In this document: positions 1-64,000 of the stretch, one piece after another | Layout: each line of letters begins with the position of its first letter | Numbering within the stretch: the first letter of the stretch is position 1 | NCBI GenBank assembly: GCA_049303905.1 | Contig: JBAQNP010000020.1 | Coordinates: forward strand, 78,309 to 142,308 | Direction of reading: 5' to 3' | Source of the DNA: Candidatus Moraniibacteriota bacterium | Lineage (GTDB): Bacteria; Patescibacteriota; Minisyncoccia; Moranbacterales; UBA2206 | DNA length: 64,000 nucleotides | Made by a program: the position numbers and the translations under genes | The notes under the pieces: generated by a model | Database searches by the model: none | What the model saw: the letters and a program-made list of their open reading frames with translations, nothing else | What the model was told of the DNA's origin: nothing

Positions 1-277
1 GAAAAACTCGCCTCGACTCGCGGAGACGCTACGTCGACGCGAAGCGGGGAAGAAAAACAAAACTACATTACACAAAGAAATGCTATTTTAAAATATTCAC
101 AAAATGAAGAGAGGCAGCAAAATTCAAAGCCGGACGTCATTGTTTCTTCTGATCGGCCAATGAGCCTTTCTCAGATGTCCCACATTGCGCCAAAAAAATT
201 CAAATCTCTGCGAAAAAAACCCGAAGTTAATTTGAACGATGTGAGAGAGTTGATAAATCAAACAAAAAATAATTAGA
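1..277 (+). CDS. 3' end of an upstream gene (partial CDS, product unknown)
   Basis: Frame 1 is open from the window edge to TAG at 275-277 (…KKPEVNLNDVRELINQTKNN*). It is absent from the ORF track because no start codon lies inside the window. Confidence 0.3.
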
Positions 278-458
278 ATGACGAGAAAAATAAATTTCAA
301 TCAAAAAATTCCCACTTCTCATGCATTTCTTGTGATTTTTGTTTTAGGTTTTTTGCTTTCTTGGTTTACAATTTCAGAAGGAAAAAAAATAGTAGAAGAT
401 GGAAAAAATTCTCCAGCCTTTAATGTTTCTAAAAGAATGCAGATTAATGATTTAGCAG

Positions 459-1547
459 ATGATAAAAAAAAGTAAAAAAGTATTACTTGGAATGTCAGGT
501 GGTGTCGATTCCTGTGTGTCAGCAGTCCTGCTCAAAAAGCAGGGTTTTGATGTTAGGGGGGTGTATTTGTGGATGTGGAAAGTTGACGGGAAAAAAAGTA
601 ATACAAAAGCAATTGAAGACGCGCAGAAAATTGCCAAAATCTTGGATATCCCTTTGGAAATTATCGATGTGCAAAAAAAATTCAAAAAAGAAGTGGTGGG
701 ATATTTTCTGAAAGAATACTCAGCTGGACGCACACCTAATCCCTGTATTTTTTGCAATGAAAATTTGAAATTTAAAACGTTGTTTGAAGTGGCGGATAAG
801 TTGGGAATAGATTATGTAGCGACGGGACATTACGCGCTGGCGCGCAAAGTCAAAAGTCAAAAGTCAAAAGTCAAACTTGAGGAAAAATTTCAATACAAAT
901 TATTAGAAGCTAAGGACAAGAATAAAGATCAGTCATATTTTTTATATCGGCTGAAGCAGAAACAGTTGGCGAGAATTATTTTTCCGTTAGGGGAATATCA
1001 AAAAGAAGAAGTCAAGACATTGGCGAAAAAATTCAAACTGCCGGTTTTTGACAAAGCGGAATCGCAAGATATTTGTTTTTTAGCGAATATATCAGTGGAG
1101 GAATTTTTAGCAGAAAACATAAAATTGAAAAAAGGGAAAATAGTCAACACGGACGGAAAAGTTATCGGAGAACATTTAGGCCTTCCTCTTTACACGCTCG
1201 GTCAGAGAAAAGGCATAAATATCGGAGGAACTGGGCCGTACTATGTGGCTAAGAGAGATGCTAAAAGAAATTGCCTTACTGTGACTAACAAAAAAGAGGA
1301 TTTGTTTTTATTCTCTAAATTTGCTAATATAAATGAGGTAAATTGGATTTCGACTGCGCCTAAATTGCCAGTCAAGGTTTTGGCGAGAATTAGGTATCGA
1401 AGCTCATTAATTCCGGCGACGATAGTCATGAGACGCAAAAAATATGAAATACAATTCGATATCGCACAGCGTGCGGTGACGGCGGGGCAGTCGGTGGTGT
1501 TTTATAATAAAAAAGAAGAGGTGGTGGGGGGAGGGGTAGTGTTTTAA
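459..1547 (+). CDS. mnmA: tRNA-specific 2-thiouridylase MnmA
   Basis: N-terminal PP-loop SGGVDS; length and overall pattern match MnmA/TrmU. Confidence 0.85.
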   Translation: MIKKSKKVLLGMSGGVDSCVSAVLLKKQGFDVRGVYLWMWKVDGKKSNTKAIEDAQKIAKILDIPLEIIDVQKKFKKEVVGYFLKEYSAGRTPNPCIFCNENLKFKTLFEVADKLGIDYVATGHYALARKVKSQKSKVKLEEKFQYKLLEAKDKNKDQSYFLYRLKQKQLARIIFPLGEYQKEEVKTLAKKFKLPVFDKAESQDICFLANISVEEFLAENIKLKKGKIVNTDGKVIGEHLGLPLYTLGQRKGINIGGTGPYYVAKRDAKRNCLTVTNKKEDLFLFSKFANINEVNWISTAPKLPVKVLARIRYRSSLIPATIVMRRKKYEIQFDIAQRAVTAGQSVVFYNKKEEVVGGGVVF

Positions 1548-1603
1548 TTTTTTAAATTTTTCAAAAATAAAAACCAAAAGGAAGATGGGGAAAAGGGTTT
1601 AAT

Positions 1604-1676
1604 TAATATTCACCCTATGGAATAAATTTTGATTACAAAATTATCACGCTGAGGCGTGATATTCCACAGGGTAAAA
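1604..1676. repeat. Small palindromic MITE-like element, TTCACCCT family
   Basis: Terminal inverted repeats ATTCACCCTATGGAATA / TATTCCACAGGGTAAAAT flank an inner hairpin ATCACGC-TGAG-GCGTGAT. The termini resemble elements at 18672 and 40065. Confidence 0.45.
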
Positions 1677-1680
1677 TTTT

Positions 1681-1950
1681 ATGTACGGAAATAATGATGC
1701 GAGCGATGAGGACAAAAAAAGACAGCTGAATGCTTTGAATATGCAACTGAGTATGCTCGATAGTGATCAGAAGAAATTTTCCAATGAAAAAAATATTCTG
1801 GAAGCAGAGATTAGAAAAAACAAAATGGACACTGAAAGATTGCGGATTGATTTGAGCGAAAAGCAAAAAAGATTTGATAAGATAACTTTTCAATTTTTGC
1901 AAAATGAAGAGGAGATCAAGAGAATAAAAAGAAAATTAACATCATTATAA
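1681..1950 (+). CDS. Hypothetical coiled-coil protein
   Basis: 89-aa ORF, charged and heptad-rich; no recognisable motif. Confidence 0.3.
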   Translation: MYGNNDASDEDKKRQLNALNMQLSMLDSDQKKFSNEKNILEAEIRKNKMDTERLRIDLSEKQKRFDKITFQFLQNEEEIKRIKRKLTSL

Positions 1951-1951
1951 T

Positions 1952-2200
1952 ATGGCAATATCAAAATTAACAAGCATTGTGATTAGGGCGATTAAGGAAG
2001 AAAGGATGAAAGAAATAGAATCACAAAAAGGAATTTTCAATTCCGAAAGTAAAATAAAAAATATCGAAAGAGAACTAGATAATAAAGGTGTAAATTATAT
2101 TCCTGAAGCAATACAAAAACTGAAGGAATTATTTGGATCATATGTTAAGGATTGGGAATATAATAATATTGAACAGCAAATTAGATATAATGTGAAATAA
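1952..2200 (+). CDS. Hypothetical protein
   Basis: 82-aa ORF immediately following the previous ORF; no recognisable motif. Confidence 0.3.
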   Translation: MAISKLTSIVIRAIKEERMKEIESQKGIFNSESKIKNIERELDNKGVNYIPEAIQKLKELFGSYVKDWEYNNIEQQIRYNVK

Positions 2201-2210
2201 TTTTTAATTT

Positions 2211-4118
2211 ATGAACGCAAATGAACTTCGTCAAAAATATTTGGAATTTTTCAAAGAACGAGGACATCAAATTGTGCCGAGTGGTTCTTTGATTCCGGAA
2301 AATGATCCGACAACGCTTTTTACTGGCTCAGGAATGCAACCAATGCTTCCCTATCTCATGGGAGAAAAACATCCTCTAGGAGGCAGGATTGCCGATTCGC
2401 AAAAAAGTTTTCGCGCAGGCGACATTGAAGAGGTGGGCGACAATCGACACACGACTTTTTTTGAGATGCTAGGTAATTGGTCACTGGGAGATTATTTCAA
2501 AAAAGAACAAATTGGTTGGATGTTTGAATTTCTCACTAAAGAAATTGGTCTTAATCCAGAAAAAATTTATGTGACAGTTTTTCGCGGAGATGAAAAACTA
2601 AATATTTCCAAAGACGATGAATCAGTGGCGCTTTGGCAAGAACTTTTCAAAGGCGCAGGAATTGAAGCTAAGGCAGTTGATTTTGCCGAAAAAAATGGAA
2701 TGCAAAACGGGCGAATCTTCTATTATCCAGTCGAAAAAAATTGGTGGAGTCGCGCTGGCGTGCCGGACAATATGCCGTTTGGTGAACCGGGAGGACCGGA
2801 CAGTGAAATGTTTTGGGATTTTGGAGCAGAACTTGGTCTTCATGAAAAATCCATCTGGAAAAATGAGCCGTGTCATGTTAATTGCGATTGTGGAAGATTT
2901 TTGGAAATTGGGAATAATGTTTTTATGCAATATATCAAAACTCAAACAGGTTTCGAACTTTTAAAACAACAGAACGTTGATTTTGGCGGAGGATTGGAAA
3001 GAATCATGGCGGCGCTAAATGGCAACCCAGATATATTCCTCACAGATATTTTTGCTGGTGCAAGAAGTGAAATTGAAAAATTATCCACAAAAAAATATGA
3101 AGATAATAAAGAAGCTTTTCGAGTAGTTATGGATCATCTTCGCGCTGCGACATTCTTGATTGCAGATGGTGCTTATCCTAGCAACAAAGATCAGGGATAT
3201 TTTGTGCGTCGGCTTATTCGACGAGCAGTTAGATTTGCTCATAAACTTGGAGTAGAAAAAAACTTCTGTTCTGATATTGCTAAAATTTACATTGAGTATT
3301 ATCAAGATGCTTATTCGGATTTATTGGAGAAGTCGGAAAATATTTTTGAAGAATTGGAAAAAGAGGAAGATAAATTTAGAAAGACACTAGAAAAAGGATT
3401 ATCAGAAATCAATAAATTTAAAATAGACGATGTTGTTTCTAAGTCGTCAATAGATAATATTGAACTTATCCCAGGAGATGACAACACTAAGGCGGATAAA
3501 TTATTTGAATTATATACTACTCATGGTTTTCCAGTTGAGCTTGCAATAGAGGAGCTTAAGAAAAAAAATATCTTAATAAATCAAAATACTATTAGCTTAT
3601 TCGAGGATAGAGTAAAACAACATCAGGAACTTTCTCGTACAGCGAGTGCTGGAAAATTCAAGGGCGGACTAGCTGATCACAGTGAAAAAATAACCGCACT
3701 TCATACCGCGACGCATTTGATGCTGGCGGGATTGCGAAAGGTCCTTGGTGAGAATGTTCATCAAAAAGGATCTAATATTACGGAAGAGAGAATCAGATTT
3801 GATTTTTCCTATTCGGACAAAATGACTGACGAACAAAAAAAAGCCGTGGAGGAATATGTAAACGAAGCGATCAATTCCAAGACTGATGTTGTGATGGAGG
3901 AAATGACACTGGAAGAGGCACGCGAAAAGGGAGCCGAAGGGGCATTTGAAAATAAATATGGTGAGAGAGTGAAGGTGTATTCAATTGCTGGATTTTCCAA
4001 AGAAATTTGTGGCGGTCCGCACGTTGCCAACACCGGCGATATCAAGGGCGTTTTCAAAATCAAAAAAGAAGAAAGTTCTTCTGCTGGTGTGCGAAGGATT
4101 AAGGCGGTGGTGGAGTAA
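2211..4118 (+). CDS. alaS: Alanine--tRNA ligase (short form, 635 aa)
   Basis: N-terminus MNANELRQKYLEFFKERGHQIVPS…FTGSGMQ is the class II AlaRS catalytic core. An editing-domain HxxxH region (HTATHLMLAG) is present; the C-terminal domain is absent or short. Confidence 0.85.
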   Translation: MNANELRQKYLEFFKERGHQIVPSGSLIPENDPTTLFTGSGMQPMLPYLMGEKHPLGGRIADSQKSFRAGDIEEVGDNRHTTFFEMLGNWSLGDYFKKEQIGWMFEFLTKEIGLNPEKIYVTVFRGDEKLNISKDDESVALWQELFKGAGIEAKAVDFAEKNGMQNGRIFYYPVEKNWWSRAGVPDNMPFGEPGGPDSEMFWDFGAELGLHEKSIWKNEPCHVNCDCGRFLEIGNNVFMQYIKTQTGFELLKQQNVDFGGGLERIMAALNGNPDIFLTDIFAGARSEIEKLSTKKYEDNKEAFRVVMDHLRAATFLIADGAYPSNKDQGYFVRRLIRRAVRFAHKLGVEKNFCSDIAKIYIEYYQDAYSDLLEKSENIFEELEKEEDKFRKTLEKGLSEINKFKIDDVVSKSSIDNIELIPGDDNTKADKLFELYTTHGFPVELAIEELKKKNILINQNTISLFEDRVKQHQELSRTASAGKFKGGLADHSEKITALHTATHLMLAGLRKVLGENVHQKGSNITEERIRFDFSYSDKMTDEQKKAVEEYVNEAINSKTDVVMEEMTLEEAREKGAEGAFENKYGERVKVYSIAGFSKEICGGPHVANTGDIKGVFKIKKEESSSAGVRRIKAVVE

Positions 4119-4120
4119 TT

Positions 4121-4315
4121 TCTCTTTACTTTTTCTTTCCGCAAGAAAAAGTAACAAAAAGAACTCTCAGCTGAGCTCACGTGCCAATAAATTCTTTGTT
4201 TGTCGGCTAAAATTTATAATTCGGTCCGACCAAATGCGTCGGGCCTCAAACAAAATAAATTTCTTAACTCAGACTCACTCGAATTTATAGTGGCACGTTT
4301 CGCAAGGCTGAAATT
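4121..4315 (+). ncRNA. Candidate structured RNA element, copy A (unclassified)
   Basis: Starts 3 nt after the alaS stop. It has an 11-bp hairpin (TACTTTTTCTT-TCCGC-AAGAAAAAGTA), a long-range helix (ACGTGCC…GGCACGT plus ATAAATTC/GAATTTAT), an inner hairpin (GGTCCGAC/GTCGGGCC) and a 3' CGCAAGGCTGAAA tail. Copy B at 38377 has the same architecture with compensatory changes. Confidence 0.4.
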
Positions 4316-4384
4316 TAATATAAAATATAAGATACAAAAGTTTAAATAAGAGGTTGAAGTTTATTGATAAAATTTGAAGAGTGG

Positions 4385-4409
4385 ATAAAAAAGGCTAAAC
4401 TAAGCCTTT
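4385..4409 (-). terminator. Hairpin + U-run downstream of the transposase gene (minus strand)
   Basis: AAGGCT-AAACTA-AGCCTT; the T-run read on the minus strand is the plus-strand A-run at 4386-4391. Confidence 0.4.
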
Positions 4410-4416
4410 CCTGAAT

Positions 4417-5484
4417 TCAACAATCTAACGCAACACCTGTCTTCTGATAAAATACCTCATACGGAGTAAAACCGCAATGTCTTTTTCGTGGACGACTATT
4501 GATTAAATATTCAACCTGAGAAATTTCCTGAGCGGATATTTTTTCAAAATCAGTTTTCTTAGGAAAGTATCTGCGAAACAACCCATTGGCATTTTCATTA
4601 GAGCCTCTTTCTTGCGAACAATACGGATGAGCGAAAAAACAGGAAAGATTAAGTTTTTCTTCAACTGTTTCATAATCAAGATTTTCTGTTCCTCTGTCGC
4701 GTGTTAAAGTTTTTCTAAACTCTACGGGAATATTTTTTAAACGATCAATCAAAACCTTATCACATTCCTTGGTAGTTCCATTGATTGCTTTTCCGAAAAA
4801 TACAAGACCGCTCACTCTTTCATTAACACTCTTTATTCTGAATTTACTTTCACGAGAAACTAAGGTGTCATCTTCCCAATGACCGATAGTTTTTCTTTCT
4901 AAGACTTCCTCTGGTCGTATCTCTATGGAAGGCAAGGTTGAATTTCTTTCTAATTTTTGGGCTTTACGCAAGCCCTTTTTCTGTCTACGCTTATGTCGAC
5001 GAGTTAAATATTTTCTTAAATCTTCACAGCCTCTCTTAATCGCTCCATTGCCTCGTCTGTGTATTTTAGAATAAACGAATTGATAAATAGCTTCATAAGA
5101 AATTCTCATTTTCTTATCATTTGGATAATCAATTGGCAAACGCAATTTTATTTGTTCGGGAGACCAACCCAATTTTAGTTTTTTAGTAGTGTAATCTTTC
5201 AGCGGTTCGTAATTGAATTTACTTTCCCTTCCTTGATTCTTGCGATTATTTTCAGATTTTTTCTGGGCTCTATCGGCATTGTATTTTCCTCTGCCAATTC
5301 TTGGCTTCCCATCTATCTCTCGACTGACTGCGGACTTGGGTCTGTTTAGCTCCTCAGCTATCTCTGACATCAATTTTTTGTCTATACAGTACCTATTTTC
5401 AATGATTACTCTTTCTTTGTAAACTATACGTTTGAATGTTTTGAGTCCGCCGGCTCTTTTTTGTAATTTATTCATACACTTCAT
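4417..5484 (-). CDS. IS30-family DDE transposase
   Basis: N-terminal HTH, then a DDE domain with the HWEDDT (HWEGD-like) motif and the IS30-typical spacing; 355 aa. Confidence 0.85.
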   Translation of the reverse strand: MKCMNKLQKRAGGLKTFKRIVYKERVIIENRYCIDKKLMSEIAEELNRPKSAVSREIDGKPRIGRGKYNADRAQKKSENNRKNQGRESKFNYEPLKDYTTKKLKLGWSPEQIKLRLPIDYPNDKKMRISYEAIYQFVYSKIHRRGNGAIKRGCEDLRKYLTRRHKRRQKKGLRKAQKLERNSTLPSIEIRPEEVLERKTIGHWEDDTLVSRESKFRIKSVNERVSGLVFFGKAINGTTKECDKVLIDRLKNIPVEFRKTLTRDRGTENLDYETVEEKLNLSCFFAHPYCSQERGSNENANGLFRRYFPKKTDFEKISAQEISQVEYLINSRPRKRHCGFTPYEVFYQKTGVALDC

Positions 5485-5541
5485 TTTATATTATTTTTAA
5501 TGAAGTGTTGCAATTATTTCTTGAACTCGGGTTTTTTCGGT

Positions 5542-5570
5542 TTGACAAAAGCCTAATTCTATGCTACAAT
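5542..5570 (+). promoter_or_regulatory. Sigma70-like promoter (TTGACA-17-TACAAT)
   Basis: TTGACA at 5542-5547, 17-nt spacer, TACAAT at 5565-5570; reads toward the lipoprotein ORF at 5704. Confidence 0.45.
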
Positions 5571-5703
5571 TTATAGTCAAGAATCGTACATTAAAAATCC
5601 AACCAAAACTCGATTGCCCGGTTTTTGCCTTTAGTTAGTGATCTAATTTGAGGCAGAAATCGGGTAATTGAATTAATTTTATAAATTTATATTTTGGAGG
5701 AAT

Positions 5704-5931
5704 TTGAATATGAGGAAAATATGGCTTATTATTATTCTGTCGATTTTTGTTTCTGGGTGTGCAATGAGTATTGGCACCCAGAAACTGGATAAATTTTCTG
5801 GTGTCGCTATGAATATCGGTGACCAGGAAATTTCTGATTCTAATGGTGTCGCCTGTAATATTGGGCGGCAAAAAATTAAAAAGCTTAAGGGAGTTGCTCT
5901 GAACATTGGGCAACAGGAGGTTAAAAAATGA
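5704..5931 (+). CDS. Small lipoprotein with four GVAxNIGxQ repeats
   Basis: Signal peptide plus lipobox (VSGC), then repeats GVAMNIGDQ / GVACNIGRQ / GVALNIGQQ. Confidence 0.5.
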   Translation: MNMRKIWLIIILSIFVSGCAMSIGTQKLDKFSGVAMNIGDQEISDSNGVACNIGRQKIKKLKGVALNIGQQEVKK

Positions 5932-5936
5932 AATTA

Positions 5937-5977
5937 TTAAGAGGGTTCGCGTTGTCGTATCGCGTGGGCCCTCTTTT
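5937..5977 (+). terminator. GC-rich hairpin + T-run
   Basis: AGAGGG…CGCG…CGCG…CCCTCT followed by TTTTT. Confidence 0.5.
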
Positions 5978-6089
5978 TGCGTCTCGATTCTTGCAAACAA
6001 CTAATAATAATGCTAAATTTAGGATAATAGTAGTGATGCGCCTGCTTGCCGGTAGGCAGGAATATACGAATAAAAATTAAAAATAGTTT

Positions 6090-6431
6090 ATGAAAATAGT
6101 CGAAGAAAAAATAACATTGGAAGAATTGAAAGAAATGTCTGGGAAAATGTTTGGAAATCTGGTGAAAGCGGTGGTGGATATTGAAAAGGGAGTTATGGCA
6201 GTAGACGCTGGTTTGCATGCTGATGAAGAAACATTACTTCTTGAAAATGGTTCCGAACAAAAAAATCTCTGGGGAATAAATCTTTATCCAGATTTGATCG
6301 GGGATGATTTTGTGGAGTTTGATTCAATGATAAATTTGCGACCATCGCAAAATAATCGCAGTCGCGGAGTAGATGACGCGGAAATTCAAAAGAAGATAAT
6401 AGAAATAGTTGATAAATTAGTAAAAAAATAA
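6090..6431 (+). CDS. Hypothetical protein
   Basis: 113-aa ORF with good coding look; no recognisable catalytic motif. Confidence 0.4.
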   Translation: MKIVEEKITLEELKEMSGKMFGNLVKAVVDIEKGVMAVDAGLHADEETLLLENGSEQKNLWGINLYPDLIGDDFVEFDSMINLRPSQNNRSRGVDDAEIQKKIIEIVDKLVKK

Positions 6432-6437
6432 ATCAAT

Positions 6438-6764
6438 ATGCAACATACTGACTTAACAAACGAACGATGGCAAAATTTTTCTTTTTTTGAACAAATGGCA
6501 AATGTCGGCAGTGAGGTTGAACGAACTATAAAATGGAAAAATAAGGAAAATTTGGAATATAGCCGAATGGCCTTTGAGCGAGCGCTGGAACTCCTAGATC
6601 TCACAATTTCTGATCCAAAAAACAAAAAAAGATTGAAAGAGATATTGCGAGTGCGAGAAGTTTTGGCGGATTATTTTGCATTTCAAAATGAATATAAATC
6701 GACTGACAAAAGCTGGCAAAACTATTTTTATTCTTTTAATTTCGCAGCACGCTTGGGAATTTAA
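6438..6764 (+). CDS. Hypothetical protein
   Basis: 108-aa ORF tightly following the previous one. Confidence 0.4.
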   Translation: MQHTDLTNERWQNFSFFEQMANVGSEVERTIKWKNKENLEYSRMAFERALELLDLTISDPKNKKRLKEILRVREVLADYFAFQNEYKSTDKSWQNYFYSFNFAARLGI

Positions 6765-6786
6765 TAAAAATTAAAAATTTAATTTT

Positions 6787-7995
6787 ATGGCAAAAGTTAT
6801 AACTGATGAAAAGTTGGTGGATGAATTATTAGAAAGAGGAACAGAAGAAGTGATAGTGAAAGAGCATTTGAAAAAAAGAATGATGGCGGGAGAAAAATTG
6901 AGAATAAAATTGGGAATAGACCCAACCGGTTCTGTTTTGCATTTAGGACACGCGGTTGTTTTGAAAAAAATGAAACAATTTCAAGATTTGGGACACCAAG
7001 TGATTTTTTTGATTGGTGATTTCACGGCAAAAATTGGTGATCCGACGGGACGCTCATCAGCCAGAAAACCTCTCACCGATGAGGATGTAAAGAAAAATAT
7101 GGAGAGTTATCAAAAACAAGCGGGCATCATGTTGGATATGGAAAAAGTAGAAGTGCGATATAATTCGGAGTGGCTGGCAAAACTAAGTTTCAAAGAATTA
7201 ATTGTGCTAACTTCAAAAATCACTTATGCGCAAATGGCACAACGTGCGGATTTTAAGGAAAGGATAAAAAATGATATCGATCTTAGTATGCAAGAATTTA
7301 TGTATCCGGCAATGCAAGGATATGACAGTGTAGTTCTCAGGGCGGATGTTGAATTAGGAGGCACTGATCAAAAATTTAATTTACTCATGGGGCGACAATT
7401 ACAAAAAAGATATGATCAAGAGCCACAAGATGTCCTTACTTGTCCACTTTTGGAAGGTCTTGGCGGAATAGATAAAATGAGCAAGAGCTTGAATAATTAT
7501 ATTTCTCTCACGGAAGAATCTAATTCCATGTTTGGAAAAATAATGTCATTAGCTGATGAATTGATTATAAGATATTTTGAATTGTGCACGGAGATTTCAA
7601 TGGATGAAATTGAAAAAATAAAGAAAGATTTGAAAGATGGTAAAGTCAATCCACGAGATGTGAAAATAAAACTTGCACATGAAATAACCAAGATTTATCA
7701 CGGGGAAGAAAAAGCCAATGAAGCTAAAGAATATTTTGAAAAAGTTATTTCTAGAAAAGAAACGCCAGATGAAGTTGCTCCATCTCCAGCACCACCAGAA
7801 ACTAAACTTATTGATTTAATGATTAAGGAGGGCTTAGCTGAGAGTAATGGCGATGCTAAAAGAAAAATTGAACAAGGGGGAGTTTCACTGAATGGAGAAA
7901 TCATAAAAGATATTCAAACCAAAATTTCCAAAGTTATGGATGGAAAAATTTTGAAAGTTGGGAAAAGAGAATTTCGAAAGATTGTTGTGAGATAG
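6787..7995 (+). CDS. tyrS: Tyrosine--tRNA ligase
   Basis: HIGH-type motif (LHLGH), KMSKS motif (KMSKSLNN), C-terminal S4-like domain (GGVSLNGEII). Confidence 0.85.
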   Translation: MAKVITDEKLVDELLERGTEEVIVKEHLKKRMMAGEKLRIKLGIDPTGSVLHLGHAVVLKKMKQFQDLGHQVIFLIGDFTAKIGDPTGRSSARKPLTDEDVKKNMESYQKQAGIMLDMEKVEVRYNSEWLAKLSFKELIVLTSKITYAQMAQRADFKERIKNDIDLSMQEFMYPAMQGYDSVVLRADVELGGTDQKFNLLMGRQLQKRYDQEPQDVLTCPLLEGLGGIDKMSKSLNNYISLTEESNSMFGKIMSLADELIIRYFELCTEISMDEIEKIKKDLKDGKVNPRDVKIKLAHEITKIYHGEEKANEAKEYFEKVISRKETPDEVAPSPAPPETKLIDLMIKEGLAESNGDAKRKIEQGGVSLNGEIIKDIQTKISKVMDGKILKVGKREFRKIVVR

Positions 7996-8139
7996 AAAGG
8001 CCTTGCATTTTTTTCAAATTTGTGTAAAATTATCTTAGTTAATTAATAATTAAAAAGCTGGATAGTATTTTAGGTTTTTTTTCACTTCATATTAACTTTT
8101 ATATGGGGTTTACTATTTGGCTAAATATGAAAAGAAGAG

Positions 8140-8583
8140 ATGGCAGAGAAAAAAAAATCAGTCGGTAAGAAAAATGCCAAGACAATTAATTTTGGATTGC
8201 ATCTCACTCTTGACGGCTACGGTGGAAATCCGGACAAGTTAAATGATGGGAAGCTCGTGAAAAAAATTCTCGATGAGCTCCCAGGAAAAGTAGGCATGCA
8301 TAAAATTTATGGACCAGTGACGATGGATTGTCCCGAATTCAATGAAAAGGATTCTGGTGGACACAGCGGTTTCGTGATGATCGCCGAGAGTCACATCAGT
8401 TGTCACACTTTCCCGTGGCGGAAATTTGTGAGCATAGATGTGTATACTTGCGGAAGTTCAATGGATAAAAAGTTTATCGTGAACTATTTCAAAAAAGCGT
8501 TTGAACTCAAAAAAGTGGAATTGAACTTCATAAAACGCGGAACAAAATTTCCAGCCAAGGATTTGGTAGCGAAAGAAAAATAA
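8140..8583 (+). CDS. speH: S-adenosylmethionine decarboxylase proenzyme (small SpeD/SpeH type)
   Basis: FVMIAESHISCHTFPW…SIDVYTCG matches the processing-site serine region and conserved core of small AdoMetDC. Confidence 0.7.
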   Translation: MAEKKKSVGKKNAKTINFGLHLTLDGYGGNPDKLNDGKLVKKILDELPGKVGMHKIYGPVTMDCPEFNEKDSGGHSGFVMIAESHISCHTFPWRKFVSIDVYTCGSSMDKKFIVNYFKKAFELKKVELNFIKRGTKFPAKDLVAKEK

Positions 8584-8602
8584 GCTTGAATATATAAAAA
8601 AA

Positions 8603-8636
8603 GCGAGGTTGCTCTTAAGCAAGACCTCGCTTTTTG
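8603..8636 (+). terminator. Rho-independent terminator
   Basis: GCGAGGT…ACCTCGC stem followed by TTTTTGTTTTT. Confidence 0.6.
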
Positions 8637-8653
8637 TTTTTGAAAATATATCC

Positions 8654-8857
8654 CTATCTTTTAATTTCTAAGCGGACATCGGATAAAACGATGAAGGGGC
8701 TTAGGATGATTAGGATAGATAAAAAACAAAGCAAAAAAAATATAAAAAAGACAAACATAGCTATTGGTTCCAGTATGTTAATTAAAACCATTAAAACGAA
8801 ACCAATAATTTGGATAAATAACCATAGATAAGAAAAAAACTTCTTTATTTTTTTCAT
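8654..8857 (-). CDS. Possible small membrane protein
   Basis: 67-aa hydrophobic ORF; weak support. Confidence 0.2.
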   Translation of the reverse strand: MKKIKKFFSYLWLFIQIIGFVLMVLINILEPIAMFVFFIFFLLCFLSILIILSPFIVLSDVRLEIKR

Positions 8858-9002
8858 AAATCCCCCTCCTTTTTTAAAGAGCCGTTTTCATTATTTATGT
8901 GAAATAGTGAGTCTGATTGATAATAATGAAATAGTATATGACTTTTCTTGTTTTAGCAAATAAAATACTTCAATAATATGGCTTTTTTATTTTTACAATC
9001 TA

Positions 9003-9011
9003 TGGTATAAT
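9003..9011 (+). promoter_or_regulatory. Extended -10 element (TGGTATAAT)
   Basis: TGn-TATAAT about 35 nt upstream of the ftsA-like start; no convincing -35. Confidence 0.35.
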
Positions 9012-9047
9012 TTCAGTAGTTAATAAAAACAAAATTATTTTTTTTCA

Positions 9048-10316
9048 ATGTCTATTTTTTCAAAAATTGCAGGATTAGGAAAGTCTTCTTCGGAATTTAT
9101 TGTATCTTTGGATATTGGCACGGAAGTGGTCAAAGTTTTGGTTTTCAAAATTGATCCAGAAACCGGAGCGGGAATAGTTCGAGGTGTTGGCAGGTCGCGT
9201 CAAGGTTTGAAAGACATGCATAGTGGAGCTGTCTCCGATATTTCTGGCGTGATTACCAATTGTCGAGAAGCCATCGCAATGGCGCAAAATATGGCCGGCG
9301 CGAAAAAAGTTGAAAAAGCGATTATTGGTATTGCGGGGGAGCTGGTCAAGGGCACAACGACTACGGTGCATTATGAAAGAATCAATCCAGAAATTCGAAT
9401 CGATTTGCCAGAGCTAAAAAACATTATTCAAAAAGTTCAAAGAAAAGCTTTTGATAGAATTAGAAGTCAGTTGTCTTGGGAAACAGGACACAGCGAAATA
9501 GAAATCGAACTAATAAACGCGGTGATTGTAGATGTTCGAATTGATGGCTACAAAGTTTCTAATCCAGTCGGATTTCAAGGGCGCGATGTGTCAATGTCAA
9601 TTTTCAATGCTTATGCGCCAATGATGCATCTTGGGGCGCTCACCAAAATTGCAGAAGAACTTGATCTTAATCTTTTGAATATCGCAGCCGAACCATATGC
9701 TGTGGCGCGTTCTATGGGCGTGGAAGATTCTCTGGATTTTAGCGCAATTTTCATTGATATTGGCGGAGGAACAACCGATGTTGCAGTGGTACGAAATGGC
9801 GGACTAGAAGGCACGAAAATGTTTGGTTTGGGTGGACGAGCCTTCACTAAAAGATTGGCACAAGAGCTCAATATTGGTTTTGAAGAAGCAGAAATGCTCA
9901 AGATTAAATATGCCGAAGGAAAATTAGGGAGGGATGTGAGTGTGAAAATTGAAAAAATTCTAGCTGATGATTGCGATGTGTGGCTTCGCGGAATCGAACT
10001 AACACTGTCGGAATTTTCTGAATCAGATATTTTGCCACATCGCTTTTTTCTGTGTGGCGGAGGATCGGGATTGCCGGGGATAAAAAAAGCTTTGATGAGT
10101 ACGCATTGGAGAAAAAATTTACCATTTGCTAAATCAATTGAAGTTGGGTATCTGCAACCAAAGGATGTGGTAAACATTATTGATGAAACAGGACAGCTCA
10201 AAGATCCACAAGATATTACCCCGATGGGGCTAGCTAATTTAGCGCTAGATTTAGCCGGAGAAGAAAAAGTAATTGCCGGAATTCTCCGACGAACAGTGAA
10301 AATGATGCAGAAGTAA
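9048..10316 (+). CDS. ftsA: Actin-like ATPase of the FtsA/PilM family (likely FtsA)
   Basis: VSLDIGTEVVKVLV phosphate-1 motif, DIGGGTTD phosphate-2; 422 aa favours FtsA over PilM. Confidence 0.55.
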   Translation: MSIFSKIAGLGKSSSEFIVSLDIGTEVVKVLVFKIDPETGAGIVRGVGRSRQGLKDMHSGAVSDISGVITNCREAIAMAQNMAGAKKVEKAIIGIAGELVKGTTTTVHYERINPEIRIDLPELKNIIQKVQRKAFDRIRSQLSWETGHSEIEIELINAVIVDVRIDGYKVSNPVGFQGRDVSMSIFNAYAPMMHLGALTKIAEELDLNLLNIAAEPYAVARSMGVEDSLDFSAIFIDIGGGTTDVAVVRNGGLEGTKMFGLGGRAFTKRLAQELNIGFEEAEMLKIKYAEGKLGRDVSVKIEKILADDCDVWLRGIELTLSEFSESDILPHRFFLCGGGSGLPGIKKALMSTHWRKNLPFAKSIEVGYLQPKDVVNIIDETGQLKDPQDITPMGLANLALDLAGEEKVIAGILRRTVKMMQK

Positions 10317-10317
10317 A

Positions 10318-10457
10318 TCAGAACCACTGATTATCTCTGATTTGCACATGATTGCACGTGAAATAATATAAATAATTTAAAACTGCAGATTAGTTTTTAT
10401 TTGATAAGATTTTGATTCAGTGAAATCAGAATAATCAAATGCTAATCAGTGGTTCTG
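10318..10457. repeat. 140-bp element bounded by 15-bp perfect inverted repeats (CAGAACCACTGATTA)
   Basis: TCAGAACCACTGATTA at 10319 and TAATCAGTGGTTCTGA at 10441; the right arm overlaps the start codon of the next ORF. Confidence 0.45.
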
Positions 10458-12356
10458 AACAGTATGGCCCATCAGACATTTTATATCGATATTGACGAGG
10501 AAATAACTTCTATTGTAGAACGGCTTAAAAAAGCGCGGGCCAGTGAAATTATTATCGTCGCGCCCAAAAGAGCGTTACTTATTCAAAGTATCGTAAATTT
10601 GCGCATTCTCAAAAAAGAAGCGGATGAAAATGATATTCAATTGATGATGGTGACGCAAGATAAGCTTGGAAAAATTCTCATAGAAAAAGCGGGAATTTTT
10701 GTTCAGCAAAAAATGGACAATATCTCTGATGAGGAAATTGATTTGGGTGAAAGGGAAATGGCCGGCACTCAGAATTATTCTAATGAAAATGAGATAGCTG
10801 AAATACGGGAAAGTCAAGGTCGACTAAATAATATTGGTTCAGAAAGTTATTTTGACGAAAAAGAAGGAGCCCAGCATTTGCAAGCTAATTTAGAAAAAAA
10901 TAAAAAAATTAGAGTGACTAAGAAAAATGAAGCAGAGCAGGAAAAACTAGTTAATAGAGAATTGGTCTCGGGCGTGGGAAATATCCTTGGGAAAAAAGAG
11001 AAAAAAGTGAATTTAGATATCGCTTCTCGATCAAATATCATTCCGCCCGAACCAAGAATTTCTAAAAATTATACAGAAAATGATGAGATCCAAGAGAAAA
11101 AAATAGATAATTTTTTCTTTCAAAAAAATAATTTTGAAAATAAGCCGAGAAAACCCCACGTCGAAGAATTTAGAAATTACGATTTATCCAAAAAGGATCA
11201 CAAAGGATTTTTGATTTTTGGCTTGATTTCACTTTTGGCAGTCTTGGCTATAGTTGCCTATCTATTTTTGCCGAAAGCTACTTTGAAGATTAGCGCCAAA
11301 ACGAAAACTCAATCAGTGGACTCCAATATAACTGGCAGTACCAACGCCGTTTCTTCTGATTTTGAAAAAGAAATTATCCCAGCCAAAATAGTATCAATTG
11401 AAAATTCTGTTTCTGAAAGTTTCAAATCTTCTGGCGATAAGGCAGTTTCTAATCAGAAAGCGCGAGGGAAGATAACAATTTATAATGAATACAGCACAAG
11501 TTCACAACCACTGGTGGCAACTACCAGATTTCTAAGTAGCAATGGAAAAATTTTCCGATTGGTAAATGGAGTGACGATTCCTGGAATGGAAACATCTGGT
11601 GGGGAAACAAAGCCTGGGACAGTGGAAGCGCAAGTGATTGCTGATGAAGCGGGAGAGAGTTTTAACATTGCTCCAGACAAGTTTACTATTCCTGGGTTTG
11701 AAGGTAGTGGAGCGGAAAAATATACGAAATTTTATGCTAAATCAGATACGACAATGTCAGGTGGAGGAAGCGGAAATCAAACAGCCAATTATATAACTGA
11801 CAGTGATATAGCCGAAGCTAAAGCTAAATCGCTCACAAAACTGAATGAAGAAATTGAGAAAAAATTAAAAGAATCTGCGGGAGAAGATGTGGTCATCTTA
11901 GACGACGCGACGCAAAGCGATGAACCAATTTATAAATTGTCTAATTCAAGCGGGGACGTGGTGGACACATTTCAAATTACTATGCAAACTAAAGTTAAGG
12001 CGATTGTGGTTAGCAAGAAAGATCTAAATGAAATGGTGGCAAAAATGATTTCCAAAGCAGGTGATGGCAAGGCGAATATAGATGATAATTCTATAAAATT
12101 GGATTTTGGAAAATCCAGTGTTGATTTTGAGGCGGGAACAATTGATATAAAATTTCATGCCGTTGGCGAAATTATCCCAGATCTTAATTTAGAGGCCATG
12201 AAAAAAGAGATTTTAGGGAAAAACAACGAGGATTTAACGGCTTATCTAAGCACATTTTCTGATATCAAGGATGCGAATGTGGAATATCAGCCGTCATTTA
12301 TGAATAGTCGTATTCCGCAAATAAAAAGTCGAGTGGAGATAATACTTGACAAATAA
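10449..12356 (+). CDS. Hypothetical membrane-anchored protein (635 aa)
   Basis: One predicted transmembrane helix near residue 255 (LIFGLISLLAVLAIVAYLFL); no catalytic motif. Confidence 0.45.
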   Translation: MVLNSMAHQTFYIDIDEEITSIVERLKKARASEIIIVAPKRALLIQSIVNLRILKKEADENDIQLMMVTQDKLGKILIEKAGIFVQQKMDNISDEEIDLGEREMAGTQNYSNENEIAEIRESQGRLNNIGSESYFDEKEGAQHLQANLEKNKKIRVTKKNEAEQEKLVNRELVSGVGNILGKKEKKVNLDIASRSNIIPPEPRISKNYTENDEIQEKKIDNFFFQKNNFENKPRKPHVEEFRNYDLSKKDHKGFLIFGLISLLAVLAIVAYLFLPKATLKISAKTKTQSVDSNITGSTNAVSSDFEKEIIPAKIVSIENSVSESFKSSGDKAVSNQKARGKITIYNEYSTSSQPLVATTRFLSSNGKIFRLVNGVTIPGMETSGGETKPGTVEAQVIADEAGESFNIAPDKFTIPGFEGSGAEKYTKFYAKSDTTMSGGGSGNQTANYITDSDIAEAKAKSLTKLNEEIEKKLKESAGEDVVILDDATQSDEPIYKLSNSSGDVVDTFQITMQTKVKAIVVSKKDLNEMVAKMISKAGDGKANIDDNSIKLDFGKSSVDFEAGTIDIKFHAVGEIIPDLNLEAMKKEILGKNNEDLTAYLSTFSDIKDANVEYQPSFMNSRIPQIKSRVEIILDK

Positions 12357-12514
12357 TTGAGGAAGCGATATTATAGTAGGGAAGTTAAAAATAAAGTTTC
12401 AATATATAGAGGGAATTTTTCAGTTTTCAGGAATTTGGATTGACAAAACAGTCCCAAGGCACAAGTGAAATTCTTCACTGGTCTTGTGAGATTCCGTCTA
12501 TTTTTTGTTTTATA

Positions 12515-12733
12515 ATGAATAATAAAGAATTAGTTAAATTAGAAGGAGAAGTTGTGGAAAATTTGCCTAGCACAACATTCAAAGTGAAATTGGATAATGG
12601 GCATGAGATTTTGGCTCATATTTCTGGAAGAATGCGAGTAAACTATATTCGCCTTATTCCCGGAGACAGAGTCATTGTTGAAATGAGCCCGTACGACCTA
12701 ACTAAGGGCAGAATTACGCAAAGATTAAAATAG
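12515..12733 (+). CDS. infA: Translation initiation factor IF-1
   Basis: From the internal Met: [67 protein letters not shown] is near-canonical IF-1. The ORF-track start at 12440 is probably too far upstream. Confidence 0.85.
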
Positions 12734-12743
12734 TAAATTTATT

Positions 12744-12857
12744 ATGAAAGTAAGAGCATCAGTGAAAAAAATTTGTGATAAATGTAAAATTGTTAAACGA
12801 AACAAAAAGATTTTTGTTATTTGTTCTAATCCAAAGCATAAACAACGTCAAGGGTAG
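12744..12857 (+). CDS. rpmJ: 50S ribosomal protein L36
   Basis: [37 protein letters not shown] (38 aa); below the ORF-track length cutoff. Confidence 0.85.
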
Positions 12858-12865
12858 ATCTTTAC

Positions 12866-12942
12866 TAATTACGAATTAAGTACGAATATACTAATAAGAA
12901 ATTCGTACATTCGTATATTAGTAAGTGATTCGTAATTCGTAA
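12866..12942. repeat. Cluster of TACGAAT / ATTCGTA palindromic motifs
   Basis: TTACGAAT, TACGAATATACTAATA, ATTCGTACATTCGTATATTAGTAA, ATTCGTAATTCGTAA upstream of rpsM. The same motif family recurs at 13369, 14575 and 48896. Confidence 0.4.
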
Positions 12943-12980
12943 GGAAAAAATCTAACTAAAATACTTAAATTTAAATTAGT

Positions 12981-13367
12981 ATGCTCAGAATTTCAGGAGT
13001 TAATATTCCAGATGAAAAAAGAATAGTTATTTCCCTAACCTATATATACGGGATAGGCAATGCTGTGGCGGCTAAAATTTTGAAAGAACTTAGTATTTCC
13101 CCAGATAAAAGAACCAAAGACTTGGACGAAGAAGAGCAAAATGCTATTCGAACTTATATTGAGAAAAAAATCAAATCTGAAGGAGAACTTAAGCATGAAG
13201 TGCGAAATAACATCAAAAGACTCAAGGAAATTGGTTGTTATCGCGGAACGCGTCATCAAAAAGGTTTGCCAACTCGTGGACAAAGAACCAAAACGAACAA
13301 TCGAACTGTGCGAGGCAACGTGAGACGAACAATGGGATCTGGCCGAGTGAAGACTGAAAAGACTTAG
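12981..13367 (+). CDS. rpsM: 30S ribosomal protein S13
   Basis: [26 protein letters not shown]… is canonical S13. Confidence 0.9.
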
Positions 13368-13368
13368 A

Positions 13369-13436
13369 ATTACGAAAATACGAATCTGGCGAAAATACGA
13401 ATTCGTACTTTCGTTTAATTCGTAAGTTCGTAAATG
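13369..13436. repeat. TACGAAT / ATTCGTA motif cluster
   Basis: TTACGAAAATACGAAT…AATACGAATTCGTAC…AATTCGTAAGTTCGTAA between rpsM and rpsK. Confidence 0.4.
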
Positions 13437-13457
13437 AAATAACTATATAAAACAATT

Positions 13458-13925
13458 ATGACCGAAGAAGTAACTAAAAAAGAAGAAGCTAAAAATACAG
13501 AAGCAAAGCCTGAGGTTTTGGAAGTGGAAAAAAACGAAGAAGAGGTAGCTAAGAAAAAAATCAAGAAAGCTAAAAGACAAATTTCTAAAGGCCGAGCAAC
13601 TGTTAAGTGTTCATATAATAACACTATGGTAAGTATTGCTGATTTGACTGGTGGAGTCTTGGGCTGGGCAAGTTCAGGAATGCTTGGTTTTAAGGGGGCA
13701 AAGAAGGCTACGCCATATGCTGCTACGCAAGTAGTTGCTAATGTGAGTGAAAAAGTGAAAAAATATGGACTAACAGAGTTGGAAGTTTTTGTTAAGGGTG
13801 TGGGAAGTGGTAGAGAAGCTTCCATACGTGCTCTTGCTAATAATGGATTTGATTTAACATTAATCAAGGATGTAACCCCGATTCCACACAACGGATGTCG
13901 GGCGAAAAAACCTAGACGAATATAA
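13458..13925 (+). CDS. rpsK: 30S ribosomal protein S11 (N-terminal Lys/Glu-rich extension)
   Basis: S11 core RATVKCSYNNTMVSIADLTGGVLGWASSGMLGFKGAKKATPYAA. Confidence 0.9.
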   Translation: MTEEVTKKEEAKNTEAKPEVLEVEKNEEEVAKKKIKKAKRQISKGRATVKCSYNNTMVSIADLTGGVLGWASSGMLGFKGAKKATPYAATQVVANVSEKVKKYGLTELEVFVKGVGSGREASIRALANNGFDLTLIKDVTPIPHNGCRAKKPRRI

Positions 13926-13930
13926 AGTTT

Positions 13931-14563
13931 ATGGCACGAGATATACAAGCAAAATGTAGAAAATGTAGAAGGGCTGGAGAAAAGCTTTTTATTAAAGGTG
14001 ACAGGTGTAATGGACCTAAATGCGCTATGGTAAAACGGGCTTATGCGCCGGGAGTTCATGGTAAGAAAATAAAGCGCGGACTTAGTGAATACGGAATGCA
14101 ACTTGCAACAAAACAGAAGATAAAAAGAATGTACGGAGTCTTGGAAAAACAATTCAGAAAACATTTTGAAGAAGTAAAGGGAAAAAAAGGGATCACTGGC
14201 GATTTATTATTGGCTCGTTTGGAAATGCGTCTAGACAATGTGGTATATCGAATGGGCTTGGCTAGTTCAAGATCTGGCGCTCGTCAATTAGTCAATCATG
14301 GTCTAATTAGTGTAGAAGGAAAAAAGGTGACTATTCCGTCATATGAAACTAAAATCGGACAAACTATTGGACTAAATAAGGCTAAAACAGAGCGAAATTA
14401 TTTCAAAAATATAGAGCAGGCTTTGAAAAATAAAAAAGATTTTCCAGCCTGGGTAAGTTTTGATGCTGATAAAAAAGAAGGAAAGGTTACAGGGCAACCA
14501 CAAAGAATGGATATCGGAGTAAATGTTGACGCCCAAATTATAGTGGAATATTATTCTCGATAA
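13931..14563 (+). CDS. rpsD: 30S ribosomal protein S4
   Basis: CRKCRRAGEKLFIKGDRC zinc-ribbon-like N-terminus and an S4 domain (RLDNVVYRMGLA…). Confidence 0.9.
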   Translation: MARDIQAKCRKCRRAGEKLFIKGDRCNGPKCAMVKRAYAPGVHGKKIKRGLSEYGMQLATKQKIKRMYGVLEKQFRKHFEEVKGKKGITGDLLLARLEMRLDNVVYRMGLASSRSGARQLVNHGLISVEGKKVTIPSYETKIGQTIGLNKAKTERNYFKNIEQALKNKKDFPAWVSFDADKKEGKVTGQPQRMDIGVNVDAQIIVEYYSR

Positions 14564-14574
14564 ATTTAAAATAT

Positions 14575-14612
14575 TTACGAACTATGAAATTAAAAAATTC
14601 GTAATTCGTAAA
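14575..14612. repeat. TACGAAT / ATTCGTA motif cluster
   Basis: ATTTACGAACT…AATTCGTAATTCGTAAAG between rpsD and rpoA. Confidence 0.35.
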
Positions 14613-14620
14613 GAAAAACT

Positions 14621-15586
14621 ATGCAAATATCACTTCCTCAAAAACCTAAATATGTTTCTTCGGACAAAAAAACTGCTACTTTCGAAATTGAAGGTTGCTA
14701 TCCGGGATATGGAACAACATTAGGTAACGCTCTTCGTAGAGTGCTTTTATCTTCTCTCTCTGGGGCAGCTATCGTTTCAGTTAAGATAAAAAATGTTAAA
14801 CATGAATTTTCCACTATTCCAAATGTAGCGGAAGATATTATTCAGATTATCTTGAATTTGAAGCAAGTGAGATTTAAACTTTATGGCGATGAAAATGTGA
14901 AAGTTAATTTGAAAGTTAAGGGTGAAAAGAAAATAACTGCTGATATGATAGAATGTCCTTCTAATGTAGAAGTGGTTAATGGCGATGCTTTTATTGCTTC
15001 TATCACTAGTCCAAAAGGTGAGGTTGAAATAGAGATGGAAATTTCCAGTGGAATTGGTTATATCCCAGTAGAACAACAAGATCGCGAGAAAAAAGAAGTT
15101 GGTGTGATCGCAGTAGATGCAATTTATACTCCAATTCGAAGAGTTAATTATACCATTTCTAATATGCGCGTGGGAAAAAGAACTGATTTTGAAAAGATAA
15201 GTTTGGAAATTGCAACGGATGGAAGCATTGACCCACAAGAAGCTTTTTTGAAATCAGTAGAAATTCTTGTGGAACAATTCTCCGTGCTCAAAGATTTGGA
15301 AAAAGCCGGTAAGGAAAAGGAAATTATTGCTCCGGAAAAAAAGGAAGTTGAAATAGAAGTGAAAAAAGTCGAAAAAGATCCAAACATAATTGAAATTGCT
15401 GATTTGAAAAGTCTCTCAACTAGAACTCTAAATGTTTTAGAAAAAGCCAAAATCAAGAATGTTGGTGATATTGTAAAGTTAAACGAGGATGAAATTACTA
15501 ATCTGGATGGAATGGGAGCAAAAGGCATCAAAGAAATCAAGAAAGCCGTAGGTGATTTCGGTTTGAATCTAAAAAAAGCGGAATAG
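14621..15586 (+). CDS. rpoA: DNA-directed RNA polymerase alpha subunit
   Basis: N-terminal domain (YGTTLGNALRRVLLSSL) plus a C-terminal helix-hairpin-helix domain. Confidence 0.9.
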   Translation: MQISLPQKPKYVSSDKKTATFEIEGCYPGYGTTLGNALRRVLLSSLSGAAIVSVKIKNVKHEFSTIPNVAEDIIQIILNLKQVRFKLYGDENVKVNLKVKGEKKITADMIECPSNVEVVNGDAFIASITSPKGEVEIEMEISSGIGYIPVEQQDREKKEVGVIAVDAIYTPIRRVNYTISNMRVGKRTDFEKISLEIATDGSIDPQEAFLKSVEILVEQFSVLKDLEKAGKEKEIIAPEKKEVEIEVKKVEKDPNIIEIADLKSLSTRTLNVLEKAKIKNVGDIVKLNEDEITNLDGMGAKGIKEIKKAVGDFGLNLKKAE

Positions 15587-15619
15587 TTTTATAGTAAATA
15601 GTAATTAGTAGCTAAAACA

Positions 15620-15982
15620 ATGCAACACAAGAATAAAACAAAGGAATTTGGCAGAACAACAAGTCAAAGAAAAGCAATGTACAAAACAATGCTAGGGAGT
15701 TTGATTATGCGAGAAAAAATTCAAACAACTGAGGCTAAGGCCAAAGAACTCAAAGCCAGAATTGACAAGGTGATTAACAAAGCCAAAATTGGCAATGATG
15801 AAAAGAAAAAACTTGGCATCAGAAGAGATTTAGTCAAATATATTCCAGAAATTGCTATCAAAAAAATCACCGGAGAATTCTTGAAAAAATTTGAAAAGAA
15901 AAATTGTGGCTATACAAGAGTGATAAAATTAGCTCCAAGAAAAAGTGATGGAGCCAGAGTTGCAGTAATTGAATTTATATAA
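15620..15982 (+). CDS. rplQ: 50S ribosomal protein L17
   Basis: Conserved alpha-operon position after rpoA; basic 120-aa protein with an L17-like N-terminus (TTSQRKAMYKT). Confidence 0.8.
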   Translation: MQHKNKTKEFGRTTSQRKAMYKTMLGSLIMREKIQTTEAKAKELKARIDKVINKAKIGNDEKKKLGIRRDLVKYIPEIAIKKITGEFLKKFEKKNCGYTRVIKLAPRKSDGARVAVIEFI

Positions 15983-15984
15983 TT

Positions 15985-16371
15985 ATGAAAACAATCAACA
16001 GAAAATATCATTTATTTGATGCAAAAAAAGAAAATCTTGGTAGAATGGCAACAAAAATTGCGACAATTCTTCGTGGTAAAAACAAAGTTGATTTCACTCC
16101 AAATATCGATGGTGGTGATTTCGTGGTGGTTATAAATTCTGATAATTTGCAAGTAACCGGCAATAAGCTAGATGGAAAGTTATACCATCATTATAGCGGA
16201 TATCCTGGAGGAATTAGAAGCGTTAAACTCAAAGATCAAATTGAAAAAGATTCTCGAGAAGTTATAAAGACAGCCGTCTATGGGATGTTGTCAAAAAATA
16301 AATTGAGAGATTTGATGATAAAAAGACTTTTGATATATAAAGATGATAAGCACGAACACAAGATTTCGTAA
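15985..16371 (+). CDS. rplM: 50S ribosomal protein L13
   Basis: LGRMATKIATILRGKNKVDFTPNIDGGDFVVVINSD is canonical L13. Confidence 0.9.
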   Translation: MKTINRKYHLFDAKKENLGRMATKIATILRGKNKVDFTPNIDGGDFVVVINSDNLQVTGNKLDGKLYHHYSGYPGGIRSVKLKDQIEKDSREVIKTAVYGMLSKNKLRDLMIKRLLIYKDDKHEHKIS

Positions 16372-16390
16372 TTAGTAGAGAAAAAATATT

Positions 16391-16852
16391 ATGCCAACAA
16401 AGAAAATTGTAAAAAAAGAAGAGGAAAAAGCTCCCAAAAAGGAAGTTGCTAAAAAAGGACCTTATTTTTATGCAGTCGGCAGAAGAAAAACTGCCATAGC
16501 TAGAGTTAAGATTTTTCCGTCTGACATTGCTCAAAATACACTTACGATAAATGAAAAGAAATTTGAAGAATATTTTCCAGTGAGTCGTTGGCGAGATTTA
16601 GCAAAAGCCCCCCTAGCTTTGGCAGGAGAAGGTGCAAAATTTAGCGTAGAAGCGAAAGTTTATGGCGGTGGAATAAGCGCGCAAGCTGATGCAGTAAAAC
16701 TTGGAATCGCCAGAGCGCTTGTGCTTTTCAATAAAGATCTAAAAAAAGCTTTGAAGGGAGAAAAATATCTAACCCGTGATCCGCGAGAAGTGGAACGCAA
16801 GAAATTCGGCCTCAAGAAAGCACGAAAATCCCCACAGTGGGCGAAACGATAG
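16391..16852 (+). CDS. rpsI: 30S ribosomal protein S9 (Lys-rich N-terminal extension)
   Basis: YGGGISAQADAVKLGIARAL…KKARKSPQWAKR is canonical S9. Confidence 0.9.
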   Translation: MPTKKIVKKEEEKAPKKEVAKKGPYFYAVGRRKTAIARVKIFPSDIAQNTLTINEKKFEEYFPVSRWRDLAKAPLALAGEGAKFSVEAKVYGGGISAQADAVKLGIARALVLFNKDLKKALKGEKYLTRDPREVERKKFGLKKARKSPQWAKR

Positions 16853-17030
16853 GAAATTTTGTTTATATTTTCAAAACACTCGTCATTTGGCGGGTGTTTT
16901 TTTGTTAATGACATATTTTTGGAGTAAAATAAAGAGGAGTTGATTATCGAAAAAAGTTATGCACACTACAAACTTTACAAAGGTTTAATTTAGTGATAAT
17001 ATATCATCGTAAGGAAATAAAAATAGAAAC

Positions 17031-17648
17031 ATGAACAAAGAAGAGATAAAAAAATTTATTGAATCATTCTTAGAAAAACAAGAACGAACTATTGTTATTG
17101 TAGATTATGGTAATGTTGAAAAATGGAAGAATAGTCTTGATTGGAAAGTAGGCACTAAAGAACTGGGGAACTTGGTTAAAAATTTTTCTAAAGGAAAGAA
17201 ATTTCTAAGAAGGTTTTATTATGGTTCAGATTATGGTAAAAGCGAGAATAATGAAAATTTGACTGGATGGTCACGTTCAATTCTAGAAAAAGCGGATATG
17301 AATAATTTTGAAGTAGTGACTAAGCGTGTAAAATACATCCATGATTTCAATAATAAAGCTGGATTTGAGAAAAAGTGTGACTTGGATGTTGAAATGGCAA
17401 TTGACTTAGTAAAAGAAAGAGAAAATTATGACACAATAATATTATTTTCTGGTGATGGTGATTTAATGTATGCGATAAAATATTTACATGATGAGTATAA
17501 GAAAGAAGGCTATGTTTTTGGTGCAAGAGATCATATTGGGAGAGAGATTTTTGATATGAAAAAAGAAGGAGTTATTAAGGATATTTTGTTTGCTGAAGAT
17601 TTTGAATATAGATTAAAAGATGCATATAATCCTAGTTTTTGGCGTTGA
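17031..17648 (+). CDS. NYN (LabA-like, PIN-fold) domain protein
   Basis: IVIVDYGNV…DLDVEMAIDLV…ILFSGDGDL matches the NYN acidic-residue constellation. Confidence 0.5.
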   Translation: MNKEEIKKFIESFLEKQERTIVIVDYGNVEKWKNSLDWKVGTKELGNLVKNFSKGKKFLRRFYYGSDYGKSENNENLTGWSRSILEKADMNNFEVVTKRVKYIHDFNNKAGFEKKCDLDVEMAIDLVKERENYDTIILFSGDGDLMYAIKYLHDEYKKEGYVFGARDHIGREIFDMKKEGVIKDILFAEDFEYRLKDAYNPSFWR

Positions 17649-17659
17649 TAAAATCAGAA

Positions 17660-17682
17660 AACCGCCTTACGGCGGTTATCGA
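17660..17682 (+). terminator. Hairpin ACCGCC-TTAC-GGCGGT (weak U-run)
   Basis: 6-bp GC stem just after the NYN stop codon. Confidence 0.35.
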
Positions 17683-17844
17683 TCAAAATGGGGCAGACCT
17701 AAAGTCTACGCTAATAATACTAGCATATATTGAAAAATATTTCAAGTGAGTTGTGGATAACTCTGAAAGGCGCTTTATTTAAGGGGTATAATTTGGAAAT
17801 CAGGGACACACTTTTGGCTTATTGGGAGAAAGGGGGTAAAATAG

Positions 17845-17893
17845 AAGTGTTAAGTAACCAGCCTCATCGGCGGACAAGCATGTTAAGTAACAA
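17845..17893. repeat. Island junction repeat (long form, GTTAAGT + CCTCATCGGCGGACAA core)
   Basis: GAAGTGTTAAGTAACCAGCCTCATCGGCGGACAAGCATGTTAAGTAACAA. Related copies at 18664, 26926, 27631, 28748. Confidence 0.45.
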
Positions 17894-17901
17894 TTAGCCA
17901 T

Positions 17902-18645
17902 ATGGAAAAAGACGAACAATACGAGAAAATTCTTCAACAAGCTAAAAATGATAGCGAGGTTCTTGGCTTTGCTTTGGTGGGAGGAAGAGGGAAAGGTTTT
18001 GTGACGGAAAATTCTGATTACGATATCTATATTATCACTTCCGAAAATTATCTGGATGAAGCTAAGAAAAAATATCCTTCAACTATAAAGCCATTTAAGT
18101 TTGATATTTTTGTGCATTCAATGACTTCCTTTAGAGAATATGCGAATTTTGGCACTTCACACAAATGGGATAGATATAATTTTACATATATCAAGGCTTT
18201 GTTTGATAACACGGATGGAGAATTTCAGAAACTTATCGATGAAAAAGGAAAAATTCCTGAAGATAGGGTGCGAGAAATAACCAAGGATAATCTTGATTCC
18301 TATATAAATTGTTTTTATCGTTCGGTGAAAAATCATCGAGACGGAAATGAATTTGCCTCATACTTGGATTCTACGGAATCTGTGCAGTGGTTGGTCGCTT
18401 TTGTTTTTTCGCTTGAAGGGCGAGTGAAGCCTTTTAGCAAATACATAGAGTGGGCTCTCAAAGAACATCCTTTGGAATTTTTGCCTTGGAGTGGAGAGGA
18501 CTTTATGTTAGTAATGAAAAAATTATTACAAATGGATAATATGGAATTTCAAAAAGAAGTTTTTCAAAAAATTTGCAAATTTGCGATAGAGCGAGGATAT
18601 AAAGAGATAATTGATAGTTGGGAGGGCTGCTATTTCGGGGAATGA
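17902..18645 (+). CDS. Pol-beta-fold nucleotidyltransferase (ANT(6)/Lnu-like)
   Basis: LGFALVGGRGKGFVTENSDYDIYIIT (a G-S-like motif plus paired Asp), followed by a helical C-terminal domain. Confidence 0.45.
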   Translation: MEKDEQYEKILQQAKNDSEVLGFALVGGRGKGFVTENSDYDIYIITSENYLDEAKKKYPSTIKPFKFDIFVHSMTSFREYANFGTSHKWDRYNFTYIKALFDNTDGEFQKLIDEKGKIPEDRVREITKDNLDSYINCFYRSVKNHRDGNEFASYLDSTESVQWLVAFVFSLEGRVKPFSKYIEWALKEHPLEFLPWSGEDFMLVMKKLLQMDNMEFQKEVFQKICKFAIERGYKEIIDSWEGCYFGE

Positions 18646-18663
18646 TTATTGATGGTAGAATGG

Positions 18664-18730
18664 AAGTGTTAAGTTCACCCTGTTAAATTGTGTTTTTTAT
18701 TTAATAGGGTAACATGTTAAGTAACATAAA
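18664..18730. repeat. Island junction repeat interrupted by a 43-bp MITE-like palindrome
   Basis: GAAGTGTTAAGT | TCACCCTGTTAAAT…ATTTAATAGGGTAA | CATGTTAAGTAACA. The inner palindrome (18672-18714) carries the same termini as 40065-40208. Confidence 0.45.
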
Positions 18731-18739
18731 TATAAACAT

Positions 18740-18922
18740 ATGCCTACGCGAAAAATTGAGGAGAAAAATGTACGCAAGCTAACGAGGATGGGGAGAGAGG
18801 GAAGTAGCCTCGGGATGACCATCCCCAAAGAACTCGCTCAAGAACTTGGTTGGCGGGAGCGTCAGAAGGTGGTGGTGAAAAAAGTTGGGAAGAATCTTGT
18901 AATTAGTGATTGGAAAAAATAA
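18740..18922 (+). CDS. AbrB/MazE/SpoVT-type small DNA-binding protein
   Basis: 60 aa; LTRMGREGSSLGMTIPKELAQELG…VVV…LVIS swapped-hairpin pattern. Locally GC-rich relative to its neighbours. Confidence 0.5.
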   Translation: MPTRKIEEKNVRKLTRMGREGSSLGMTIPKELAQELGWRERQKVVVKKVGKNLVISDWKK

Positions 18923-18937
18923 ATTTTTATAAAAATT

Positions 18938-20515
18938 ATGACCGAAGAACAAAAAAAGACTTTGGAGCGACAACTTTGGGGCGTGGCAAATGTTCTCAGA
19001 GGCAAGATGAATGCCGATGAATATAAAAATTATATTCTTGGCTTTATTTTCTATAAGTATCTCTCGGAGAAACTGGAACGCTATGTTGATACAAAACTCC
19101 TTGTGCGAGATAAGATTAAATTTTCTGAGATAAAAGAAAATACCAAGGAGGGAAAAGAATATTTGGAACACACGAAAAAGGCTTGTATCGATGAGCTGGG
19201 TTTTTTCCTGCGACCAACTGAACTTTTTTCCTATCTAGTCAAGAAAGGCAGAGGCGAGATTAAAAATGAAAAAACATTTATCATTGAAGATTTGAAAAAT
19301 ATCCTAAATGATATTGAAAAGACTTCTGCAGGAACAGCTAGTGAAGATGATTTCAAGGGCTTATTTGATGATATGGATTTGACTTCAACTAAGCTTGGTT
19401 CCAGGGAGAATGAAAAAAATGAAGTGGTGGTGGAGGTGCTCACTTTGCTTGACGGGATTGATTTTCAATTAGAAAACGCCAAAAGTGATTTGCTTGGTGA
19501 TGCCTATGAATATTTGATTGGAGAATTTGCCGCTGGAGCGGGGAAAAAGGGTGGTGAATTTTATACACCGGCTCAAGTATCGAGGCTTTTGGCTCAAATT
19601 GTTTCATTAGGTGAAACAAGGATTAAATCTGCCTATGATGCAACTTGCGGATCAGGATCTCTCTTGCTTCGTTTAGCAGAATTCACTAATGTGGCAAATT
19701 ATTATGGCCAAGAACTTAATCCGACAACATATAATCTGGCTCGAATGAATATGATTTTGCACGGAGTGCATTTTGATCATTTTTCAATTCTTAAAGGCGA
19801 TACACTTAAGGAAGATATGCATCCAGATCTTAAGGCACAAGCAATAGTCGCAAATCCACCTTTTTCATTAAAGTGGAAAGGAGACAGTGATCCACAATTG
19901 ATACATGATGAGCGTTTTTCACAATATGGTCGACTGGCTCCAAAAGATAGAGCTGATTATGCTTTTGTGACGCATATGCTTTATCACTTGGCTGACAACG
20001 GAACTATGGCGGTAGTATTGCCCCATGGTGTTCTTTTTGCAGGTGGAGCGAATCTTACAATTAGACAATATATCATAGAGAAACAGAATTATTTGGATAC
20101 TGTCATAGGTCTTCCTGCGAATTTATTTTATGGAGCTGCTATCCCAGCTACCGTTCTTGTTTTCAAAAAATGTCGTCGTGAAGATGAAGATATTTTGTTC
20201 ATTGATGCTTCAAAAGAATTTGAAAAAGGTAAAAATCAAAATCATTTGACCAATGAAAATCTGGAAAAGATTTTTGATACTTATAAAAATCGCCAAGAAA
20301 TTGAAAAATATTCCCATCGAGCGAGTCTTTCCGAAATAAAAGAAAACGAATTCAATCTCAATATTCCACGATATGTGGACACCTTTGAAGAAGAGGAGGC
20401 GATTGATATTGATGCAGTGGCAAAGAATTTGAAAGAATTGAACAAGAAAGAACTTGAATTTCAAGAAAAAATTGCAGGTTTTTGTGAGGAGTTGAAAATT
20501 GATAAGCCTTTTTAA
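18938..20515 (+). CDS. hsdM: Type I restriction-modification system, methyltransferase subunit
   Basis: N-terminal HsdM domain, motif I DATCGSGSLL, motif IV VANPPFS. Confidence 0.9.
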   Translation: MTEEQKKTLERQLWGVANVLRGKMNADEYKNYILGFIFYKYLSEKLERYVDTKLLVRDKIKFSEIKENTKEGKEYLEHTKKACIDELGFFLRPTELFSYLVKKGRGEIKNEKTFIIEDLKNILNDIEKTSAGTASEDDFKGLFDDMDLTSTKLGSRENEKNEVVVEVLTLLDGIDFQLENAKSDLLGDAYEYLIGEFAAGAGKKGGEFYTPAQVSRLLAQIVSLGETRIKSAYDATCGSGSLLLRLAEFTNVANYYGQELNPTTYNLARMNMILHGVHFDHFSILKGDTLKEDMHPDLKAQAIVANPPFSLKWKGDSDPQLIHDERFSQYGRLAPKDRADYAFVTHMLYHLADNGTMAVVLPHGVLFAGGANLTIRQYIIEKQNYLDTVIGLPANLFYGAAIPATVLVFKKCRREDEDILFIDASKEFEKGKNQNHLTNENLEKIFDTYKNRQEIEKYSHRASLSEIKENEFNLNIPRYVDTFEEEEAIDIDAVAKNLKELNKKELEFQEKIAGFCEELKIDKPF

Positions 20516-20523
20516 TAAGAAGT

Positions 20524-21099
20524 ATGAATTTAGATTTTCCAACAAGATTTTTAAAGAAGCTGGATATTTATCAGCAAATTAGAAATGGACAAGGTATTTC
20601 TAAGCATAAGAAATTATGGAAATACGAGGCTGCTTTTTTGCAGATTGCTTACGGCAATAGTCATCAATTTCTCAATGAATGTCCCAATGATGATATGGTA
20701 AAGGATTGGATAAAAAGAATAGAGAATGATTATGATGGTGACGCACTTCCTCAAGTTATTGGGAATTTAATTTGGCGAGGATATTTAATAAAAAAAGATA
20801 GTAGTACTTATAATATTACTAAAGAAGGATTGTTTGTTGGCGAAGTAGTAGCGGATATAAATAATAAAAGTTGTATTATTAAATTTTGGAATAAATATAG
20901 GTATAGTTTAATACTGGATTTGCTTTGGCTTGTAATAGCCATCGCTTTAATAAAATTATTTTTTCCTGAAAAATTTTTAAATGATATTCAAACATTCTTA
21001 CATTTAAATTCCATAAAAAATTATTTTATTGCAATTTTTATAGCATGGCCACTGTTTAATTGGATTTATAGAAGTTTTTATTCGGCGTTAGAAAAATAA
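20524..21099 (+). CDS. Hypothetical protein embedded in the hsd operon (two C-terminal TM helices)
   Basis: 191 aa; hydrophobic stretches LILDLLWLVIAIALIKLFF and YFIAIFIAWPLFNWIY. Confidence 0.4.
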   Translation: MNLDFPTRFLKKLDIYQQIRNGQGISKHKKLWKYEAAFLQIAYGNSHQFLNECPNDDMVKDWIKRIENDYDGDALPQVIGNLIWRGYLIKKDSSTYNITKEGLFVGEVVADINNKSCIIKFWNKYRYSLILDLLWLVIAIALIKLFFPEKFLNDIQTFLHLNSIKNYFIAIFIAWPLFNWIYRSFYSALEK

Positions 21100-21101
21100 A
21101 T

Positions 21102-22292
21102 ATGATAACCTTAGCTAAAACCAAAAATATTCCAAAACTTCGCTTTCCGGGTTTTTCTGATGAATGGGAAGAAAAGAAAATAAAAGATTTATTTGCTTTT
21201 AAGCAAGGAATTCAGGCTTCTGTAGAAACTCAATTATTTGAAAATATTTTTGGCACTGTAAGATTTATTAGGATTATTGATATAACACAATCAATAGAAT
21301 CTCCACGTTTCATTAAGGATCCTGGAAATATTTATCATGTGAGAAAAGAAGATTTATTTATGGTTAGATATGGCACACCCGGATTAATTTCAATCGGATA
21401 TGAAGGTGTAATTGCGAATAATCTCTTTCGATTAATTCCTGAACATAATAAACAAATAGATACAAAATTTTACTATTATAAATTTAAGCAGTTGGAAAAA
21501 AATATCTTAGCACTTTCAGGATCTTCTTCCATGCCAGCAATTAGTTTTTCAACATTAAATAACATAAAATTGCCAAAACCAATATTGGCTGAACAACAAA
21601 GGGTTGCTGAATTTTTGAGTTCAGTGGATGAGTGGATTTCTGATTTGCGAGGGCAAAAGGAAAGTTTGGAAAAATATAAAAAAGGAATGATGCAGAAAAT
21701 ATTTTCTCAAGAGATTAGATTCAAAGATGAAAATGGAAAGAATTTTCCGGAGTGGGAGGAAAAGAAGTTGGGGGATATTGGAAAGTTTTGGAATGGCAAA
21801 GCTCATGAACAAGAGATTTCTGAGAATGGAAAATATATTGTAATAAATTCAAAATTTATTTCACAAAATGGTAAGGTGAAAAAATATTCAAATAGCCAAA
21901 ATTCACCGCTTAAAAAAGATGATGTTGCTATTGTGATGAGTGATATTCCAAATGGTAAGGCTATTGGTAAATGCTTTTTGGTTGATAAAGATAATTTTTA
22001 CACACTAAATCAAAGAATTGGCGGTATTAAATCATCGGAGATTTTAAGTTCTTTTCTAATCCGAATATTAAGTCGAAATAAATATTTTTTGAAATTTGAT
22101 AATGGAGTAAGTCAAACGAATTTAAGGAAGGATGATATTCTAAGATGCCCAGTCGTATTTCCAATTATTCAGGAACAACAAAAAATTTCTGAATTTTTGG
22201 GATCAATTGATAATTTAATAGAATCTAAGCAACAACAAATAACTCAAGCTGAGCAGTGGAAAAAAGGTTTGATGCAGGGGTTGTTTGTATAA
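21102..22292 (+). CDS. hsdS: Type I restriction-modification system, specificity subunit
   Basis: Two target-recognition-domain halves, each followed by a conserved coiled region (…LISDLRGQKESLEKYKKGMMQKIF… and …QQQITQAEQWKKGLMQGLF). Confidence 0.8.
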   Translation: MITLAKTKNIPKLRFPGFSDEWEEKKIKDLFAFKQGIQASVETQLFENIFGTVRFIRIIDITQSIESPRFIKDPGNIYHVRKEDLFMVRYGTPGLISIGYEGVIANNLFRLIPEHNKQIDTKFYYYKFKQLEKNILALSGSSSMPAISFSTLNNIKLPKPILAEQQRVAEFLSSVDEWISDLRGQKESLEKYKKGMMQKIFSQEIRFKDENGKNFPEWEEKKLGDIGKFWNGKAHEQEISENGKYIVINSKFISQNGKVKKYSNSQNSPLKKDDVAIVMSDIPNGKAIGKCFLVDKDNFYTLNQRIGGIKSSEILSSFLIRILSRNKYFLKFDNGVSQTNLRKDDILRCPVVFPIIQEQQKISEFLGSIDNLIESKQQQITQAEQWKKGLMQGLFV

Positions 22293-22295
22293 ATT

Positions 22296-24125
22296 ATGAG
22301 TATAAATAAACACATCGAAGAATATCTAGATTATTATTGTGATTTCGCAAAAGATCTGCCGTTTGCTGTTTTGCTAAAAGGAAAATGGGGTTGTGGAAAA
22401 ACTTATTTTATAAAGAATTATATTGACCTAAGGAAAGATAAGAAAATTTTGCATGTTAGCTTATATGGCGTTGACAGTTTTAATGGGGTAAAAGAAAAAA
22501 TAATTATTGAATTGCTTCCATTCATCCCAGAAAAATATAGTAATTTTGCAAGTATCCTATATAAAAATATAAAAAAAATACCAAAAATTAGAGATTGGGT
22601 TCCATCTGATGCGGATGAGTTGTTAGTTGATATTTTTTTAAAAAAAAGTAATGGGTGCGTATTTGTCTTTGATGATCTTGAGAGATGTAATATAGAAATT
22701 GATAAACTACTTGGGTATATAAATAATTTTGTAGAATTTAAAAATCAAAAAGTTATTTTAATTGCAAATGAAGAAAATATATTAGACTCAAAAAGTGGTG
22801 ATAAATACAGGAAAATCAAAGAAAAATTAATCGGAAAAGAATTTTATATTAATCCTTCCCGGGAAGAGGCCATAATTCTATTTATCGAAGAAATAACAGA
22901 TGAAGGTCTAGGAAAATATTTAGAAAATATAAAAAAAATTCTTTCAGAAATATTTATTCAATCTAAATGCGATAATTTGAGATTAATTCAGCAAGCATTA
23001 TTTAATTTTGAATACTACTTTAAAAGTTTTTCAAGTAAGGCCAAGGAAGACGTTGAATTATTCGAAAGGATGTTTTATGAATTTATTGTAATTTTTATTG
23101 AGCATAAGAAAGGAGAAATAAAGAGTGATGAATTTTTCAAGGAATACCCCCAATTTTTTAAAGGATTACATGCAGATAAGGAAGTTATTCATTGTCTGGA
23201 TAAATATAAGTACGGGCTATCTAGTTGGCTTACTTGTTTTGATGTAAGTGTGTTAGGTAAGATTTTGCAAGGGATTGATTTATCTGAGAGTGAGAAGGCC
23301 GAAATGATTAGTAGATTTGAAAATTTTTCAGATGTCAACAAGGAATCTTGGCAAAAAACATGGTATCTTTATGAGCAGAGTGACGAAATTTTTTTCGAAA
23401 ATTTATTGGATGTTCAGGGAAAATGGGCAAAAAAAGAATATCTTGACCTATCTGTGGTTCTGCATGTTTTTGGGATGTTCTTAGATTTTTCTAAAAATGA
23501 ATTATTTCAAAAAACTAAAGAAGAAATATTAAAGGAAGGTAGGGAGTATATCGAATTTTTAATCGAAAAAGAAAAAATCCCTTTGAATATAAGGGAACAG
23601 AACGCAGGATTTAGTTGGAGGGAAAGTGCTTATGGTCTTCAATATACTGGAATGCAAAATGAAGAATGGAAAGAATTAATAAAATTTGTAGATGAAAAGC
23701 TGGAAAACCTAAAAGGAACTTATATTAAACAAAAAATTAAAGATGAATTGATGCCAATTCTAAGAGGAGAAAAAAGCTCTGAGCAGAGTTTGGATTTGTT
23801 GATGAATTATAATTTTTTTCATCATAATGGGAATAGAGAATCATATTTTCAATATTTTGATGTAAACGAAATAGTAAGTATTTTAATTGAGGGTGATCGT
23901 ATGTTTTTAGCTGCTTTGAAAAAAACTTTCAAAGAAAGATTTGAAAAAATGTCAACGCAGATAAGTGGTATTGAGCAAGAACTGCCATTTCTTGAAAAGT
24001 TAAATAAAGAGCTAGAAAATGAGATTAAAAAAATAGAAGAAAAATTTGGAAATAAAAAAACGCCAAGATCACTTTTAATAAAAAGTTTTATTAATGAAGC
24101 AATAAAGCCATTCATAAAAAAATAA
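22296..24125 (+). CDS. KAP-family P-loop NTPase
   Basis: KAP-type Walker [15 protein letters not shown] (GxWGxGKT) and Walker [10 protein letters not shown]; long helical C-terminal half. Sits between hsdS and hsdR, the PrrC position of prr-type loci. Confidence 0.6.
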
Positions 24126-24126
24126 T

Positions 24127-26925
24127 ATGACACACCAATCTGAACAAAAACTCGAAAAAACTCTAATCTCCCAACTTAATCGTTTGGGATTTGAGAGTGT
24201 GCAAATTGAAGACAATAATGCTTTGCAAAAAAATCTCAAAATCCAGCTGGAAAAATTTAATAAGATAACTTTTTCCGATGATGAATTTGTTCGCATTCTA
24301 AATCACGTTGAAAAAGGCGATCGATTCTATAAGGCAAAAACACTGCGTGATAGATTTGCATTAAAAAGAGACAACGAGGAGACTTTTTTTGTACGATTTT
24401 TTAATATGGATCAGTGGTGCAAAAATGAATATCAAGTAACACAGCAAATCACTCAAGTTGGAAGATATGAAAATCGCTATGATGTGACACTCTTGGTTAA
24501 TGGTTTGCCTTTGGTGCAAATCGAACTCAAACGCCGAGGGATGGAACTCAAAGAAGCTTTCAATCAAATTCAACGCTATCACAAGCATTCATTTACGGGA
24601 ACACTGTTTGAATATATTCAAATTTTTGTGATTTCCAATGGAGTAAATACTAAATATTTTTCTAATAATCCCAAGCAAACATTTGAACAGACTTTTTATT
24701 GGACAGATGCGGAGAATCGCAAAATTACCAAGCTGGATGAATTTGCGGAAATATTTTTGGCAAAATGCACAGTTTCGGAAATGATTGCGGAATATATCGT
24801 GCTCGCTGAGGCGATCAAGATTCCAATGACCCTTCGTCCATATCAATATTACGCTGTTCGAGCAATTGAAGATCGAGTGCGGGAATCAAACAAGAATGGT
24901 TATATCTGGCACACGACTGGAAGTGGCAAAACGCTCACTTCATATAAAGCTAGTCAAATACTTTCGAAGATTCCTGAAGTGAAGAAAGTGCTTTTTGTGG
25001 TAGATCGAAAAGATCTAGATATTCAAACGACTAAAGAATTCAATTCTTTTTCAGAAGGAGCAGTGGATGGCACAGGTAATACACATAGTCTGGTGAAACA
25101 ATTGGCGGACAAAAACCGAAAACTAATTGTGACAACAATTCAAAAATTGGACATTGCAATTGGTCGAGAAGTCTATCTCAAACAATTTGAATATTTGCAA
25201 AATGAAAAAGTGGTAATTATTTTTGACGAATGTCACCGCAGTCAATTTGGACAAACTCACGCGAGGATCAAAGGATTTTTCACTCAAGCACAATTGTTTG
25301 GATTTACTGGAACTCCAATTTTTGCGGATAACAATGTGGGTGGAGTGACAACAGTAGATGTGTTTGGGGAATGCTTGCATAAATATATTATTACCCATGC
25401 GATTTCTGATAATAATGTGCTGGGTTTTGCGGTTGAATATGTCGGGAAATATAAGCAGAAAGATCCAGACACACTGGATGCGGATATTTTTGCTGAAACT
25501 TTAGTGAAGGGGGTTGATACTAGGGAAGTATTGGAAAGTGATGATCGACTAAACAAAATTACAGACTATGTTTTGGCAGATTGGAAACGAAAAACAAAAA
25601 ATGGAAAGTTCAATGCAATCATGGCTGTTTCTTCTGTTGAAGTTTTGAAGAAATATTATAAATTACTAAAGGCTAAAAAAGCAGAAGATTTTTCCATTGC
25701 CACGATTTTTACTTATAAAGCCAATGAGGATGAGAGTTCGGATATGCTGGATGTGGATATTTTTGGCGATGAAAATTCTACCATCAATAAGCACTCCAGA
25801 GATTTTTTGGAGGAGTGTATTAAGGATTATAACAAGCGATACTTAACAAATTTTTCCACCGATCGTTTCTATGATTATTATCGAGATTTGCAAAAGCGAA
25901 TCAAAGAAAAGCAAGTGGATTTGGTGTTGGTGGTGAATATGTTTTTGACTGGATTTGATAGCCCACGGCTTAATACTTTGTATGTGGATAAAAACTTACG
26001 CTATCATGGATTGATTCAGGCCTATTCTAGAACAAACCGGCTTTTGAATTCTGATAAACCACACGGGAACATTGTAACATTTAGAAATCTGAAAGAAGCA
26101 ACTGATAGAGCCTTGGCACTTTTTGGTGATGAGAATGCTAAAGAAGTGGTGTTTAAGAAACCTTATGAAGTGCAGAAAAAAGAATTTGAAGACAAGTTGG
26201 CGGAGCTCAAAGAAAAAGTCCCAACAGTTTTCAGTGTTGATGAACTGAAAGGGGAGGAAGAAAAAGCAGAATTTGTGAAAACATTTCGAGATTTGCTTCG
26301 CATCAAATCATCGCTGGAAACATTTGCTGATTTTTCATTTAAGGATCTTGGAATAACGGAGCAAGAATTTTATGATTATCAAAGTAAATATTTAGATGTC
26401 TATGAAGATCGAAAAAACAATGACAGCGGAGTCGAATCAATTTTAGATCAGATAGATTTTGAAATTGAACTCACGGTGAGGGATGTGATTGATTTTGATT
26501 ATATCATTCAGCTTATTGCCGGACTTAAAAATATTAGTTCTGATGTGGTTCGTAAAAAGAAAACAGAAGAGATTTTGCGTTTGTTTGATCGGGATGTCCA
26601 ATTGCGAAAGAAGAAAGATTTGATCAAGAAATTTATCGAAGAGAATTTACCACGCATTGGCAAGTCGGATGATGTAGAAAAAGCCTTCAGTGATTTTTGG
26701 GCTAGTGAGCGTGCGGATAGCCTTAAGATTATTGCCAAGAATGAAAATATTCCAGTAGAGAAATTTGAACATTTGATTGGCGAATATCTATACACTCAAA
26801 AACTTCCTAATGGTCAGGATATTGTCGAGATGTTGCCAGAAGTGCCAATGATTAGAGAGCGACAAGGAATCATCGATCGTATCAAGGGAGCAATTGAAAA
26901 TATTGTGGATATGTTTGAGTGGTAG
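24127..26925 (+). CDS. hsdR: Type I restriction enzyme, R subunit
   Basis: N-terminal nuclease region, helicase motif I HTTGSGKT, motif [11 protein letters not shown]-terminal helical domain; 932 aa. Confidence 0.9.
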
Positions 26926-26962
26926 AAGTTTTTTGTTCAGTAACATGTTAAGTAACACTTTT
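26926..26962. repeat. Island junction repeat (short form)
   Basis: TTTTTGTTCAGTAACATGTTAAGTAACACTTTTT immediately after the hsdR stop. Confidence 0.45.
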
Positions 26963-26973
26963 TAAAAAAAACT

Positions 26974-27627
26974 ATGAATAAAAAGAAAATAATTGAAGCT
27001 ACTAAAGATTATGTAAAACTGAAAATGGAAGGGGATGGTTCGGGGCATGATTTTTGGCATGTTTATCGAGTTTGGAAAATGGCAATGCAAATTGGCAAAA
27101 AAGAAAAAGCGGATATGTTCATAGTTGAGCTCGGCGCGTTGCTTCATGATATTGCTGATTTTAAATTTAATAATGGTGATGATACTGTTGGAGCGAAAGT
27201 TTCTCGGGCTTGGCTAGAAAAACAGAAGGTAGATGAAAAGATAATTAAACACGTATGCAATATTGTTAATGGTGTGTCCTTTAAGGGAGCTGGAGTAAAA
27301 TCAGAAATTAAAACTAAGGAAGGGATGGTAGTTCAAGATGCTGATAGACTAGATGCCTTAGGAGCAATTGGAATAGCTAGAGTTTTTGCTTATGGTGGAA
27401 CTAAGGGAAGAGAAATATATAACCCAGAAATTAAACCTACAAAAAGCAAGTCATTTGAGGAATATAAAAAAGCTAACATAACCAGTATTAATCATTTTTA
27501 CGAAAAATTACTCTTACTTAAAGATTTGATGAATACTAAAACAGGCAAAAAGATGGCAAGTGAAAGGCATAAATTCACAAAACAGTATCTGGATAGATTT
27601 CTAAAAGAATGGGATGGAAAACTTTAA
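26974..27627 (+). CDS. HD-superfamily metal-dependent phosphohydrolase
   Basis: H…HD (GHDFWHVYRV…LLHDIADF) and a downstream DADRLDALG motif. Confidence 0.7.
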   Translation: MNKKKIIEATKDYVKLKMEGDGSGHDFWHVYRVWKMAMQIGKKEKADMFIVELGALLHDIADFKFNNGDDTVGAKVSRAWLEKQKVDEKIIKHVCNIVNGVSFKGAGVKSEIKTKEGMVVQDADRLDALGAIGIARVFAYGGTKGREIYNPEIKPTKSKSFEEYKKANITSINHFYEKLLLLKDLMNTKTGKKMASERHKFTKQYLDRFLKEWDGKL

Positions 27628-27630
27628 TAT

Positions 27631-27685
27631 AACTTTTTGTTCAGCCCACCTCATCGGCGGACAAATAACACTTTTTACATAAAAA
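27631..27685. repeat. Island junction repeat (long form)
   Basis: TTTTTGTTCAGCCCACCTCATCGGCGGACAAATAACACTTTTT; shares CCTCATCGGCGGACAA with 17862. Confidence 0.45.
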
Positions 27686-27883
27686 TATGACAGAAAAACA
27701 ACAACTTAATTTAGATTTTGAAAAAGCCGTTAGGATGATGGCGAAAACCAGAAAATTTCGATGATCCGATTTTTGAAAAATTAATTATGTAATTGTAAAT
27801 GAGAAGCTATCCACAGCCCAAGAGTTGCCAGGATTAGTTTAGAGTGATATAATATCATCATCATAATACTAAACTAAAAAAAT

Positions 27884-28738
27884 ATGACTAAAAAAACAAA
27901 AAATAATCTGGTAATTTTTGAGGAACATTCTGTTCGAAGAGAGTGGGATGGAAAAAAAGAAAAATGGTATTTTTCTGTTATCGATATCATTTCCGTGCTT
28001 GTTGAACAGCCTGATTTTAGAAAGGCAAAGAGTTATTGGACGACACTAAAAGGCCGACTCAAAAAGGAAGGCAGTGAGTTGGTCACAAAATGTGACCAAC
28101 TGAAAATGCAATCGGCTGACGGAAAATTTTATAAAACAGATGTAGCTAGCATAGAAACAATTTTGCGCTTAATTCAATCTATACCGAGCAAAAAAGCTGA
28201 GCCTTTCAAATTGTGGTTGGCAAAAGTGGGAAAGGAAAGAATTGATGAAATTGCTGATCCGGAATTAGCAGTCAGCAGAGCTAAGGGAATTTATGAGAAA
28301 AAAGGTTATCCAAAAGATTGGGTGGACAAGAGAATGAGAGGAATTGCTGTAAGGAATACTTTGACTGATGAGTGGAGTGAAAGAGATATAAAAAAAGGAA
28401 ATGAATTTGGAATTTTGACTAATGAGATTTATAAAAATACTTTTGATGAGGATTATAAGTCTCTAATGAAGATAAAGAATTTAGACAAGAAAAATAAGGA
28501 TAATTTGAGAGATCACATGGGGGATATTGAGTTGATTTTGACAATGTTGGCTGAGGCAACTTCTACTGACATTTCCAGATCAAAAAATTCAAAAGGATTG
28601 GAAGAGATCCGAATTGATGTCAAAAAAGGCGGAAAGATTGCAGGGGAGGCAAGGGAGAAAATTGAAAAAGAAACTAATCGGAAAGTTGTGATGAGAGGAA
28701 ATTTTAAAGAAGCGGGTGGTCAAAAAAAGTTGAAATAA
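27884..28738 (+). CDS. Bro-N-like domain protein (phage antirepressor-like N-terminus)
   Basis: The N-terminal ~120 aa (VRREWDGKKEKWYFSVIDIISVLV…) resemble a Bro-N fold; the C-terminal half is charged and helical. Confidence 0.35.
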   Translation: MTKKTKNNLVIFEEHSVRREWDGKKEKWYFSVIDIISVLVEQPDFRKAKSYWTTLKGRLKKEGSELVTKCDQLKMQSADGKFYKTDVASIETILRLIQSIPSKKAEPFKLWLAKVGKERIDEIADPELAVSRAKGIYEKKGYPKDWVDKRMRGIAVRNTLTDEWSERDIKKGNEFGILTNEIYKNTFDEDYKSLMKIKNLDKKNKDNLRDHMGDIELILTMLAEATSTDISRSKNSKGLEEIRIDVKKGGKIAGEAREKIEKETNRKVVMRGNFKEAGGQKKLK

Positions 28739-28747
28739 TTTTTTGTT

Positions 28748-28795
28748 CAGTAATATATTAAGTAACACCTTTTTAATTTTTGGATTATGTGACTA
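28748..28795. repeat. Island junction repeat (short form)
   Basis: TTTTTTGTTCAGTAATATATTAAGTAACACCTTTTT. Confidence 0.45.
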
Positions 28796-28850
28796 AAAAA
28801 TTTGATTGTTATTGGCTAACAACTCATTGCAAAGGCGATATTTCAGAAAT

Positions 28851-28880
28851 AAAAAAGACGGAAATTAATCCGTCTTTTTT
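28851..28880. terminator. Bidirectional terminator (AGACGG-…-CCGTCT flanked by A/T runs)
   Basis: AAAAAAGACGGAAATTAATCCGTCTTTTTT between convergent genes. Confidence 0.6.
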
Positions 28881-28896
28881 GCTATAAAAAGCTGTG

Positions 28897-29190
28897 TTAT
28901 TTTTTCTTCTTAGAAACTACTTTTTTGATTTCGGCTTTGGTTTTGACAACCTTTTCTTTCTTGGGTTTTTTGGCTACTTTTTTGGCGGCTGCTTTTTCGG
29001 CTAATTTCTTGAAACGATCAACTCGGCCCGTAGCGCCCATTTCTTTCTTTTTGCCGGTATAGAGCGGGTGGCAAGCGCCACAAATTTCGATTTTCATCTC
29101 CGGAACGGTTGAACCGGTTTCAATGACATTTCCGCAAGAACAGGTTATTTTTGCGTCAGAGTAGTACTTAGGATGGATGTTTTTCTTCAT
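28897..29190 (-). CDS. rpmE: 50S ribosomal protein L31 with Lys-rich C-terminal extension
   Basis: MKKNIHPKYYSDAKITCSCGNVIETGSTVPEMKIEICGACHPLYTGK is canonical L31. Confidence 0.85.
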   Translation of the reverse strand: MKKNIHPKYYSDAKITCSCGNVIETGSTVPEMKIEICGACHPLYTGKKKEMGATGRVDRFKKLAEKAAAKKVAKKPKKEKVVKTKAEIKKVVSKKKK

Positions 29191-29237
29191 AAAGTTAGGC
29201 AGGTTTTAGTTGTTTATACTAAGATAATTTAGCATAG

Positions 29238-29266
29238 CTTTTGAGAATTGACAAGGGGCGAGGTGG
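29238..29266 (+). promoter_or_regulatory. Sigma70-like promoter (TTGACA-17-TATATT) with a ~150-nt structured leader
   Basis: TTGACA 29238-29243, 17-nt spacer, TATATT 29261-29266, upstream of rpsB. Confidence 0.5.
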
Positions 29267-29423
29267 GTGGTATATTAGATAAGTCGTTTTATTTGATATG
29301 GAACGGCTAAAACACATACTTTCTTTGGATTCCGTCCTGATCCCTAAAAAAGGGATTTTAGGAGTCCAGCTTTTTAGTAGGCCAAGAGAAGGTAGCGGAG
29401 ATAATTAATTAAGGAAAAAAACA

Positions 29424-30239
29424 ATGGAAGAAAATAAGAAAGAATCGACCGTAACGGTTGATCAAACTACTCCAGCTAAACAGCCGGTAGTTGATTGTTT
29501 CTCCGATTTAGATTTTTCTAAATTGGAAGTGACCCTTGAAGAAATGTTTAAGAGTGGTGTTCATTTTGGACATCATAAATCGAGAAAGAGTCCAAAGATG
29601 AGCAAATTTATCTTTGCAACCAAAGATAATATTAACATTTTAAATTTGGAAAAAACCAAAGAGAAACTTGAAGAGGCAATGAATTTTATCTCTAAATTGA
29701 TTAGCGAAAATCAAGAGATACTTTTTGTTGGAACAAAAAAACAAGCTAAGAAAATAGTAGAATCGGCTGCTAAGAAATGTAGCATGCCAAGTGTCACAGA
29801 AAGATGGCTAGGTGGAACTTTCACTAACTTTTCAGCAATTTCTGGTCGCACTAGATATCTTCGCGAAGGATTAGAAAAAATGAAAAAAGGTGAGTATGTC
29901 AAATATACAAAATTTGAACAAATGAAAAAAGCAGAAGAACTGGAAAGATTGGAAAGTAAAATGGGTGGGATAAAAGAAATGATGAAATTGCCTGGGGCTA
30001 TTTTTATCGCTTCAGTAATGGAGGATAATATTGCTTTGAAAGAAGCTAAGAATAAAGGTATTCCAGTCATTGCTTTGGTGGACACTAATATTGATCCAAC
30101 AGATGTGGATTATCCAATTCCAGCCAATGAAGACGCTGTTTCATCTTTGAAATTAATGTTAGCCTATATTGTAAAAGCTGTGTTGGAAGGAAAAGATAAA
30201 AAAGAAAAATCAATCATTGAAGAAAAAGTAATTAGTTAA
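29424..30239 (+). CDS. rpsB: 30S ribosomal protein S2
   Basis: MFKSGVHFGHHKSRKSPKMSKFIF… is canonical S2 with a short N-terminal extension. Confidence 0.9.
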   Translation: MEENKKESTVTVDQTTPAKQPVVDCFSDLDFSKLEVTLEEMFKSGVHFGHHKSRKSPKMSKFIFATKDNINILNLEKTKEKLEEAMNFISKLISENQEILFVGTKKQAKKIVESAAKKCSMPSVTERWLGGTFTNFSAISGRTRYLREGLEKMKKGEYVKYTKFEQMKKAEELERLESKMGGIKEMMKLPGAIFIASVMEDNIALKEAKNKGIPVIALVDTNIDPTDVDYPIPANEDAVSSLKLMLAYIVKAVLEGKDKKEKSIIEEKVIS

Positions 30240-30248
30240 AAAAAGAGC

Positions 30249-30827
30249 ATGTTAGATAAAATAAAAAAATTAAGAGAACAAACTGGAGCAGGAATGGTGG
30301 ATATCAAAAAAGCTCTGGAAGAAGCCAATGGCGATGAAGCGAAAGCGATTGAATTGCTTCGTAAACGTGGCCAAGAAAAAGCTTCAAAGAAATCAGAGAG
30401 ATCAACACAAGAAGGTGTTGTGGTAAGCTATATTCATTCTAATAGTAGAGTCGGCGCAATCGTCAAGCTTCTTTGTGAAACTGATTTTGTAGCGAGGAAT
30501 GAAGAATTCAAAAAATTAGCGGAGGATATTGCTATGCACATCACCGCTATGAATCCAAAATACATCAAACCGGAAGACGTTTTGCAAGAAATTGTGGATA
30601 AAGAAAAAGAAATTTGGATCGAGCAATTGAAAAATGAAGGAAAGCCGGAAAACTTAATGGCAAATATTTTGGCCGGAAAAGAAAAAAAATTCCGCGAGGA
30701 ATTGTCGCTTATGGCACAACCATTTGTCAAAAATCCAGATCAAACTATAGGTGATTTAGTGAAAGAAAAAATTGGAAAAATTGGAGAAAATATTCAGGTG
30801 GGAAAGTTTTATCGAATAGAATTATAA
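30249..30827 (+). CDS. tsf: Elongation factor Ts (short form)
   Basis: LREQTGAGMVDIKKALEEANGD… UBA-like N-terminus; conserved rpsB-tsf pairing. Confidence 0.9.
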   Translation: MLDKIKKLREQTGAGMVDIKKALEEANGDEAKAIELLRKRGQEKASKKSERSTQEGVVVSYIHSNSRVGAIVKLLCETDFVARNEEFKKLAEDIAMHITAMNPKYIKPEDVLQEIVDKEKEIWIEQLKNEGKPENLMANILAGKEKKFREELSLMAQPFVKNPDQTIGDLVKEKIGKIGENIQVGKFYRIEL

Positions 30828-30834
30828 AAACTAT

Positions 30835-31611
30835 ATGGCTAATGTTTTAATTTCTATATATTCTTGGGAAAATCCTAAGATTTATAGAAGCAATATTGAA
30901 CTAAAAAAGGATGACAAAGTTATTGTTCCAATGGAAAACGGGAATGAGCTTGGAATAGTTTTGGAAATTGATGTTAAGACGAAAGATGAATTGAAAGAAG
31001 ATGTAGTGAGAAAAGCGACGAAAAGAGACGCGGAAACTTATGAGAAATACGAAAAAGAAAAAGATATTTTGCTAGATAGATGTCGAAAAGAGATAAAAGA
31101 AAGTCAGCTACCAATGAAAGTGATTGATGCTAGGATAAGTTTGGATGGCAAGCAAGCTATTTTTGTTTTCACGGCTGATGGTCGAGTAGATTTTCGAGAA
31201 TTAGTCAAAGTTCTTTCCAAAGATTTCAAGAAATCAATTAGAATGCAACAGATTGGTTCTCGGGATGAAGCGAGAAAGTTGGGAGGTTATGGAATCTGCG
31301 GTCGGGAATTTTGCTGTGTTAATTTTCCCGGAAGTATTCCTAGTATCACTACTGATATGGCGAGAGTTCAGCAAATTGCACATCGTGGAACCGAAAGAAT
31401 TTCCGGCCTTTGTGGAAGATTGATGTGTTGTCTAGCCTATGAAGCGGATCAATACCGAAACCTCTTGGAAGGAATGCCAGAGCTTTATAGTATTATAAAT
31501 ACCAGAGAAGGTAGGGGAACGGTAGTGGAAATAAATGCGATGACGCAAGAGATAAAAATAAAATTAGAAAGTGGTAAATACGTGGCTATAAAAAAAGAAG
31601 ATATAAAATAA
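30835..31611 (+). CDS. PSP1/RicT (YaaT)-family protein
   Basis: Cysteine-rich region CGREFCC…CGRLMCCLAYE is typical of the PSP1 C-terminal domain. Confidence 0.55.
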   Translation: MANVLISIYSWENPKIYRSNIELKKDDKVIVPMENGNELGIVLEIDVKTKDELKEDVVRKATKRDAETYEKYEKEKDILLDRCRKEIKESQLPMKVIDARISLDGKQAIFVFTADGRVDFRELVKVLSKDFKKSIRMQQIGSRDEARKLGGYGICGREFCCVNFPGSIPSITTDMARVQQIAHRGTERISGLCGRLMCCLAYEADQYRNLLEGMPELYSIINTREGRGTVVEINAMTQEIKIKLESGKYVAIKKEDIK

Positions 31612-31612
31612 T

Positions 31613-32263
31613 ATGTTGTATACAATTATTTCTCCAATACTTATCGTGGTTAGCCTTGTTGGCATAATAGTATTTTTGGTGAAAAAAGCCCCGGAGGTAG
31701 CTAATTTGGAAAAAGAAGAAAGTCTAGATCAAGGTGGAATGGTTGTTGCTAAGAAAAGTATTTGGTCAATATTAAAAAGAAAGAATATTGAAGAGCATAG
31801 GGATTTCAAGCATAAGACACTTTTATTTTTGGAAAAAACCACCAAAAAGATGAAAGTATTTTTTTTGAAAATGGAAAACATGTTTACCAACTGGGGAGAG
31901 TCAATTAGAAACAAGAGAAAAGCTCGAGAAGAAGAACATGTTGTGAGAGCGCTAGAATTGATTGAAGAAAATAAATTTTCCAAAGAAACTAAGAACCCTG
32001 AGATATCAGAACAAGTGAAAATAGAAGAAAAAGAGGAAGAGCAAAAACACGAGAAAAAAGATATTTTGGAAAAAATATTAGTGGAGAGAATTGCGACAAA
32101 TCCAAAAGATATCGAGGCATATGAAAGACTAGGGGAGTATTATTTTGAAATTGAAAATTGGAATTATGCCAAGGAATGTTTCAAGCAAGTTTTGAAGCTG
32201 AATCCGCGAAATATCGGAATTAGAAGCAAGATGCGAAAACTGGAAAGAATGTTGAGTAAATAA
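31613..32263 (+). CDS. Hypothetical membrane protein with TPR-like C-terminus
   Basis: N-terminal TM helix, then charged region and a TPR-like repeat. Confidence 0.4.
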   Translation: MLYTIISPILIVVSLVGIIVFLVKKAPEVANLEKEESLDQGGMVVAKKSIWSILKRKNIEEHRDFKHKTLLFLEKTTKKMKVFFLKMENMFTNWGESIRNKRKAREEEHVVRALELIEENKFSKETKNPEISEQVKIEEKEEEQKHEKKDILEKILVERIATNPKDIEAYERLGEYYFEIENWNYAKECFKQVLKLNPRNIGIRSKMRKLERMLSK

Positions 32264-32270
32264 AATAAAA

Positions 32271-32342
32271 GCCGATGTAGCTCAATGGCAGAGCAACTCT
32301 TTTGTAAAGAGAAGGTTGCGGGTTCGATTCCCTCCATCGGCT
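32271..32342 (+). tRNA. tRNA-Thr (anticodon UGU)
   Basis: Cloverleaf: acceptor GCCGATG/CATCGGC, anticodon arm ACTCT-TTTGTAA-AGAGA, T-loop TTCGATT, U73. The Thr assignment also fits the conserved thrU-tyrU-thrT order. Confidence 0.65.
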
Positions 32343-32355
32343 CAAAAATAAAAAA

Positions 32356-32754
32356 ATGCATATAAAAACAAAAGGATATATAGCTGAGATATATGTTACG
32401 GCTAAACTAATAGAAGATGGATGGAGAGTGCTAAATCCAATCGGTGAAAATAATCGATATGATTTAGTCGCCGAAAGAAAGGGGAAGTTTATTAGAATTC
32501 AGGTTAAATATGTTACGCCTAAAGACGGTGCCCTAGCTGTTAATTGCAGAAGTAGCAATAATTGGTCAGTTCTGCATTATTCTCCTGAAGAAATTGATTC
32601 CATTGCTGTTTTTAATTCAAAAGATAAATCAATTTATTTTGTGCCAGTTTCAAAAATAAATCATAGTCTGTTTAAATTAAGAATAGAGCCGGCAAAAAAT
32701 AATCAAAAAACAAAGATTCATTTAGCGAAAGATTTTATTAGATTAAAATATTAA
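32356..32754 (+). CDS. Hjc-like PD-(D/E)xK nuclease-fold protein
   Basis: E…G…YDLVAERKGKFIRIQVKY matches the D…E-x-K core of Hjc/restriction-endonuclease-like resolvases. Inserted between two tRNA genes. Confidence 0.4.
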   Translation: MHIKTKGYIAEIYVTAKLIEDGWRVLNPIGENNRYDLVAERKGKFIRIQVKYVTPKDGALAVNCRSSNNWSVLHYSPEEIDSIAVFNSKDKSIYFVPVSKINHSLFKLRIEPAKNNQKTKIHLAKDFIRLKY

Positions 32755-32775
32755 TCCGTTAATAGAAAAATAAGT

Positions 32776-32858
32776 GGGTCGGTGGCAGAGTGGTCAAATG
32801 CATCAGACTGTAAATCTGACGCCGCAAGGCTTCGGGGGTTCGACTCCCTCCCGGCCCA
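32776..32858 (+). tRNA. tRNA-Tyr (anticodon GUA, long variable arm)
   Basis: Acceptor GGGTCGG/CCGGCCC, anticodon arm TCAGA-CTGTAAA-TCTGA, variable arm with a GCC-GCAA-GGC hairpin, T-loop TTCGACT, A73. Confidence 0.8.
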
Positions 32859-32951
32859 CACAAAATTTGCACATTGAAATTATTATATAGGTGAGTATTA
32901 TTTTAAGAAGGATTAGCTTGACTATTTTTATTTATACTTTAAAATATAGAT

Positions 32952-33542
32952 ATGAGTATAAATAAAGACATATTATCAAAATATTATTTGGAAGAAAAAA
33001 AATCAGTATGTGAGATTGCTGAGATTTTAGGGAAAAGTGAAACGGGAATAAATTACTGGATGAATAAGTATAAGATAAAAAAAAGAACAATTAGCGACGC
33101 GGTTTATATAAAGAACAATCCAAATGGTGATCCATTTAAAATAAAAACTCCAAATAATTTATATTTAGCTGAGCTCAGAGGATTTGGCTTGGGATTATAT
33201 TGGGGTGAAGGAAATAAAGCCAATAAAAATTCTGTAAAAATTGCAAATACTGATCCGGAACTAATTAAAAAGTTTATTGAATTTTTAGTGAAAATATTAG
33301 GAGTTGATAAGAAAAAGATAAAATTTTCATTGCAAGTTTTTAGCGATGTTAGCCCGCAAAAAGCAAAAAAATATTGGATCGATCAATTAAAAATAGATCC
33401 TAAACAGTTCTATAAAAAAATTACCGTTACTCAATCCGGAAAAATAGGAACGTATAAAAAGAAAAATATCTATGGTGTTTTGATGGTTTACTATCATAAT
33501 ACTAAACTAAGAAATATTTTGATTAATATGCTGCCGTTGTAG
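32952..33542 (+). CDS. HTH-containing protein with a LAGLIDADG-like motif (possible homing endonuclease)
   Basis: N-terminal HTH (SVCEIAEILGKSETGINYW), then LAELRGFGLGLYWGEGNK resembling single-motif LAGLIDADG enzymes. Its stop codon overlaps the first nucleotides of the intron-containing tRNA. Confidence 0.4.
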   Translation: MSINKDILSKYYLEEKKSVCEIAEILGKSETGINYWMNKYKIKKRTISDAVYIKNNPNGDPFKIKTPNNLYLAELRGFGLGLYWGEGNKANKNSVKIANTDPELIKKFIEFLVKILGVDKKKIKFSLQVFSDVSPQKAKKYWIDQLKIDPKQFYKKITVTQSGKIGTYKKKNIYGVLMVYYHNTKLRNILINMLPL

Positions 33543-33810
33543 CTCAGTTGGTAGAGCATTTCCATGGTAAAATAATATTGCCCATTATTTAGGAAACTAA
33601 ATAGTGCACCCCTGAATAACGGTTAAAGACCTGACACAGGCTCAGACCGTGGCGTTTTTGTGGAAGCGCCCGAACGACTGACAAGGGGAAGCTAATTTCT
33701 TTTTTTGGAAAATGCTTGATATACAGTCTAATCCTCTAAAATAGTGTTTTCGTGAAAAATAGAGGCATCAATGAAGGAAAAGGTCCGCAGTTCGATTCTG
33801 CGCAACGGCT
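33533..33810 (+). tRNA. tRNA-Thr (anticodon GGU) interrupted by a ~205-nt intervening sequence
   Basis: 5' exon 33533-33568 (…TTTCC-ATGGT), 3' exon 33774-33810 (AA-GGAAA…CAACGGC-T). Joined exons give a 73-nt cloverleaf with anticodon GGU, T-loop TTCGATT and U73. Confidence 0.6.
33569..33773 (+). other. Putative group I self-splicing intron in the tRNA-Thr(GGU) anticodon loop (between positions 36 and 37)
   Basis: The last 5'-exon nucleotide is U and the intron ends in G. An S-like element GATATACAGTC and an R-like CTCAGACCG are present. No internal ORF. Confidence 0.5.
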
Positions 33811-33844
33811 CAAGTTTAAAAATTTAAAAAATTAATTTAATTTT

Positions 33845-34000
33845 ATGGCACGAGAAAATTTAGCGAAGATGAAATGCGAAGTTTGCAAAACTGTAAATTA
33901 TTTCACAACTCGCAACAAGAAAAAATTGAAAGAAAAACTCGCAATGAAAAAACATTGCAAGAAATGCAAGACTCACACGATGCATAAGGAAGCGAAGTAG
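33845..34000 (+). CDS. rpmG: 50S ribosomal protein L33
   Basis: MARENLAKMKCEVCKTVNYFTTRNKKKLKEKLAMKKHCKKCKTHTMHKEAK (51 aa); below the ORF-track cutoff. Confidence 0.8.
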   Translation: MARENLAKMKCEVCKTVNYFTTRNKKKLKEKLAMKKHCKKCKTHTMHKEAK

Positions 34001-34096
34001 CCCAGCTGTGCTGGAATTTTCAATTCACAATTTTCAATTTTCAATCAATTTCTAATGTTTAAATTTTTAAATTTAGGATTTGTTTGGAAATTTTGA

Positions 34097-34167
34097 GCGG
34101 GGTTAGTATAGTGGTAGTACAGGACTCTCCAAAAGTTCTAGCGTAGGTTCAATTCCTACACCCCGTG
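34097..34167 (+). tRNA. tRNA-Trp (anticodon CCA)
   Basis: Acceptor GCGGGGT/ACCCCGT (G1·U72), anticodon arm GGACT-CTCCAAA-AGTTC, T-arm GTAGG-TTCAATT-CCTAC, G73. Confidence 0.7.
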
Positions 34168-34177
34168 CATAAGCAAA

Positions 34178-34205
34178 ACAGCCTTTCGAAGAAGGCTGTT
34201 TTTGT
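34178..34205 (+). terminator. Rho-independent terminator
   Basis: CAGCCTT-TCGAAGA-AGGCTG followed by TTTTTGTTT. Confidence 0.6.
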
Positions 34206-34269
34206 TTGGGGAGAGACTTGAGAAATTATTTGGTTAGTGTTAACATTAAGACACTAAATAACAACAATT

Positions 34270-35004
34270 ATGAACAAATCTAACCTCGTTTTTCTGGACA
34301 CAGAAACGACCGGAAAGGGGCCGTTGGATCGGTTATGTCAAATTGCCTATAGTTTTAAGGGAGAAGAATTCGATTCACTTTTCAAGCCTCCTATTCCAAT
34401 TCAAGTGGAAGCTATGGCCATTACTCATATCACCAATAAGATGGTGGAAGATAAGGAGGCATTTATTGATTCCGAATTTCAAAAAAAATTAATCGATATT
34501 TTTCTGGAAAAAAATATTCTAGTGGCGCATAATGCGCAGTTTGATGTGGAAATGCTCAAAAAAGAAAATGTTGAAGTTAGTCATTTTATTGATACTTTGA
34601 AAATTGCACATCACTTAGACAAGGAAGGAAAAATTCCTAAGCACGGTTTGCAATATTTGAGATATTTTCTTGATCTGAATATTTGCGATGTAGTTCCGCA
34701 TAGTGCGCTAGGAGATGTGAGAGTTCTAGAAAAACTTTTCGAGCGTCTTTTTCAAAAAATGTTGGTTGAATTCAAAGAAGAATCCGCGGTCATTGATGAG
34801 ATGCTCAGAATTTCGACTTTGCCAATTTTGATGAAAAAATTTCCTTTTGGAAAATATAATGGGCGTATGGTTTCCGAAATTGCCAAAATTGACGCAGGAT
34901 ACTTACAATGGCTTTTGAATAGTAAGATAGAGGCGAGGGAGAAAGATGGTGATAACGATGAGAATTGGATTTATACTCTTGAATATTATCTGATGCCAAG
35001 ATAG
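34270..35004 (+). CDS. DnaQ-like 3'-5' exonuclease (DEDDh) with a DUF3820-like C-terminal domain
   Basis: Exo I LVFLDTETTG, Exo II VAHNAQFDVEML, Exo III HSALGDVRVLEKLF; C-terminal KFPFGKYNGRMVSEIAKIDAGYLQWLL. Confidence 0.75.
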   Translation: MNKSNLVFLDTETTGKGPLDRLCQIAYSFKGEEFDSLFKPPIPIQVEAMAITHITNKMVEDKEAFIDSEFQKKLIDIFLEKNILVAHNAQFDVEMLKKENVEVSHFIDTLKIAHHLDKEGKIPKHGLQYLRYFLDLNICDVVPHSALGDVRVLEKLFERLFQKMLVEFKEESAVIDEMLRISTLPILMKKFPFGKYNGRMVSEIAKIDAGYLQWLLNSKIEAREKDGDNDENWIYTLEYYLMPR

Positions 35005-35591
35005 TGTGTTATAATGAAAACAGAAAAAACATGCCAAAAGTAAAACCAAAAACAAAAGCGAAAATAAAAAAAGAAAAGGAGTATGTAGAAAATGATCTCG
35101 ATGCTGTGGTGGCTTTTTTAGATGGGCTTTCTCATCGAATTATTGAGAGAACGAGAAATATCGATGCGCAGTCCAATGTGCTGATTGGTCTTAGTACTGG
35201 TATCTTTATTCTCGCAATCAATGAGATAATGAACGTGGAACGGTTTCACATCACACTTTCGCTCGTGGCGATTTTTTCAGCTCTCAGCTCCATTATCGCT
35301 CTTTTGGCGATTCGTCCGCCTGGTTGGATGGTAAAAAAAGGCCAAGAACAAAGTTTGCTGTTTACTCAAACAATTGCTGATTTTGATTCGGCCAAAAAAT
35401 ATTCCATAGAGCTCAAGAAGATATTAAATTGCGATGAAGAAATTTTTCATCAGTATGCCATTGAAATTTATAACTTGTCAAAATATTACTATCGCCCTAA
35501 AAGAAAACTGTTTGCGATTTCCCGAAATATTTTTCTTTTTGGGGTAATTTCCAGTCTAGTGCTCTTGTTTTTGGAAGCGAAATTTCTTTGA
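35004..35591 (+). CDS. Hypothetical membrane protein
   Basis: 195 aa with three hydrophobic helices; start overlaps the previous stop. Confidence 0.4.
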   Translation: MCYNENRKNMPKVKPKTKAKIKKEKEYVENDLDAVVAFLDGLSHRIIERTRNIDAQSNVLIGLSTGIFILAINEIMNVERFHITLSLVAIFSALSSIIALLAIRPPGWMVKKGQEQSLLFTQTIADFDSAKKYSIELKKILNCDEEIFHQYAIEIYNLSKYYYRPKRKLFAISRNIFLFGVISSLVLLFLEAKFL

Positions 35592-35665
35592 GTTGTTAAA
35601 AAACTGTAATTATTGTATTATATAGAAAGGGAATAAGTCCCGTTTTTTGCTTATAAAAAAACAAA

Positions 35666-37444
35666 ATGAGTGAAAATAAGAAAGAAAAAAAATTTAGCCT
35701 AAAGAGTTTTTGGGTGAAGATCTGGAAACTACTCGAACCAAGCCAAGGACAGATAAAAATTGTGCTGTTTTTGATATTTTCGCTGGAGGCTGTTCGGTTA
35801 ATCGGACCTTACATTTTAAAAATAATTATCGACAAAATTACTACCTTTAGTGTAAATGAAATCAATATTATTTTGGTGCTTATTACGTTGATGTTTCTCA
35901 TTAATCAAATTATTTCCATCGTGGATTATTTTGCTGATCGAAAAATTCTTGCCGTTCTTTTTAATGCTGTTGCTTATCTTTCTAATAATGCCCATCGAAA
36001 AATGGTTTTTTTGAGCTTGGGGTATCATGAAAAAGAAAATACTGGAAGTAAGATTATAAAAATCAGCCGAGGGGTGGACAAAATTGACAATCTCTTTGGA
36101 AATTTCTTCTGGGAAGTGGCCCCAACTATTTTTCAAATTGTTTTGACTACAGCGACCCTTTTTTGGGTGAACTGGATATTTGGAGTTATTATCTTAATTT
36201 TTGTTCCTGCTTTTGTTTTTTTGACGCTTAGGGTCAACAGGATGGTTTTCCCTTTTCGCATGAAGAGATTTAACAATCAAGAGGTGGCAGCTGGTCTAAT
36301 GACGCAATCAATTATAAATATCAATACAGTCAAATCTTTTGTACAAGAACTTCGTGAATACCGGCAATTTTCTGCCGCTACGAAGAATGTGAAGGATAAT
36401 GTCACTGATGAATTTAGATTGATATTGAAATACAATGTAGTCAGAAATTTAGTTATCGATTTGGGGCGTGGGTTTGTCTTGCTTTTTGGAATTTATTTAG
36501 TCATCAGAGGACACATCACAGTTGGAAGTTTGGTTTTTGTCTATACTATTTCAGAAAAAGCTCTGGTGTCACTTTTTAGAATTTCTCGACTATATGATCG
36601 AATTATGGAATCATCTGAGGCAGTAGAAAGACTTTATGATTTATCACTAGAAGAATCTGAAATCAAAAATTCGACGCGCGGATTGAAACCAAAAAGCATT
36701 GAAGGTGCAATTGAATTTAGAAATGTTGATTTTGTCTATAAGGAAAGCTCAAACAAAGCGCTTGATGGAGTGAATCTTTCGATTTGTTCAGGGGGTGTGA
36801 CAGCCTTAGTTGGTCCGTCAGGTGGAGGGAAAACTACAGTGGCTAGAATGATTTATCGTCATTATGATCCAACTAAAGGAGAAATTTTGCTGGACGGAAA
36901 AAATTTGAAAGAATATGATTTGTATGCATTTCGAAAATTCATTGCCATTGTGGCGCAAGAGGTGGAAATTTTCAATTCAACTGTCAGAGAAAATATTGCT
37001 TATGCTAAACCCAATGCCAGCTTAGCTGAGATAAAAGCGGCGGCCAGAATTGCCAATGCCGAAGAATTTATCACTCAACTTAAAGATGGCTATGATACAA
37101 TCGTAGGAGAACGAGGGATAAAACTTTCTGGCGGACAACGTCAGCGCCTTGGAATAGCAAGGTCAATTTTGGCTAATCCGCGAATTTTGATTTTTGACGA
37201 AGCGACTTCAAGCCTGGATTCTTATTCAGAAAAATTGATTCAAGACGCCATGGAAAAAATTCGAAAGAACAGAACCGTGATTATAATTGCGCATCGCTTG
37301 AGCACGATCAAAAAAGCTGACAAGATTATCGTTTTGGAAAATGGGAAGGTAGCGGAAGAAGGCAGTCACACGGAACTTTCCAGAGCTCAGGGTGGGCTGT
37401 ATCAGAAGCTTATTAATTTGCAGAGTATGGGGGAAATAGAATAG
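35666..37444 (+). CDS. ABC transporter, fused permease/ATP-binding protein (MsbA-like exporter)
   Basis: Six-TM N-terminal domain; Walker A GPSGGGKTT, signature LSGGQRQR, Walker B ILIFDEATS. Confidence 0.85.
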   Translation: MSENKKEKKFSLKSFWVKIWKLLEPSQGQIKIVLFLIFSLEAVRLIGPYILKIIIDKITTFSVNEINIILVLITLMFLINQIISIVDYFADRKILAVLFNAVAYLSNNAHRKMVFLSLGYHEKENTGSKIIKISRGVDKIDNLFGNFFWEVAPTIFQIVLTTATLFWVNWIFGVIILIFVPAFVFLTLRVNRMVFPFRMKRFNNQEVAAGLMTQSIININTVKSFVQELREYRQFSAATKNVKDNVTDEFRLILKYNVVRNLVIDLGRGFVLLFGIYLVIRGHITVGSLVFVYTISEKALVSLFRISRLYDRIMESSEAVERLYDLSLEESEIKNSTRGLKPKSIEGAIEFRNVDFVYKESSNKALDGVNLSICSGGVTALVGPSGGGKTTVARMIYRHYDPTKGEILLDGKNLKEYDLYAFRKFIAIVAQEVEIFNSTVRENIAYAKPNASLAEIKAAARIANAEEFITQLKDGYDTIVGERGIKLSGGQRQRLGIARSILANPRILIFDEATSSLDSYSEKLIQDAMEKIRKNRTVIIIAHRLSTIKKADKIIVLENGKVAEEGSHTELSRAQGGLYQKLINLQSMGEIE

Positions 37445-37454
37445 CTCGGCAAGT

Positions 37455-37580
37455 TTTGTTTTTGAGATAATTTAAACTCGAAGGTCTATTTTCTAGTTGA
37501 AATTATTTCGACAGGCAACGGCGGAACGAAACAATTTCAGATAAAATAGACCTTCTCAAACAAGAAATTATCTCAAAAAT
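37455..37580. repeat. 125-bp nested imperfect palindrome (MITE-like or complex terminator)
   Basis: Arms TTTTTGAGATAATTT…AAGGTCTATTTT and AAAATAGACCTT…AAATTATCTCAAAAA around an inner palindrome GAAATTATTTCG…CGAAACAATTTC. Confidence 0.4.
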
Positions 37581-37625
37581 AAAACTGCCTCGCGGGGAGA
37601 GGAGGGAAAGAGAAATTGAAAAATT

Positions 37626-38372
37626 ATGTACACACAACATTCAAATAATCTAATAATCTCGGCGGATGATTTTGGGATAAGTGAGAAAGCTAATCGGGCG
37701 ATTTTGGAATTGGCGCGGGAGAAAAAAATTGATCGAGTGGCGGTGATGATGGGTGGCAAGATTTCTAAGGATGAAGCTAAAGATCTTCTAGAATCAGGAG
37801 TGAAAATTGATATCCATTTGCATCTTTTGGAAAAAGATTTTTTTGATAAAAAAGAAAAAAAATCAAAAGATGGAACAAACAAGAGAATAGCAATTTTCCT
37901 ACTGGATTTTTTGACTGGCTGGTATGGTTCAGCTAAAGTCAAAATAATTTGGAAAAAACAAATTGAAGAATTTAAAAATATTTTTGGAAGATACCCAGAT
38001 GGGATAAATTCACATGAACATATTCATTTTTTTCCGCCACTTTTCAAAACTGCCTTGAAGATAAAAGAAGAATTCAAAATATCTTATATCCGCTTAGGTA
38101 AATTGAAGCATAGGGGAAAATTTGGCAAAACAGTTTTTATTTTAGACAAGTTAAGATTGATGAATTTTAGAAGAAATTTGATTTTTTTTACGCCTCTTGG
38201 CATTGCAAGAAGTTATCCATTTGAACTTAATACCTCGGATTTTTTGGTGAGTTTTGATTGGATAAAAAACGAAGAAGAATTTTTTGAAAATCTAATTGAA
38301 AAAACTCAGACAGAATTAGTTTTTCATCCAGAGCGAAAAAATGAATATGATTTTTTGATGAAAAATTTCTAA
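37626..38372 (+). CDS. ChbG/YdjC/HpnK-family carbohydrate deacetylase
   Basis: N-terminal LIISADDFGISEKANRAILEL…VAVMMGG is typical of the YdjC family. Confidence 0.65.
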   Translation: MYTQHSNNLIISADDFGISEKANRAILELAREKKIDRVAVMMGGKISKDEAKDLLESGVKIDIHLHLLEKDFFDKKEKKSKDGTNKRIAIFLLDFLTGWYGSAKVKIIWKKQIEEFKNIFGRYPDGINSHEHIHFFPPLFKTALKIKEEFKISYIRLGKLKHRGKFGKTVFILDKLRLMNFRRNLIFFTPLGIARSYPFELNTSDFLVSFDWIKNEEEFFENLIEKTQTELVFHPERKNEYDFLMKNF

Positions 38373-38376
38373 TTCC

Positions 38377-38558
38377 TTACTTTTTCTTTCCGCAAGAAAA
38401 AGTAACAAAAAGAACTCGGAGCTATGCTACGTACTCCAATAAATTCTGCGTTCGCTGGCTAAATTTACTAGGCTTGATGAGTACATCAAGCTAAGATGAA
38501 TAAATTCTTAACGCCAGCTCACTTGAATTTATATTGGAGTACTCCGCAAGGCTGAAAA
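38377..38558 (+). ncRNA. Candidate structured RNA element, copy B (unclassified)
   Basis: Same architecture as 4121-4315: identical 5' hairpin and linker (TACTTTTTCTTTCCGCAAGAAAAAGTAACAAAAAGAACTC) and 3' tail (CCGCAAGGCTGAAA). The long-range helix is GTACTCC/GGAGTAC (ACGTGCC/GGCACGT in A) and the inner hairpin GCTTGATG/CATCAAGC (GGTCCGAC/GTCGGGCC in A). Confidence 0.4.
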
Positions 38559-38740
38559 TTTATTTCTTTATTTTATTAGGGTGGCCTTTTTCTTTTGTTA
38601 CTTTTCTTTGAGGTAAAGAAAAGTAAGTGGAGAATATTTTCTTGGCTCGAAAGAAAAAGTAAGGCTAAGTTTTTGGGAAAAGAAAAATGGCGAGGAGCTA
38701 ATTGCGGATAGAAAAAGTAAAGGTAGATAAAACATAAAAT

Positions 38741-38770
38741 AAAAAAACTCTAGATTAACTAGAGTTTTTA
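38741..38770. terminator. Bidirectional terminator
   Basis: AAAAAAACTCTAG-ATTAA-CTAGAGTTTTT between convergent genes. Confidence 0.6.
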
Positions 38771-38792
38771 AAGTTTAAATAAAGGGAATACT

Positions 38793-40064
38793 TTATTTCA
38801 ACTCTTTTATAATATCTTCAATCTTCACAATCCTACTTTCTTTTCCGGCACGTTTTTTGATTTCTACCCAGCCCGCATCGCTACGCGAAGCGTTGCTGGC
38901 GGGTCCGCCGTACTCTAATGTTTTTTTGCTGATAACAATGCGATAGGGAATACCAATTAAATCTGAATCGGCGAATTTTTCTCCGGCGGAAGTTTCTCGG
39001 TCGTCATAGAGAACTTCAATTCCACTCTTGGATAAATTATCATAAATCTCTTGTGCCTGTTCATTCTGAGAAAGACTAATCAGATGAACTTTAAAAGGCG
39101 CTACTGCTTCTGGCCAGATAATTCCTTTTTCGTCGTTGTTAGTTTCGACAATTGTTCCCATAAGTCTTGAGATGCCTATTCCGTATGATCCCATATAAAC
39201 TAATTGCTCGTTGCTATTTTCATCTTTATATTTCAAATTAAAAGGCTCTGAAAATTTATAGCCCAAAGAAAATATATTTCCAACTTCGATGGCTTTTTTT
39301 TCAATTAATTTATTTTTATTTAAATCAAGGTCTTTTAAAACTTCATCATTAAAAACTTCTTTATTGATAGCTATATTTTTTTCTTCATCGATATATATAA
39401 TATCTTCTCCGGCTTCTGAAATAGTTTGAAATTCATGAGAATATTTAGAAAAAGTTCCGCCCGAAGCAAAAGTTAGAAATGTTCTATTTCCTAGACCAAC
39501 TCTATTAAAAATATTTTTATAAGCAATTTTAGCTTTTTCGTAATAAGTGTTATGCTCTTCTTCATTTCTAGAAAAAGAATATAGCGCTTTCCAAAAAAAT
39601 TCTCTACCTCGCATAATTCCTGATTTTGCTCTTGCTTCATTTCTAAAGACAGTTCTAATGTCGTATGCATATATCGGAAGATCTTTGTATGATGAAATAA
39701 AATTAGTCATTAAATTTGACATAGGTTCTTCGTGAGTAAATCCTAAGCCAAGTTCAGTTCCATTTTTTAGGGTGGTTTTAAACCAATTATCTACAATTTT
39801 ATCATCCCAACGATTAGTTTTTTCCCAAACTTCCTTTTTCTGAAGAGCGGTGGATTGTATCTCAACACCACCAGTTTTATTCATTTCATCCCTAACTATG
39901 GCGGATATTTTATTAATAACTTTTAATCCTAATGGTAAAATAGAATAAATTCCTGCCATTTCTTTATTGATAAATCCAGCGCGAATAAGAAGTTGTGCAT
40001 TTAGACTCACTTCGTCTTTGGGGGCATTTTTTTGAGTTTTGGTGAAAAGTTGTGATTGTTTCAT
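38793..40064 (-). CDS. proS: Proline--tRNA ligase (short form)
   Basis: Class II motifs and an N-terminal region typical of ProRS; 423 aa. Confidence 0.8.
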   Translation of the reverse strand: MKQSQLFTKTQKNAPKDEVSLNAQLLIRAGFINKEMAGIYSILPLGLKVINKISAIVRDEMNKTGGVEIQSTALQKKEVWEKTNRWDDKIVDNWFKTTLKNGTELGLGFTHEEPMSNLMTNFISSYKDLPIYAYDIRTVFRNEARAKSGIMRGREFFWKALYSFSRNEEEHNTYYEKAKIAYKNIFNRVGLGNRTFLTFASGGTFSKYSHEFQTISEAGEDIIYIDEEKNIAINKEVFNDEVLKDLDLNKNKLIEKKAIEVGNIFSLGYKFSEPFNLKYKDENSNEQLVYMGSYGIGISRLMGTIVETNNDEKGIIWPEAVAPFKVHLISLSQNEQAQEIYDNLSKSGIEVLYDDRETSAGEKFADSDLIGIPYRIVISKKTLEYGGPASNASRSDAGWVEIKKRAGKESRIVKIEDIIKELK

Positions 40065-40208
40065 TTACCCTGTTAAATAAGATTTGTATTTTACTGTAAA
40101 ATACAGCTTATTTTGATTATGCTATTTAAATTTTTTACCCAGTTTTTATTTGAATATATACAAATCTAATTTTAATTTTTTTAAATTAAAATTATTTAAC
40201 AGGGTGAA
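40065..40208. repeat. 144-bp MITE-like element with 15-17-bp terminal inverted repeats (TTCACCCTGTTAAATAA)
   Basis: TACCCTGTTAAATAA at 40066 and TTATTTAACAGGGTGAA at 40190; nested inner palindromes GATTTGTAT…ATACAAATC and TATTTTAC-TG-TAAAATA. Confidence 0.55.
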
Positions 40209-40304
40209 TTTTATATTAATGATTATCTTAAGAATATGGTTTATTTCAATGTTTGTCAAAGCAAGAATTTGTGGCAGAGGCGGTGCGTTGACCGCCTCTG
40301 ACTT

Positions 40305-40637
40305 TTAGCAAAACATATAGGGGCTTTTATTTTTTTCTGTTTGAGCATTTCTTCTCCAGTATGCTTTGCTGAAAATTACATTAAAGAAGGTGACTTTCAT
40401 TCGAGACTTTTGTTTTTTGCTTAAATTTCTAAAATAAATAATCCAACCCCGATTATTAGTTTTCTTAACGGAAAGATCTTCGGCAAAGGCGATGATATTA
40501 TCTTCAATATCAACAGAAATTAAACATCTTCCGTGAATTAAGCTTAACAAACTTCTCTTTATGCCAAAATTTTCTAGTAAGCGCATCGCTCTTTGAGCGT
40601 TTGTTTGGTCTATCCTCCTAATATCAAATTCAAGCAT
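40305..40637 (-). CDS. Hypothetical protein (110 aa)
   Basis: Good coding look; a faint Cas2/VapD-like pattern at the N-terminus was not considered sufficient. Confidence 0.35.
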   Translation of the reverse strand: MLEFDIRRIDQTNAQRAMRLLENFGIKRSLLSLIHGRCLISVDIEDNIIAFAEDLSVKKTNNRGWIIYFRNLSKKQKSRMKVTFFNVIFSKAYWRRNAQTEKNKSPYMFC

Positions 40638-40701
40638 GGTATTTTCTCCTCTTGTAAAAAATTAAAGAACCTTATTTTCATATTCCCACCATTGGAAATA
40701 C

Positions 40702-40778
40702 AAAAAAACAGCTCACTTAAGGCTGTCTGGTAAAGTTCAATTTTTGTGTAATTTTAAACGCTAACAAACAACCTCAAG
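40702..40778. promoter_or_regulatory. Conserved ~80-nt motif, copy 1 (leader or small-RNA candidate)
   Basis: AAAAAAACAGC…GTCTGGTAAAGTTCAAT…TTTTAAACGCTAACAAACAACCTCAA, shared with 45549-45627. It lies 65 nt upstream of the minus-strand ORF 40305-40637. On that strand it ends with an ACAGC…GCTGT hairpin followed by a U-run. Confidence 0.4.
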
Positions 40779-40872
40779 GATGATTTTGGGTTGATCGGTT
40801 GCGGTAATGAGTTTGTTAGAATCTTTTTCATAAGCCCAATATAGCATAGGATTATTTTTTGTCAACTTTCAA

Positions 40873-40901
40873 TTGACAAAAAGCATAATTTCGGATAGTA
40901 T
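40873..40901 (+). promoter_or_regulatory. Sigma70-like promoter (TTGACA-17-TAGTAT) overlapping a TTGTCAA-N5-TTGACAA palindrome
   Basis: TTGACA 40873-40878, 17-nt spacer, TAGTAT 40896-40901; drives the ~310-nt trpB2 leader. Confidence 0.5.
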
Positions 40902-41016
40902 TTAGCTATGAAACAGGAAATCTATAAAAATTCAATTTTCTGGTGTGCTTTCAAGATCTAATTTTTGAGAGCCTCTTAGTGTTTTTGGAAAAATATAGCA
41001 AATCATTTGGCAAGAG

Positions 41017-41046
41017 TTCTCAAAATAGAGAACTTTTTTGTTTTTA
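41017..41046 (+). terminator. Leader terminator 1 (AGTTCTC-AAAATA-GAGAACT + T-run)
   Basis: 7-bp stem followed by TTTTTTGTTTTT, just upstream of the leader-peptide ORF. Confidence 0.45.
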
Positions 41047-41056
41047 GAATAATATT

Positions 41057-41140
41057 ATGACAAATCATATAAAAAATAGTTTGATACAAAAAAATATCTG
41101 GTGGGTAAGAACATTTCCAAGAGCAGGTTGGCGTTTTTAA
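41057..41140 (+). CDS. Trp-codon-rich leader peptide (27 aa, MTNHIKNSLIQKKIWWVRTFPRAGWRF)
   Basis: Tandem TGG codons at 41099-41104 and a third at 41129-41131. The stop sits at 41138-41140, inside the antiterminator/terminator region upstream of trpB2. Confidence 0.45.
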   Translation: MTNHIKNSLIQKNIWWVRTFPRAGWRF

Positions 41141-41199
41141 ATTTTGAAAAATTTAGACAAAGCCAAAAGAACCTGCTCACAAAGCAGGTCTTATTAATT
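41123..41199 (+). promoter_or_regulatory. Antiterminator/terminator switch of a putative trp attenuator
   Basis: AGCAGGTT (41123-41130, inside the leader ORF) can pair with AACCTGCT (41170-41177). Alternatively AACCTGCT-CACAA-AGCAGGT forms a terminator followed by CTTATTAATT. Confidence 0.45.
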
Positions 41200-41218
41200 A
41201 AAAAATAATTCTAAACTT

Positions 41219-42502
41219 ATGCAAACTATAAAAACATATCTCAATATCAGTTACTATCTCAAAAAATATCTTGGCAAACTTCCTTTTCCGCCAATTCATC
41301 CGGCGACAGGAGAAAGATTGAAACCAGAAGATCTGGAACCGCTTTTTGCCAAGGAATTGGTGCGACAAGAATTTTCTTTGGAAAAAGAAATCGCCATTCC
41401 CGAGGAAGTACAAGAGATATATTCACTATACCGCCCAACCCCATTTCTTCGCGCCAGAAGATTGGAAAAATTTCTGGGTACACCGGCGCATATCTATTAT
41501 AAATATGAAGGGGCGAGTCCGGCCGGCAGTCATAAGCTTAACACCGCACTTCCGCAAGCGTTCTATAACAAAAAAGAAGGCGTGAAAATGCTCACGACTG
41601 AAACTGGCGCGGGACAGTGGGGATCAGCGCTAGCGATGGCATGTAATTTTTTCAATTTGGCGTGCAAAGTTTTTATGGTGAAAATTTCCTTTGAGCAAAA
41701 ACCATATCGAAAAGTTATTATGCAAACGTTCGGCGCGGATATTACGCCTAGTCCATCAGATACAACTGAGATTGGAAAAAAAATGCTTGAGCAATATCCT
41801 GGCACTTCAGGCAGTTTGGGGATGGCGGTTTCTGAAGCAATTGAAGTGGCGATGAAAAACAAGGAGGCTAAGTATGCTTTAGGTAGCGTACTAAATCATG
41901 TGCTTTTGCATCAAACCATCATAGGGCAAGAAGCAATCCATCAATTGGAAAAAGCTGGGGAATATCCCGATGTAGTGATTGGTTGTTGCGGAGGAGGAAG
42001 TAATTTTGCGGGAATGGCTTTTCCATTTTTAGCGCAAAAACTGGCTGGGAAAAAATCAAAAACTAGATTCATCGGAGTGGAGCCAAGAAGTTGCGCTTCG
42101 ATGGGCGAGGGGCAATATCGCTATGACCATGGCGACACTGCTAAACTCACTCCGCTTTTTATGATGGAAACTTTAGGTTGCGATTTTGTTCCGCCTTCCG
42201 AACATTCCGGCGGGCTTCGCTATCACGGCATCGCGCCTCTCATTGCTTTTTTGCATCATGAGGAACTCATTGAAGCGAGAAATTATGATCAAAAAGAAAT
42301 TTTTGCCTCAGCCATTGATTTTGCCAAAGCTGAAGGAATTATCCCTGCGCCGGAATCAGCGCATGCTATAAAAGCGACCATTGAAGAAGCGCTTAGATGC
42401 AAAAAAGAAAACAAAAAAGAAACCATAGTCTTCTGTCTTTCCGGGCACGGAATGCTTGATCTTAAAGGATACGAAGATTATTTAAGTGGGAAAATAAAAT
42501 AA
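41219..42502 (+). CDS. trpB: TrpB2-type tryptophan synthase beta subunit (PLP-dependent)
   Basis: PLP lysine context GSHKLNTA, glycine loop GCCGGGSNFAGMAF; 427 aa, typical of the stand-alone TrpB2 clade. Confidence 0.8.
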   Translation: MQTIKTYLNISYYLKKYLGKLPFPPIHPATGERLKPEDLEPLFAKELVRQEFSLEKEIAIPEEVQEIYSLYRPTPFLRARRLEKFLGTPAHIYYKYEGASPAGSHKLNTALPQAFYNKKEGVKMLTTETGAGQWGSALAMACNFFNLACKVFMVKISFEQKPYRKVIMQTFGADITPSPSDTTEIGKKMLEQYPGTSGSLGMAVSEAIEVAMKNKEAKYALGSVLNHVLLHQTIIGQEAIHQLEKAGEYPDVVIGCCGGGSNFAGMAFPFLAQKLAGKKSKTRFIGVEPRSCASMGEGQYRYDHGDTAKLTPLFMMETLGCDFVPPSEHSGGLRYHGIAPLIAFLHHEELIEARNYDQKEIFASAIDFAKAEGIIPAPESAHAIKATIEEALRCKKENKKETIVFCLSGHGMLDLKGYEDYLSGKIK

Positions 42503-42521
42503 AAATATTTTCCAAAAAAGC

Positions 42522-42556
42522 AAAAAGAGTCCTGAATAATTGGGACTCTTTTGTGT
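42522..42556 (+). terminator. Rho-independent terminator
   Basis: AGAGTCC-TGAATAATTG-GGACTCT followed by TTTGTGTT. Confidence 0.55.
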
Positions 42557-42581
42557 TATCTGTAGTCATCTAAATGACCCC

Positions 42582-42609
42582 TTGACAATTTTTTTGTATT
42601 TGCTATGCT
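42582..42609 (+). promoter_or_regulatory. Promoter of cassette copy 1 (TTGACA-16-TATGCT)
   Basis: Conserved with the copy-2 promoter at 57886 (TTGACA-17-TATACT). Followed by the conserved TTTATCNAAGTAAAGTG. Confidence 0.5.
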
Positions 42610-42645
42610 TTATCTAAGTAAAGTGATTTATTAAAGTAAAGCAAT

Positions 42646-42972
42646 ATGAAAAAGTTAAATGATAGTAAGAATGAAGATTTAATGCAAGCTATTTTGGCGC
42701 TTGAAAACAAGCAAGAAGCCAAGATGTTTTTGCGTGACCTTTTGACGGAAAAGGAAATTTTAGAATTGGGCAATCGCTGGAAAGCGGTGCAAATGTTAGA
42801 CGCGAAAAAAACTTATTCTGAAATTGAAAAAGAAACCGGCCTTAGCTCAACTACTGTGGCGCGAATTTCCAAATGGTTTCAAGCAGGCACAGGCGGATAT
42901 GGTTTAATGCTAAAAAGAATTTCTAAGAATCATCACAGAACCCCTTCTAGTTCTAGAAAGCGGTTGATTTAG
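42646..42972 (+). CDS. TrpR-like (YerC/YecD family) DNA-binding protein, copy 1
   Basis: FLRDLLTEKEILELGNRWKAVQML…TYSEIEKETGLSSTTVARISKWFQAGTGGY matches the Trp-repressor-fold YerC family. Confidence 0.7.
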   Translation: MKKLNDSKNEDLMQAILALENKQEAKMFLRDLLTEKEILELGNRWKAVQMLDAKKTYSEIEKETGLSSTTVARISKWFQAGTGGYGLMLKRISKNHHRTPSSSRKRLI

Positions 42973-43079
42973 ATTTTTAGTTATATATCTTCACAAACCT
43001 CTTTCTGGGATAGGAAGAGGTTTTTTAAATTTGGACCTCTTAATATTAGTACATTAAAAATTAAATAGAGGAGAAGAAA

Positions 43080-43934
43080 ATGAAAAAAAATCTGACTTTG
43101 GGAATTCCTTCTGGTTCACTTTTTGATTCCACAGTAGCCTTGCTTCGAAAAGTAGGAATCGAAGTGGTGGTTAACGGGCGCAATTTTATGGCGGAAATTA
43201 GAGGAAGCGATATTTTTTCTCGCGCAATAATTATGCGACCGAATGATCTGCCTCTAGCGCTCAAAAACGGAATTGTTGACGGCATCATCACGGGGCTTGA
43301 TATGTGTCTCGAAAGTGGTTTAGGAAAAAAGCTTTGTATAATAGTAGAGCTTAACTTTTCCAAAAAATCTAAAGTGCCGGCTCGAGTGGTAGTTTTCTGT
43401 CGAGAAAGTGATTTAGATGAAATAGTTGATTCCGGAGAAATCTTAGTTTCATCAGAATATATGGAATTGGCGAAAACTATTTTCAAAAAATCGCAGATAA
43501 TTTTCTCTACTGGTTCGACTGAAATCAAAGTCGCTATTGCGGAATTTGGTTTTCGATACGGCGTTGGCGTGGTCGAAAGTGGAAAGAGTCTTAAGGACAA
43601 CAATCTCAAGATTGTGAAAGTTATCCTGACCACTCCGGTAATTTTCGCTGTAAGAAAAGAAAACCTGGAATTTCAAATCTTCGGCCAAATGCTCAAGGGT
43701 GCGTTGGAAGCCGAGATTTATCAGTTGGTAAAATTCAACGCGGATTCAAAGGACAAGGATCAGTTGATTGAAATTTTGCCAGCTATGGAATCGCCAACTA
43801 TTAGCAATCTTGCTGATGGCATGATTGCAATCGAGACGGTTATTGCTAAAGAAGCAATCACCGATTCGATCATAGCAATTAGGAAAAATGGCGGCAGAAA
43901 TATTCTCGTACAAAACATTAACATCTCCGTGTAA
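43080..43934 (+). CDS. hisG: ATP phosphoribosyltransferase, long form (HisG), copy 1
   Basis: Full-length match to long-form HisG: N-terminal LTLGIPSGSLFDSTVALLRKVGIEV, PRPP loop GVVESGKSL, C-terminal regulatory domain ILPAMESPTISNLADG…GGRNILVQNI. Confidence 0.7.
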   Translation: MKKNLTLGIPSGSLFDSTVALLRKVGIEVVVNGRNFMAEIRGSDIFSRAIIMRPNDLPLALKNGIVDGIITGLDMCLESGLGKKLCIIVELNFSKKSKVPARVVVFCRESDLDEIVDSGEILVSSEYMELAKTIFKKSQIIFSTGSTEIKVAIAEFGFRYGVGVVESGKSLKDNNLKIVKVILTTPVIFAVRKENLEFQIFGQMLKGALEAEIYQLVKFNADSKDKDQLIEILPAMESPTISNLADGMIAIETVIAKEAITDSIIAIRKNGGRNILVQNINISV

Positions 43935-43940
43935 GAAATA

Positions 43941-43980
43941 AGGGCGTGATGAATATCATTCATCCGCCCTTTCTAATTTT
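43941..43980 (+). terminator. Rho-independent terminator (conserved in both cassette copies)
   Basis: GGGCG-TGATGAAT-ATC-ATTCATC-CGCCC followed by TTTCTAATTTTT. Confidence 0.65.
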
Positions 43981-44698
43981 TCTTAGATAAAACCAATAGC
44001 CATTTATTTATAATTTTTAATGCCTCTTTATGATTCATGATTTCATTGTGTCCTGTTAAAACAATTTTAAAATCTAATTTGCTAATAATATTTAGCGCTC
44101 TTAAAAATTGTTTTTTATCTGAAGAATGACAATTAGCATAAATTTCGCCATTATATAATAAATCTCCAGATATTAAAATTTTATATTCAGGTTCATAGTA
44201 TATGCAAGAATCTTTTGAATGACCACCAAGGTGCATTATCTTGAAATTATAATCAAACCATCGTATCGATTTTGTTTTAATTGGTATAAAATCTGGAATA
44301 ATAAGATTAAAGTTATCACATACTTGTTTCACCTTCCTATTTATTATTTTATTTAATAAGACTGGGTTAAAATTTTCTTTTTTTAAATATTGTAAGCACC
44401 AATTTTTTTGATCATATATGTTTTTTTTGATAACTTCTGGAATAAGATATTCATTTTTTTTAAAATCTGAAATACCGCCGATATGATCAAAGTGAGAATG
44501 GGTTAAGGCAACTAGGAAATTTTCAATACCCAATTTATTTAGAAATTTTTTTAAAGAAAACAAACCTAATCCGGTATCAAAAATCAAGCAATTATTATTT
44601 TTTTTAAACAAATAAATATTGCAGCTTTCAAAATTCCAAGGCTCGCTAATTTGAAATATGTTTTTTGAGATTTTTTTTAATATAAATTTTTTATTCAT
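43973..44698 (-). CDS. Metallo-beta-lactamase-fold hydrolase
   Basis: HxHxDH motif ALTHSHFDHIGG, plus downstream H (HLGGH) and D (SGDLL). Very AT-rich relative to its neighbours. Confidence 0.7.
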   Translation of the reverse strand: MNKKFILKKISKNIFQISEPWNFESCNIYLFKKNNNCLIFDTGLGLFSLKKFLNKLGIENFLVALTHSHFDHIGGISDFKKNEYLIPEVIKKNIYDQKNWCLQYLKKENFNPVLLNKIINRKVKQVCDNFNLIIPDFIPIKTKSIRWFDYNFKIMHLGGHSKDSCIYYEPEYKILISGDLLYNGEIYANCHSSDKKQFLRALNIISKLDFKIVLTGHNEIMNHKEALKIINKWLLVLSKKN

Positions 44699-44780
44699 AT
44701 GTGAATTTATAATAACTTAAGTAAGAGGGGAAAGCTAGTTAGCTAACCCCTCATTTTTTTATTTTCAAGTCATGTAAATA

Positions 44781-45470
44781 TTATGGCTTGAAAGGTTTTA
44801 AATACTGAACCCAACACCCGGCGTTTAATGATTCCGCATCTTCCATTGAAAATAAACACGGTTTAATAATTTTTGCTCCCATCCTTTCGTGAAAGCGTAA
44901 CACCGGATCAAAAAGTTTTCCGTCAGCGCGACGCAAATTGCAATACTCATTAATTTTCATCTCAGGCCTTTTGTGATAAAAAGGCACGCGCGCATTAGCA
45001 ATTACTGTCTGAATAGGGGGTGACTCTTTTTTTGGAAAGAATAAGGCGTCTAATGTGTATGCAATTAACAGTTCTGATGCTTTGAATTTTTCTGGCCAAT
45101 ATTTGTCGTGATCAAAATATATACCTCTGAATTTAGGTATTACTCCGACACCAACTAGAAAGCCCGTATTGCCAGTTGGAATATGGACTTTATTTGTCCA
45201 TCCAAAAGATGTCATTTCATCCCATGATGTAAGGATATTGATATCTTGATTCCAATTAAATCTAAAGGCAAATTGGCTACCGACCGGTTTGCCATTAGTT
45301 ATTGCTAATTGCACCACTTGTTTTGATGCAATTCTGGCTGCAATTTTTGGTTTTGACGCCGAAACATTTTCACCTGGAGATGCCCAAGCGAGTTGTTCGA
45401 TAATCATAAGGCTTTCCAACGAATTGGCGGGGTTTTGAAAATTTAAGATAGGCTTGATTTGAATTTTCAT
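44781..45470 (-). CDS. Hypothetical protein (229 aa)
   Basis: No recognisable motif; preceded by the conserved ~80-nt motif. Confidence 0.4.
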   Translation of the reverse strand: MKIQIKPILNFQNPANSLESLMIIEQLAWASPGENVSASKPKIAARIASKQVVQLAITNGKPVGSQFAFRFNWNQDINILTSWDEMTSFGWTNKVHIPTGNTGFLVGVGVIPKFRGIYFDHDKYWPEKFKASELLIAYTLDALFFPKKESPPIQTVIANARVPFYHKRPEMKINEYCNLRRADGKLFDPVLRFHERMGAKIIKPCLFSMEDAESLNAGCWVQYLKPFKP

Positions 45471-45548
45471 TTCATTTACCTCACTTTTGGGTTCGTATTT
45501 ATTTTAAAGAGCAGACGGTCTCGCGCTTTCACTATGAAAGCAGGTGCA

Positions 45549-45627
45549 AAAAAAACAGCCCTTGAGGCCGTCTGATAAAGTTTAATGATTTTTCTAAAGT
45601 TTTTAAACGCTAACAAACAACCTCAAT
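45549..45627. promoter_or_regulatory. Conserved ~80-nt motif, copy 2
   Basis: AAAAAAAACAGCCC…GTCTGATAAAGTTTAAT…TTTTAAACGCTAACAAACAACCTCAA, 79 nt upstream of the minus-strand ORF 44781-45470. Confidence 0.4.
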
Positions 45628-45759
45628 AAATAGTGGTTGTTGCGTCGTCGTTGAATTAGATTAGATTGTATGTTTTTCATATCGTTGAGTAGAATATAAA
45701 TCAATAATTGTTTTTTGTCAAGGGCTTGTGAAAAATTTGAAATTATTGAACATTAAAAC

Positions 45760-45788
45760 TTGATTTAGTTTAGTGATTTTGCTAGAAT
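45760..45788 (+). promoter_or_regulatory. Sigma70-like promoter (TTGATT-17-TAGAAT)
   Basis: Upstream of two small ORFs that both have strong AAGGAGG ribosome-binding sites. Confidence 0.45.
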
Positions 45789-45834
45789 TTAGAATAAGTT
45801 TAATTATTAACAATGAAAAAATAAGGAGGAAGGG

Positions 45835-46038
45835 ATGTATGAATCGATAACGGGCCCGTTAATTCAAGCAATAAGAATTACGGATTCGAAAAAAAAGAAA
45901 TTTGCTATAGATTTTCTTGTCGATTTGATTAAAAATGACAAGAAGATCGAGGATTTCTTCTGGGAGGAGTATAAACAACTAAGTACTTACGTTGCAAGTT
46001 TTATTTGGGCAAATGTTCCGGAATTGTTTGAGGATTGA
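45835..46038 (+). CDS. Small acidic protein (67 aa)
   Basis: Strong RBS AAGGAGGAAGGG, then MYESITGPLIQAIRI…; no signal peptide. Confidence 0.35.
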   Translation: MYESITGPLIQAIRITDSKKKKFAIDFLVDLIKNDKKIEDFFWEEYKQLSTYVASFIWANVPELFED

Positions 46039-46109
46039 TTATTTTTGGCAGAGGGTCGCAACGCTCGGCTCTCTAAAACGGTTTTTAAAAATCAAGGAGG
46101 ATATTTTTC

Positions 46110-46307
46110 ATGAACTCTACTATCAGAATGTTATTTGATGCGGCTGGTATCGGTGGTGATGAAGAGAAAGAAGTTATCGAGGGTCTCATTAGAGACAATG
46201 AAGAATATGCCACTGATTTTATATGTGGCTTGGGATTCATAGGAGAAAAAGAAAGGGAGGTTCTCGAAGCGGAATATCCAAACCTTTTTTCTCTTGAAAC
46301 AGCTTAA
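46110..46307 (+). CDS. Small acidic protein (65 aa)
   Basis: Strong RBS CAAGGAGGAT, then MNSTIRMLFDAAGIGGDEEKEVIEGLIRD…. Confidence 0.35.
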   Translation: MNSTIRMLFDAAGIGGDEEKEVIEGLIRDNEEYATDFICGLGFIGEKEREVLEAEYPNLFSLETA

Positions 46308-46321
46308 ACGAAATTGCTTTT

Positions 46322-46362
46322 GGGGTGGATCGTACAAGTTACGGTCCACCCCTTTTTTATTT
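46322..46362 (+). terminator. Strong rho-independent terminator
   Basis: GGGGTGGATCGTA-CAAGT-TACGGTCCACCCC followed by TTTTTTATTTG. Confidence 0.7.
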
Positions 46363-46414
46363 GAAATTATTTCGTTATTATGCTAGGTTTAGTAATAAAG
46401 AATAAGAGATTTTT

Positions 46415-47401
46415 ATGAACAAAATTTTTCCAAAAAAATTGAAAAAGGGGGATTTGGTGCAAGTTATTGCGCCAGCTTCTTCGCTGGGGATTATTTCGCA
46501 GGAAAACAGAAAGATTGCCAATCAACGATTTCAAAAAATGGGTTTGAAATTGATTTTTGGAAAGCACGTGGAGGAAATTGATGAATTTAATTCTTCTAGT
46601 GTCGAATCAAGAATTGAAGATTTACATGAAGCTTTTCGCAATCCCAAAGTCAAAGCTGTTCTTTGCGTGATTGGCGGATTTAGTAGCAATCAGCTTTTGA
46701 AATATATCGATTGGAATTTGATCAAAAAAAATCCTAAGATTTTTTGCGGATATTCGGATATCACAGCACTTGGCAATACTATCTTTGCCAAAACAGGGCT
46801 AGTGAATTATTCCGGTCCGGCTTATGCTACTTTTGGTGACAAGAAAGGTTTTGATTATACATTGGAATATTTTGAAAAATGTTTATTCTCAAAAAAATCT
46901 TTCGAGGTTGTGTCATCTCTAAAGTGGAGTGATGACAAATATTATATCAATCAAAAGGATCGAACTTTTTTCAAAAACGAAGGACCTTTGATTGTTAATG
47001 AAGGCAAAGCAGAAGGCACATTGCTTGGCGGTAATCTCTGCACGCTTAATTTGCTTCAGGGGACTGAGTTTTTTCCTGATATCTCAAATTCAGTTTTGTT
47101 TATCGAAGATGATTATATGTCTAATGCAGTTGAGTTTGATCGGAATCTTCAATCGCTTTTGCATTTGCCAAATTTTGACAAAGTACGAGGAATTGTTTTT
47201 GGGCGTTTTCAAAGAACGAGCGAAATTACCAACGAAAAACTTTTTAAAATTATTAAAACCAAAAAAGAATTAGAAAAAATTCCAATTATCATCAACGCTG
47301 ATTTTGGACACACTCAATCAATGATAACTTTTCCAATCGGCGGAACGGCAAAATTTTCGGCAAAAGATGGGAAAATAAAATTGGAAATTGTAAAACACTA
47401 A
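46415..47401 (+). CDS. S66-family LD-carboxypeptidase (LdcA/MccF-like)
   Basis: Nucleophile motif GYSDITAL, N-terminal GDLVQVIAPAS, C-terminal His/Glu region. Confidence 0.7.
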   Translation: MNKIFPKKLKKGDLVQVIAPASSLGIISQENRKIANQRFQKMGLKLIFGKHVEEIDEFNSSSVESRIEDLHEAFRNPKVKAVLCVIGGFSSNQLLKYIDWNLIKKNPKIFCGYSDITALGNTIFAKTGLVNYSGPAYATFGDKKGFDYTLEYFEKCLFSKKSFEVVSSLKWSDDKYYINQKDRTFFKNEGPLIVNEGKAEGTLLGGNLCTLNLLQGTEFFPDISNSVLFIEDDYMSNAVEFDRNLQSLLHLPNFDKVRGIVFGRFQRTSEITNEKLFKIIKTKKELEKIPIIINADFGHTQSMITFPIGGTAKFSAKDGKIKLEIVKH

Positions 47402-47410
47402 TTTTTTTTT

Positions 47411-48226
47411 ATGAAACCATTATACATTCTAAAAATTGGCGGGAGTGTGGCGACTCATAAGGATCGTCCGGGAATTTCGGTGCAAAGCGAACTCTTGAAA
47501 AAAATTGCGCTTTCGATAAAAAAATCCAAGATTAAAAAGGATTTTAATTTAATTTTGATTCATGGGGCGGGAGCGGCAGGGCATCAGTTAGCGAAAAAAT
47601 ATGATTTAAGAGTCGGCGTGAAGGGAGATGAAAATAAATTTCATGGATCATTGCTCTCTAGCATTGCTAATCAAAAACTAAACAACGCTATATTTGAAAT
47701 TTTTGTTTCAAGTGGACTAAGGATTTTTCCAGCGCATACAGCCTCAACAATTATTCAAAAAAATAACAAGATCAGTTATTGCAATTTGAAAATTATAAAA
47801 GAAGCGCTAAAAAAGGATGGTGTTCCCATTCTCTATGGTGAAATGGTTTTTGATGAAAGGTTGGATATGTCAATTTGTTCCGGAGATGCGATTGCGCCGT
47901 ATTTGGCAAAAAAATTAGGAGCAGAAAAGATTCTTTTTGCTTCGGATATTGATGGCATTTTTGACCAAGATCCGCACATTCATAAAGATGCAAAATTGAT
48001 AGAAAATATCGATTTAAATAAAATTAGAAAGAATAGGAAAATAAAATTAACTAATTCACATAATGTTGATGTGACCGGTGGGCTTTCGGGAAAGATAAAA
48101 AATATTGATTTGAAACACAATATTTCTTTAAGATCGGTGGAAATTTTCAACGGCTTAAAATCTGAAAATTACGAAAAAATTATTCTAGGAAAAAAATTTC
48201 CGCATACTTTTATTAAAATAAAATAA
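47411..48226 (+). CDS. Amino-acid-kinase-family protein (isopentenyl phosphate kinase / FomA-like)
   Basis: N-terminal ILKIGGSVATHKD and an HGAGAAGH glycine-rich loop typical of the AAK superfamily. Confidence 0.55.
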   Translation: MKPLYILKIGGSVATHKDRPGISVQSELLKKIALSIKKSKIKKDFNLILIHGAGAAGHQLAKKYDLRVGVKGDENKFHGSLLSSIANQKLNNAIFEIFVSSGLRIFPAHTASTIIQKNNKISYCNLKIIKEALKKDGVPILYGEMVFDERLDMSICSGDAIAPYLAKKLGAEKILFASDIDGIFDQDPHIHKDAKLIENIDLNKIRKNRKIKLTNSHNVDVTGGLSGKIKNIDLKHNISLRSVEIFNGLKSENYEKIILGKKFPHTFIKIK

Positions 48227-48306
48227 AAAGGCAACTCAATTGTGAGCTGCCGGGTTGTGCCAAATTTTTGGCGGTTAATTGTGTTAGTCCCATGGAGGAA
48301 AATTCT

Positions 48307-48759
48307 CTAGTCGATTTGTGACAAAAAATGATTGAGAATCGGATGGACTTCGATTCTAACTTTCGATTTTTCTGTGGATAGTAACTCCCAAGGTGTTTTC
48401 CAGCCAGCGATTGCAATATCATCATCTTTAGGGATGAAGAGATGACCAGGGTTTCCCAAAAATTTTGCAACTCCGTAGAAAGTCGTGATGTCTTTTCTTT
48501 CGGTGAATAGGTTGAATTTATTGGGTGAAATACCCCAAAAATTTACTTGATTTGGAAGTAGCCCTAACTCCTCCCAAAGCAAGCGTTTAATGGTTCCATC
48601 TGGATTGGCATCCTTATCCTTGAGAGTTTCAAGAGGAAAAGACACCATTCCAGCTTCTTTTTTTATTTCGGGCTTACTTCGCAGTTCCTTGACGGTCAAA
48701 ATGCGACCATCTAAAAAAAGTAAAAGCCCTACTCCGATAGCCCCATGTTTTACTGTCAT
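48307..48759 (-). CDS. Hypothetical protein (150 aa)
   Basis: Convergent with the kinase gene; no recognisable motif. Confidence 0.4.
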   Translation of the reverse strand: MTVKHGAIGVGLLLFLDGRILTVKELRSKPEIKKEAGMVSFPLETLKDKDANPDGTIKRLLWEELGLLPNQVNFWGISPNKFNLFTERKDITTFYGVAKFLGNPGHLFIPKDDDIAIAGWKTPWELLSTEKSKVRIEVHPILNHFLSQID

Positions 48760-48895
48760 TTTTCTCTTGCCTCCTTTGGTTTTATGATGGGTGAAAGGTA
48801 CTATTTATTATATTAAAGGCTAGCACGATAAATGCTTTATGGCAATATAGCTCGACGATTGACGGAAAATTTGAGAGTGGTAAGATATAGAAGCG

Positions 48896-48949
48896 ATGCG
48901 AATCTACGAATGACATGCGAATCTACGAATGACATGCGAATCTACGAAT
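48896..48949. repeat. Tandem repeat (19-bp unit ATGCGAATCTACGAATGAC, ~2.8 copies)
   Basis: Perfect direct tandem copies; contains the TACGAAT motif also seen in the ribosomal-operon spacers. Confidence 0.6.
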
Positions 48950-48974
48950 TTTAAAATTATAAAAATTTAAAAAT

Positions 48975-49235
48975 ATGAGCGAAGAAAAAACATATAAATC
49001 AGGCGAGGTGATGTCAATGCTTGAACAAATAAACGGTGGCATTGAGGTTATCGGTGAACAACATGGTGAAATAGTTAAAAATATCAAATCTATTAATGGC
49101 AGACTTGATAGTATGCAAAACGATATAACTGAAATAAAGCATAAACTTTCGGAAAAAGTTGATCGGGAAGAATTTAATAAATTGGAAAACAGAGTGGTGA
49201 AAATGGAAAAATTAATACTGGCTAAATCGGTTTAA
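48975..49235 (+). CDS. Hypothetical coiled-coil protein (86 aa)
   Basis: Heptad-rich charged sequence. Confidence 0.35.
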   Translation: MSEEKTYKSGEVMSMLEQINGGIEVIGEQHGEIVKNIKSINGRLDSMQNDITEIKHKLSEKVDREEFNKLENRVVKMEKLILAKSV

Positions 49236-49248
49236 AAACAAAAATTAA

Positions 49249-49890
49249 ATGGATAAAAAGAATAAAATATTTTTCATAGTGCTGTTTCTCCTAATCTTTG
49301 GTTCAATTGGCGCGACATATCTACGCATAGTGGTTTTCAAAAACTATACCTTGGAAGCGCAGGCTGATTGCGATCCGGAAATTGAAAAATGTTTTGTTTG
49401 GGAATGTGATCCAAATTCAACCGAGGAAGGTGAAGCTTGCACTGGAGATGAGGAAGAAGATATTTCATATTATCAATTAATCAGAAGAAAAGCCTACAAT
49501 GTTCCACTGTGCAATCCGGATGAAGACGAAAACTTGCCTGCCGATGAGGCAGGATGCGTTCCAATGGAATGTGATCCGGAAACAGAAAAAGGTTGCGAAA
49601 TAGTTTTCTGCGATGAAGAAACTAAGATTGAACAAGAAGTGGAATGTAGTGATCCGGTGGAATATTTGCTAAATAATCCAGCCGAAGAAGAAGAGGGAGA
49701 AGCCGAAGGAGAAATTGAAGAAGCTGAAGAGGAGGAAGTTGAAGGAGAGGCTGAAGGAGAAGAGGGGGAAGAAGTTTCACCCGAAGATGAGGCGGATGCA
49801 TCTGCTAGTGAAGATGAAAAAAATACAATAGATGGAGAAGAAACCGAGAACAAAGATGATGAAACTAAGTCGCAAGAAGCTATAAACTAA
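49249..49890 (+). CDS. Membrane-anchored acidic Cys-rich protein with a poly-Glu tail
   Basis: N-terminal TM helix; repeated C-D/E-P-E motifs (WECDPNS, MECDPETE, FCDEETK); C-terminal EEEEGEAEGEIEEAEEEE tract. Confidence 0.45.
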   Translation: MDKKNKIFFIVLFLLIFGSIGATYLRIVVFKNYTLEAQADCDPEIEKCFVWECDPNSTEEGEACTGDEEEDISYYQLIRRKAYNVPLCNPDEDENLPADEAGCVPMECDPETEKGCEIVFCDEETKIEQEVECSDPVEYLLNNPAEEEEGEAEGEIEEAEEEEVEGEAEGEEGEEVSPEDEADASASEDEKNTIDGEETENKDDETKSQEAIN

Positions 49891-50007
49891 AAAAATGAAA
49901 CAGAAACGAAAAAAGTTAATGCAAATAACTTGCTGTTGTCTCGAAAAAATATGTTCGAGAAATTTTTGTTGTTAGCTAAATAACTTTCAAATATAAACTA
50001 AGCAAAA

Positions 50008-50036
50008 ATTCTCGAGCATGATCGAGATTTTTTTAA
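50008..50036 (+). terminator. Rho-independent terminator
   Basis: TCTCGA-GCATGA-TCGAGA followed by TTTTTTT. Confidence 0.55.
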
Positions 50037-50052
50037 TTTAAAATGATGATTA

Positions 50053-50196
50053 TTTCATGCACTTAAATATATCGAACGCGCTTCGGCGTGAAAGTTTTTT
50101 GGAAAAGCAAAGCCTCGACAGTAAGGCAATCTAATCTATAAAAATAGATTACCAATCGCCTTCGTAAGCTCTCAATATATTTAAGTGTATGAAATC
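50053..50196. repeat. ~145-bp element bounded by 18-20-bp inverted repeats (TCATGCACTTAAATATAT)
   Basis: ATTTCATGCACTTAAATATAT at 50053 and ATATATTTAAGTGTATGAAAT at 50176, with two inner hairpins; just upstream of cysK. Confidence 0.4.
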
Positions 50197-50210
50197 TCAT
50201 TAATAATTCT

Positions 50211-51101
50211 ATGATTTATAAAAACATTCTAGAGCAAATTGGAAATACGCCGATGGTAAGAATTAATAATTTCAATTTAAAAAAAGGCGTGGAAATTTTT
50301 GCCAAATTAGAAGGTGCTAACCCCGGAGGGAGTATCAAAGATCGGATCGCTCTGAAAATGATTCAAGAAGCCAAAAAAAATGGTGAGCTCACAAAAAAGA
50401 AAACCATTATCGAACCAACCTCTGGCAACACCGGCATCGGCTTGGCTATGATTGGAACGGTCTTGGGTTATGCCGTAGAAATTGTGATGAGCTCAGCGGT
50501 TTCCATTGAAAGACGAAAAATGATTGAGGCATATGGTGCCAAGGTAATTTTGACTGATGGAAATTTAGGAACAGACGGCGCAATTTTGGTAGCGCGAGAA
50601 CTGGTCAAAAAAAATCCAAAAAAATATTTTATGCCGGATCAATTTTCTAATAAGAATAATAAGCTGGCGCATTATGAAGCGACCGCCCAGGAGATTTGGC
50701 GGGATATGGAGGGTAAGATAGATTATTTTGTTTCTTCCATTGGAACTTCCGGAACGATTATGGGTGTGAGCGAATATTTGAAAAAGCTAAATCCAAAAAT
50801 AAAAATAGTTTGTGCTTATCCAGAAAAAAATCATTATATTCAAGGACTCAAGAATATGGAAGAGGCGATTGTGCCCAAACTTTATGACAAAAACAAAATA
50901 GATGAATTCGTGACGATAGAAAGTGAGAAAGCTTTTGAAATGACAAGGCAACTAGCTAGGCGTGAAGGGCTTTTTGTGGGAATGTCTAGCGGAGCCACAA
51001 TGCTTGCCACTCTTGAAATTGCCCAAAAAATAGACAAAGGCCGAATCGCGATTATCTTCCCCGATCGAGGCGAAAAATATCTCAGTACGGAATTATTTTG
51101 A
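50211..51101 (+). CDS. cysK: Cysteine synthase / O-acetylserine sulfhydrylase family
   Basis: PLP lysine context GGSIKDR; TSGNTGIGLA glycine loop. Confidence 0.75.
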   Translation: MIYKNILEQIGNTPMVRINNFNLKKGVEIFAKLEGANPGGSIKDRIALKMIQEAKKNGELTKKKTIIEPTSGNTGIGLAMIGTVLGYAVEIVMSSAVSIERRKMIEAYGAKVILTDGNLGTDGAILVARELVKKNPKKYFMPDQFSNKNNKLAHYEATAQEIWRDMEGKIDYFVSSIGTSGTIMGVSEYLKKLNPKIKIVCAYPEKNHYIQGLKNMEEAIVPKLYDKNKIDEFVTIESEKAFEMTRQLARREGLFVGMSSGATMLATLEIAQKIDKGRIAIIFPDRGEKYLSTELF

Positions 51102-51217
51102 TTTTATGGCTAAATTAGGCAACTAAACGAAGTCCCGCCTTCGTTTTTTGCTTTATTTAAGGCAAATATGTTTTGTGCCTTTGACAAAAAGGCTTTTTTG
51201 ATATATAATAATAGGTT

Positions 51218-52309
51218 ATGAAAATAAATACGGGTGACAATAAAAAAGTTTTCTTTTTCTACCTAGTTTTGGTAGATTTTATTATCGCAATGCAAATTGC
51301 GGCGGTTTCTTTTTTGCAGGTAAAATCAATTGATTTCTTTTTTTCTTTTGTCATTTCCTTTTTAGTTTTCTTGGCTTTCTCTGAAATTTTTGAAAGTAGC
51401 AGGAAGATAAAAAGTATCATGCGTCCAGGAATGATCTTTATGATCTTAGGAAGTTTGATTAATTTTTTTCTAAGTGACGCAAGTTTTTTTGCTCTAGGCA
51501 GAGTTATGTCTGGCTTAGGCGCCGGTATGGTAATGGCAAGTCAAATTGGAATGATTTGGCATGATAATTCGGAAAGAATGAAAAACTTTTTTTTGTTTTT
51601 TCTGTTTTCTTTTATCTCTGGTTTGATTTTTAGTCCCGCGCTAGTTAGCTTTCTATCCGGCCCAGCGCTAGGAGAAATGAAAGTGGTTTTTGTTTTAGGC
51701 ATAGCATTGCCCGGCTTGGTGATGGCAGGAAATATGAATGGAATTTTCACGATGGTTTCAAATACGGCGTCGGATGCAACGAAAGCTTTTTTTGATATAA
51801 GTGGAGATGATAATCTCGGTGCTGGTGCAAAAAAAATAGCCGTTACTACGGCAAGAAGAATTGTCTATGTCTTTTTTGATTATTGGTTTTCTATCGCTTG
51901 TGCCGCACTAGTTGGTCTTTTGAATTTTTGGGGATTGTCATTTTGGAAAGTAGTTTTTATCACTTGGGTTTTCGATTTTGCTATTGCTTTTGGTTTTATG
52001 ACTATAAGTGAAAAAAGCGGGCAGGATATAACTTTAGGAGAATCATTTCGCCGAGCAGCTGAAGCTATAAAAGTGAACTCAAAAATAATGGGACATTTCG
52101 CTTTTGCATATTTGAATATTAAGGCGATAATTTGGGATGGCCCAGAACAGGTTGTGATTTTTTTCAAAAAAGAAATCGGCGGAACAAAAAAAATGACCCT
52201 GATTCTTGTTGGCTTAACTTTCATCCAAGGATTTTTTTGGGCTTGGATTTATAGTCTTGGATATGAAAGCGTATCTGAGCTTATTGAAAGAATGTTGCAA
52301 ATAAGCTAA
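51218..52309 (+). CDS. Polytopic membrane protein (~10 TM helices)
   Basis: 363 aa, hydrophobic throughout; no transporter signature recognised. Confidence 0.4.
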   Translation: MKINTGDNKKVFFFYLVLVDFIIAMQIAAVSFLQVKSIDFFFSFVISFLVFLAFSEIFESSRKIKSIMRPGMIFMILGSLINFFLSDASFFALGRVMSGLGAGMVMASQIGMIWHDNSERMKNFFLFFLFSFISGLIFSPALVSFLSGPALGEMKVVFVLGIALPGLVMAGNMNGIFTMVSNTASDATKAFFDISGDDNLGAGAKKIAVTTARRIVYVFFDYWFSIACAALVGLLNFWGLSFWKVVFITWVFDFAIAFGFMTISEKSGQDITLGESFRRAAEAIKVNSKIMGHFAFAYLNIKAIIWDGPEQVVIFFKKEIGGTKKMTLILVGLTFIQGFFWAWIYSLGYESVSELIERMLQIS

Positions 52310-52334
52310 AATAGTTTTAGAATAGCAATAGCGT

Positions 52335-53636
52335 ATGAATATATTATTTATCTCTAAGGACTTATCCGGAGCTGATCTGGCTTATCGGTTGAAAAAGGAA
52401 GGGCATAGCGTCCGTCTTTTTATTGAAGATAAAACCCAAAATCATAACTTCGAGGGTTTGGTGGAAAAAACTAAGGACTGGAAAAATGATCTTGAATGGG
52501 TCGGCAAAAACGGACTAATTGTTTTTGATAGTTCTGGCTATGGAGATATTCAAGATAACCTAAGAAAAAAAGGTTATTTGGTAGTTGGCGGAAACAAGTT
52601 TGCTGATCGATTGGAACATGACAGGCAATATGGACAAAAAATAATTTCAGTATGCGGAATGAAAATTATTCCGTCAATTAATTTTAATTGCGCTAAATCC
52701 GCCATTAAATTTGTGGAAGAAAATGAAGGTCCGTGGGTAGTCAAACAAAATGGCCATATCAATACTAGCTTCAACTATGTCGGACAACTCAAAAATGGCA
52801 AAGATGTTATTTCAGTTTTGAAAAATTATAACAGAAATAATAAGAAGGAATGTGTTTCAATTGATTTGCAAAAGAAAATTGATGGAGTTGAGATTGGTGT
52901 AGCAAGGTATTTTAATGGCAAGGACTGGGTTGGACCGATTGAAATTAATTTGGAGCACAAGAGTCTTTTTAACGGTGATTTAGGACCGAAAACATACGAG
53001 ATGGGAACTTTGCTTTGGTATGAAGAAAATGAAAAAAATAAACTTTTTCAAAAAACTTTAGCAAAAATGAAGCCATATTTGAAGAGTATAAAATTCAAAG
53101 GAGACATTGATATTAATTGTATCGTAACAAAAGATGAAATTTTTCCCTTAGAGATAACCCCACGTTTTGGCTGGCCGTCAACCCATCTTCATGAGGAAAT
53201 TCATCTGTCTCCATGGGGAGAATTTTTAAAAGCAATCGCCGAAGGCAAGCCCTATGATTTGAAATACAAAAAAGGATATGGAATTGTGGTCTTGCTTTCT
53301 ACGCCTCCTTTTCCATATGTAGTCAGAACAAAGAAATATTATCCGGAAGGAATGGATATTTTTTTCAAAAAAGAATTATCCAAAGAAGAAATAGAACGAA
53401 TTCATTTGGAGGAAGTTTCTCTGAGAAAAAACACAAAAGATCAGCTTTATATTTCAAGCAAAACAGGTTTTGCGCTTCATGTTACGGGAATGGGAAAAAC
53501 AGTAGTGGAAGCCAGAAAAAATACTTATGATCTTGTTCGAAATGTTGTCATTCCGAAAATGTTTTATCGAACAGATATTGGATTGAAGTTTGTCGAAAGA
53601 GATCAGAAAAAACTTGAAGAATGGGGATTGATATAG
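52335..53636 (+). CDS. ATP-grasp-like protein, distantly PurD-like
   Basis: 433 aa, the size and domain order of PurD-like ATP-grasp enzymes; similarity is weak. Its last 55 nt are duplicated at 57784-57838. Confidence 0.4.
   Translation: MNILFISKDLSGADLAYRLKKEGHSVRLFIEDKTQNHNFEGLVEKTKDWKNDLEWVGKNGLIVFDSSGYGDIQDNLRKKGYLVVGGNKFADRLEHDRQYGQKIISVCGMKIIPSINFNCAKSAIKFVEENEGPWVVKQNGHINTSFNYVGQLKNGKDVISVLKNYNRNNKKECVSIDLQKKIDGVEIGVARYFNGKDWVGPIEINLEHKSLFNGDLGPKTYEMGTLLWYEENEKNKLFQKTLAKMKPYLKSIKFKGDIDINCIVTKDEIFPLEITPRFGWPSTHLHEEIHLSPWGEFLKAIAEGKPYDLKYKKGYGIVVLLSTPPFPYVVRTKKYYPEGMDIFFKKELSKEEIERIHLEEVSLRKNTKDQLYISSKTGFALHVTGMGKTVVEARKNTYDLVRNVVIPKMFYRTDIGLKFVERDQKKLEEWGLI
53582..53636. repeat. Direct repeat, copy 1 (3' end of the ATP-grasp gene)
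   Basis: ATTGAAGTTTGTCGAAAGAGATCAGAAAAAACTTGAAGAATGGGGATTGATATAG; 51/55 identical to 57784-57838 (all differences A>G). Confidence 0.6.
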
Positions 53637-53698
53637 AAAATATAATAAGCTATGTTTGACTAAAATTGGTGTTTATAACAATCTATAGCTGATTAAAA

Positions 53699-54607
53699 AT
53701 GGAAAAATTAATTCTTGATTTATTAAAAATAGAATCATACTCAGGCAATGAAAAGAAAGTTGCTGATTTTATTATTTCAAAATTAAAAGGATTTGAAATT
53801 GAATGCCAACTTGTAGCAAAAAATCGTTTCAATATAATTGCTAAAAAAGGGAATTCAAAAATTTGGTTATTGGCTCATATGGATACTGTCAAGAGTTGGA
53901 TCGAGCCTAGGATTGAAGGAAATAAGATTTATGGACGAGGAGCGGTTGATAACAAGGGCAATATAGCTTCTGCTATTGAAGTTGGAAAACGACTTGAGAA
54001 TATAAATCTATGTTTTACTGTTGGCGAGGAGTACGATTTCATTGGTGCAAAATCAGCTAGGAAAATTATTAAAAATGATCTGGTTGTGGTTATGGAGCCG
54101 ACTAATTTTGAAATTTATTCTGGTCAAAGAGGAATGATTGAATTTGAGATTTCAACAAAAGGAAAACAAGGTCATAGTGCCTATGCTAATAGTAAAAATA
54201 ATGCAATTCAAAAAATAGCAAATATTATAGTTAGTTTTGAAAGAAAAAAATGGACAGCTTTTAATGTTGGGAAAATTGAAGGTGGTATAGCGGCCAATAT
54301 AGTTGCTCCAGTAGCGAATGCAATTATATCTGTGAGACCTGAAACGACAAGAGAATACAATTCAATTCTTCGGGATATAAAAAATTTCAAAATATTAAAC
54401 AATATTCCTCCTGTTGTAAATCAGAAAATAAAAGGGAAAATAAAAAAAGCATTTACCGAGATGGCTTTCTTTGAAAATAGTATTGTTTTTGGAGCGGGAG
54501 ATTTTAAACAGGCTCATAGTGACAAGGAATATATACTCAGAAAAGATCTCAAATTAGCCCCAGAAAAAATCATCAAGTTGCTTGAAAAAATTTCTAAAAA
54601 TGCTTAG
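53699..54607 (+). CDS. M20-family metallopeptidase (ArgE/DapE-like, short)
   Basis: Metal ligands HMDTV and GRGAVDNKG. Confidence 0.6.
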   Translation: MEKLILDLLKIESYSGNEKKVADFIISKLKGFEIECQLVAKNRFNIIAKKGNSKIWLLAHMDTVKSWIEPRIEGNKIYGRGAVDNKGNIASAIEVGKRLENINLCFTVGEEYDFIGAKSARKIIKNDLVVVMEPTNFEIYSGQRGMIEFEISTKGKQGHSAYANSKNNAIQKIANIIVSFERKKWTAFNVGKIEGGIAANIVAPVANAIISVRPETTREYNSILRDIKNFKILNNIPPVVNQKIKGKIKKAFTEMAFFENSIVFGAGDFKQAHSDKEYILRKDLKLAPEKIIKLLEKISKNA

Positions 54608-54698
54608 GAGTTTTATTTAAAGATAGTTGTGTCGTTGTTGACATTTATGGCAATTGTAGTAATATTAAATTTAGTAATTAAAATATAATTTAGTTAAT

Positions 54699-55994
54699 TT
54701 GATAATGTTTAAAAGTATGAAATCAATAAAAAATACAAAAATTGCTGTTATTGGTATGGGTTACGTTGGGTTGCCTTTGGCGATTGCCTTTGGAAAGAAA
54801 GTTGAAACTATTGGATTTGATATTAATAAAAAAAGAATACAAGAATTGAAAAATTACGAAGATAGGTCGAAAGAAATGAATAAAGATGAGATTAAAAACG
54901 CAAAGAAGCTTTGTTTCTCGGATAATATTTTAGATTTAAAACAATGCAATTTTTTTATCGTTGCAGTTCCTACTCCAGTTGATCAGTTTAAAATACCAGA
55001 TTTTAGCCCCTTGATAAAAGCGAGTGCTTCCATAGCGAAAGTATTGAAAAATGGAGATGTTGTTGTCTATGAATCGACGGTGTATCCAGGAGCAACTGAA
55101 GAAATTTGTGTTCCTGTTTTAGAGAAAGAATCAAAGTTAGTTTATAATAAGGATTTTTTTGTTGGGTATAGTCCAGAAAGAATTAGTCCTGCGGATAATA
55201 ATAACCTACAGGATATTGTAAAAGTTACTTCAGGATCTAATATAGAGATTGGTAAATATGTGGATAGTGTTTATAGGGAGATTATAACAGCGGGAACTTT
55301 TTTAGTTGAGGATATGCGAGTCGCAGAGGCTTGTAAGGTTATTGAAAATACGCAAAGAGACATCAATATAGCATTTATGAATGAAATTTCTATTGCTATG
55401 GAAAAAATGGGAATAGAAACGCGAGATGTCTTGGCGGCCATGAAAACAAAATGGAATGCGCTCTCTTTTGTTCCTGGGCTTGTTGGTGGGCATTGCATTG
55501 GAGTTGATCCTTATTATTTAATTCATAAGGCTTATGAATTTGGATATAGTATGGAAGTTTCAAGAAATGCAAGAATCGTGAACGATGGAATGCCAAAATT
55601 TATTGCTGAAAAAGTGGCAATTAAAATATGCGAGAATAAAATAAATCCAGCAAAGACTAGAGTGCTTATAATGGGAGCTTCGTTTAAGGAAAATTGTGCA
55701 GATATTAGAAATGCCCGTCCATTTGATATTGCAAAAGAGCTAAAGAAATATGGAATGAAAGTTGATTTTTTTGATCCTATTGTTGATGCAGAAGAAGTTA
55801 AAAGGGTGGAAAAAGTTGTTCTTACTAAAAATCCAGCCCTTGGTTATTATGATGTTGTAATTTTAGCGGTGGCGCATAAAAAATTTATAGATATGGGAGT
55901 TAAAAAAATTAGAAATTTTGGTAAAAAAGACAAAAACATTCTTTTCGATATCAAGGCGATTTTCGGAAAAAATGATTCGGATTTAAGATTGTAA
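54699..55994 (+). CDS. Nucleotide-sugar dehydrogenase (UDP-glucose / UDP-ManNAc dehydrogenase family)
   Basis: Rossmann GMGYVGLPLA; catalytic-Cys region GGHCIGVDP. Confidence 0.8.
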   Translation: MIMFKSMKSIKNTKIAVIGMGYVGLPLAIAFGKKVETIGFDINKKRIQELKNYEDRSKEMNKDEIKNAKKLCFSDNILDLKQCNFFIVAVPTPVDQFKIPDFSPLIKASASIAKVLKNGDVVVYESTVYPGATEEICVPVLEKESKLVYNKDFFVGYSPERISPADNNNLQDIVKVTSGSNIEIGKYVDSVYREIITAGTFLVEDMRVAEACKVIENTQRDINIAFMNEISIAMEKMGIETRDVLAAMKTKWNALSFVPGLVGGHCIGVDPYYLIHKAYEFGYSMEVSRNARIVNDGMPKFIAEKVAIKICENKINPAKTRVLIMGASFKENCADIRNARPFDIAKELKKYGMKVDFFDPIVDAEEVKRVEKVVLTKNPALGYYDVVILAVAHKKFIDMGVKKIRNFGKKDKNILFDIKAIFGKNDSDLRL

Positions 55995-56006
55995 TTTTTG
56001 TAATAT

Positions 56007-57242
56007 ATGATAAAATTTCCCATCATCATAAAGAAAGATATCGGATTGGATAATTATAATAAATGGCAAAAATATTATAATAGAAAAGAAAATGATCATG
56101 AATGTTTTAAGGAGGAAGGACTCTGGAGAAGAAGTCAGTGCGTTATAAATAAAGAACATTCAGATTGGTTAAATCAGGATGATAAAAGAAGAAGAATTGT
56201 GCACTATGAGCATGAGTTTGGAGTTTCAAAAAAAGAAAAATTTTTTAATTTTATACTTAAAAAAACATACATTTGGATTAGTTTATGCTTGCCAGCCGAA
56301 GAAATAGATGAATACTATTTGAATATCATAAAGAAGCTTGAAAATAATAAGTTCTGGATAAGGAATTATACCAGAAAAGATCTCTATAGTTGCGGGGATC
56401 TTTTTTTATCGATTAAAAGAAAAAAGAATACAAAAGAAGATATAGAACAAAAAAGATTTTTTCCTGAAAATTATGAAATTTTGGAGATAAATTTTTATTC
56501 TAAAAATAATTATAAGGATGAAAAATTTATTTCAAAGCCATGGCTGGTCTTGAAAAATGGCGTAAGGAAAAAGGATGTTAGGGGTAATCCTTTTATTACA
56601 GATGATCCATCGATTATATTGAAATATCTTCCAGCTCAAATAGAGTTGGGTGGCGGAGCGTCAATTGAAGCGGGTATTTACCCCCTTCATTTTTTACATG
56701 AAATTTATAGTGTTTGTGATAGAGAAAAGAATTTTATTTTTAATTATAAAAAAGACAATATCGTAAGAGAAATTATCACAAATCCGAGAAAATTGATTGA
56801 TAAAATTAGTTTAATGCACAAAAAAATTATCAATACTAATCCTAATCGTTTTTACAAAACATTAAAATTTTTGTACGATAAAAATTTTATAGTTGGACCA
56901 ATAATAACCAATAATTTTGATGGACTCATAAGACAAGTTGGTTTGAATGAATTGTATGTGAGGAAATATAGTGACAATATTTTTCCCAATGTAGATTTTC
57001 ATAAGGACGCAAAAAGTTTGATTGTCGTTGGTTCTCATGCTGATAGAAGGCGTGTTCAAAAAACTGCTAGAGAAAAAGGACTTAAGGTTATATATGTTGA
57101 TCCGGAGGGTTATTGGAATAAAAAAGGTTTTTTTGTTCCTTATCCACTGGAATCTCCACAGAATAACGATATAATAATAAAAAGTGAGGCAGGTGATGTT
57201 TTTTGCATATTGAAAAAGATTATAGGAAAATTAGTTTGTTAA
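56007..57242 (+). CDS. Fusion protein: unknown N-terminal domain + SIR2-like (sirtuin-fold) C-terminal domain lacking the Zn module
   Basis: The C-terminal half has sirtuin motifs LGGGASIEAGI (GAGIS-like), ITNNFDGLIRQ (TQNIDGL-like) and LIVVGSHADRR (VVGTSL-like). No CxxC…CxxC zinc ribbon lies between them. Confidence 0.45.
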   Translation: MIKFPIIIKKDIGLDNYNKWQKYYNRKENDHECFKEEGLWRRSQCVINKEHSDWLNQDDKRRRIVHYEHEFGVSKKEKFFNFILKKTYIWISLCLPAEEIDEYYLNIIKKLENNKFWIRNYTRKDLYSCGDLFLSIKRKKNTKEDIEQKRFFPENYEILEINFYSKNNYKDEKFISKPWLVLKNGVRKKDVRGNPFITDDPSIILKYLPAQIELGGGASIEAGIYPLHFLHEIYSVCDREKNFIFNYKKDNIVREIITNPRKLIDKISLMHKKIINTNPNRFYKTLKFLYDKNFIVGPIITNNFDGLIRQVGLNELYVRKYSDNIFPNVDFHKDAKSLIVVGSHADRRRVQKTAREKGLKVIYVDPEGYWNKKGFFVPYPLESPQNNDIIIKSEAGDVFCILKKIIGKLVC

Positions 57243-57341
57243 ACTAAAATAAAAAATTTATATTGCTTAGAGCAACAAATTATGTTGCCCTTTTTTTGTG
57301 TTTTATGCTACAATAAAATCACTAAAAGCTAAGATAAAAAT

Positions 57342-57818
57342 ATGGCGGAGAATATTTATGTTTCACTGGATGAAGCGAGGGAGGAAATTAAGAAACGATG
57401 GAATGATGTGGAACTCCGAAAAAAAGTGGAAGAAGAGTTGGAGGATAATTTTATGCCAGAATTTAAGGATAATCCTCGGGCAGTTCTTTTTCGTCAAATA
57501 TGTCCGGCAGACAATGGCTTTGAATTCTTCTTTTATTCCGGGAAATATATAAAGGCAGAACCTTTAATATTGGAATATCATGATGATATGTTTGTTTCTT
57601 TTAATGAAGAGAAAAAGGGGCTTGGCCGCGTAAGGGTAAAATTAGATGATGGATCTCCTGCAATGATAGATATAATGAATTTTCATGAAAATGAAAAAAA
57701 GAAGCTAGGCGAATGTGCTTTAAAGACAGGTGAAAAATTAGTTGATTTTCATCATAATCTTTTTGATTTATTGAATTATAAAATTGAAGTTTGTCGAAAG
57801 GGATCAGGAAAAACTTGA
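57342..57818 (+). CDS. Hypothetical protein (158 aa)
   Basis: Its last 12 codons lie in the duplicated 55-bp repeat, read in a different frame from the ATP-grasp gene. Confidence 0.35.
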   Translation: MAENIYVSLDEAREEIKKRWNDVELRKKVEEELEDNFMPEFKDNPRAVLFRQICPADNGFEFFFYSGKYIKAEPLILEYHDDMFVSFNEEKKGLGRVRVKLDDGSPAMIDIMNFHENEKKKLGECALKTGEKLVDFHHNLFDLLNYKIEVCRKGSGKT

Positions 57819-57838
57819 AGAGTGGGGGTTGATATAGA
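57784..57838. repeat. Direct repeat, copy 2
   Basis: ATTGAAGTTTGTCGAAAGGGATCAGGAAAAACTTGAAGAGTGGGGGTTGATATAG. Confidence 0.6.
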
Positions 57839-57885
57839 TTAAAGGGAGATTAAAGGGGTCGGTACCTCTTTAGTTGTTTTTTGTC

Positions 57886-57914
57886 TTGACAATATTTTTT
57901 ATGTTTGCTATACT
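57886..57914 (+). promoter_or_regulatory. Promoter of cassette copy 2 (TTGACA-17-TATACT)
   Basis: Consensus -35 and -10 with a 17-nt spacer. Confidence 0.55.
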
Positions 57915-57940
57915 TTATCAAAGTAAAGTGGTATAAAACG

Positions 57941-58267
57941 ATGAAAAAGTTAAATGATAATAAAACTGAAGATTTAATGCAAGCTATTTTGGCGTTGGAA
58001 AGCAAAAAAGAAGCCAAGATGTTTTTGCGTGACCTTTTGACGGAAAAGGAAATTTTGGAATTGGGTAATCGCTGGAAAGCGGTGCAAATGTTAGACCAGA
58101 AAAAAACTTATTCTGAAATCGAAAAAGAAACTGGCCTTAGTTCAACCACAGTGGCGCGAATCTCCAAATGGTTTCAAGAAGGCACAGGTGGATACGGCTT
58201 AATACTAAACAGAATTTCCAAAAATCATCACAAAACCTCTTCTAGTTCTAGAAAGCGGTTGATTTAG
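57941..58267 (+). CDS. TrpR-like (YerC/YecD family) DNA-binding protein, copy 2
   Basis: About 90% identical to 42646-42972. The ORF-track start at 57905 is a TTG; the ATG at 57941 matches the paralog. Confidence 0.7.
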   Translation: MKKLNDNKTEDLMQAILALESKKEAKMFLRDLLTEKEILELGNRWKAVQMLDQKKTYSEIEKETGLSSTTVARISKWFQEGTGGYGLILNRISKNHHKTSSSSRKRLI

Positions 58268-58371
58268 ATTTTTAGTTATTTATCTTCACAAACCTCTTTC
58301 TGGGATAGGAAGAGGTTTTTTTTATGCCTCTTAATATTGGTACATTAAAAATTAAATGTAAGGAGAAGAAA

Positions 58372-58773
58372 ATGAAAATCAACAAATCAATGATTAACAG
58401 TGAAATTTTGAACAAGGTAAGTTTCGGCAGAGCCATTCATCGGGATGGAACTAAGGCGCCGGACTTGATTGATGTGATTTTGCAAAATCATCTCAACGGA
58501 CAAGTGCTCTATGGTGCTTCTATGAACCAGGAAAATTTCGCAGAAACATTGGAAATTGGTTTTGTTGTTCTTTATAGCAAATCCAGAAAGACCCGCTGGT
58601 TCAAAGGAGAAACAAGCGGAGACAAGCTTCAAGTCGTTAATATTTTCTTAAATTGCAATAACGATCAATTATTGATCCAAGTTATTCCAATTGGAGCAGG
58701 CGTGTGTCACGAAAAAGATGAAAATGGCATTTCAAAACCAACATGCTTCAGCAAATTGTTGCTGGAAGTATAA
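58372..58773 (+). CDS. hisI: Phosphoribosyl-AMP cyclohydrolase (HisI)
   Basis: SRKTRWFKGETSGDKLQVVNIFLNCNNDQLLIQVIPIGAGVCH matches the HisI core. The start is set at the ATG preceded by AAGGAGAAGAAA (track start 58324). Confidence 0.7.
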   Translation: MKINKSMINSEILNKVSFGRAIHRDGTKAPDLIDVILQNHLNGQVLYGASMNQENFAETLEIGFVVLYSKSRKTRWFKGETSGDKLQVVNIFLNCNNDQLLIQVIPIGAGVCHEKDENGISKPTCFSKLLLEV

Positions 58774-58800
58774 ACTAAAAAAACAAAAGGAGAAAAAGAA

Positions 58801-59655
58801 ATGAAAAAAAATTTGATTTTGGGAATTCCTTCTGGTTCACTTTTTGATTCTACGGTGGCTTTGCTTCGAAAAGTAGGAATTGAAGTGGTGGTTAATGGGC
58901 GCAATTTTATGGCAGAAATTAGAGGAAGTGATATTTTTTCTCGCGCGATAATTATGAGACCTAATGATCTTCCTCTGGCGCTCAAAAACGGAATTGTTGA
59001 CGGCATCATCACGGGACTTGATATGTGCCTAGAAAGTGGCTTGGAAAAAGAGCTTTGTATAATGGTAGAGCTTAACTTTTCCAAAAAATCCAAAGTGCCG
59101 GCTCGAGTCGTGGTTTTCTGCCGAGAAAATGATTGTGATGAAATAGTTGATTCAGGAGAAATCTTAGTTTCATCAGAATATATGGAATTGGCGAGAAATA
59201 TTTTCAAAAAATCGAAAATAGTTTTCTCTACTGGCTCGACTGAAATCAAAGTCGCTATTGAGGAATTTGGTTTCCGATACGGCGTTGGCGTGGTCGAAAG
59301 TGGAAAGAGCCTTAAGGACAATAATCTCAAGATTGTGAAAGTTATCCTGACAACCCCGGTGATTTTTGCTGTGAGAAAAGAAAGTCTGGAATTTGAAATT
59401 TTCGGCCAAATGCTCAAGGGGGCGCTGGAAGCGGAGATGTATCAATTGGTGAAATTCAATGCAGATTCAAAAGACAAGGATCGGCTGATTGATATTTTGC
59501 CTGCTATGGAATCACCAACCATCAGCAATCTTGCTGATGGCATGATCGCAATCGAGACTGTTATTACTAAAGAAAAAATCACTGATTCGATTATAGCAAT
59601 CAAGAAATCGGGAGGCAGAAATATTCTAGTACAAAACTTGAATATTTCTCTGTAA
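58801..59655 (+). CDS. hisG: ATP phosphoribosyltransferase, long form (HisG), copy 2
   Basis: About 90% identical to 43080-43934. Confidence 0.7.
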   Translation: MKKNLILGIPSGSLFDSTVALLRKVGIEVVVNGRNFMAEIRGSDIFSRAIIMRPNDLPLALKNGIVDGIITGLDMCLESGLEKELCIMVELNFSKKSKVPARVVVFCRENDCDEIVDSGEILVSSEYMELARNIFKKSKIVFSTGSTEIKVAIEEFGFRYGVGVVESGKSLKDNNLKIVKVILTTPVIFAVRKESLEFEIFGQMLKGALEAEMYQLVKFNADSKDKDRLIDILPAMESPTISNLADGMIAIETVITKEKITDSIIAIKKSGGRNILVQNLNISL

Positions 59656-59661
59656 AAGACA

Positions 59662-59698
59662 AAGGGCGTGATGGTATCATTCATCCGCCCTTTTAATA
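59662..59698 (+). terminator. Rho-independent terminator (paralog of 43941-43980)
   Basis: AAGGGCG-TGATGGTATCATTCATC-CGCCCTTTT. Confidence 0.65.
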
Positions 59699-59753
59699 TT
59701 TGAATTTATTCTTACATTATGCTAGATTTAGTAGGAAATAAGCTAATATTTCT

Positions 59754-60545
59754 ATGAAAAAATACTTATTATTTTTCAAAAACTCTATTTCCGAAGCGTT
59801 GATATATCGCTCGCATATTTTTATGCTTATTATTTCCCAAGCAATTTCGCTGTTTGTTTTTATTTTTCTCTGGAAAGCCATTTATGCGGAGGGAAATCAA
59901 ATTGGGGGATATTCACTGAGCGGACTTATTAATTATTATATTCTTTCGGCAATTATTTCTTTTGTAATTCAAGGCGTGGATGTCGCTTGGAGAGTTGGCG
60001 ATGAAATTAGACTCGGAAATATTACCAACTTTATCCTAAAGCCAATAAATTATTTTTGGTCAACGCTTTGGATTGTGGCGGGAAAGTCTTTCTTAAATCT
60101 GCTTATTTCTTTTATTATTGTGGTGCCAATAATTTTATTCAGTACTAACTTTTTTGGTGAAGGTTTGGATTTTACTAAGATTATTTTTTTTATTTTTTCA
60201 ATTTTTTTAGCTTTTATCATTTTTGTTTTATTTTTCTATATAGTCGGGCTAGCCACTTTTTGGCTGGGTGAAGTTAGGGGCTTTAATTTTCTGGTGCGAA
60301 TGATTATGTTTTTTTTGGCAGGGAATATTGTGCCGTTAGATCTACTGCCAAAAATAATTTCCAATATTAATAATTTTCTGCCGTTTAGATTTATTACTTG
60401 GTTTCCTATTGCTATTTGGAGCGGAAAGCTGGAGTTGAATTTTTCGATTTTCATTCCGAGTTTAATTTGGATTTTGATATTGGGATTTTTGGCTAATTTT
60501 ATTTTTAAAAAAGGTTTAGAACAATATGAAGGACAAGGCGCTTAA
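59754..60545 (+). CDS. ABC-2-type transporter permease
   Basis: Six hydrophobic helices; first of a tandem permease pair. Confidence 0.55.
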   Translation: MKKYLLFFKNSISEALIYRSHIFMLIISQAISLFVFIFLWKAIYAEGNQIGGYSLSGLINYYILSAIISFVIQGVDVAWRVGDEIRLGNITNFILKPINYFWSTLWIVAGKSFLNLLISFIIVVPIILFSTNFFGEGLDFTKIIFFIFSIFLAFIIFVLFFYIVGLATFWLGEVRGFNFLVRMIMFFLAGNIVPLDLLPKIISNINNFLPFRFITWFPIAIWSGKLELNFSIFIPSLIWILILGFLANFIFKKGLEQYEGQGA

Positions 60546-61338
60546 GATAAAAAAATATCTCAAAGTTTTTATTCATTTTAAGAGGATAAATTTCGTTGAA
60601 CGTGTTGCCTTTCGATTAGGTTTTTTTCTGATGGCTTTTGGAGTATTTTTAATGCTGTTTTTTAATTTATTTTTTATTAAAATAATTTTTGGCTGGGTAG
60701 AGAATATTAATGGCTGGAATTATTATGAAGCCCTCTTGGTGGTGGGAACTGTGCTACTTCTAGATGGCTTTATGTGGGTTAGCTGTGCTTTCGTCCATGT
60801 TCTTGGTCAGCACATTAAAATGGGAACACTGGATTCTTTGATTATAAAACCGATGGATTGCCAGTTTCTAGTTTCCGTTTATCGTGGAGATCTGGAGGAT
60901 GCGGTAAGAATTGCAACAGGACTTGGAGTGATGATCTTTGCGCTTAGTAATCTGGGGAATTTTGGTTGGGGATTTTTGTTGAATATTTTTTGGTATTTAA
61001 TTTTAGTTTTCAATGCTTTTGTTATAATCTATAGCATTTCAATTATATTGACTTCTATAAAATTTTGGACGATTGAATCTGGGGGATTTCATGTGGCAGA
61101 TACGGTCGTGAGAGTGTCTCAATATCCCACAGATATTTTTAGCGGAAAAATTATTCATTTTATTTTTTCCTTTATTTTTCCTTTGGCATTTATCGCCACT
61201 GTTCCGGCAAAAATTTTGGCGCATGGTTTTCAATGGCAACTAGTCGGCGAATCTTTTTTGATAGCGATAATATTTTTTTGGCTTGCCAGAAAAGTTTGGA
61301 AATTAGGACTAAGTAAATATTCCAGCGCCAGTAGTTAA
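60526..61338 (+). CDS. ABC-2-type transporter permease
   Basis: Six hydrophobic helices; overlaps the previous gene by 20 nt. Confidence 0.55.
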   Translation: MKDKALKIKKYLKVFIHFKRINFVERVAFRLGFFLMAFGVFLMLFFNLFFIKIIFGWVENINGWNYYEALLVVGTVLLLDGFMWVSCAFVHVLGQHIKMGTLDSLIIKPMDCQFLVSVYRGDLEDAVRIATGLGVMIFALSNLGNFGWGFLLNIFWYLILVFNAFVIIYSISIILTSIKFWTIESGGFHVADTVVRVSQYPTDIFSGKIIHFIFSFIFPLAFIATVPAKILAHGFQWQLVGESFLIAIIFFWLARKVWKLGLSKYSSASS

Positions 61339-61359
61339 TTAATAATTTTTTAAAATAAA

Positions 61360-62337
61360 ATGTCAATCATCTCAATTAGAAATCTAAACAAGACTTATTT
61401 TTCCAGCAAGAAAGAGCCGGGAGTTTGGGCGGGGATAAAAAGTTTGTTTAGACCTAACATTATAAGAATATCGGCAGTGCAAGATGTTAGTTTTGAAATT
61501 CAGGAAGGGGAGCTTGTGGGATTTCTTGGGCCAAATGGCGCAGGAAAAACCACCACACTTAAAATGCTTTCTGGGATAATCAAATCAACTAGCGGAGAAA
61601 TAAGCGTGATGGGATTTGATCCTTGGGAAAAAAAGAATGAATATAAAAAACAGTTTGCGTTACTGATGGGGCAAAAAAATCAGCTTTGGTGGGATTTGCC
61701 GGTAATGGAAAGTTTTCTTTTGAACAAGGAAATATATGATATCCCTAATGATCAATTTGAAAAAACACTAAAGGAATTAGTGGAACTTTTAGACATAAAA
61801 AAAGTATTGGATATTCAAGTGAGAAAATTGTCACTGGGAGAAAGAATGAAATGCGAGTTGGTTGCTTCGCTTTTACATTCTCCCAAGGTGCTTTTTTTGG
61901 ATGAGCCAACAATTGGACTGGATGTGGTGGCGCAAAAAAATATTCGAGATTTTTTGAAGAAATATAATAAAGAAAAGAAAATCACTATCATTCTCACTTC
62001 CCATTATATGGAAGATATTGAAAAGCTTTGCAAGAGAATTATTATCATTAATCAAAAAATATTTTATGATGGGTCACTTTCGGAATTAATTGAAAAATAT
62101 GCTAAAAATAAGATTCTAAGAGTGACTTTTGAAGATTCTGTGAAAGAAGCGGATATAAAAAAATTTGGCACCGATTATGAATTTGATCCGGTGGATGTGA
62201 AATTTAGATTTCCTCGGGAGCAAGTGAAAGAAAAAGCCAGGGAGATTTTGTCTTCCAATTTACCGGTAGATGACATTATGATTGACGAAGTGGAAGCGGA
62301 AAGTATTATTCGGGATATTTTTGGAAAGGTGAATTAA
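61360..62337 (+). CDS. ABC transporter ATP-binding protein
   Basis: Walker A GPNGAGKTT, signature LSLGERMK, Walker B LFLDEPT. Confidence 0.85.
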   Translation: MSIISIRNLNKTYFSSKKEPGVWAGIKSLFRPNIIRISAVQDVSFEIQEGELVGFLGPNGAGKTTTLKMLSGIIKSTSGEISVMGFDPWEKKNEYKKQFALLMGQKNQLWWDLPVMESFLLNKEIYDIPNDQFEKTLKELVELLDIKKVLDIQVRKLSLGERMKCELVASLLHSPKVLFLDEPTIGLDVVAQKNIRDFLKKYNKEKKITIILTSHYMEDIEKLCKRIIIINQKIFYDGSLSELIEKYAKNKILRVTFEDSVKEADIKKFGTDYEFDPVDVKFRFPREQVKEKAREILSSNLPVDDIMIDEVEAESIIRDIFGKVN

Positions 62338-62593
62338 TAAAATAGGTATTTTTGACTATTTTACTTGTATGATTTGTAAATAATATTGAATCCGAGTTCA
62401 AGGCTGTCGGTATCCAAGAAAGAAATTTGGAGGAGATGGGATGGAGGATGTTGATATGAGAAAAAAAGATTTTTTGAACATGAGCTTACTTAGAATTTTG
62501 AACTTGCTTTTTTATAAAATTCGGATTAAATTAGACATAGAAGATTGAGGGGGTTTTAATTAAAAAACGCTCATTTTAAAAAGGAGAAATGTC

Positions 62594-62779
62594 ATGACGA
62601 ATACACAGCTCTTTGTTATTTCGAAAGTCATTGAATGGTGCAATAATAATCTTGAAAAAATGAAAGGAGAAGGCAAAACACAGAAAGAAATAGTTTCTGC
62701 TTGCACGGATTCTATCTCTCAATATGAAGTTATTCACCCGAGCGTCGTTCAGCAGTATGTTGGCGCTTGCATGGCTTAA
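62594..62779 (+). CDS. Small Cys-containing protein (61 aa)
   Basis: Strong RBS AAAAGGAGAAATGTC; no signal peptide. Confidence 0.3.
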   Translation: MTNTQLFVISKVIEWCNNNLEKMKGEGKTQKEIVSACTDSISQYEVIHPSVVQQYVGACMA

Positions 62780-62799
62780 TGTTCTTTTTTGTTTCTTGC

Positions 62800-62877
62800 G
62801 GGCGCGTAGTTCTAATTGGCTAGAACATTGGACTCCAAATCCAATAGTTGGGGGTTCGAGTCCCTCCGCGCCTGCCA
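62800..62877 (+). tRNA. tRNA-Trp (anticodon CCA), second divergent copy, CCA encoded
   Basis: Acceptor GGGCGCG/CGCGCCT, anticodon arm TTGGA-CTCCAAA-TCCAA, T-loop TTCGAGT, G73, 3' CCA. Confidence 0.7.
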
Positions 62878-62912
62878 AACCCGTTTTTAGATAAAAACGG
62901 GTTTTATTTATT
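62878..62912 (+). terminator. Rho-independent terminator
   Basis: AAACCCGTTTTT-AGAT-AAAAACGGGTTT followed by TATTT. Confidence 0.5.
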
Positions 62913-62975
62913 GAAAATTTTTTGACAACATAAAACCTCGACAATCAATCTTTAATATGGTAATCTAAAATTAGA

Positions 62976-63959
62976 ATGGATGAAAATAATTATCAAAAAA
63001 CTTACGAAAAAAAGGTTGGCACAGCCAGATTAGACATAAAAAAAGCTGTTGCTGGTCAAAAAGTAAATTGTCGCTTAATGTATAAAGCGGGTTTTTATGG
63101 TGTTGATGATAGCGGAAGCTTAAAAATACTTTTTAGATTAGTTTCTGATTTTGAAGAATTTCAATTTACTAATCCTGCTGCTGATAACTTTGTAAAAATA
63201 TCATCTAGCAATAAAGATGTAAAAATTCGAGTTGAATCAAGATCAAGTGGAGCGTTAGGTAAAGCTTATATTCGACCATGGAGTCGTGGGTTTACTTTGC
63301 ATTTCGCTGAAGCATTTTTAAAAGAAAATGACGAAATATATATTGATTTTAGTAATTGGAAGATACAAACATTCTGTGAAAAAACGTTTGAGTTTAAGAT
63401 TCTTGTTGATTCATTTGCTACTGGAAAATATATTGAAATTGAAAAATCTCCAGAAATTGAAATTGTGCCAGACAAACCATCCCAACTAAAAATTATTGCT
63501 CCAACTCAAGTTAAAATAAATGCACCTTTTAAGGTTTTAATAAAAATCGAAGATCAAAATGGTAATCCTTGCCGTTATCAAAATGGAATATTTAATTTAG
63601 AAAAAAATTCTAAAATCAATGGGCTTCTTGCGAAGGCTAAATTTACAAATGGGAAAGCCATACTGAAATTAATGATTGCCGAAGAGGGGACTTATTTTAT
63701 AAAGGCAAATTTTGGAAATATCAGTGGAAATTCAAATCCACTAATTGGAATTAACAATGCGAAATTAAATTATTATTGGGCTGATCTTCATGCTCAATCG
63801 GAAGAAACAGTTGGAACTAACGATGTGGTTGATTATTTTAATTTCGCTAAAAATTATGCTTTTATTGATATAGCTTCACATCAGGCTAATGATTTTCAAG
63901 TTGCTAATGAGATATGGAAAAAAATTAATAAAACTAGGACTTACGCGTTTGCCAAATAA
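62976..63959 (+). CDS. Hypothetical protein (327 aa)
   Basis: No confident motif; a C-terminal WADLH segment was noted but not interpreted. Confidence 0.35.
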   Translation: MDENNYQKTYEKKVGTARLDIKKAVAGQKVNCRLMYKAGFYGVDDSGSLKILFRLVSDFEEFQFTNPAADNFVKISSSNKDVKIRVESRSSGALGKAYIRPWSRGFTLHFAEAFLKENDEIYIDFSNWKIQTFCEKTFEFKILVDSFATGKYIEIEKSPEIEIVPDKPSQLKIIAPTQVKINAPFKVLIKIEDQNGNPCRYQNGIFNLEKNSKINGLLAKAKFTNGKAILKLMIAEEGTYFIKANFGNISGNSNPLIGINNAKLNYYWADLHAQSEETVGTNDVVDYFNFAKNYAFIDIASHQANDFQVANEIWKKINKTRTYAFAK

Positions 63960-64000
63960 TCAGCAGTTGCCATTCTAGATATCGACCATTTCTGTTCATA

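Follow-up and report, generated by a model that had tools for sequence, protein, structure and literature searches.

How does an ultra-small bacterium of the Candidate Phyla Radiation (CPR) control a lone tryptophan-synthase-like gene? Such bacteria are thought to be poor in regulatory capacity, their regulation is almost unstudied, and cultures are scarce. In the 64,000-nt stretch of a Candidatus Moraniibacteriota contig analyzed here (the window), the region upstream of trpB2 was read in the initial annotation as a tryptophan attenuator. Our analysis supported this overall interpretation, with three details amended: the promoter palindrome, the link to YerC and the third Trp codon.

The trpB2 locus and its promoter

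The regulated gene, trpB2 (41219..42502, plus strand), codes for a TrpB-like PLP enzyme of 427 aa with profile matches to NCBIfam PRK12391 (1e-200), TIGR01415 trpB_rel (7.5e-181) and Pfam PALP. A terminator of 13 bp (42523..42552, plus strand; -11.8 kcal/mol) lies directly downstream, so trpB2 is monocistronic; yerC, which follows it, is served by a separate promoter (42582-42609).

The sigma-70-type promoter that had been annotated upstream (40873..40901, plus strand) is present, with 10/12 matches: TTGACA at 40873-40878 and TAGTAT at 40896-40901, separated by 17 nt. Hexamers and spacing are kept in the related loci L001 and L011, while the spacer sequence varies (7/17 differences). In L011 the conserved block begins exactly at the -35 box, though a different gene lies upstream. 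The palindrome overlapping the promoter had been described with a 5-nt spacer; its actual form is TTGTCAA-N7-TTGACAA (40859-40879). It consists of two back-to-back -35 boxes of divergent promoters and is not evidently an operator. The minus-strand promoter (40865..40838) scores 11/12 with an extended -10. The left arm is missing in L011, where the trpB2 promoter is otherwise conserved. No ACTAGT operator-like palindrome was found at the trpB2 or yerC promoters of the window.

Two genes of the YerC/TrpR family do lie nearby, as had been pointed out, one at 42646-42972 (Pfam Trp_repressor, 1.8e-19; NCBIfam yecD_yerC) and one at 57941-58267 that is 91% identical to it. Each of them forms a pair with a copy of hisG, and neither shows a connection with the trpB2 promoter. 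A tblastn search with the YerC of the window did not detect the TrpR-like genes that stand upstream of trpB2 in relatives, which were identified by ORF extraction and Pfam. The window's copies therefore belong to a different subfamily.

The window holds 13 promoter-like sites against 9.5+/-3.0 in shuffled sequence and 8 terminator-like sites against 2.8+/-1.8, and the folding z-score of the leader is -3.0. Chance estimates from the window alone are suggestive only, and the real significance comes from the comparative data below.

A leader ORF with tandem Trp codons

Between the promoter and trpB2 sits a trpL-like ORF of 27 codons, the main leader ORF (41057..41140, plus strand; MTNHIKNSLIQKNIWWVRTFPRAGWRF), with its ATG at 41057 and its TAA at 41138-41140. 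The annotated Trp codons at positions 15, 16 and 25 were confirmed; residue 13, given earlier as K, is N. The tandem UGG UGG occupies 41099-41104 and the third Trp codon 41129-41131. Three or more Trp in 27 codons would have a probability of 0.0024, given a genomic Trp frequency of 1.0%. WW is present in 10 of the 540 short ORFs of the window. When short-ORF coordinates were compared by hand with the long-ORF list, eight of the other nine fell within long genes, in a frame other than that of the gene, and the ninth (16019-16135) stayed unassigned.

Lack of a ribosome-binding site had been named as a finding that would refute the attenuator. A Shine-Dalgarno (SD) sequence is indeed missing, but its absence is uninformative because SD-less starts are the genomic norm: of the 51 long ORFs in the window, 8 carry an SD-like motif, and trpB2 is not among them. 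Translation would have to initiate inside the transcript, at an SD-less AUG 150 nt from the 5' end, and this counts against the interpretation. Indirect support for translation of the leader ORF comes from the related loci. Codons 4-11 differ from L001 and L011 at 25-42% of positions, yet contain no stop or frameshift, which suggests that the frame is kept open. From codon 12 to the stop, 1-2 of 51 positions differ.

Mutually exclusive pairing in the window

The last six leader codons contain the 5' arm of a predicted antiterminator, GAGCAGGUUGGC (41121..41132, plus strand). Its 3' arm, GCCA ... ACCUGCUC (41162..41178, plus strand), is common to the 5' arm of the predicted attenuator terminator T2 (41168..41199, plus strand; ACCUGCU-CACAA-AGCAGGU followed by the weak U-tract CUUAUUAAUU). 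At the core, AGCAGGTT (41122-41129) is complementary to AACCTGCT (41170-41177), which alternatively pairs with AGCAGGT at 41183-41189. The complementarity proposed in the initial annotation was therefore real, with the coordinates of its first segment (41123-41130) off by one base. The antiterminator encloses an inner hairpin, UUUAAAUUU-UGAA-AAAUUUAGA (41136..41157, plus strand), that begins at the stop codon; relatives have a different palindromic hairpin at this position, e.g. GATGTATCGATACATC or CTTTAATTAATTAAAG.

The T2 hairpin has 7 bp, extendable to 9 bp, with about -10 kcal/mol. A terminator with a U-rich tract had been placed 40 nt before trpB2; the hairpin is there, but it ends 29 nt from the trpB2 start and the U-tract is weak. 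Termination efficiency is therefore uncertain in the window's lineage.

Constrained folding gave -23.0 kcal/mol for the antiterminator (41121-41132 / 41162-41178). When 41105-41205 was folded, the forced antiterminator reached -25.3 and the forced terminator -21.9 kcal/mol. The antiterminator duplex (-16.6 kcal/mol, z = -4.4) was matched by 1 of 300 shuffles. With a ribosome mask on W1 or W2 only the antiterminator formed (-23.0 kcal/mol), without terminator, and with the mask at the stop codon the terminator hairpin formed. This reproduced the proposed geometry, in which a ribosome at the stop favors termination and one stalled at WW favors antitermination. Ribosome-free RNA of the window folds into the antiterminator, and folding gave no 1:2 anti-antiterminator or pause hairpin in the window leader. 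The antiterminator being favored without a ribosome, the window leader would be on by default, lacking the 1:2 hairpin of E. coli trpL.

One feature does not fit. Because the third Trp codon is itself part of the antiterminator arm, a ribosome stalled on it would favor termination, not read-through. It is unexplained by a simple attenuation model.

The upstream half of the leader

The leader also contains a 17-codon mini-ORF, ORF1 (MKQEIYKNSIFWCAFKI; 40908..40961, plus strand), which is probably leaderless because it starts only 6 nt after the -10 box. ORF1 carries UGG UGU where the main leader ORF carries UGG UGG. From its W codon through the stop and the next 50 nt, 5 of 83 positions differ from L001, compared with 20% at trpB2 third positions. 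Possibly, ORF1 is a degenerate first leader peptide. Its end is spanned by a hairpin that appears in the MFE folds, P1 (GCUUUCAAGA / UUUUGAGAGC; 40947..40972, plus strand), and the P1 3' arm (40965-40972) can alternatively pair with 41016-41023, as it does when the truncated RNA is folded with the W codon occupied by a ribosome.

Further downstream, 5' of the main leader ORF, is T1 (41012..41046, plus strand), a canonical intrinsic-terminator-like hairpin of 10 bp and -10.5 kcal/mol followed by UUUUUUGUUUUU. The second terminator-like hairpin of the initial annotation is thus present; the hairpin proper spans 41012-41037, with TTTTTTGTTTTT after it, and is kept in close relatives. Its 3' arm in L001 and L011 has two A-to-G changes, with pairing kept as G-U. 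Lying between the promoter and the leader ORF, T1 could stop most transcripts. Of the three refuting conditions named in the initial annotation, two turned out in favor of the interpretation, and the third, termination at this upstream hairpin, stands as a caveat. Alternatively, T1 may not stop transcription constitutively but act as a second attenuator that depends on ORF1. Full-length thermodynamic folding did not support antitermination at T1, as T1 formed under every ribosome mask; the truncated co-transcriptional fold alone gave it. That the whole 5' half (leaderless ORF1 with UGG-UGU, P1 and T1) is a second, degenerate attenuator in tandem is a reading that we put forward tentatively, at somewhat less than even chances.

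These observations raise the question of whether the main leader ORF (ORF2) and T2 are a decaying relic in the window's lineage. T2 would then have lost efficient termination, and any control would lie with T1 (together with ORF1), with an internal promoter downstream of T1 or with a regulator that binds DNA. The weak T2 U-tract is restricted to the window, L001 and L011, where relatives have canonical U-tracts (U5-8); T1 is canonical, and the 1:2 hairpin is lost. A -10-like TAGAAT (41045-41050) also lies 6 nt before the ORF2 ATG, a spacing seen at three other putative leaderless starts. The internal promoter, however, has no convincing -35, the site at 41026-41053 matching at only 9/12. Conservation within the lineage also speaks against decay. 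The leader is a mosaic in which the regulatory WW codons, the antiterminator arm, T2 and the tail are the most conserved parts, with 2-4% differences, against a neutral divergence of 20% (trpB2 third-position identity 0.80). In the block 41170-41218, 1-2 of 49 positions differ from L001 and L011 (P about 1e-3 under 20% neutral divergence). This contrast argues for current function, and we consider the relic reading unlikely.

A leader family across the CPR

About 30 CPR loci with TrpB2 60-72% identical have a WW mini-ORF, a canonical terminator and an overlapping antiterminator arm before trpB2. In most low-GC CPR loci, trpB2 is preceded by such WW mini-ORFs. Counted as ATG-started mini-ORFs within 450 nt 5' of trpB2, they were present in 39 of 160 fetched loci in sense and in 3 of 160 in antisense (Fisher p = 6e-10). 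In nearly all cases a strong terminator comes next, at a distance of 28-120 nt from trpB2. The peptides fall into subfamilies, ending in NWWQINYPRSGWRF or in NWWTxNLW, or carrying WWTRxxWRG before the stop. The antiterminator 5' arm lies at -20..-3 from the stop in all type-A leaders (-18..-8 in the window) and at -1..+9 or beyond in type B, with W2 at -36 and -18, respectively. The family terminator starts 22-32 nt past the leader stop.

Alignment with MAFFT and RNAalifold of type-A leaders recovered the terminator and a 1:2 hairpin, which is present in the other type-A relatives (CUAUCCGC/GCGGGUGG), but not the antiterminator, because its 3' arms are out of register. We therefore used alignment-free tests, namely shuffling, cross-pairing permutation and ribosome-mask folding. 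The duplex was stronger than in shuffled leaders in 24 of 28 tested loci (z -2 to -6) and no better than shuffles in the other four (L096, L013, L005 and L021). The arms vary by lineage and match their own terminator: AGCAGGTT/AACCTGCT, GCGAGTGGCG/CGCCGCTCGC, TTGCGGTGGC/GCCACTCGCAA and GAAGCAG/CTGCTTC. Native arm pairs averaged -17.0 kcal/mol and non-native pairs -12.1, and none of 20,000 permutations reached the native mean (p<5e-5). Relatives thus keep the in-frame tandem-Trp mini-ORF and the alternative pairing with different, co-varying sequences, the comparison for which the initial annotation had called.

Ribosome-mask folding of 26 loci gave the terminator in all 26 with the ribosome at the stop and none in 21 with the ribosome stalled at WW; the remaining five still gave a terminator under the WW-stall mask. 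The share of terminator pairs formed was 99% with the ribosome at the stop, 18% at W2 and 15% without a ribosome. Folded as free RNA, only L006, L008, L088 and L084 showed the terminator.

The most conserved nucleotides of the family are UGGUGG and (G)GUGGCG, and one may ask whether these are bound by uncharged tRNA-Trp (as in a T-box), by tryptophan or by a protein, the frame being incidental to a peptide-independent RNA switch. GGUGG superficially resembles the T-box core, and true T-boxes occur in CPR: L163, where a T-box and a leader peptide stand in tandem before one operon, gave an Rfam T-box match of 103 bits and was the positive control for the T-box model. Neither T-box nor Trp_leader was found in the window at the gathering threshold, nor was a T-box or RF00513 (Trp_leader) match found in 40640-41300 at E<=10; even at this E-value, no relevant match appeared in the window or in 31 related loci, and on this ground the T-box reading of UGGUGG/GGUGGCG was rejected. 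GGGTGGTACC-like strings upstream of trpB2 in L081, L082 and L091 gave no T-box match either. Weak matches to Phe_leader and PyrG_leader (E 0.28-3.5) fell far short of the gathering threshold and show no more than the generic shape of a hairpin plus U-run.

A stem I, a specifier-like structure and a (G/U)AG repeat array are also missing. The TRAP leader of Bacillus has 9-11 (G/U)AG triplets spaced 2-3 nt apart; here 11 such triplets are scattered, the longest correctly spaced chain being 1, and a TRAP-type leader was rejected. The coding signature points the same way: WW invariably shares its frame with an ATG farther 5', the stop is at a fixed distance from the antiterminator arm, N-terminal leader codons diverge freely without stops or frameshifts, and of the six single-base codon differences by which [FY]PRxGWRF of the window departs from L007-type leaders, five are synonymous. 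A peptide-independent switch is thus highly improbable.

Conservation of the peptide raises a different question. In a TnaC-like sensor or arrest peptide, the tail ([FY]P...W[RL][FL]-stop or ...NLW-UGA) would slow release when free tryptophan is present, besides the sensing of tRNA-Trp at WW, and slower release would prolong masking of the antiterminator arm. Peptide conservation does exceed the need of RNA pairing: the window, which has no 1:2 hairpin, keeps FPRAGWRF, near YPRSGWRF, through mostly synonymous changes, and a Trp codon invariably stands 0-5 codons from the stop, although the simple model offers no reason for this third Trp. In L014, L036 and L096, however, the residues from P to W change (PLER, PRLR, PLSG) with the hairpin CCGC/GCGG kept, so RNA and not peptide is constrained there, and G-rich UGG suits pairing with GC-rich terminator arms. 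TnaC has a W12-D16-P24 pattern and stalls at its stop codon, and this stall decides on Rho-dependent termination in a catabolic operon. The leader does not match the TnaC type: the pattern is missing, and the switch acts through an intrinsic terminator that precedes a gene of synthesis. The broader possibility of a release-slowing tail we regard as very unlikely.

The genes around trpB2 in relatives are in keeping with control by Trp. Of 30 loci inspected, roughly 25 have a gene of the Trp_repressor family immediately 5', its promoter bearing ACTAGT-N2-ACTAGT palindromes, and a class-I Trp/Tyr-type tRNA synthetase gene is upstream in L013, with a closely similar ORF in L084. A second leader family of the same architecture with Arg codons occurs in the window and in other CPR genomes, which indicates that the leader-peptide mechanism is in general use in these bacteria.

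Proposed mechanism and its significance

We conclude that trpB2 is probably controlled by a ribosome-mediated leader-peptide transcription attenuator that makes its transcription depend on how much charged tRNA-Trp is available, a reading built on sequence and folding models in which we have good confidence. Most likely, this lone tryptophan-synthase-like gene is switched on only under a shortage of charged tRNA-Trp. The in silico work shows the elements with their geometry, conservation and co-variation, as well as the switching brought about by ribosome masks; from these we infer translation of the leader ORF, its coupling to transcription, actual termination at T2 and a response to tryptophan.

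Transcription would begin at about 40908 from the promoter at 40873-40901, and a ribosome would translate the 27-codon leader ORF (41057-41140) as RNA polymerase moves on. When Trp-tRNA is scarce, the ribosome would stall with UGG-UGG (41099-41104) in the decoding center, its footprint ending before 41121. This would leave 41121-41132 free to pair with 41162-41178 once that segment is made (-23 kcal/mol), so that the terminator would be excluded and trpB2 transcribed. When Trp-tRNA is plentiful, the ribosome would reach the stop (41138) and cover 41121-41132. With this arm masked, 41171-41177 would pair with 41183-41189 to form T2, and transcription would stop 20-30 nt before trpB2.

Our literature search found no report of leader-peptide attenuation in CPR/Patescibacteria. 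The leader family is new, without an Rfam entry, and the mechanism itself is classical; since it is textbook, what is gained concerns its distribution and the annotation of genes rather than the principle. The locus offers a concrete, conserved case of ribosome-mediated attenuation in the CPR and indicates that attenuation can work in a genome largely without SD sequences. The regulatory logic also serves as functional annotation: an orphan TrpB2 switched on under Trp-tRNA shortage would be used for making tryptophan, and TrpB2 behind a TrpR-type repressor in relatives receives the same annotation. Indole salvage has been proposed for stand-alone TrpB2, and the TrpB2 of the window presumably synthesizes tryptophan in this way. 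The same reasoning marks a CPR-wide operon (GNAT-like/MBL) as arginine-responsive. For attenuator design, about 30 natural variants are available for tests; some have the 1:2 hairpin and others lack it, and trpR fusions and tandem arrangements are among them.

A wider reading would make SD-less, partly leaderless attenuators a general means of amino-acid sensing in CPR (Trp for orphan trpB2, Arg for the GNAT-like/MBL operon, sometimes in tandem or behind a T-box). The tail of the Trp leader ([FY]P...W-R-F-stop or NLW-UGA, with its invariant third Trp codon) would then be a nascent-peptide or termination-rate element that integrates free tryptophan with tRNA-Trp charging. Taken as a whole, this is speculative and not likely to be right.

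Comparison with known systems

T-boxes, known from Firmicutes and found in CPR as well, likewise respond to how far one particular tRNA is charged, and they too act by antitermination at a terminator in the leader. Their hallmarks are a stem I with a specifier loop and the T-box sequence in the antiterminator bulge (RF00230). A T-box senses by RNA-tRNA contact without translation, whereas the trpB2 leader has no T-box features.

The 1:2 hairpin belongs to the E. coli model and not to all leader-peptide attenuators. The trpL leader of E. coli combines a leader ORF with tandem UGG, a strand shared by terminator and antiterminator, and the TrpR repressor (PMC7755916). The CPR leader resembles trpL (RF00513) in its tandem-UGG ORF, its shared strand and the predicted selection of the hairpin by ribosome position, and most CPR relatives have the two-tier logic of attenuator plus TrpR-family repressor. 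In contrast to trpL, it has no RF00513 sequence or structure match and controls a single stand-alone trpB2 instead of a biosynthetic operon. In the window, there is no SD and no 1:2 anti-antiterminator, so untranslated RNA would default to read-through; WW lies 18 nt 5' of the antiterminator arm, not inside region 1, and region 2 holds an extra Trp codon.

By comparative analysis, Seliverstov et al. (2005) predicted trp attenuators in Actinobacteria (Corynebacterium, Streptomyces), upstream of a trpB-containing operon and of trpS2, with double or triple UGG peptides, GC-rich terminators and conserved complementary triples common to antiterminator and terminator (PMC1262725). The comparative logic is the same as ours, as is the multi-UGG leader before a trpB-containing unit. 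The phylum and the sequences are different, and where the CPR loci have an orphan TrpB2-class gene, 'trpB2A' of Actinobacteria is a second operon of the canonical kind. CPR leaders are AT-rich, SD-less and often within a trpR-leader-trpB2 unit.

The gene order of repressor, regulatory region and synthase in a reduced-genome, host-dependent bacterium is shared with Chlamydia trachomatis, whose trpR-IGR-trpBA comprises a repressor gene, a regulatory intergenic region and a Trp-salvage synthase, with indole salvage presumed (PMC7755916). The chlamydial TrpL is atypical, with 59 aa and no tandem Trp, and was judged a poor attenuator; YtgR attenuates in trans (PMC7755916). The CPR leaders, in contrast, have the canonical WW, terminator and antiterminator features.

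Organization of the trpB2 leader

All elements that the initial annotation listed were present in the 581-nt gap between a 110-aa ORF (40637..40305, minus strand) and trpB2 (41219-42502). Transcription would start at the promoter TTGACA-17-TAGTAT (40873-40901), which is followed by T1, an upstream terminator-like hairpin with a T-run (hairpin 41012-41037), and by the main leader ORF (ORF2) of 27 codons (41057-41140, MTNHIKNSLIQKNIWWVRTFPRAGWRF). Its Trp codons lie at 41099-41104 (the tandem W1 and W2) and 41129-41131; the length and the W codons had been described correctly, but residue 13 had been misread as K. The segment AGCAGGTT (41122-41129) is complementary to AACCTGCT (41170-41177), which alternatively forms the stem of the putative attenuator terminator hairpin T2 with AGCAGGT (41183-41189). 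The T2 hairpin was found as proposed, but it lies 29 nt, not 40 nt, from the trpB2 start, and its U-tract, CUUAUUAAUU, is weak. The supposed palindrome TTGTCAA-N5-TTGACAA has a spacing of N7; because a strong divergent promoter is located on the minus strand (40865..40838), it represents two back-to-back -35 boxes.

The trpB2 product is a TrpB2-class enzyme (NCBIfam PRK12391 1e-200, trpB_rel 7.5e-181), and the gene is monocistronic with its own terminator (42523-42552). TrpB2 proteins 95-98% identical to it were found in MAGs whose labels are Parcubacteria group and Candidatus Moraniibacteriota, and one protein of the window takes its name from a Moraniibacteriota MAG. The source organism is a bacterium of the Candidate Phyla Radiation (CPR).

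Taken by itself, the window was no more than suggestive of an attenuator. Promoter-like sites were hardly enriched (13 versus 9.5+/-3.0 in shuffles), and WW-containing short ORFs were not rare, being 10 of 540; of the nine besides the leader ORF, comparison with the long-ORF list showed that eight overlap long genes in a different frame and left one (16019-16135) unassigned. With Trp at its genomic frequency of 1.0%, at least three Trp in 27 codons would arise with a probability of 0.0024, the antiterminator duplex (z = -4.4) was matched by 1 of 300 shuffles, and the leader MFE z-score was -3.0.

WW leaders upstream of trpB2 in related genomes

We compared 160 loci encoding TrpB2 relatives, taken from genome and metagenome collections, for mini-ORFs of up to 70 codons that start with ATG, contain WW and lie within 450 nt upstream of trpB2. 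Such mini-ORFs were found at 39/160 loci on the sense strand versus 3/160 on the antisense strand (Fisher p = 6e-10). Most low-GC CPR loci had one, including Microgenomates/Roizmanbacteria, 'Patescibacteria group' and several probably mislabelled MAGs, and the TrpB2 of the WW-leader-bearing CPR loci was 60-72% identical to that of the window. The leaders end in NWWQINYPRSGWRF before the stop (type A) or in NWWTxNLW before the stop (type B), or carry WWTRxxWRG upstream of it (type C); that of the window, ending in NIWWVRTFPRAGWRF, clearly belongs to type A. Reduced leaders have one Trp codon immediately 5' of UGA, or a Trp codon ending an upstream trpR-like ORF. After almost all leaders comes a canonical terminator (-9 to -14 kcal/mol, U5-8), which ends 28-120 nt short of trpB2.

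The reduced leaders of L104, L106, L107/L108 and L100/L102 end in FCW, the single Trp codon directly preceding UGA, with a conserved CTGGTGAAGC and a weak hairpin. Their TGGTGAAGCAG string is also conserved in type B, where it is the antiterminator arm. WWW mini-ORFs such as MKRLDRHTRTGWWWRNPVEVCPP were located 140-210 nt upstream of trpB2 at L017, L019, L044, L060, L062, L074, L120 and L133; their GenBank titles, where given, were those of Ignavibacteria, Chitinophagales or Bacteroidota MAGs, and no Rfam match was obtained at the gathering threshold.

Alternative pairing and its predicted dependence on the ribosome

For each locus we located the strongest duplex that the leader past WW can form with the terminator 5' arm; it mapped to the last ORF codons. 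The antiterminator arm lies at -20..-3 relative to the stop in type A and at -1 to +9 or beyond in type B, with W2 at -36 and -18, respectively, and the terminator starts 22-32 nt past the leader stop. The duplex was stronger than in shuffled leaders (z -2 to -6) in 24 of 28 loci tested, and no better than in shuffles at L096, L013, L005 and L021. The pairing sequences vary by lineage while complementarity is kept: AGCAGGTT/AACCTGCT in the window, GCGAGTGGCG/CGCCGCTCGC in L002, TTGCGGTGGC/GCCACTCGCAA in L036, CTTGGCGGGG/CCCCGCCAA in L003 and GAAGCAG/CTGCTTC in type B. When the leaders and terminators of 14 representatives were cross-paired without an alignment, native pairs had a mean of -17.0 kcal/mol versus -12.1 kcal/mol for non-native pairs; the native mean was not attained in any of 20,000 permutations.

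The ribosome was simulated in folding as a 29-nt footprint. With its A site on W1 or W2 of the window leader, the MFE structure was the antiterminator (-23.0 kcal/mol) and the terminator was absent, while a ribosome at the stop codon or the third Trp codon let the terminator hairpin form; the switch proposed from the sequence, termination with a ribosome at the stop and antitermination on stalling at WW, was thus reproduced. Among 26 loci, placing the ribosome at the stop gave the terminator in all 26, and placing it at W2 left 21 without one. Free window RNA favours the antiterminator (-25.3 versus -21.9 kcal/mol), therefore the window version defaults to 'on'. The 1:2 hairpin (the anti-antiterminator of the E. 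coli trpL model), CUAUCCGC/GCGGGUGG, is conserved in other type-A leaders according to RNAalifold, but was lost in the window lineage.

Selection on the leader and its possible translation

In comparison with L001 and L011, two relatives within the lineage of the window, trpB2 is 80% identical at third codon positions and leader conservation is a mosaic. Free variation is seen in the spacer of the promoter (41% different) and in codons 4-11 of the leader (25-42%), the latter without a stop or frameshift. Codon 12 to the stop differs by 2-4%, as do T2, the tail and the 5'UTR, and from the T-run of T1 up to the start of ORF2 there are 0/28 differences; all of these values lie significantly under 20% (P 2e-4 to 2e-3). 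The end of ORF1, a 17-codon mini-ORF near the promoter, and the next 50 nt are also constrained (5/83 differences, P = 3e-4).

In [FY]PRxGWRF, five of the six single-base codon differences between the window and L007-type leaders are synonymous, which argues, on sequence grounds, that the leader frame is probably read. A pure RNA switch independent of the peptide is hard to reconcile with this conservation of the frame. In L014, L036 and L096, middle residues are changed and the hairpin is kept, therefore the constraint there is on RNA. It seems very improbable that the invariant third Trp codon and the conserved tail have a TnaC-like role.

An SD-like motif was found in 8 of the 51 ORFs of at least 150 aa in the window and not at trpB2; the genome is largely SD-less, therefore the missing SD of the leader ORF is uninformative. 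Three mini-ORFs start 6-12 nt past a -10 hexamer, ORF1 at 40908 after TAGTAT and two minus-strand leaders at 40831 and 45680 after TATATT, suggesting that their mRNAs are leaderless or near-leaderless. The -10 box and start are at 40896-40910, 40843..40829 and 45698..45678, respectively.

The 5' half of the leader

The first mini-ORF, ORF1 (40908-40961, MKQEIYKNSIFWCAFKI), is about as long as the type-B leaders and laid out like them, with UGG UGU in place of UGG UGG. Downstream of its Trp region lies a hairpin, P1 (40947-40972), whose 3' arm is able to pair with the T1 5' arm (41016-41023). When folding was truncated as in co-transcriptional folding, this P1/T1 antiterminator formed only with a ribosome on the Trp codon of ORF1; in full-length folds T1 always prevailed and the ORF1-dependent antiterminator was not formed. 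A tandem, degenerate first attenuator made of ORF1, P1 and T1 is plausible, although this tentative reading is somewhat more doubtful than probable. T1 may instead be constitutive or leaky, or an internal promoter may follow it, which is the main caveat for the window.

An Arg-type leader family

The window contains a second leader-peptide attenuator family on the minus strand (45721..45546), and its identical architecture strengthens the case for the trpB2 attenuator. A promoter, TTGACA-17-TATATT (45721..45693), precedes the leader MKNIQSNLIQRRRNNHYLLRLFVSV (45680..45603), whose last codons are overlapped by a long antiterminator, and a terminator with U8 (45572..45554); a 229-aa ORF (45470..44781) and an MBL-fold hydrolase gene (44698..43973) follow. 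Mask folding gave full classical behaviour, with the terminator in free RNA or under a stop-codon mask and the antiterminator upon RRR stalling. All four homologous CPR loci (L161-L164; protein identity 52-60%) have an RR/RRR mini-ORF upstream of the same conserved gene pair, and in L163 it is preceded by an Rfam T-box whose specifier position, read by eye from the alignment, is GAA-CGA (Arg). The 229-aa protein had no Pfam or NCBIfam match; its predicted structure (pLDDT 93.5) is a GNAT-like fold of the CurA/GphF/SxtA decarboxylase type. These observations suggest that the CPR-wide 229-aa/MBL operon responds to arginine starvation.

A paralogue of this leader (40865..40700, minus strand), divergent from the trpB2 promoter, lies upstream of the 110-aa ORF, with 82% identity over the 3' part (40702-40777 versus 45549-45626). 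Its mini-ORF MKKILTNSLPQPINPKSSLRLFVSV (40831..40754), with the ATG 6 nt past the -10 box TATATT, is followed by a terminator (40727..40707). Its Arg codons have been replaced, apparently via frameshifting, and it may sense Pro or be degenerate. Further downstream is proS (40064..38793), which seems to have its own promoters.

Regulatory genes near the leaders

We inspected 30 CPR loci, and in roughly 25 of them a small gene of ~81-106 aa was found immediately 5' of the Trp leader; Pfam assigned all four representatives scanned to the Trp_repressor family (E 1e-18 to 1e-22). It lies 200-600 nt upstream of trpB2 in L002, L004-L010, L014, L036, L086-L099, L103, L104, L107 and L119. At the promoter of most of these loci, one or two ACTAGT motifs cover the -10, typically as ACTAGT-N2-ACTAGT, which looks like a putative TrpR operator and which we take to resemble the E. 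coli TrpR operator half-sites. The order trpR-leader-trpB2 in the relatives thus points to an E. coli-like two-tier design of repressor and attenuator. In L005, L087 and L103, the trpR-like ORF ends in GWR or SWR and the hairpins follow at once, which looks as though the ORF served both as repressor and as leader peptide. In L013, the gene directly 5' of the WW leader and trpB2 encodes a class-I tRNA synthetase of the Trp/Tyr type (Pfam tRNA-synt_1b). A closely similar ORF holds this position in L084; the T-box-like GGTGGTACCGCG string upstream of it had no Rfam T-box match at the gathering threshold.

The two TrpR-like (YerC) genes pointed out by the initial annotation are nearby, but have no visible link to the trpB2 promoter. 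They belong to a subfamily other than the relatives' trpR-like genes, and each is paired with a hisG copy. The yerC-hisG cassette is duplicated (42582-43934 and 57885-59701, 88-91% identical), suggesting that the YerC copies have to do with the hisG genes and not with trpB2; the second copy has an ORF, HisI-type by eye, between yerC and hisG (58324-58773). The 64 kb of this small genome also carry two tRNA-Trp(CCA) genes (34097-34168 and 62800-62877), each with a downstream terminator; the second, of 78 nt, has two small D-loop insertions in the Rfam tRNA alignment.

Comparison with known attenuators

T-box, Trp_leader and TRAP models were tested on the trpB2 leader, and none of them described it. 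By the absence of a covariance-model match, it falls outside the enterobacterial Rfam Trp_leader family; functionally, it is most likely a TrpL-type attenuator. Similar attenuators have been predicted in Actinobacteria (PMC1262725), and Chlamydia has a comparable trpR-IGR-trpBA layout in which TrpL is doubtful (PMC7755916). Our full-text literature search turned up no description of leader-peptide attenuation in CPR/Patescibacteria. In contrast to the textbook attenuator, the trpB2 leader would control an orphan trpB2, lacks an SD and has a Trp codon inside region 2, and the window version lacks the 1:2 hairpin and may be arranged in tandem. We concluded that the CPR trpB2 leaders are a new family of an already known kind of regulator.

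Follow-up and report, generated by a model that had tools for sequence, protein, structure and literature searches.

The window analyzed here, a 64,000-nucleotide stretch of contig JBAQNP010000020.1 from a Candidatus Moraniibacteriota genome (GCA_049303905.1), carries an intact ATP-grasp/PurD-like gene at 52335-53636, assigned by the Pfam domains GARS_A and GARS_C and by PurD structures and referred to below as the type 1 allele. All features described lie on the forward strand. The final 55 nt of this gene, stop codon included, together with one further nucleotide form repeat copy A (53582-53637). Copy B (57783-57843), an orphan ATP-grasp 3′ fragment that retains the stop codon and 5 nt beyond it, lies at the far end of a 4.1-kb block (53637-57783). 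Within the block we find the M20 peptidase, nucleotide-sugar dehydrogenase, SIR2-like protein and hypothetical gene listed in the first-pass annotation. The peptidase module (53638-54637) was identified with Pfam. It is followed by a two-gene module (54638-57250) encoding a UDP-glucose/GDP-mannose-type nucleotide-sugar dehydrogenase and the 411-aa SIR2-like protein. The left edge of this module coincides with a TTGACA -35 hexamer. The SIR2 match is weak (Pfam E 0.11), and a search for a sequence relative in the PDB returned none. A terminator-like hairpin (57272-57297) follows the SIR2-like gene, and the block ends in the hypothetical ORF (57342-57818, 158 aa), designated hyp1.

Downstream of copy B lie a terminator-like hairpin and T-run (57848-57885, hairpin 57848-57875), seen in this context alone, and copy 2 of a TrpR(YerC)-hisI-hisG cassette (57885-59701), a promoter-to-end module whose left edge corresponds to those of copy 1 (42581) and of the cassette in a relative (L037, position 1228). 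Self-BLAST of the window places the two cassette copies at 88-89% identity. Copy B had been described as immediately upstream of this cassette; it does precede it, but the hairpin intervenes and the duplicated cassette DNA begins only at 57885.

BLAST aligned 53582-53637 with 57783-57838 without gaps at 52 of 56 positions (E 1.8e-16, ~2e-16), and this was the sole such pair in its region in the window self-comparison. The alignment reproduces both positions of the 55-bp repeat first reported and the direction of its differences, as each of the four mismatches is an A in copy A and a G in copy B, and the longest run without a mismatch is 18 nt. We also confirmed that copy A is the 3′ end of the ATP-grasp ORF 52335-53636, and that copy B is read out of frame as the C-terminus (..KIEVCRKGSGKT*) of ORF 57342-57818. 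Three of the four differences are synonymous third-position changes that also occur in orphan fragments of other genomes, and therefore arose while the gene was coding; the remaining one, specific to copy B, is non-synonymous (K>E). The match between copy B and the orphan copies of other genomes runs 5 nt beyond the stop codon, which is not the case for its match to copy A.

The left edge of copy B falls inside a broken gene. Positions 57291-57791 are the beginning of a conserved operon encoding the hyp protein and a histidine kinase, and start with a 62-nt conserved segment (57291-57352) comprising the promoter, 5′ leader and start codon that is also present in L010, L041, L001, L029 and L038. 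The hyp1 protein is 265 aa long in L041 and 261 aa in L010, and at least 190 homologues are about 260 aa, compared with 158 aa here. The window tracks the intact hyp1 of L041 (93% nucleotide identity) as far as ATTGAAGTT and then changes to the ATP-grasp tail, which has the same 9-mer. This 9-bp microhomology (57783-57791) is common to hyp1 (..AAGATTGAAGTTGTTGAT.. in L041) and the ATP-grasp tail (..GGATTGAAGTTTGTCGAA..), and the hyp-derived part of the ORF extends to 57791 (codon 149 of about 261-265), after which it continues out of frame through copy B. The histidine kinase expected 3′ of hyp1 is absent from the window. Because copy B starts at a microhomology within a truncated conserved gene, its left edge is an illegitimate junction and not an att core. 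ORF 57342-57818 should be annotated as a truncated pseudogene and 57783-57838 as a gene remnant.

On this comparative evidence the enclosed block is a patchwork and not one unit, because the dehydrogenase/SIR2-like pair occurs separately in other genomes and the hyp1 stub is part of an operon that is conserved. The two-gene module is 90.8% identical to L038 (5440-8051) and is also found in L039 and L040; in all three it sits between a methyltransferase/85-aa gene and lytB. No relative examined has a counterpart of the M20 module 3′ of its ATP-grasp gene. Compared with L038, the window has its modules (dehydrogenase/SIR2-like module, hyp promoter, tail) in reverse cyclic order, an arrangement that no one event accounts for.

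The comparison genomes, all of them metagenome assemblies, contain further ATP-grasp tails without a gene in front. In L038, a different, intact ATP-grasp gene and a DAP epimerase gene precede a 225-nt 3′ fragment, and L029 has a fragment of ~100 nt directly 3′ of a full-length hyp paralogue; together with the 55 nt of the window, these orphan tails are of unequal length. Over 60 bases, copy B has 1 difference from the L038 orphan and 3 from the L029 orphan, whereas copies A and B differ at 7. The three orphans differ from one another at 1-3 of 60 positions and all share AGG, GAG, GGG and a post-stop ATTAA. The two longer orphans match the body of the L010-type gene at 92% and the intact gene of the window at 81%, and they derive from an L010-type allele (55% amino acid identity to the window's protein), unlike the intact gene. 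We deduce the allele class of copy B from these matching orphans over just 47-60 nt, because no more than 47 nt of it are unambiguously ATP-grasp-derived. The reading of copy B as an ATP-grasp 3′ end that was duplicated and displaced holds. The interpretation of copy B as an integration scar does not: the first-pass annotation had named a paralogous ATP-grasp pseudogene fragment as the alternative source of the similarity, and the orphan lineage is such a source.

The whole locus is variable among relatives. Type 1 ATP-grasp proteins are 93% (L042) and 92% (L001) identical to that of the window, and identity falls to 71% for L043, 55% for L010 and 50% for L038. Overall, alleles differ at 7-53% of amino acids, while the flanks are 85-96% identical in nucleotide sequence. 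Against L001 and L042, homology stops at or just past the ATP-grasp stop codon. We counted seven different sequences 3′ of the ATP-grasp tail (window A, window B, L001/L030, L010, L029, L038 and L042). The stop codon is followed by adenosine deaminase, NUDIX, HAD and DHQ synthase genes in L010, by PPTase, adenylation, PCP and thioesterase genes in L001, and by aminoacyl-tRNA-synthetase paralogues in L042. L043 carries a short version of the site, with a methyltransferase and a NUDIX gene and then a small ORF and tRNA-Trp. Because relatives carry unrelated cargo directly after the stop codon between conserved flanks, the locus is a gene-exchange hot spot. On the upstream side, identity to L010 drops sharply at 51700, but this drop is not specific to the window lineage since it is absent against L043, where identity falls at ~52300, and against L042, in which the 3′ half of the membrane gene and the type 1 ATP-grasp gene are contiguous at 90% with other cargo downstream.

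Further remnants lie downstream of the cassette. At 62403-62443 is a second gene stub, a 41-nt piece (95%) of codons about 21-34 of an L029-type second hyp paralogue, hyp2. The canonical ATP-grasp terminator and post-stop sequence (..TGAACTTGCTTTTTTAT..) occur at 62499-62540 without a preceding gene; in L001 and L042 this sequence is found behind the intact genes, and in L029 behind the orphan. The intervening 62444-62498 may, with some uncertainty, be a decayed third ATP-grasp tail. Backbone DNA encoding a 61-aa small ORF and tRNA-Trp(CCA) follows (62594-62877, within 62496-62927), which in L029 comes directly after the ATP-grasp tail and terminator, and in L043 only 1.2 kb after the ATP-grasp gene.

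Together our results suggest, with high confidence, that copy B is the 3′ end left behind by a second ATP-grasp gene, which belonged to another allele class and was displaced by illegitimate recombination at a hot spot. We propose that whole ATP-grasp alleles, with the genes behind them, are exchanged between Moranbacteria strains at this site. A DNA stretch ending within hyp1 would have been joined to the last ~50 nt of an older ATP-grasp gene by illegitimate recombination across the 9-bp microhomology, destroying hyp1 and removing the older gene except for its tail. The intact gene and its trailing genes would now lie upstream of the old tail, so that the arrangement looks like a block between direct repeats. 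The recombination was probably homology-facilitated, and we give roughly even chances to the event having been an import of foreign DNA with its left side anchored by homology. Similar events appear to have been repeated, each shifting older gene ends downstream. Neither the corresponding donor arrangement (type 1 ATP-grasp, M20, dehydrogenase, SIR2-like, promoter and intact hyp1) nor the recipient arrangement before the event was found in the genomes compared.

Displacement of this kind has precedents. Orphan 3′ ends are left by "C-terminal displacement" in Rhs loci and in clusters of T6SS effector and immunity genes (Kirchberger et al. 2017, PMC5361080, where Jackson et al. 2009 is cited): an incoming module with its own copy of the gene lands upstream, the older 3′ end is moved downstream and orphaned, and repeated events build arrays, with homology-facilitated illegitimate recombination as the proposed mechanism (PMC5361080). 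The features that mark displacement, an orphan 3′ fragment downstream of an intact homologue of a different allele and an illegitimate, microhomology junction at one end, are both found in the window, although the difference in allele is only probable for copy B itself. In contrast to those systems, the window has a PurD-like ATP-grasp enzyme in place of a toxin and shows no evident immunity-gene logic, its orphan is 55 nt long and non-coding in its new frame, and the host is a CPR bacterium. Homology-facilitated illegitimate recombination is described in naturally transformable bacteria (de Vries & Wackernagel 2002; Prudhomme et al. 2002; Meier & Wackernagel 2003, as cited in PMC5361080; see also PMC3240628). 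The window resembles those cases in that one end is joined by a short microhomology, 9 bp here, and adjacent recipient DNA is lost; it differs in that uptake and the direction of transfer are deduced, and in that comparison with L010, L042 and L043 located no homologous anchor at the opposite end.

An internal deletion is a possible but less favored alternative. An ancestor would have carried two ATP-grasp loci in direct orientation on one chromosome, the first with the cargo and then the hyp1/kinase operon behind it, the second with the terminator and then the TrpR cassette. A deletion mediated by the microhomology, beginning at hyp1 codon 149 and stopping 55 nt short of the second gene's end, would have removed the DNA between them, with no foreign DNA involved in that step. 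This yields the identical junction and fits the missing kinase; L038, with an intact ATP-grasp gene and the remnant of another in tandem, and the segmental duplication of the TrpR/hisG cassette (88-89%) in this genome also speak for it. However, it needs two complete tandem ATP-grasp loci beforehand, an arrangement found in none of ~30 related loci, and an earlier insertion would still be required to make the two-locus state.

Flexible genomic islands, or replacement hot spots, lie between conserved genes, and integrative islands of the tRNA/tmRNA type duplicate the 3′ end of their target gene as attL/attR. As in the former, the left flank (the membrane protein and the 3′ end of the ATP-grasp gene) and the downstream backbone are conserved among related genomes while the cargo is wholly different; unlike them, the window has an anchor gene that is itself swapped between highly divergent alleles, and stubs of earlier occupants persist. 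The first-pass annotation favored the latter, namely an island integrated site-specifically into the ATP-grasp 3′ end, with the 55-mers as attL/attR and an integrase lost or acting in trans, which we now consider very improbable. As in integrative islands, direct repeats from a gene 3′ end enclose extra DNA next to an intact upstream gene. In relatives, moreover, many different cargos begin 0-50 nt past the ATP-grasp stop, and the tail is ~95% conserved between alleles that are only 55% identical elsewhere. The DNA 3′ of the intact gene is indeed extra relative to other genomes (1.2 kb of spacing in L043), but it is not a single unit and its parts are found separately in other genomes. It is slightly AT-richer, but the dip in GC is mild, with GC3 z-scores of -1.0 to -1.6 that lie inside the range of the window. 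Against site-specific integration, the right repeat meets a truncated conserved gene at a 9-bp microhomology, the 5′ extents of the orphans vary (55, about 100 and 225 nt) and leave no fixed crossover core, the longest exact run between copies A and B is 18 nt, and cargo starts are spread from stop+0 to about stop+47 with no single position. The earlier statement that no integrase is present holds for the enclosed DNA: Pfam, PHROG and PADLOC scans found no integrase or recombinase in any of the four ORFs, and a structure model of the hyp family (pLDDT 95) gave weak, Rossmann/HUP-like PDB matches and no recombinase fold. Nor did we find an empty site, as in none of the 24 ATP-grasp loci of relatives, nor in L037, is an ATP-grasp gene followed by the TrpR cassette. 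These observations largely refute integration into the gene 3′ end.

An assembly artefact, in which sequences from co-existing strains would have been fused at the conserved tail into a chimeric contig, is likewise highly unlikely: the source is a metagenome-assembled genome with a polymorphic locus, and contigs of relatives break nearby (three stop 200-300 nt upstream of hyp2), but the shared exact run of at most 18 nt and the 9-nt junction microhomology are too short for a k-mer join, and orphan tails also occur in assemblies made independently from other samples (L029/L034/L035 and L038).

More speculatively, the last 55-75 nt of the ATP-grasp gene, which are conserved, could be the fixed anchor of a Moranbacteria cassette-exchange locus, in which whole alleles (47-93% amino acid identity) and cargo are serially displaced and leave nested tails (225, 100 and 55 nt, and the gene-less terminator). 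We regard this as a long shot, and a so far unrecognized trans-acting system targeting the sequence just past the stop codon as less likely still. If true, the anchor would make this an Rhs/T6SS-like "displacement array" around a metabolic-looking enzyme, and would imply strong diversifying selection on the ATP-grasp enzyme and its cargo in CPR bacteria.

The displacement of copy B is ordinary in kind, and this CPR (Moranbacteria) genome offers a tidy example of it. Extra DNA enclosed by direct repeats of a gene 3′ end need not signal an integrase-driven island; the decisive tests are the edge of the repeat, here a microhomology in a broken gene, and comparison with relatives. To our knowledge, direct evidence of how CPR genomes exchange genes is sparse, and this locus provides a base-by-base record of illegitimate recombination and of allele and cargo turnover in an uncultured lineage of this group.

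We confirmed by self-BLAST of the window that the 3' end of an ATP-grasp gene is directly repeated over 55 bp, as the first-pass annotation had proposed: 53582-53637 (copy A) and 57783-57838 (copy B) align without gaps at 52 of 56 positions (E 1.8e-16), a match that excludes a chance origin of the pair. Copy A holds the final 55 nt of ORF 52335-53636 with its stop codon. The encoded ATP-grasp protein is PurD-like, with matches to Pfam GARS_A and GARS_C and, at E 1e-15, to PurD structures. Copy B lies in another reading frame and forms the end of ORF 57342-57818, also as proposed, and the four differences between the copies were borne out, each an A in copy A and a G in copy B. Read in the ATP-grasp frame, three are synonymous (AGA/AGG, GAA/GAG, GGA/GGG) and the fourth is a K-to-E substitution. 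Copy B with its terminator reads TTGATATAGATTAAAGGGAGATTAAAGGGGTC. As a candidate RNA element the tail had no Rfam match, its pattern was absent from the viral contigs searched, and exact-protein look-ups with the ATP-grasp protein, the truncated product of 57342-57818 and the SIR2-like protein of the window found no match. At NCBI the window's proteins belong to a "Candidatus Moraniibacteriota" genome assembled from a metagenome (MFZ2975652-60, locus tags WA055_03450-03490, on a contig of 142,368 nt).

Copy B begins inside a truncated gene. ORF 57342-57818 (158 aa) is a cut-down member of a CPR-wide family of ~260-aa proteins (hyp1; >190 homologues, 50-75% identity). Window 57290-57767 matches the 261-aa hyp1 form of L010 (Parcubacteria SO_2017_GW1_179, flanks 85-96% identical to the window in nucleotides) at 92.5% nucleotide identity, and the Logan contig L041, with hyp1 intact, carries the DNA of a 265-aa member of the same 90% cluster. 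The window tracks L041 hyp1 at 93% as far as ..TATAAAATTGAAGTT and then diverges; intact hyp1 reads on as GTTGATAAT, and the window reads TGTCGAAAGG, the ATP-grasp tail (..GGATTGAAGTTTGTCGAAAG..). The sequence common to both parents is exactly ATTGAAGTT (9 nt, 57783-57791), so hyp1 and ATP-grasp can each account for the initial 9 nt of copy B, and unambiguous ATP-grasp DNA is confined to 57792-57838. Such a junction is the signature of microhomology-mediated illegitimate recombination and not that of a recombinase core.

The truncated gene retains a conserved 62-nt promoter, leader and start, ATGGCGGAGAA (57291-57352), that drives hyp1 and then a histidine kinase in L010 and L041. The same promoter in L001 (18564-18624), L029 (4715-4775) and L038 (2765-2835) drives a short leader plus the kinase; the leader-like ORF ahead of the kinase reads MAEKKRKNRQMFSWMNPKL... 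This conserved promoter and start place 57291-57791 in the backbone, not the cargo.

A degenerate search of metagenome contigs for the ATP-grasp tail found L029, a JGI contig that bears an orphan tail, as do L034 and L035. In L029 a full-length hyp paralogue (hyp2; 270 aa, 35% amino acid identity to hyp1) is followed 5-10 nt later by ~100 nt of ATP-grasp 3' end without a gene body, then by the terminator that L001 and L042 have behind their intact gene, and finally by DNA 92% identical to window 62499-63934. In the Logan contig L038, an intact but strongly divergent ATP-grasp gene (50% amino acid identity) and a DAP-epimerase gene precede a 225-nt orphan fragment, 92% identical to the L010 gene and 81% to the window gene, with a terminator and the hyp/kinase promoter after it. 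Compared over the tail plus 5 nt (60 positions), copy B has 1 mismatch to the L038 orphan, 3 to the L029 orphan and 7 to copy A. The three orphans have AGG, GAG, GGG and a post-stop ATTAA in common, so three of the four A>G changes mark a lineage and date from a time when this DNA still encoded protein; copy B alone has the K>E change. The orphans begin at three different distances ahead of the stop (225, ~100 and 55 nt), the reverse of what a fixed att boundary would give. All three independent contigs with an L029-type hyp2 gene (L034 1-298, L035 1-231, L036 1-201) stop 200-300 nt upstream of it, suggesting an assembly-breaking repeat or strain polymorphism there.

Because a hyp gene adjoins an orphan tail in the window as it does in L029, we considered hyp as a novel recombinase and rejected the idea. 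The family is CPR-wide and has no domain matches, and no PDB entry matches its confident structural model (pLDDT 95, pTM 0.90) at E <= 1e-3; the model weakly resembles, at best, the Rossmann/HUP-like folds of class-I tRNA synthetases, pantothenate synthetase and ATP sulfurylase. Members (window 57342-57791; L010 18159-18944; L031 10001-12370) also occur as SET-domain fusions and as tandem triplets; triplets beside aminoacyl-tRNA-synthetase and kinase genes, with no ATP-grasp gene nearby, further disfavour a recombinase.

The genes behind the ATP-grasp stop are unrelated from one relative to the next. L010 carries genes for adenosine deaminase, two NUDIX proteins, a nucleotidyltransferase, a HAD protein and DHQ synthase; L001 (UBA12116, as is L030; ATP-grasp 92% identical in amino acids to the window's) carries PPTase, adenylation, PCP, thioesterase and amidotransferase genes; and the Logan contig L042 (ATP-grasp 93%) carries two AsxRS-like paralogues. 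L043 (GCA_030654225.1, left flank collinear with the window) has a methyltransferase and a NUDIX gene, then a small ORF and tRNA-Trp as at window 62496-62927, a placement that sets the window's extra DNA between the ATP-grasp stop and the small ORF at ~8.9 kb rather than 4.1 kb. Cargo starts at stop+0 in L010, stop+1 at copy A and stop+5 at copy B and in L038; in L001, L042 and L029 it starts at ~stop+47, past the canonical terminator. This spread marks a hot region rather than a single site. A fixed, Tn7/attTn7-like insertion point behind the stop was rejected on the same range of starts and the absence of transposition genes. The ATP-grasp gene itself is exchanged: pairwise ATP-grasp identity among these genomes is 47-93% in amino acids, against 85-96% in nucleotides for neighbouring genes. 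Its final 55-75 nt nevertheless keep ~95% identity when the window/L001/L042 type is compared with the L010 type. A second variable spot lies upstream, between cysK and a membrane-protein gene: the window (51100-51218) has no extra genes there, L010 (5788-8725) has four and L043 (4817-8878) has three AAA_14/DUF4143 genes.

The DNA between the repeats does not behave as the single 4.1-kb unit first proposed. The dehydrogenase and SIR2-like genes (54638-57250, left edge a TTGACA -35 hexamer) occur separately in the Logan contigs L038-L040 at 90.8% identity, flanked there by a methyltransferase/85-aa gene and lytB and with the histidine kinase upstream, and the block's right end, 57291-57791, is backbone. 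Only the M20 gene had no counterpart elsewhere. The block is thus a patchwork. Tandem duplication or circular permutation was rejected as the source of the module order, which is the reverse cyclic order of L038 and so fits no single such event. The noted lack of an integrase was upheld, with a recombinase domain in none of the four enclosed ORFs; as for the suggested GC discontinuity, the three cargo genes have low GC3 values (z -1.0 to -1.6) that stay inside the window's spread. No family matches the SIR2-like protein (56007-57242) significantly (SIR2 E 0.11, PDB HST2 E 0.96); in L038-L040 its gene is always paired with the dehydrogenase, and its N-terminal ~210 aa are unassigned.

Further duplicated elements lie in the window. 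The TrpR(YerC)-hisG cassette occurs at 42581-43981 and 57885-59701 (88-89% identity), the second copy with an additional hisI-like gene (58379-58777). Its left edge, at a -35 hexamer, is the same at 57885, at 42581 and at position 1228 of L037, where the context is different again; the cassette thus behaves like a module that runs from promoter to end. Near-identical promoter/leader repeats, TTTGAAATTATT..TATGCTAGATTTAGTAGGAAATA..ATG, stand at 46345-46423, 59684-59762, 40702-40777 and 45549-45626, with similar regions in L010 and L037, and conserved promoters of this sort may supply short homologies at module edges. A ~190-nt intergenic element (4110-4330 and 38361-38575, 72% identity), both copies beginning with an identical hairpin CTTTACTTTTTCTTTCCGCAAGAAAAAGTAA, has a predicted consensus structure of 43 pairs, 7 with compensatory double changes, 5 of these 7 being consecutive; with no credible Rfam match, it is a candidate unannotated structured RNA.

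Farther downstream, a 41-nt piece of an L029-type hyp2 gene (62403-62443, 95%) is followed by ~55 nt of scrambled sequence, which (62444-62498) reaches ~55% identity in a forced alignment and might be a decayed third tail. From 62499 the canonical ATP-grasp terminator, small ORF and tRNA-Trp follow as behind the L029 orphan, so an ATP-grasp 3' end once stood here too. This second tRNA-Trp(CCA) and its conserved 61-aa small ORF (62594-62877) are kept as a pair in L029 and L043; the window's first tRNA-Trp is at 34097-34168.

The junction, the truncation of hyp1 and the closeness of copy B to the L038 and L029 orphans are direct observations, and displacement is their best-supported account. A stretch comprising the present intact ATP-grasp gene and its trailing genes, ending in hyp1, would have been fused, at the 9-bp microhomology, with the terminal ~50 nt of an older L010-type ATP-grasp gene, the remainder of which would have been deleted. 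Similarly, displaced Rhs C-termini and T6SS effectors accumulate downstream as orphan 3' ends with immunity genes, and homology-facilitated illegitimate recombination is the mechanism proposed (PMC5361080; see also PMC3240628). We give roughly even chances that the new DNA came from outside by this route. Internal deletion, with two tandem loci as its endpoints, is a less probable source of the same junction. A further reading, of low probability, is that the conserved ATP-grasp tail anchors a serial displacement array. The left anchor was not mappable: identity drops sharply at 51700 against L010, but L043 and L042 are collinear with the window across this point, and we withdrew it as the left crossover of an import.

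An assembly chimera is unlikely, because the longest exact run common to copies A and B is 18 nt, the junction overlap is 9 nt and orphan tails recur across independent assemblies. The first-pass reading of a site-specific island in the ATP-grasp 3' end, prompted by the repeats, did not hold, given the microhomology edge in truncated hyp1, the variable orphan and cargo starts, the patchwork block and the lack of an empty site (ATP-grasp directly before the TrpR cassette) in any of 24 ATP-grasp loci or L037. We conclude that copy B is a gene remnant, produced when illegitimate recombination struck a hot spot of gene exchange; events of this kind are known, and this one is neatly documented in a CPR genome.

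Follow-up and report, generated by a model that had tools for sequence, protein, structure and literature searches.

The product of the SIR2L gene, located within the window (the whole 64,000-nt stretch of Candidatus Moraniibacteriota DNA analysed here), belongs to a rare and uncharacterised protein family with a fixed architecture, in which a family-specific N-terminal domain precedes a sirtuin-fold domain. We infer, at a probability of about 0.4, that SIR2L is an NAD+-using enzyme that transfers ADP-ribose to a sugar-nucleotide-type metabolite, both the substrate and the chemistry being putative. The gene and its two domains are arranged as follows.

56007..57242, + strand: SIR2L gene, 411 aa, ATG start (ORF and translation)
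56007..56618, + strand: family-specific N-terminal domain, residues 1-204 (conservation, model and architecture search)
56619..57239, + strand: sirtuin-fold, predicted NAD-binding domain, residues 205-411 (Foldseek, hhalign, PDB profile search and Pfam SIR2)

The deduced protein exactly matched NCBI MFZ2975656.1, a hypothetical protein of a Candidatus Moraniibacteriota MAG, and the strand opposite the ORF was stop-rich throughout. Full-length homologues numbered 214, and conservation was assessed in 116 relatives with 33-91% identity to the SIR2L of the window. The sequence-only reading had quoted three sirtuin-like motifs, which are present at residues 214-224 (LGGGASIEAGI), 300-310 (ITNNFDGLIRQ) and 338-348 (LIVVGSHADRR); G217, N302, N303, D305, G342, H344, A345, D346 and R347 were invariant across the 116 relatives, indicating that these motifs are not due to chance. 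Both SIR2L and the adjacent TviB-like dehydrogenase gene, which form a two-gene cassette, are under purifying selection (dN/dS 0.10 for SIR2L against its 91% orthologue and 0.04 for the dehydrogenase). The spread of SIR2L across phyla is patchy: 31 of 185,579 GTDB species carried it, a lower bound because the search used a single peptide pattern. Literature searches found no paper describing the family and nothing relevant on sirtuins in biosynthetic clusters or on dehydrogenase-SIR2 defence systems.

The C-terminal half of SIR2L is a real sirtuin-fold domain, and it resembles classical sirtuins rather than the SIR2 domains of defence systems. Single-sequence searches of Pfam, NCBIfam and the PDB gave only marginal sirtuin matches (12.9 bits against a cutoff of 24 bits, E 0.11, for the window's SIR2L with PF02146), so that profiles and structure were needed for the assignment. 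The Pfam SIR2 model PF02146 matched 59 of the 116 relatives at E<=0.01 (best 6.6e-8), a PDB profile search matched Sir2Tm at E 1e-4, and hhalign paired SIR2L residues 214-314 with Sir2Tm residues 20-110 (probability 95.9%, E 5e-9). The hhalign pairing placed G215-S219 on GAGIS and N302 N303 F304 D305 on Q98 N99 I100 D101 of Sir2Tm; both the GAGxS-like and the Q-N-x-D-like NAD-pocket motifs are retained, with G215, G217 and S219 conserved in at least 90% of the 116 homologues. With the AF2 model of SIR2L (pLDDT 95.9), the best Foldseek match was 1ici_A (Af1-Sir2/NAD; E 9.4e-7, prob 1.00, TM (target) 0.53), Sir2Tm entries were numerous at E about 1e-5, and the top sirtuin matches spanned E 9e-7 to 1e-4. 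The classical sirtuins (PF02146; Sir2Tm, Af1/Af2 Sir2, CobB and Hst2) were the best matches in both sequence and structure, sharing with SIR2L the Rossmann-type fold, the GAGxS-like and Q-N-x-D motifs and the helical insert between them. The second Rossmann half, with its GSHADRR and DPEG segments, gave no sequence alignment to sirtuins in the PDB profile search or with hhalign.

SIR2L differs from classical sirtuins in that it lacks the Zn ribbon, appears to have Arg/Lys in place of the catalytic His, carries an invariant GSHADRR in place of the GTS loop, contains a 200-aa N-terminal domain unique to the family, and has small-molecule enzymes rather than acyl-protein substrates as its partners. 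The distance from D305 to G342 is 37 aa, compared with 87 aa in Sir2Tm, showing that the Zn ribbon has been deleted. The seven Cys residues of SIR2L (C33, C45, C94, C128, C237, C400 and C411) form no CxxC pair, as the sequence-only reading had stated, and no Cys is conserved across the 116 homologues. Sir2Tm H116 falls at K320 (consensus R), next to the invariant R319, when the hhalign alignment, which itself ends at residue 314, is extended without gaps; no His is conserved within residues 306-341 of the 116 homologues. On this alignment the catalytic His is apparently replaced by Arg/Lys. That reading had made the sirtuin assignment depend on the Asn and Asp of the TQNIDGL-like motif and on the catalytic His; the former two are invariant and the latter is absent. 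Family-specific invariants comprise R319 and G342-S-H344-A-D346-R347. The conserved pocket suggests that SIR2L binds NAD+, and N303 and D305, whose counterparts in sirtuin structures contact nicotinamide and its ribose, presumably matter for cleavage and not merely for ADP binding. A UDP-sugar is a less likely ligand than NAD+, given that the residues of the nicotinamide pocket are invariant.

The N-terminal domain, of about 200 aa, gave no match in Pfam, NCBIfam or PADLOC, in agreement with the earlier statement that it carries no known motif. It was modelled as an alpha+beta domain with a long beta-hairpin (pLDDT 87.6), and structure searches returned no convincing fold match in the PDB (best E 0.06, TM 0.22) or in BFVD (best E 5e-3, TM 0.25); Dit-like and tail-tube proteins were rejected as fold relatives, their superpositions having a TM of about 0.25 and an rmsd of about 20 Å. 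W40, R42, Y156, W179, G185 and R187 are invariant and R41, Q44, S52, D59, R61, R62 and E99 nearly so, and the domain is arginine-rich, with conserved WRRxQ (WRRTQ) and RRR motifs. A profile search of 1.84 billion representatives confined it to a fixed architecture of about 400 aa (147 clusters), with fragments and one Nudix fusion as the sole departures. Structure and profile searches agree, as first proposed, on a sirtuin-fold half that has no Zn ribbon and, fused to it, a domain not described before. The N-terminal domain most likely binds the substrate, a role in which it would replace the Zn-ribbon module.

In the window, SIR2L is the second gene of a compact unit with the following features in and around it.

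54638..57250, + strand: two-gene cassette of the TviB-like gene and SIR2L (blastn of the window against contig L038)
54638..54666, + strand: promoter-like site, TTGACA, 16-17 nt, TAATAT/AATATT (consensus scan 10/12; consensus match only)
54699..55994, + strand: partner gene, TviB-like NDP-N-acetylhexosamine 6-dehydrogenase (Pfam and NCBIfam)
57272..57298, + strand: hairpin resembling a terminator, with a T-run after it, immediately 3' of the SIR2L stop (consensus match only)
53582..53637, + strand: 56-nt direct repeat, copy 1, at the 3' end of the PurD-like ATP-grasp gene
57783..57838, + strand: 56-nt direct repeat, copy 2, 93% identical to copy 1
52335..53636, + strand: divergent PurD-like ATP-grasp ligase (Pfam GARS_A/GARS_C; TIGR00877 E 3e-29, far under its cutoff)
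53699..54607, + strand: M20 ArgE/DapE-type deacylase, a neighbour within the 56-nt repeat bracket

The partner contains the N, central and C domains of UDPG_MGDP_dh; it scored 492.8 bits with NCBIfam TviB NF011729 (E 7.4e-148; cutoff 592) and 354.5 bits with the NDP-sugar dehydrogenase subfamily TIGR03026, above the cutoff of 189.8. Its translation probably begins at position 54717 (ATG), which yields 425 aa and matches the orthologues. The 2613-bp segment shared with L038 at 90.8% nucleotide identity contains only the TviB-like gene and SIR2L, and the flanking genes differ in that contig. The GC content of the cassette is 0.26-0.31, compared with about 0.35 elsewhere, and the promoter-like site coincides exactly with the 5' edge of the shared segment. 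The two genes are predicted to form a 2.6-kb promoter-to-terminator cassette.

The 56-nt repeats bracket four genes (M20, TviB-like, SIR2L and the ORF at 57342-57818), an arrangement suggestive of insertion or recombination at this position, and the region of copy 2 is 98% identical to L038 2681-2740. The ORF at 57342-57818 was rejected as an ATP-grasp paralogue fragment, since BLASTP found no similarity and only its last 56 nt are common at the DNA level. Ligases of the ATP-grasp class turn up repeatedly close to SIR2L homologues, a PurD-like gene also lies 5 kb upstream in L038, and a functional tie of the window's ATP-grasp ligase to SIR2L is only suggestive. The repeat-flanked block described earlier is real: direct repeats at 42646-43349 and 57941-59070, 89-91% identical, carry duplicated trpR-like and hisG genes.

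We viewed about 40 SIR2L loci overall and sorted 126 neighbouring proteins by BLAST clustering and spot annotation; the conserved ones are enzymes of sugar-nucleotide and small-molecule metabolism. The TviB-like gene adjoins SIR2L in the window and in P0001, P0004, P0009, L003, L004 and L026, and hosts of the pair include Brevibacillus, the source of L003, Larkinella, the source of L004, and Saccharimonadales. A Nudix-family gene (c1) lies directly downstream of SIR2L in 14 of the 31 GTDB loci. The c1 proteins matched Nudix in a PDB profile search (E 5e-5; second-best match the UDP-glucose pyrophosphatase NUDT22, E 1e-3), 7 of 13 members matched Pfam NUDIX, and the Nudix box GX5EX7REUXEEXGU is present, with G136, G137, E158, E161 and E162 invariant. 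P0105 is a natural SIR2L::Nudix fusion, the C-terminus of which matched the c1 profile at E 2e-36. SIR2L is often embedded in co-directional clusters of 7-9 genes; those of R. palustris, Nocardia, Streptomyces and Pseudonocardiales have the order SIR2L-Nudix-AT4-HAD-GT4-c3-IMPase-MT. In R. palustris BisB18 the gene lies at about 151-152 kb of CP000301. Locus L010, from Tepidibacillus, has two ATP-grasp genes adjoining SIR2L-Nudix and an MFS exporter, L011 and L003 carry AMP-binding or NRPS genes, and L001, L016 and L026 carry APH kinases; genes for a pseudouridine synthase and TatD appear nearby in some cases. The c17 protein of L013 and L022, for which the Pfam search was empty, has an N-terminal HxH motif and was read as amidohydrolase-like.

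The sequence-only reading had added, as a caveat, that the neighbours are metabolic, and this became the main clue: the TviB-like, Nudix, aminotransferase, HAD, GT4, IMPase, methyltransferase and ATP-grasp partners, none of them a sensor or a known partner in defence, make SIR2L more likely a biosynthetic enzyme than an anti-phage destroyer of NAD. The partner set is heterogeneous, including a dehydrogenase, a Nudix protein or a methyltransferase, with several CPR loci having no obvious partner, and any single common substrate is therefore putative. The C. jejuni HS:2 capsule glucuronamide pathway comprises a UDP-sugar dehydrogenase, an ATP-grasp amidoligase, a transaminase and a HAD phosphatase; to our knowledge, it includes no sirtuin-fold enzyme. 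As a lead drawn from context alone, SIR2L in different genomes is surrounded by similar partner classes (NDP-sugar 6-dehydrogenase, ATP-grasp, aminotransferase, HAD phosphatase and glycosyltransferase).

In the mechanism that we propose, cytosolic SIR2L would bind NAD+ with its nicotinamide in the classical pocket, cleave it and, with no deacylation step, pass the ADP-ribose to a small anionic sugar-nucleotide-type metabolite. In the window, this acceptor would be connected with the product of the TviB-like dehydrogenase, UDP-N-acetylhexosaminuronic acid, the two genes being putatively co-transcribed. A dedicated Nudix protein, adjacent or fused, might in other genomes cut the pyrophosphate of the adduct or clear ADP-ribose as a by-product, and phosphatases, an aminotransferase, glycosyltransferases, methyltransferases and ligases would complete a glycoconjugate or glyco-metabolite. 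In class M sirtuins (SirTM), replacement of the catalytic His is accompanied by the loss of deacylase activity and by robust ADP-ribosyltransferase activity (PMC4518038), a precedent that counts in favour of ADP-ribosyl transfer by SIR2L. SirTM also resembles SIR2L in the involvement of a conserved Arg, its His being replaced by Q (PMC4518038); however, SirTM retains its Zn-coordinating domain and a GVGx[NT]TP motif and is encoded together with macrodomain and GcvH-L/LplA genes (PMC4518038), all of which are absent from SIR2L, where the His position holds R/K and not Q. The Pfam annotations collected for SIR2L loci contained no macrodomain, whether in the operon or as a fusion.

A more specific form of this proposal, in which SIR2L would be the first sirtuin-fold enzyme for small-molecule or glycan biosynthesis, with NAD+ as the ADP-ribosyl donor to a sugar-nucleotide-derived acceptor and the N-terminal domain replacing the Zn module in substrate recognition, is conceivable although rather doubtful. 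The carboxylate of the UDP-HexNAc-uronic acid might be ADP-ribosylated to a labile ester, activated for amide formation, or a (phospho)ribosyl group might be left in place after Nudix cleavage. Sirtuin-type N-deacetylation of a GlcNAc-derived intermediate, with Nudix clearing O-acetyl-ADP-ribose, was down-weighted because the catalytic His is missing and several clusters have separate deacetylase-like genes (M20 here, and c17 as read above). Certain observations run against ADP-ribosyl transfer to a metabolite: there is no obvious reason for a TviB-like dehydrogenase to need an ADP-ribosyltransferase, some SIR2L loci are in mobile or defence-rich regions, and a biosynthetic enzyme that consumes NAD is somewhat unexpected in a CPR organism with a limited NAD supply.

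It is unlikely that SIR2L instead modifies a macromolecule, either as an ADP-ribosyltransferase or atypical deacylase acting on a protein (e.g. the partner dehydrogenase or a carrier protein) or by Tpt1/KptA-like removal of a 2'-phosphate from RNA ends, with the arginine-rich N-terminal domain binding the macromolecule. His-less SirTM enzymes are protein ADP-ribosyltransferases (PMC4518038), the N-terminal domain has the conserved WRRTQ and RRR motifs, and phage sirtuins encoded near Nudix and HAD/2H genes have been predicted to act in RNA repair as ADP-ribosyltransferases and not deacylases (Iyer et al. 2022, PMC9503650). Compared by gene neighbourhood, SIR2L shares the Nudix and HAD phosphatase linkage with these phage systems and occasionally has pseudouridine synthase and TatD neighbours; however, its loci lack 2H, RNA ligase, PIN and cREC and contain glycosyltransferase, aminotransferase and sugar dehydrogenase genes. 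Partners of the SirTM or RNA-repair type (macrodomain, 2H, ligase or kinase) occurred in none of the approximately 40 loci, no candidate target protein was conserved across loci, and GT4, class IV aminotransferase, IMPase, NTP-transferase and TviB-like partners would make no sense in RNA repair.

Another improbable explanation is that the sirtuin fold no longer consumes NAD+ and binds NAD(H), ADP-ribose or an ADP/UDP ligand as a cofactor, allosteric sensor or scaffold, as do DHS-like NAD/FAD-binding folds, with any catalysis residing in the N-terminal domain. The loss of both the catalytic His and the Zn module, the restriction of the sequence alignment with sirtuins to the first half of the domain, the high conservation of the N-terminal domain with its many invariant polar residues, and the handling of UDP-sugars by both recurrent partners (TviB-like, and Nudix through its second-best match to NUDT22) are consistent with this explanation. 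It is opposed by the invariance of N303 and D305, and the active-site-loop invariants H344, D346 and R347, with R319, suggest that chemistry takes place in the sirtuin domain.

The view that SIR2L is an abortive-infection effector, whose N-terminal domain would detect infection and thereby set off hydrolysis of NAD+ in the SIR2-like domain, is poorly supported and unlikely. A SIR2 domain without a Zn ribbon joined to an uncharacterised N-terminal domain is the usual effector layout, and SIR2L shares with the defence SIR2 proteins (ThsA, DSR1/DSR2, SIR2-HerA and SPARSA) the absence of a canonical Zn ribbon, a fused non-catalytic domain and a patchy, mobile distribution. The low-GC cassette is mobile, the L006 homologue has toxin-antitoxin pairs and an MmeI-type R-M gene as neighbours, the L004 homologue lies within a conjugative element, the L001 homologue lies near SIR2_2 and Mrr genes, and one homologue is near AbiEii. 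However, assignment to the SIR2_2, ThsA, DSR, SIR2-HerA or SPARSA type, as initially suggested, was not upheld: SIR2_2 (PF13289) matched 0 of 116 members compared with 59 for PF02146, and the structure is nearer to classical sirtuins than to DSR2 (Foldseek E about 7e-3). PADLOC gave no match at all for SIR2L (E<=1) and none to a SIR2 model among 24 relatives, so SIR2L was assigned to no known defence system. TIR ThsB, HerA, pAgo, SLOG and a DSR C-terminal domain were found in none of about 40 loci. The catalytic His is needed in ThsA and DSR2, and the presence of DSR2 H171A structure entries among the Foldseek matches is consistent with this requirement; SIR2L has the Asn (N303) but not the His. 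Its conserved partners are metabolic, with the gene lying inside co-directional biosynthetic clusters, and fusion to Nudix suits a pathway better than a suicide effector.

The known roles of the sirtuin fold are those of protein deacylases, protein ADP-ribosyltransferases and anti-phage NADases. The SIR2L family is compact and well conserved, yet both hallmark catalytic elements are gone, no relatives of its N-terminal domain are detectable, and its genomic partners belong consistently to sugar-nucleotide and small-molecule metabolism. A SIR2 domain without a Zn ribbon that is joined to an unknown domain therefore need not be annotated as a defence protein. If our proposal is true, sirtuin chemistry would extend to metabolite or glycan biosynthesis, a function would be available for orphan clusters in Rhodopseudomonas, Nocardia, Streptomyces, bacilli and many CPR bacteria, and NAD+ would serve as a building block or activating group in the glycoconjugate biosynthesis of CPR bacteria, actinomycetes and others.

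The open reading frame at 56007-57242 (+) begins with ATG and comprises 411 codons, and stop codons close the opposite strand. Its product, SIR2L, is NCBI protein MFZ2975656.1, which is annotated as a "hypothetical protein" and comes from a 142-kb contig of the Candidatus Moraniibacteriota (CPR/Patescibacteria) metagenome-assembled genome (MAG). A database search yielded 214 homologues, nearly all of approximately 400 aa, matched over their full length and unnamed. Alignment of 116 of these (33-91% identity to the window protein) revealed invariant residues in the motif cores (N302, N303, D305, G342, H344, A345, D346 and R347), at R319, and in the N-terminal part (W40, R42, Y156, W179, G185 and R187). 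The dN/dS ratio against the 91%-identical orthologue was 0.10. Judged from these sequence comparisons, SIR2L is a genuine protein-coding gene under selection.

The three sirtuin-like motifs reported in the sequence-only reading were located at residues 214-224, 300-310 and 338-348, and SIR2L contains no CxxC pair, in agreement with the zinc module noted there as missing. Searches with the single sequence gave borderline matches (E 0.11 to Pfam SIR2, 0.008 to NCBIfam CobB and ~1 to PDB Hst2), whereas profile and structure comparisons gave a clear result: the family profile matched Sir2Tm, Af2 and Af1 in the PDB with E values of 1e-4 to 6e-3. Hhalign aligned SIR2L with Sir2Tm at a probability of 95.9% (E 5e-9, residues 214-314), using a Sir2Tm sequence whose central part is the same as in the PDB profile alignment. 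With the AlphaFold2 model (pLDDT 95.9, pTM 0.92), Foldseek retrieved classical sirtuins (1ici, E 9e-7, and many Sir2Tm entries, with SIRT2 next), and the defence SIR2 protein DSR2 at an E value of only ~7e-3. Pfam SIR2 (PF02146) matched 59 of the 116 family members; the defence-type SIR2_2 (PF13289), which had been suggested for this domain, matched none, and PADLOC gave no SIR2 model match for SIR2L or 24 relatives.

In the hhalign alignment, GGGAS corresponds to GAGIS, L227-H228 to F33-R34, and N302-N303-F304-D305 to Q98-N99-I100-D101 of Sir2Tm; thus, SIR2L keeps the residues of the nicotinamide and ribose pocket. The alignment stops before the catalytic-His strand, and in an ungapped extension Sir2Tm H116 falls on K320 (consensus Arg), beside R319; residues 306-341 contain no His conserved among the 116 homologues. 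The catalytic Asn and Asp of the TQNIDGL-like motif are therefore present (N303 and D305), but the catalytic His is not. D305 and G342 lie 37 residues apart (87 in Sir2Tm), a shortening that explains the absence of the Zn ribbon. The C-terminal half is a member of the sirtuin superfamily, resembling classical sirtuins in fold and NAD-pocket motifs but lacking both their His and their Zn module.

The N domain (residues 1-204) folded confidently within the full model and alone (alone, pLDDT 87.6) as an alpha+beta domain with a long beta-hairpin. Foldseek detected no significant structural match in the PDB (best E 0.06, TM 0.22); a Dit-like/tail-tube resemblance in BFVD (E 5e-3, TM 0.25, rmsd ~20 Å) was weak and deemed uninformative. 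A profile search of 1.84 billion cluster representatives returned only 147 proteins, each with the ~400-aa SIR2L architecture or a fragment of it, apart from one 654-aa Nudix fusion, so the domain is exclusive to this family. Its conserved residues (WRRxQ, S52, D59, RRR, E99, Y156, W179 and R187) suggest binding of an anionic ligand, and the domain may serve as a substrate-binding lobe in place of the Zn module.

The features around SIR2L in the window, in upstream-to-downstream order on the same strand and with the bracketing repeat last, were as follows.
Cysteine synthase
51218-53636, +, 363-aa ORF, then a PurD-like ATP-grasp gene
M20 ArgE/DapE-type deacylase, +, directly upstream of the dehydrogenase
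54638-57250, segment shared with the contig of the 91% orthologue, with a promoter-like TTGACA-N16-TAATAT at its start and a terminator-like hairpin downstream (consensus matches only)
54699-55994, +, TviB-like nucleotide-sugar dehydrogenase
56007-57242, +, SIR2L
53582-53637 and 57783-57838, 56-nt direct repeat (93%) bracketing the M20 gene, the dehydrogenase, SIR2L and ORF 57342-57818

The dehydrogenase ends 12 nt before SIR2L and is closest to TviB, the UDP-GlcNAc 6-dehydrogenase (E 7e-148, with a score under the equivalog cutoff). Blastn against the contig of the orthologue revealed 54638-57250 as the only common segment (90.8% identity); it comprises exactly the dehydrogenase and SIR2L, the flanking genes differ, and its GC content falls to 0.26-0.31. 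These observations, together with the promoter-like and terminator-like sites, indicate that the two genes constitute a predicted self-contained, relocated operon, which would be the functional unit in the window lineage.

The second copy of the 56-nt repeat encodes the C-terminal peptide of the PurD-like protein, in a different frame, at the end of ORF 57342-57818, and the element also occurs between genes in the orthologue's contig (2681-2740, 98% identical); possible origins are a scar left by recombination or insertion, or a mobile repeat of small size. The repeat-flanked block described earlier is real and corresponds to a segmental duplication (42646-43934 and 57905-59655; 89-91% nucleotide identity) of a YerC/YecD trpR-like gene and long-form hisG, with no tie to SIR2L function. 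The two HisG proteins belong to a single 90% cluster, and hisI (58324-58773) is in the second copy only; histidine-pathway genes are notable for a CPR (Moranbacteria) genome. The 363-aa ORF had no match in Pfam or NCBIfam, and the highly divergent PurD-like protein scored far below cutoff (TIGR00877, E 3e-29); these two neighbouring genes may form a separate small ligase pathway. The orthologue's contig also has a PurD-like gene, 5 kb upstream of the cassette. On the opposite strand, approximately 7 kb upstream of SIR2L, is a stand-alone 149-aa Nudix gene (48307-48759, -) that fell outside the Nudix family linked to SIR2L in the clustering. A 55-nt direct repeat (4123-4177 and 38374-38428, 91%; TCTTTACTTTTTCTTTCCGCAAGAAAAAGTAAC...) resembles an intergenic hairpin or terminator-type element.

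Among GTDB species representatives we found at least 31 SIR2L loci, a lower bound because one peptide pattern was used for the scan, in Patescibacteria, Bacillota, Actinomycetota, Alphaproteobacteria, Bdellovibrionota, Desulfobacterota and Bacteroidota. One homologue (P0022, JGI 3300072015) lies on a contig that also carries the archaeal markers Nop10, RadA/Rad51, Cdc45-like DHH and TrmB, which places the family also in probable DPANN-type archaea. Neighbouring ORFs were clustered and annotated by spot checks. A TviB-like dehydrogenase adjoins SIR2L in the window, P0001, P0004, P0009, Brevibacillus, Larkinella and a Saccharimonadales MAG. A distinctive 240-280-aa Nudix protein is encoded directly downstream in 14 of the 31 loci; its Nudix box is invariant, its PDB matches were Nudix proteins (E 5e-5; second, the UDP-glucose pyrophosphatase NUDT22), and Pfam NUDIX matched 7 of 13 members. 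In the metagenomic protein P0105 (654 aa), the SIR2L architecture is naturally fused to this Nudix type (residues 425-633; hhalign E 2e-36). These data show genetic coupling of SIR2L with two partners, a sugar-nucleotide dehydrogenase and a Nudix hydrolase.

The SIR2L-Nudix pair heads a co-directional cluster in R. palustris BisB18, Nocardia, Streptomyces, Pseudonocardiales, Hyphomicrobiales and Acetobacteraceae, which contains a class IV aminotransferase, HAD phosphatase, GT4, 368-aa unknown protein, IMPase-like phosphatase and methyltransferase, with an APH-type kinase or a sugar-1-P nucleotidyltransferase in some. In this gene order it is a conserved orphan cluster, present at loci L001 (R. 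palustris BisB18, CP000301, 143-160 kb), L016, L029, L030 and L034 and common to one alphaproteobacterium and several actinomycetes; some versions include genes for an APH kinase and a GT15-like protein. In Tepidibacillus, genes for two ATP-grasp ligases and an MFS exporter follow the pair, Psychrobacillus and Brevibacillus have AMP-binding or NRPS genes beside SIR2L, and several CPR genomes have an O-methyltransferase 5 nt upstream. The conserved partners are all small-molecule or sugar-nucleotide enzymes, as the metabolic neighbours in the window had indicated.

Deacylation by sirtuins needs the catalytic His. To our knowledge, SirTM is the only His-less sirtuin class characterised. SirTM has no deacylase activity but robust ADP-ribosyltransferase activity (PMC4518038). 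From this we infer that SIR2L would cleave NAD+ and pass ADP-ribose to an acceptor that the N domain binds, most likely a small-molecule or sugar-nucleotide metabolite because of the nature of the conserved partners; in the window lineage it would presumably be related to the uronic-acid sugar nucleotide from the TviB-like enzyme. The Nudix partner could cut the ADP-ribosyl adduct into a phosphoribosyl product and AMP, or clear ADP-ribose by-product, and phosphatases, aminotransferase, glycosyltransferases, methyltransferases and ligases would finish the product. We tentatively give this predicted chemistry, NAD+-dependent ADP-ribosylation of a sugar-nucleotide-type metabolite, a probability of about 0.4.

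A protein- or RNA-directed sirtuin is unlikely; this includes a Tpt1-like role in RNA repair, as proposed for phage sirtuin-Nudix-HAD systems (PMC9503650). We consider it equally doubtful that the sirtuin-fold half is a nucleotide-binding module that consumes no NAD+. Least probable is the defence NADase of the sequence-only reading: mobile or defence-rich settings do surround some loci (toxin-antitoxin pairs and an MmeI-type gene at L006; a conjugative element in Larkinella; AbiEii near P0009), but no defence-type partner is conserved across SIR2L loci, and although the sirtuin fold without a Zn ribbon was borne out, SIR2L shares with defence SIR2s the Asn and lacks every other defence feature tested.

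In its missing His, SIR2L would work most like a SirTM-type ADP-ribosyltransferase; it is itself no SirTM: neither macrodomain linkage nor a Zn domain is present, and R/K takes the place of Q. Our literature searches found no publication on the family. We regard SIR2L as a sirtuin-fold family that is new, as are its accessory domain and its biosynthetic genomic setting, and this architecture and genomic context are unexpected for a sirtuin.
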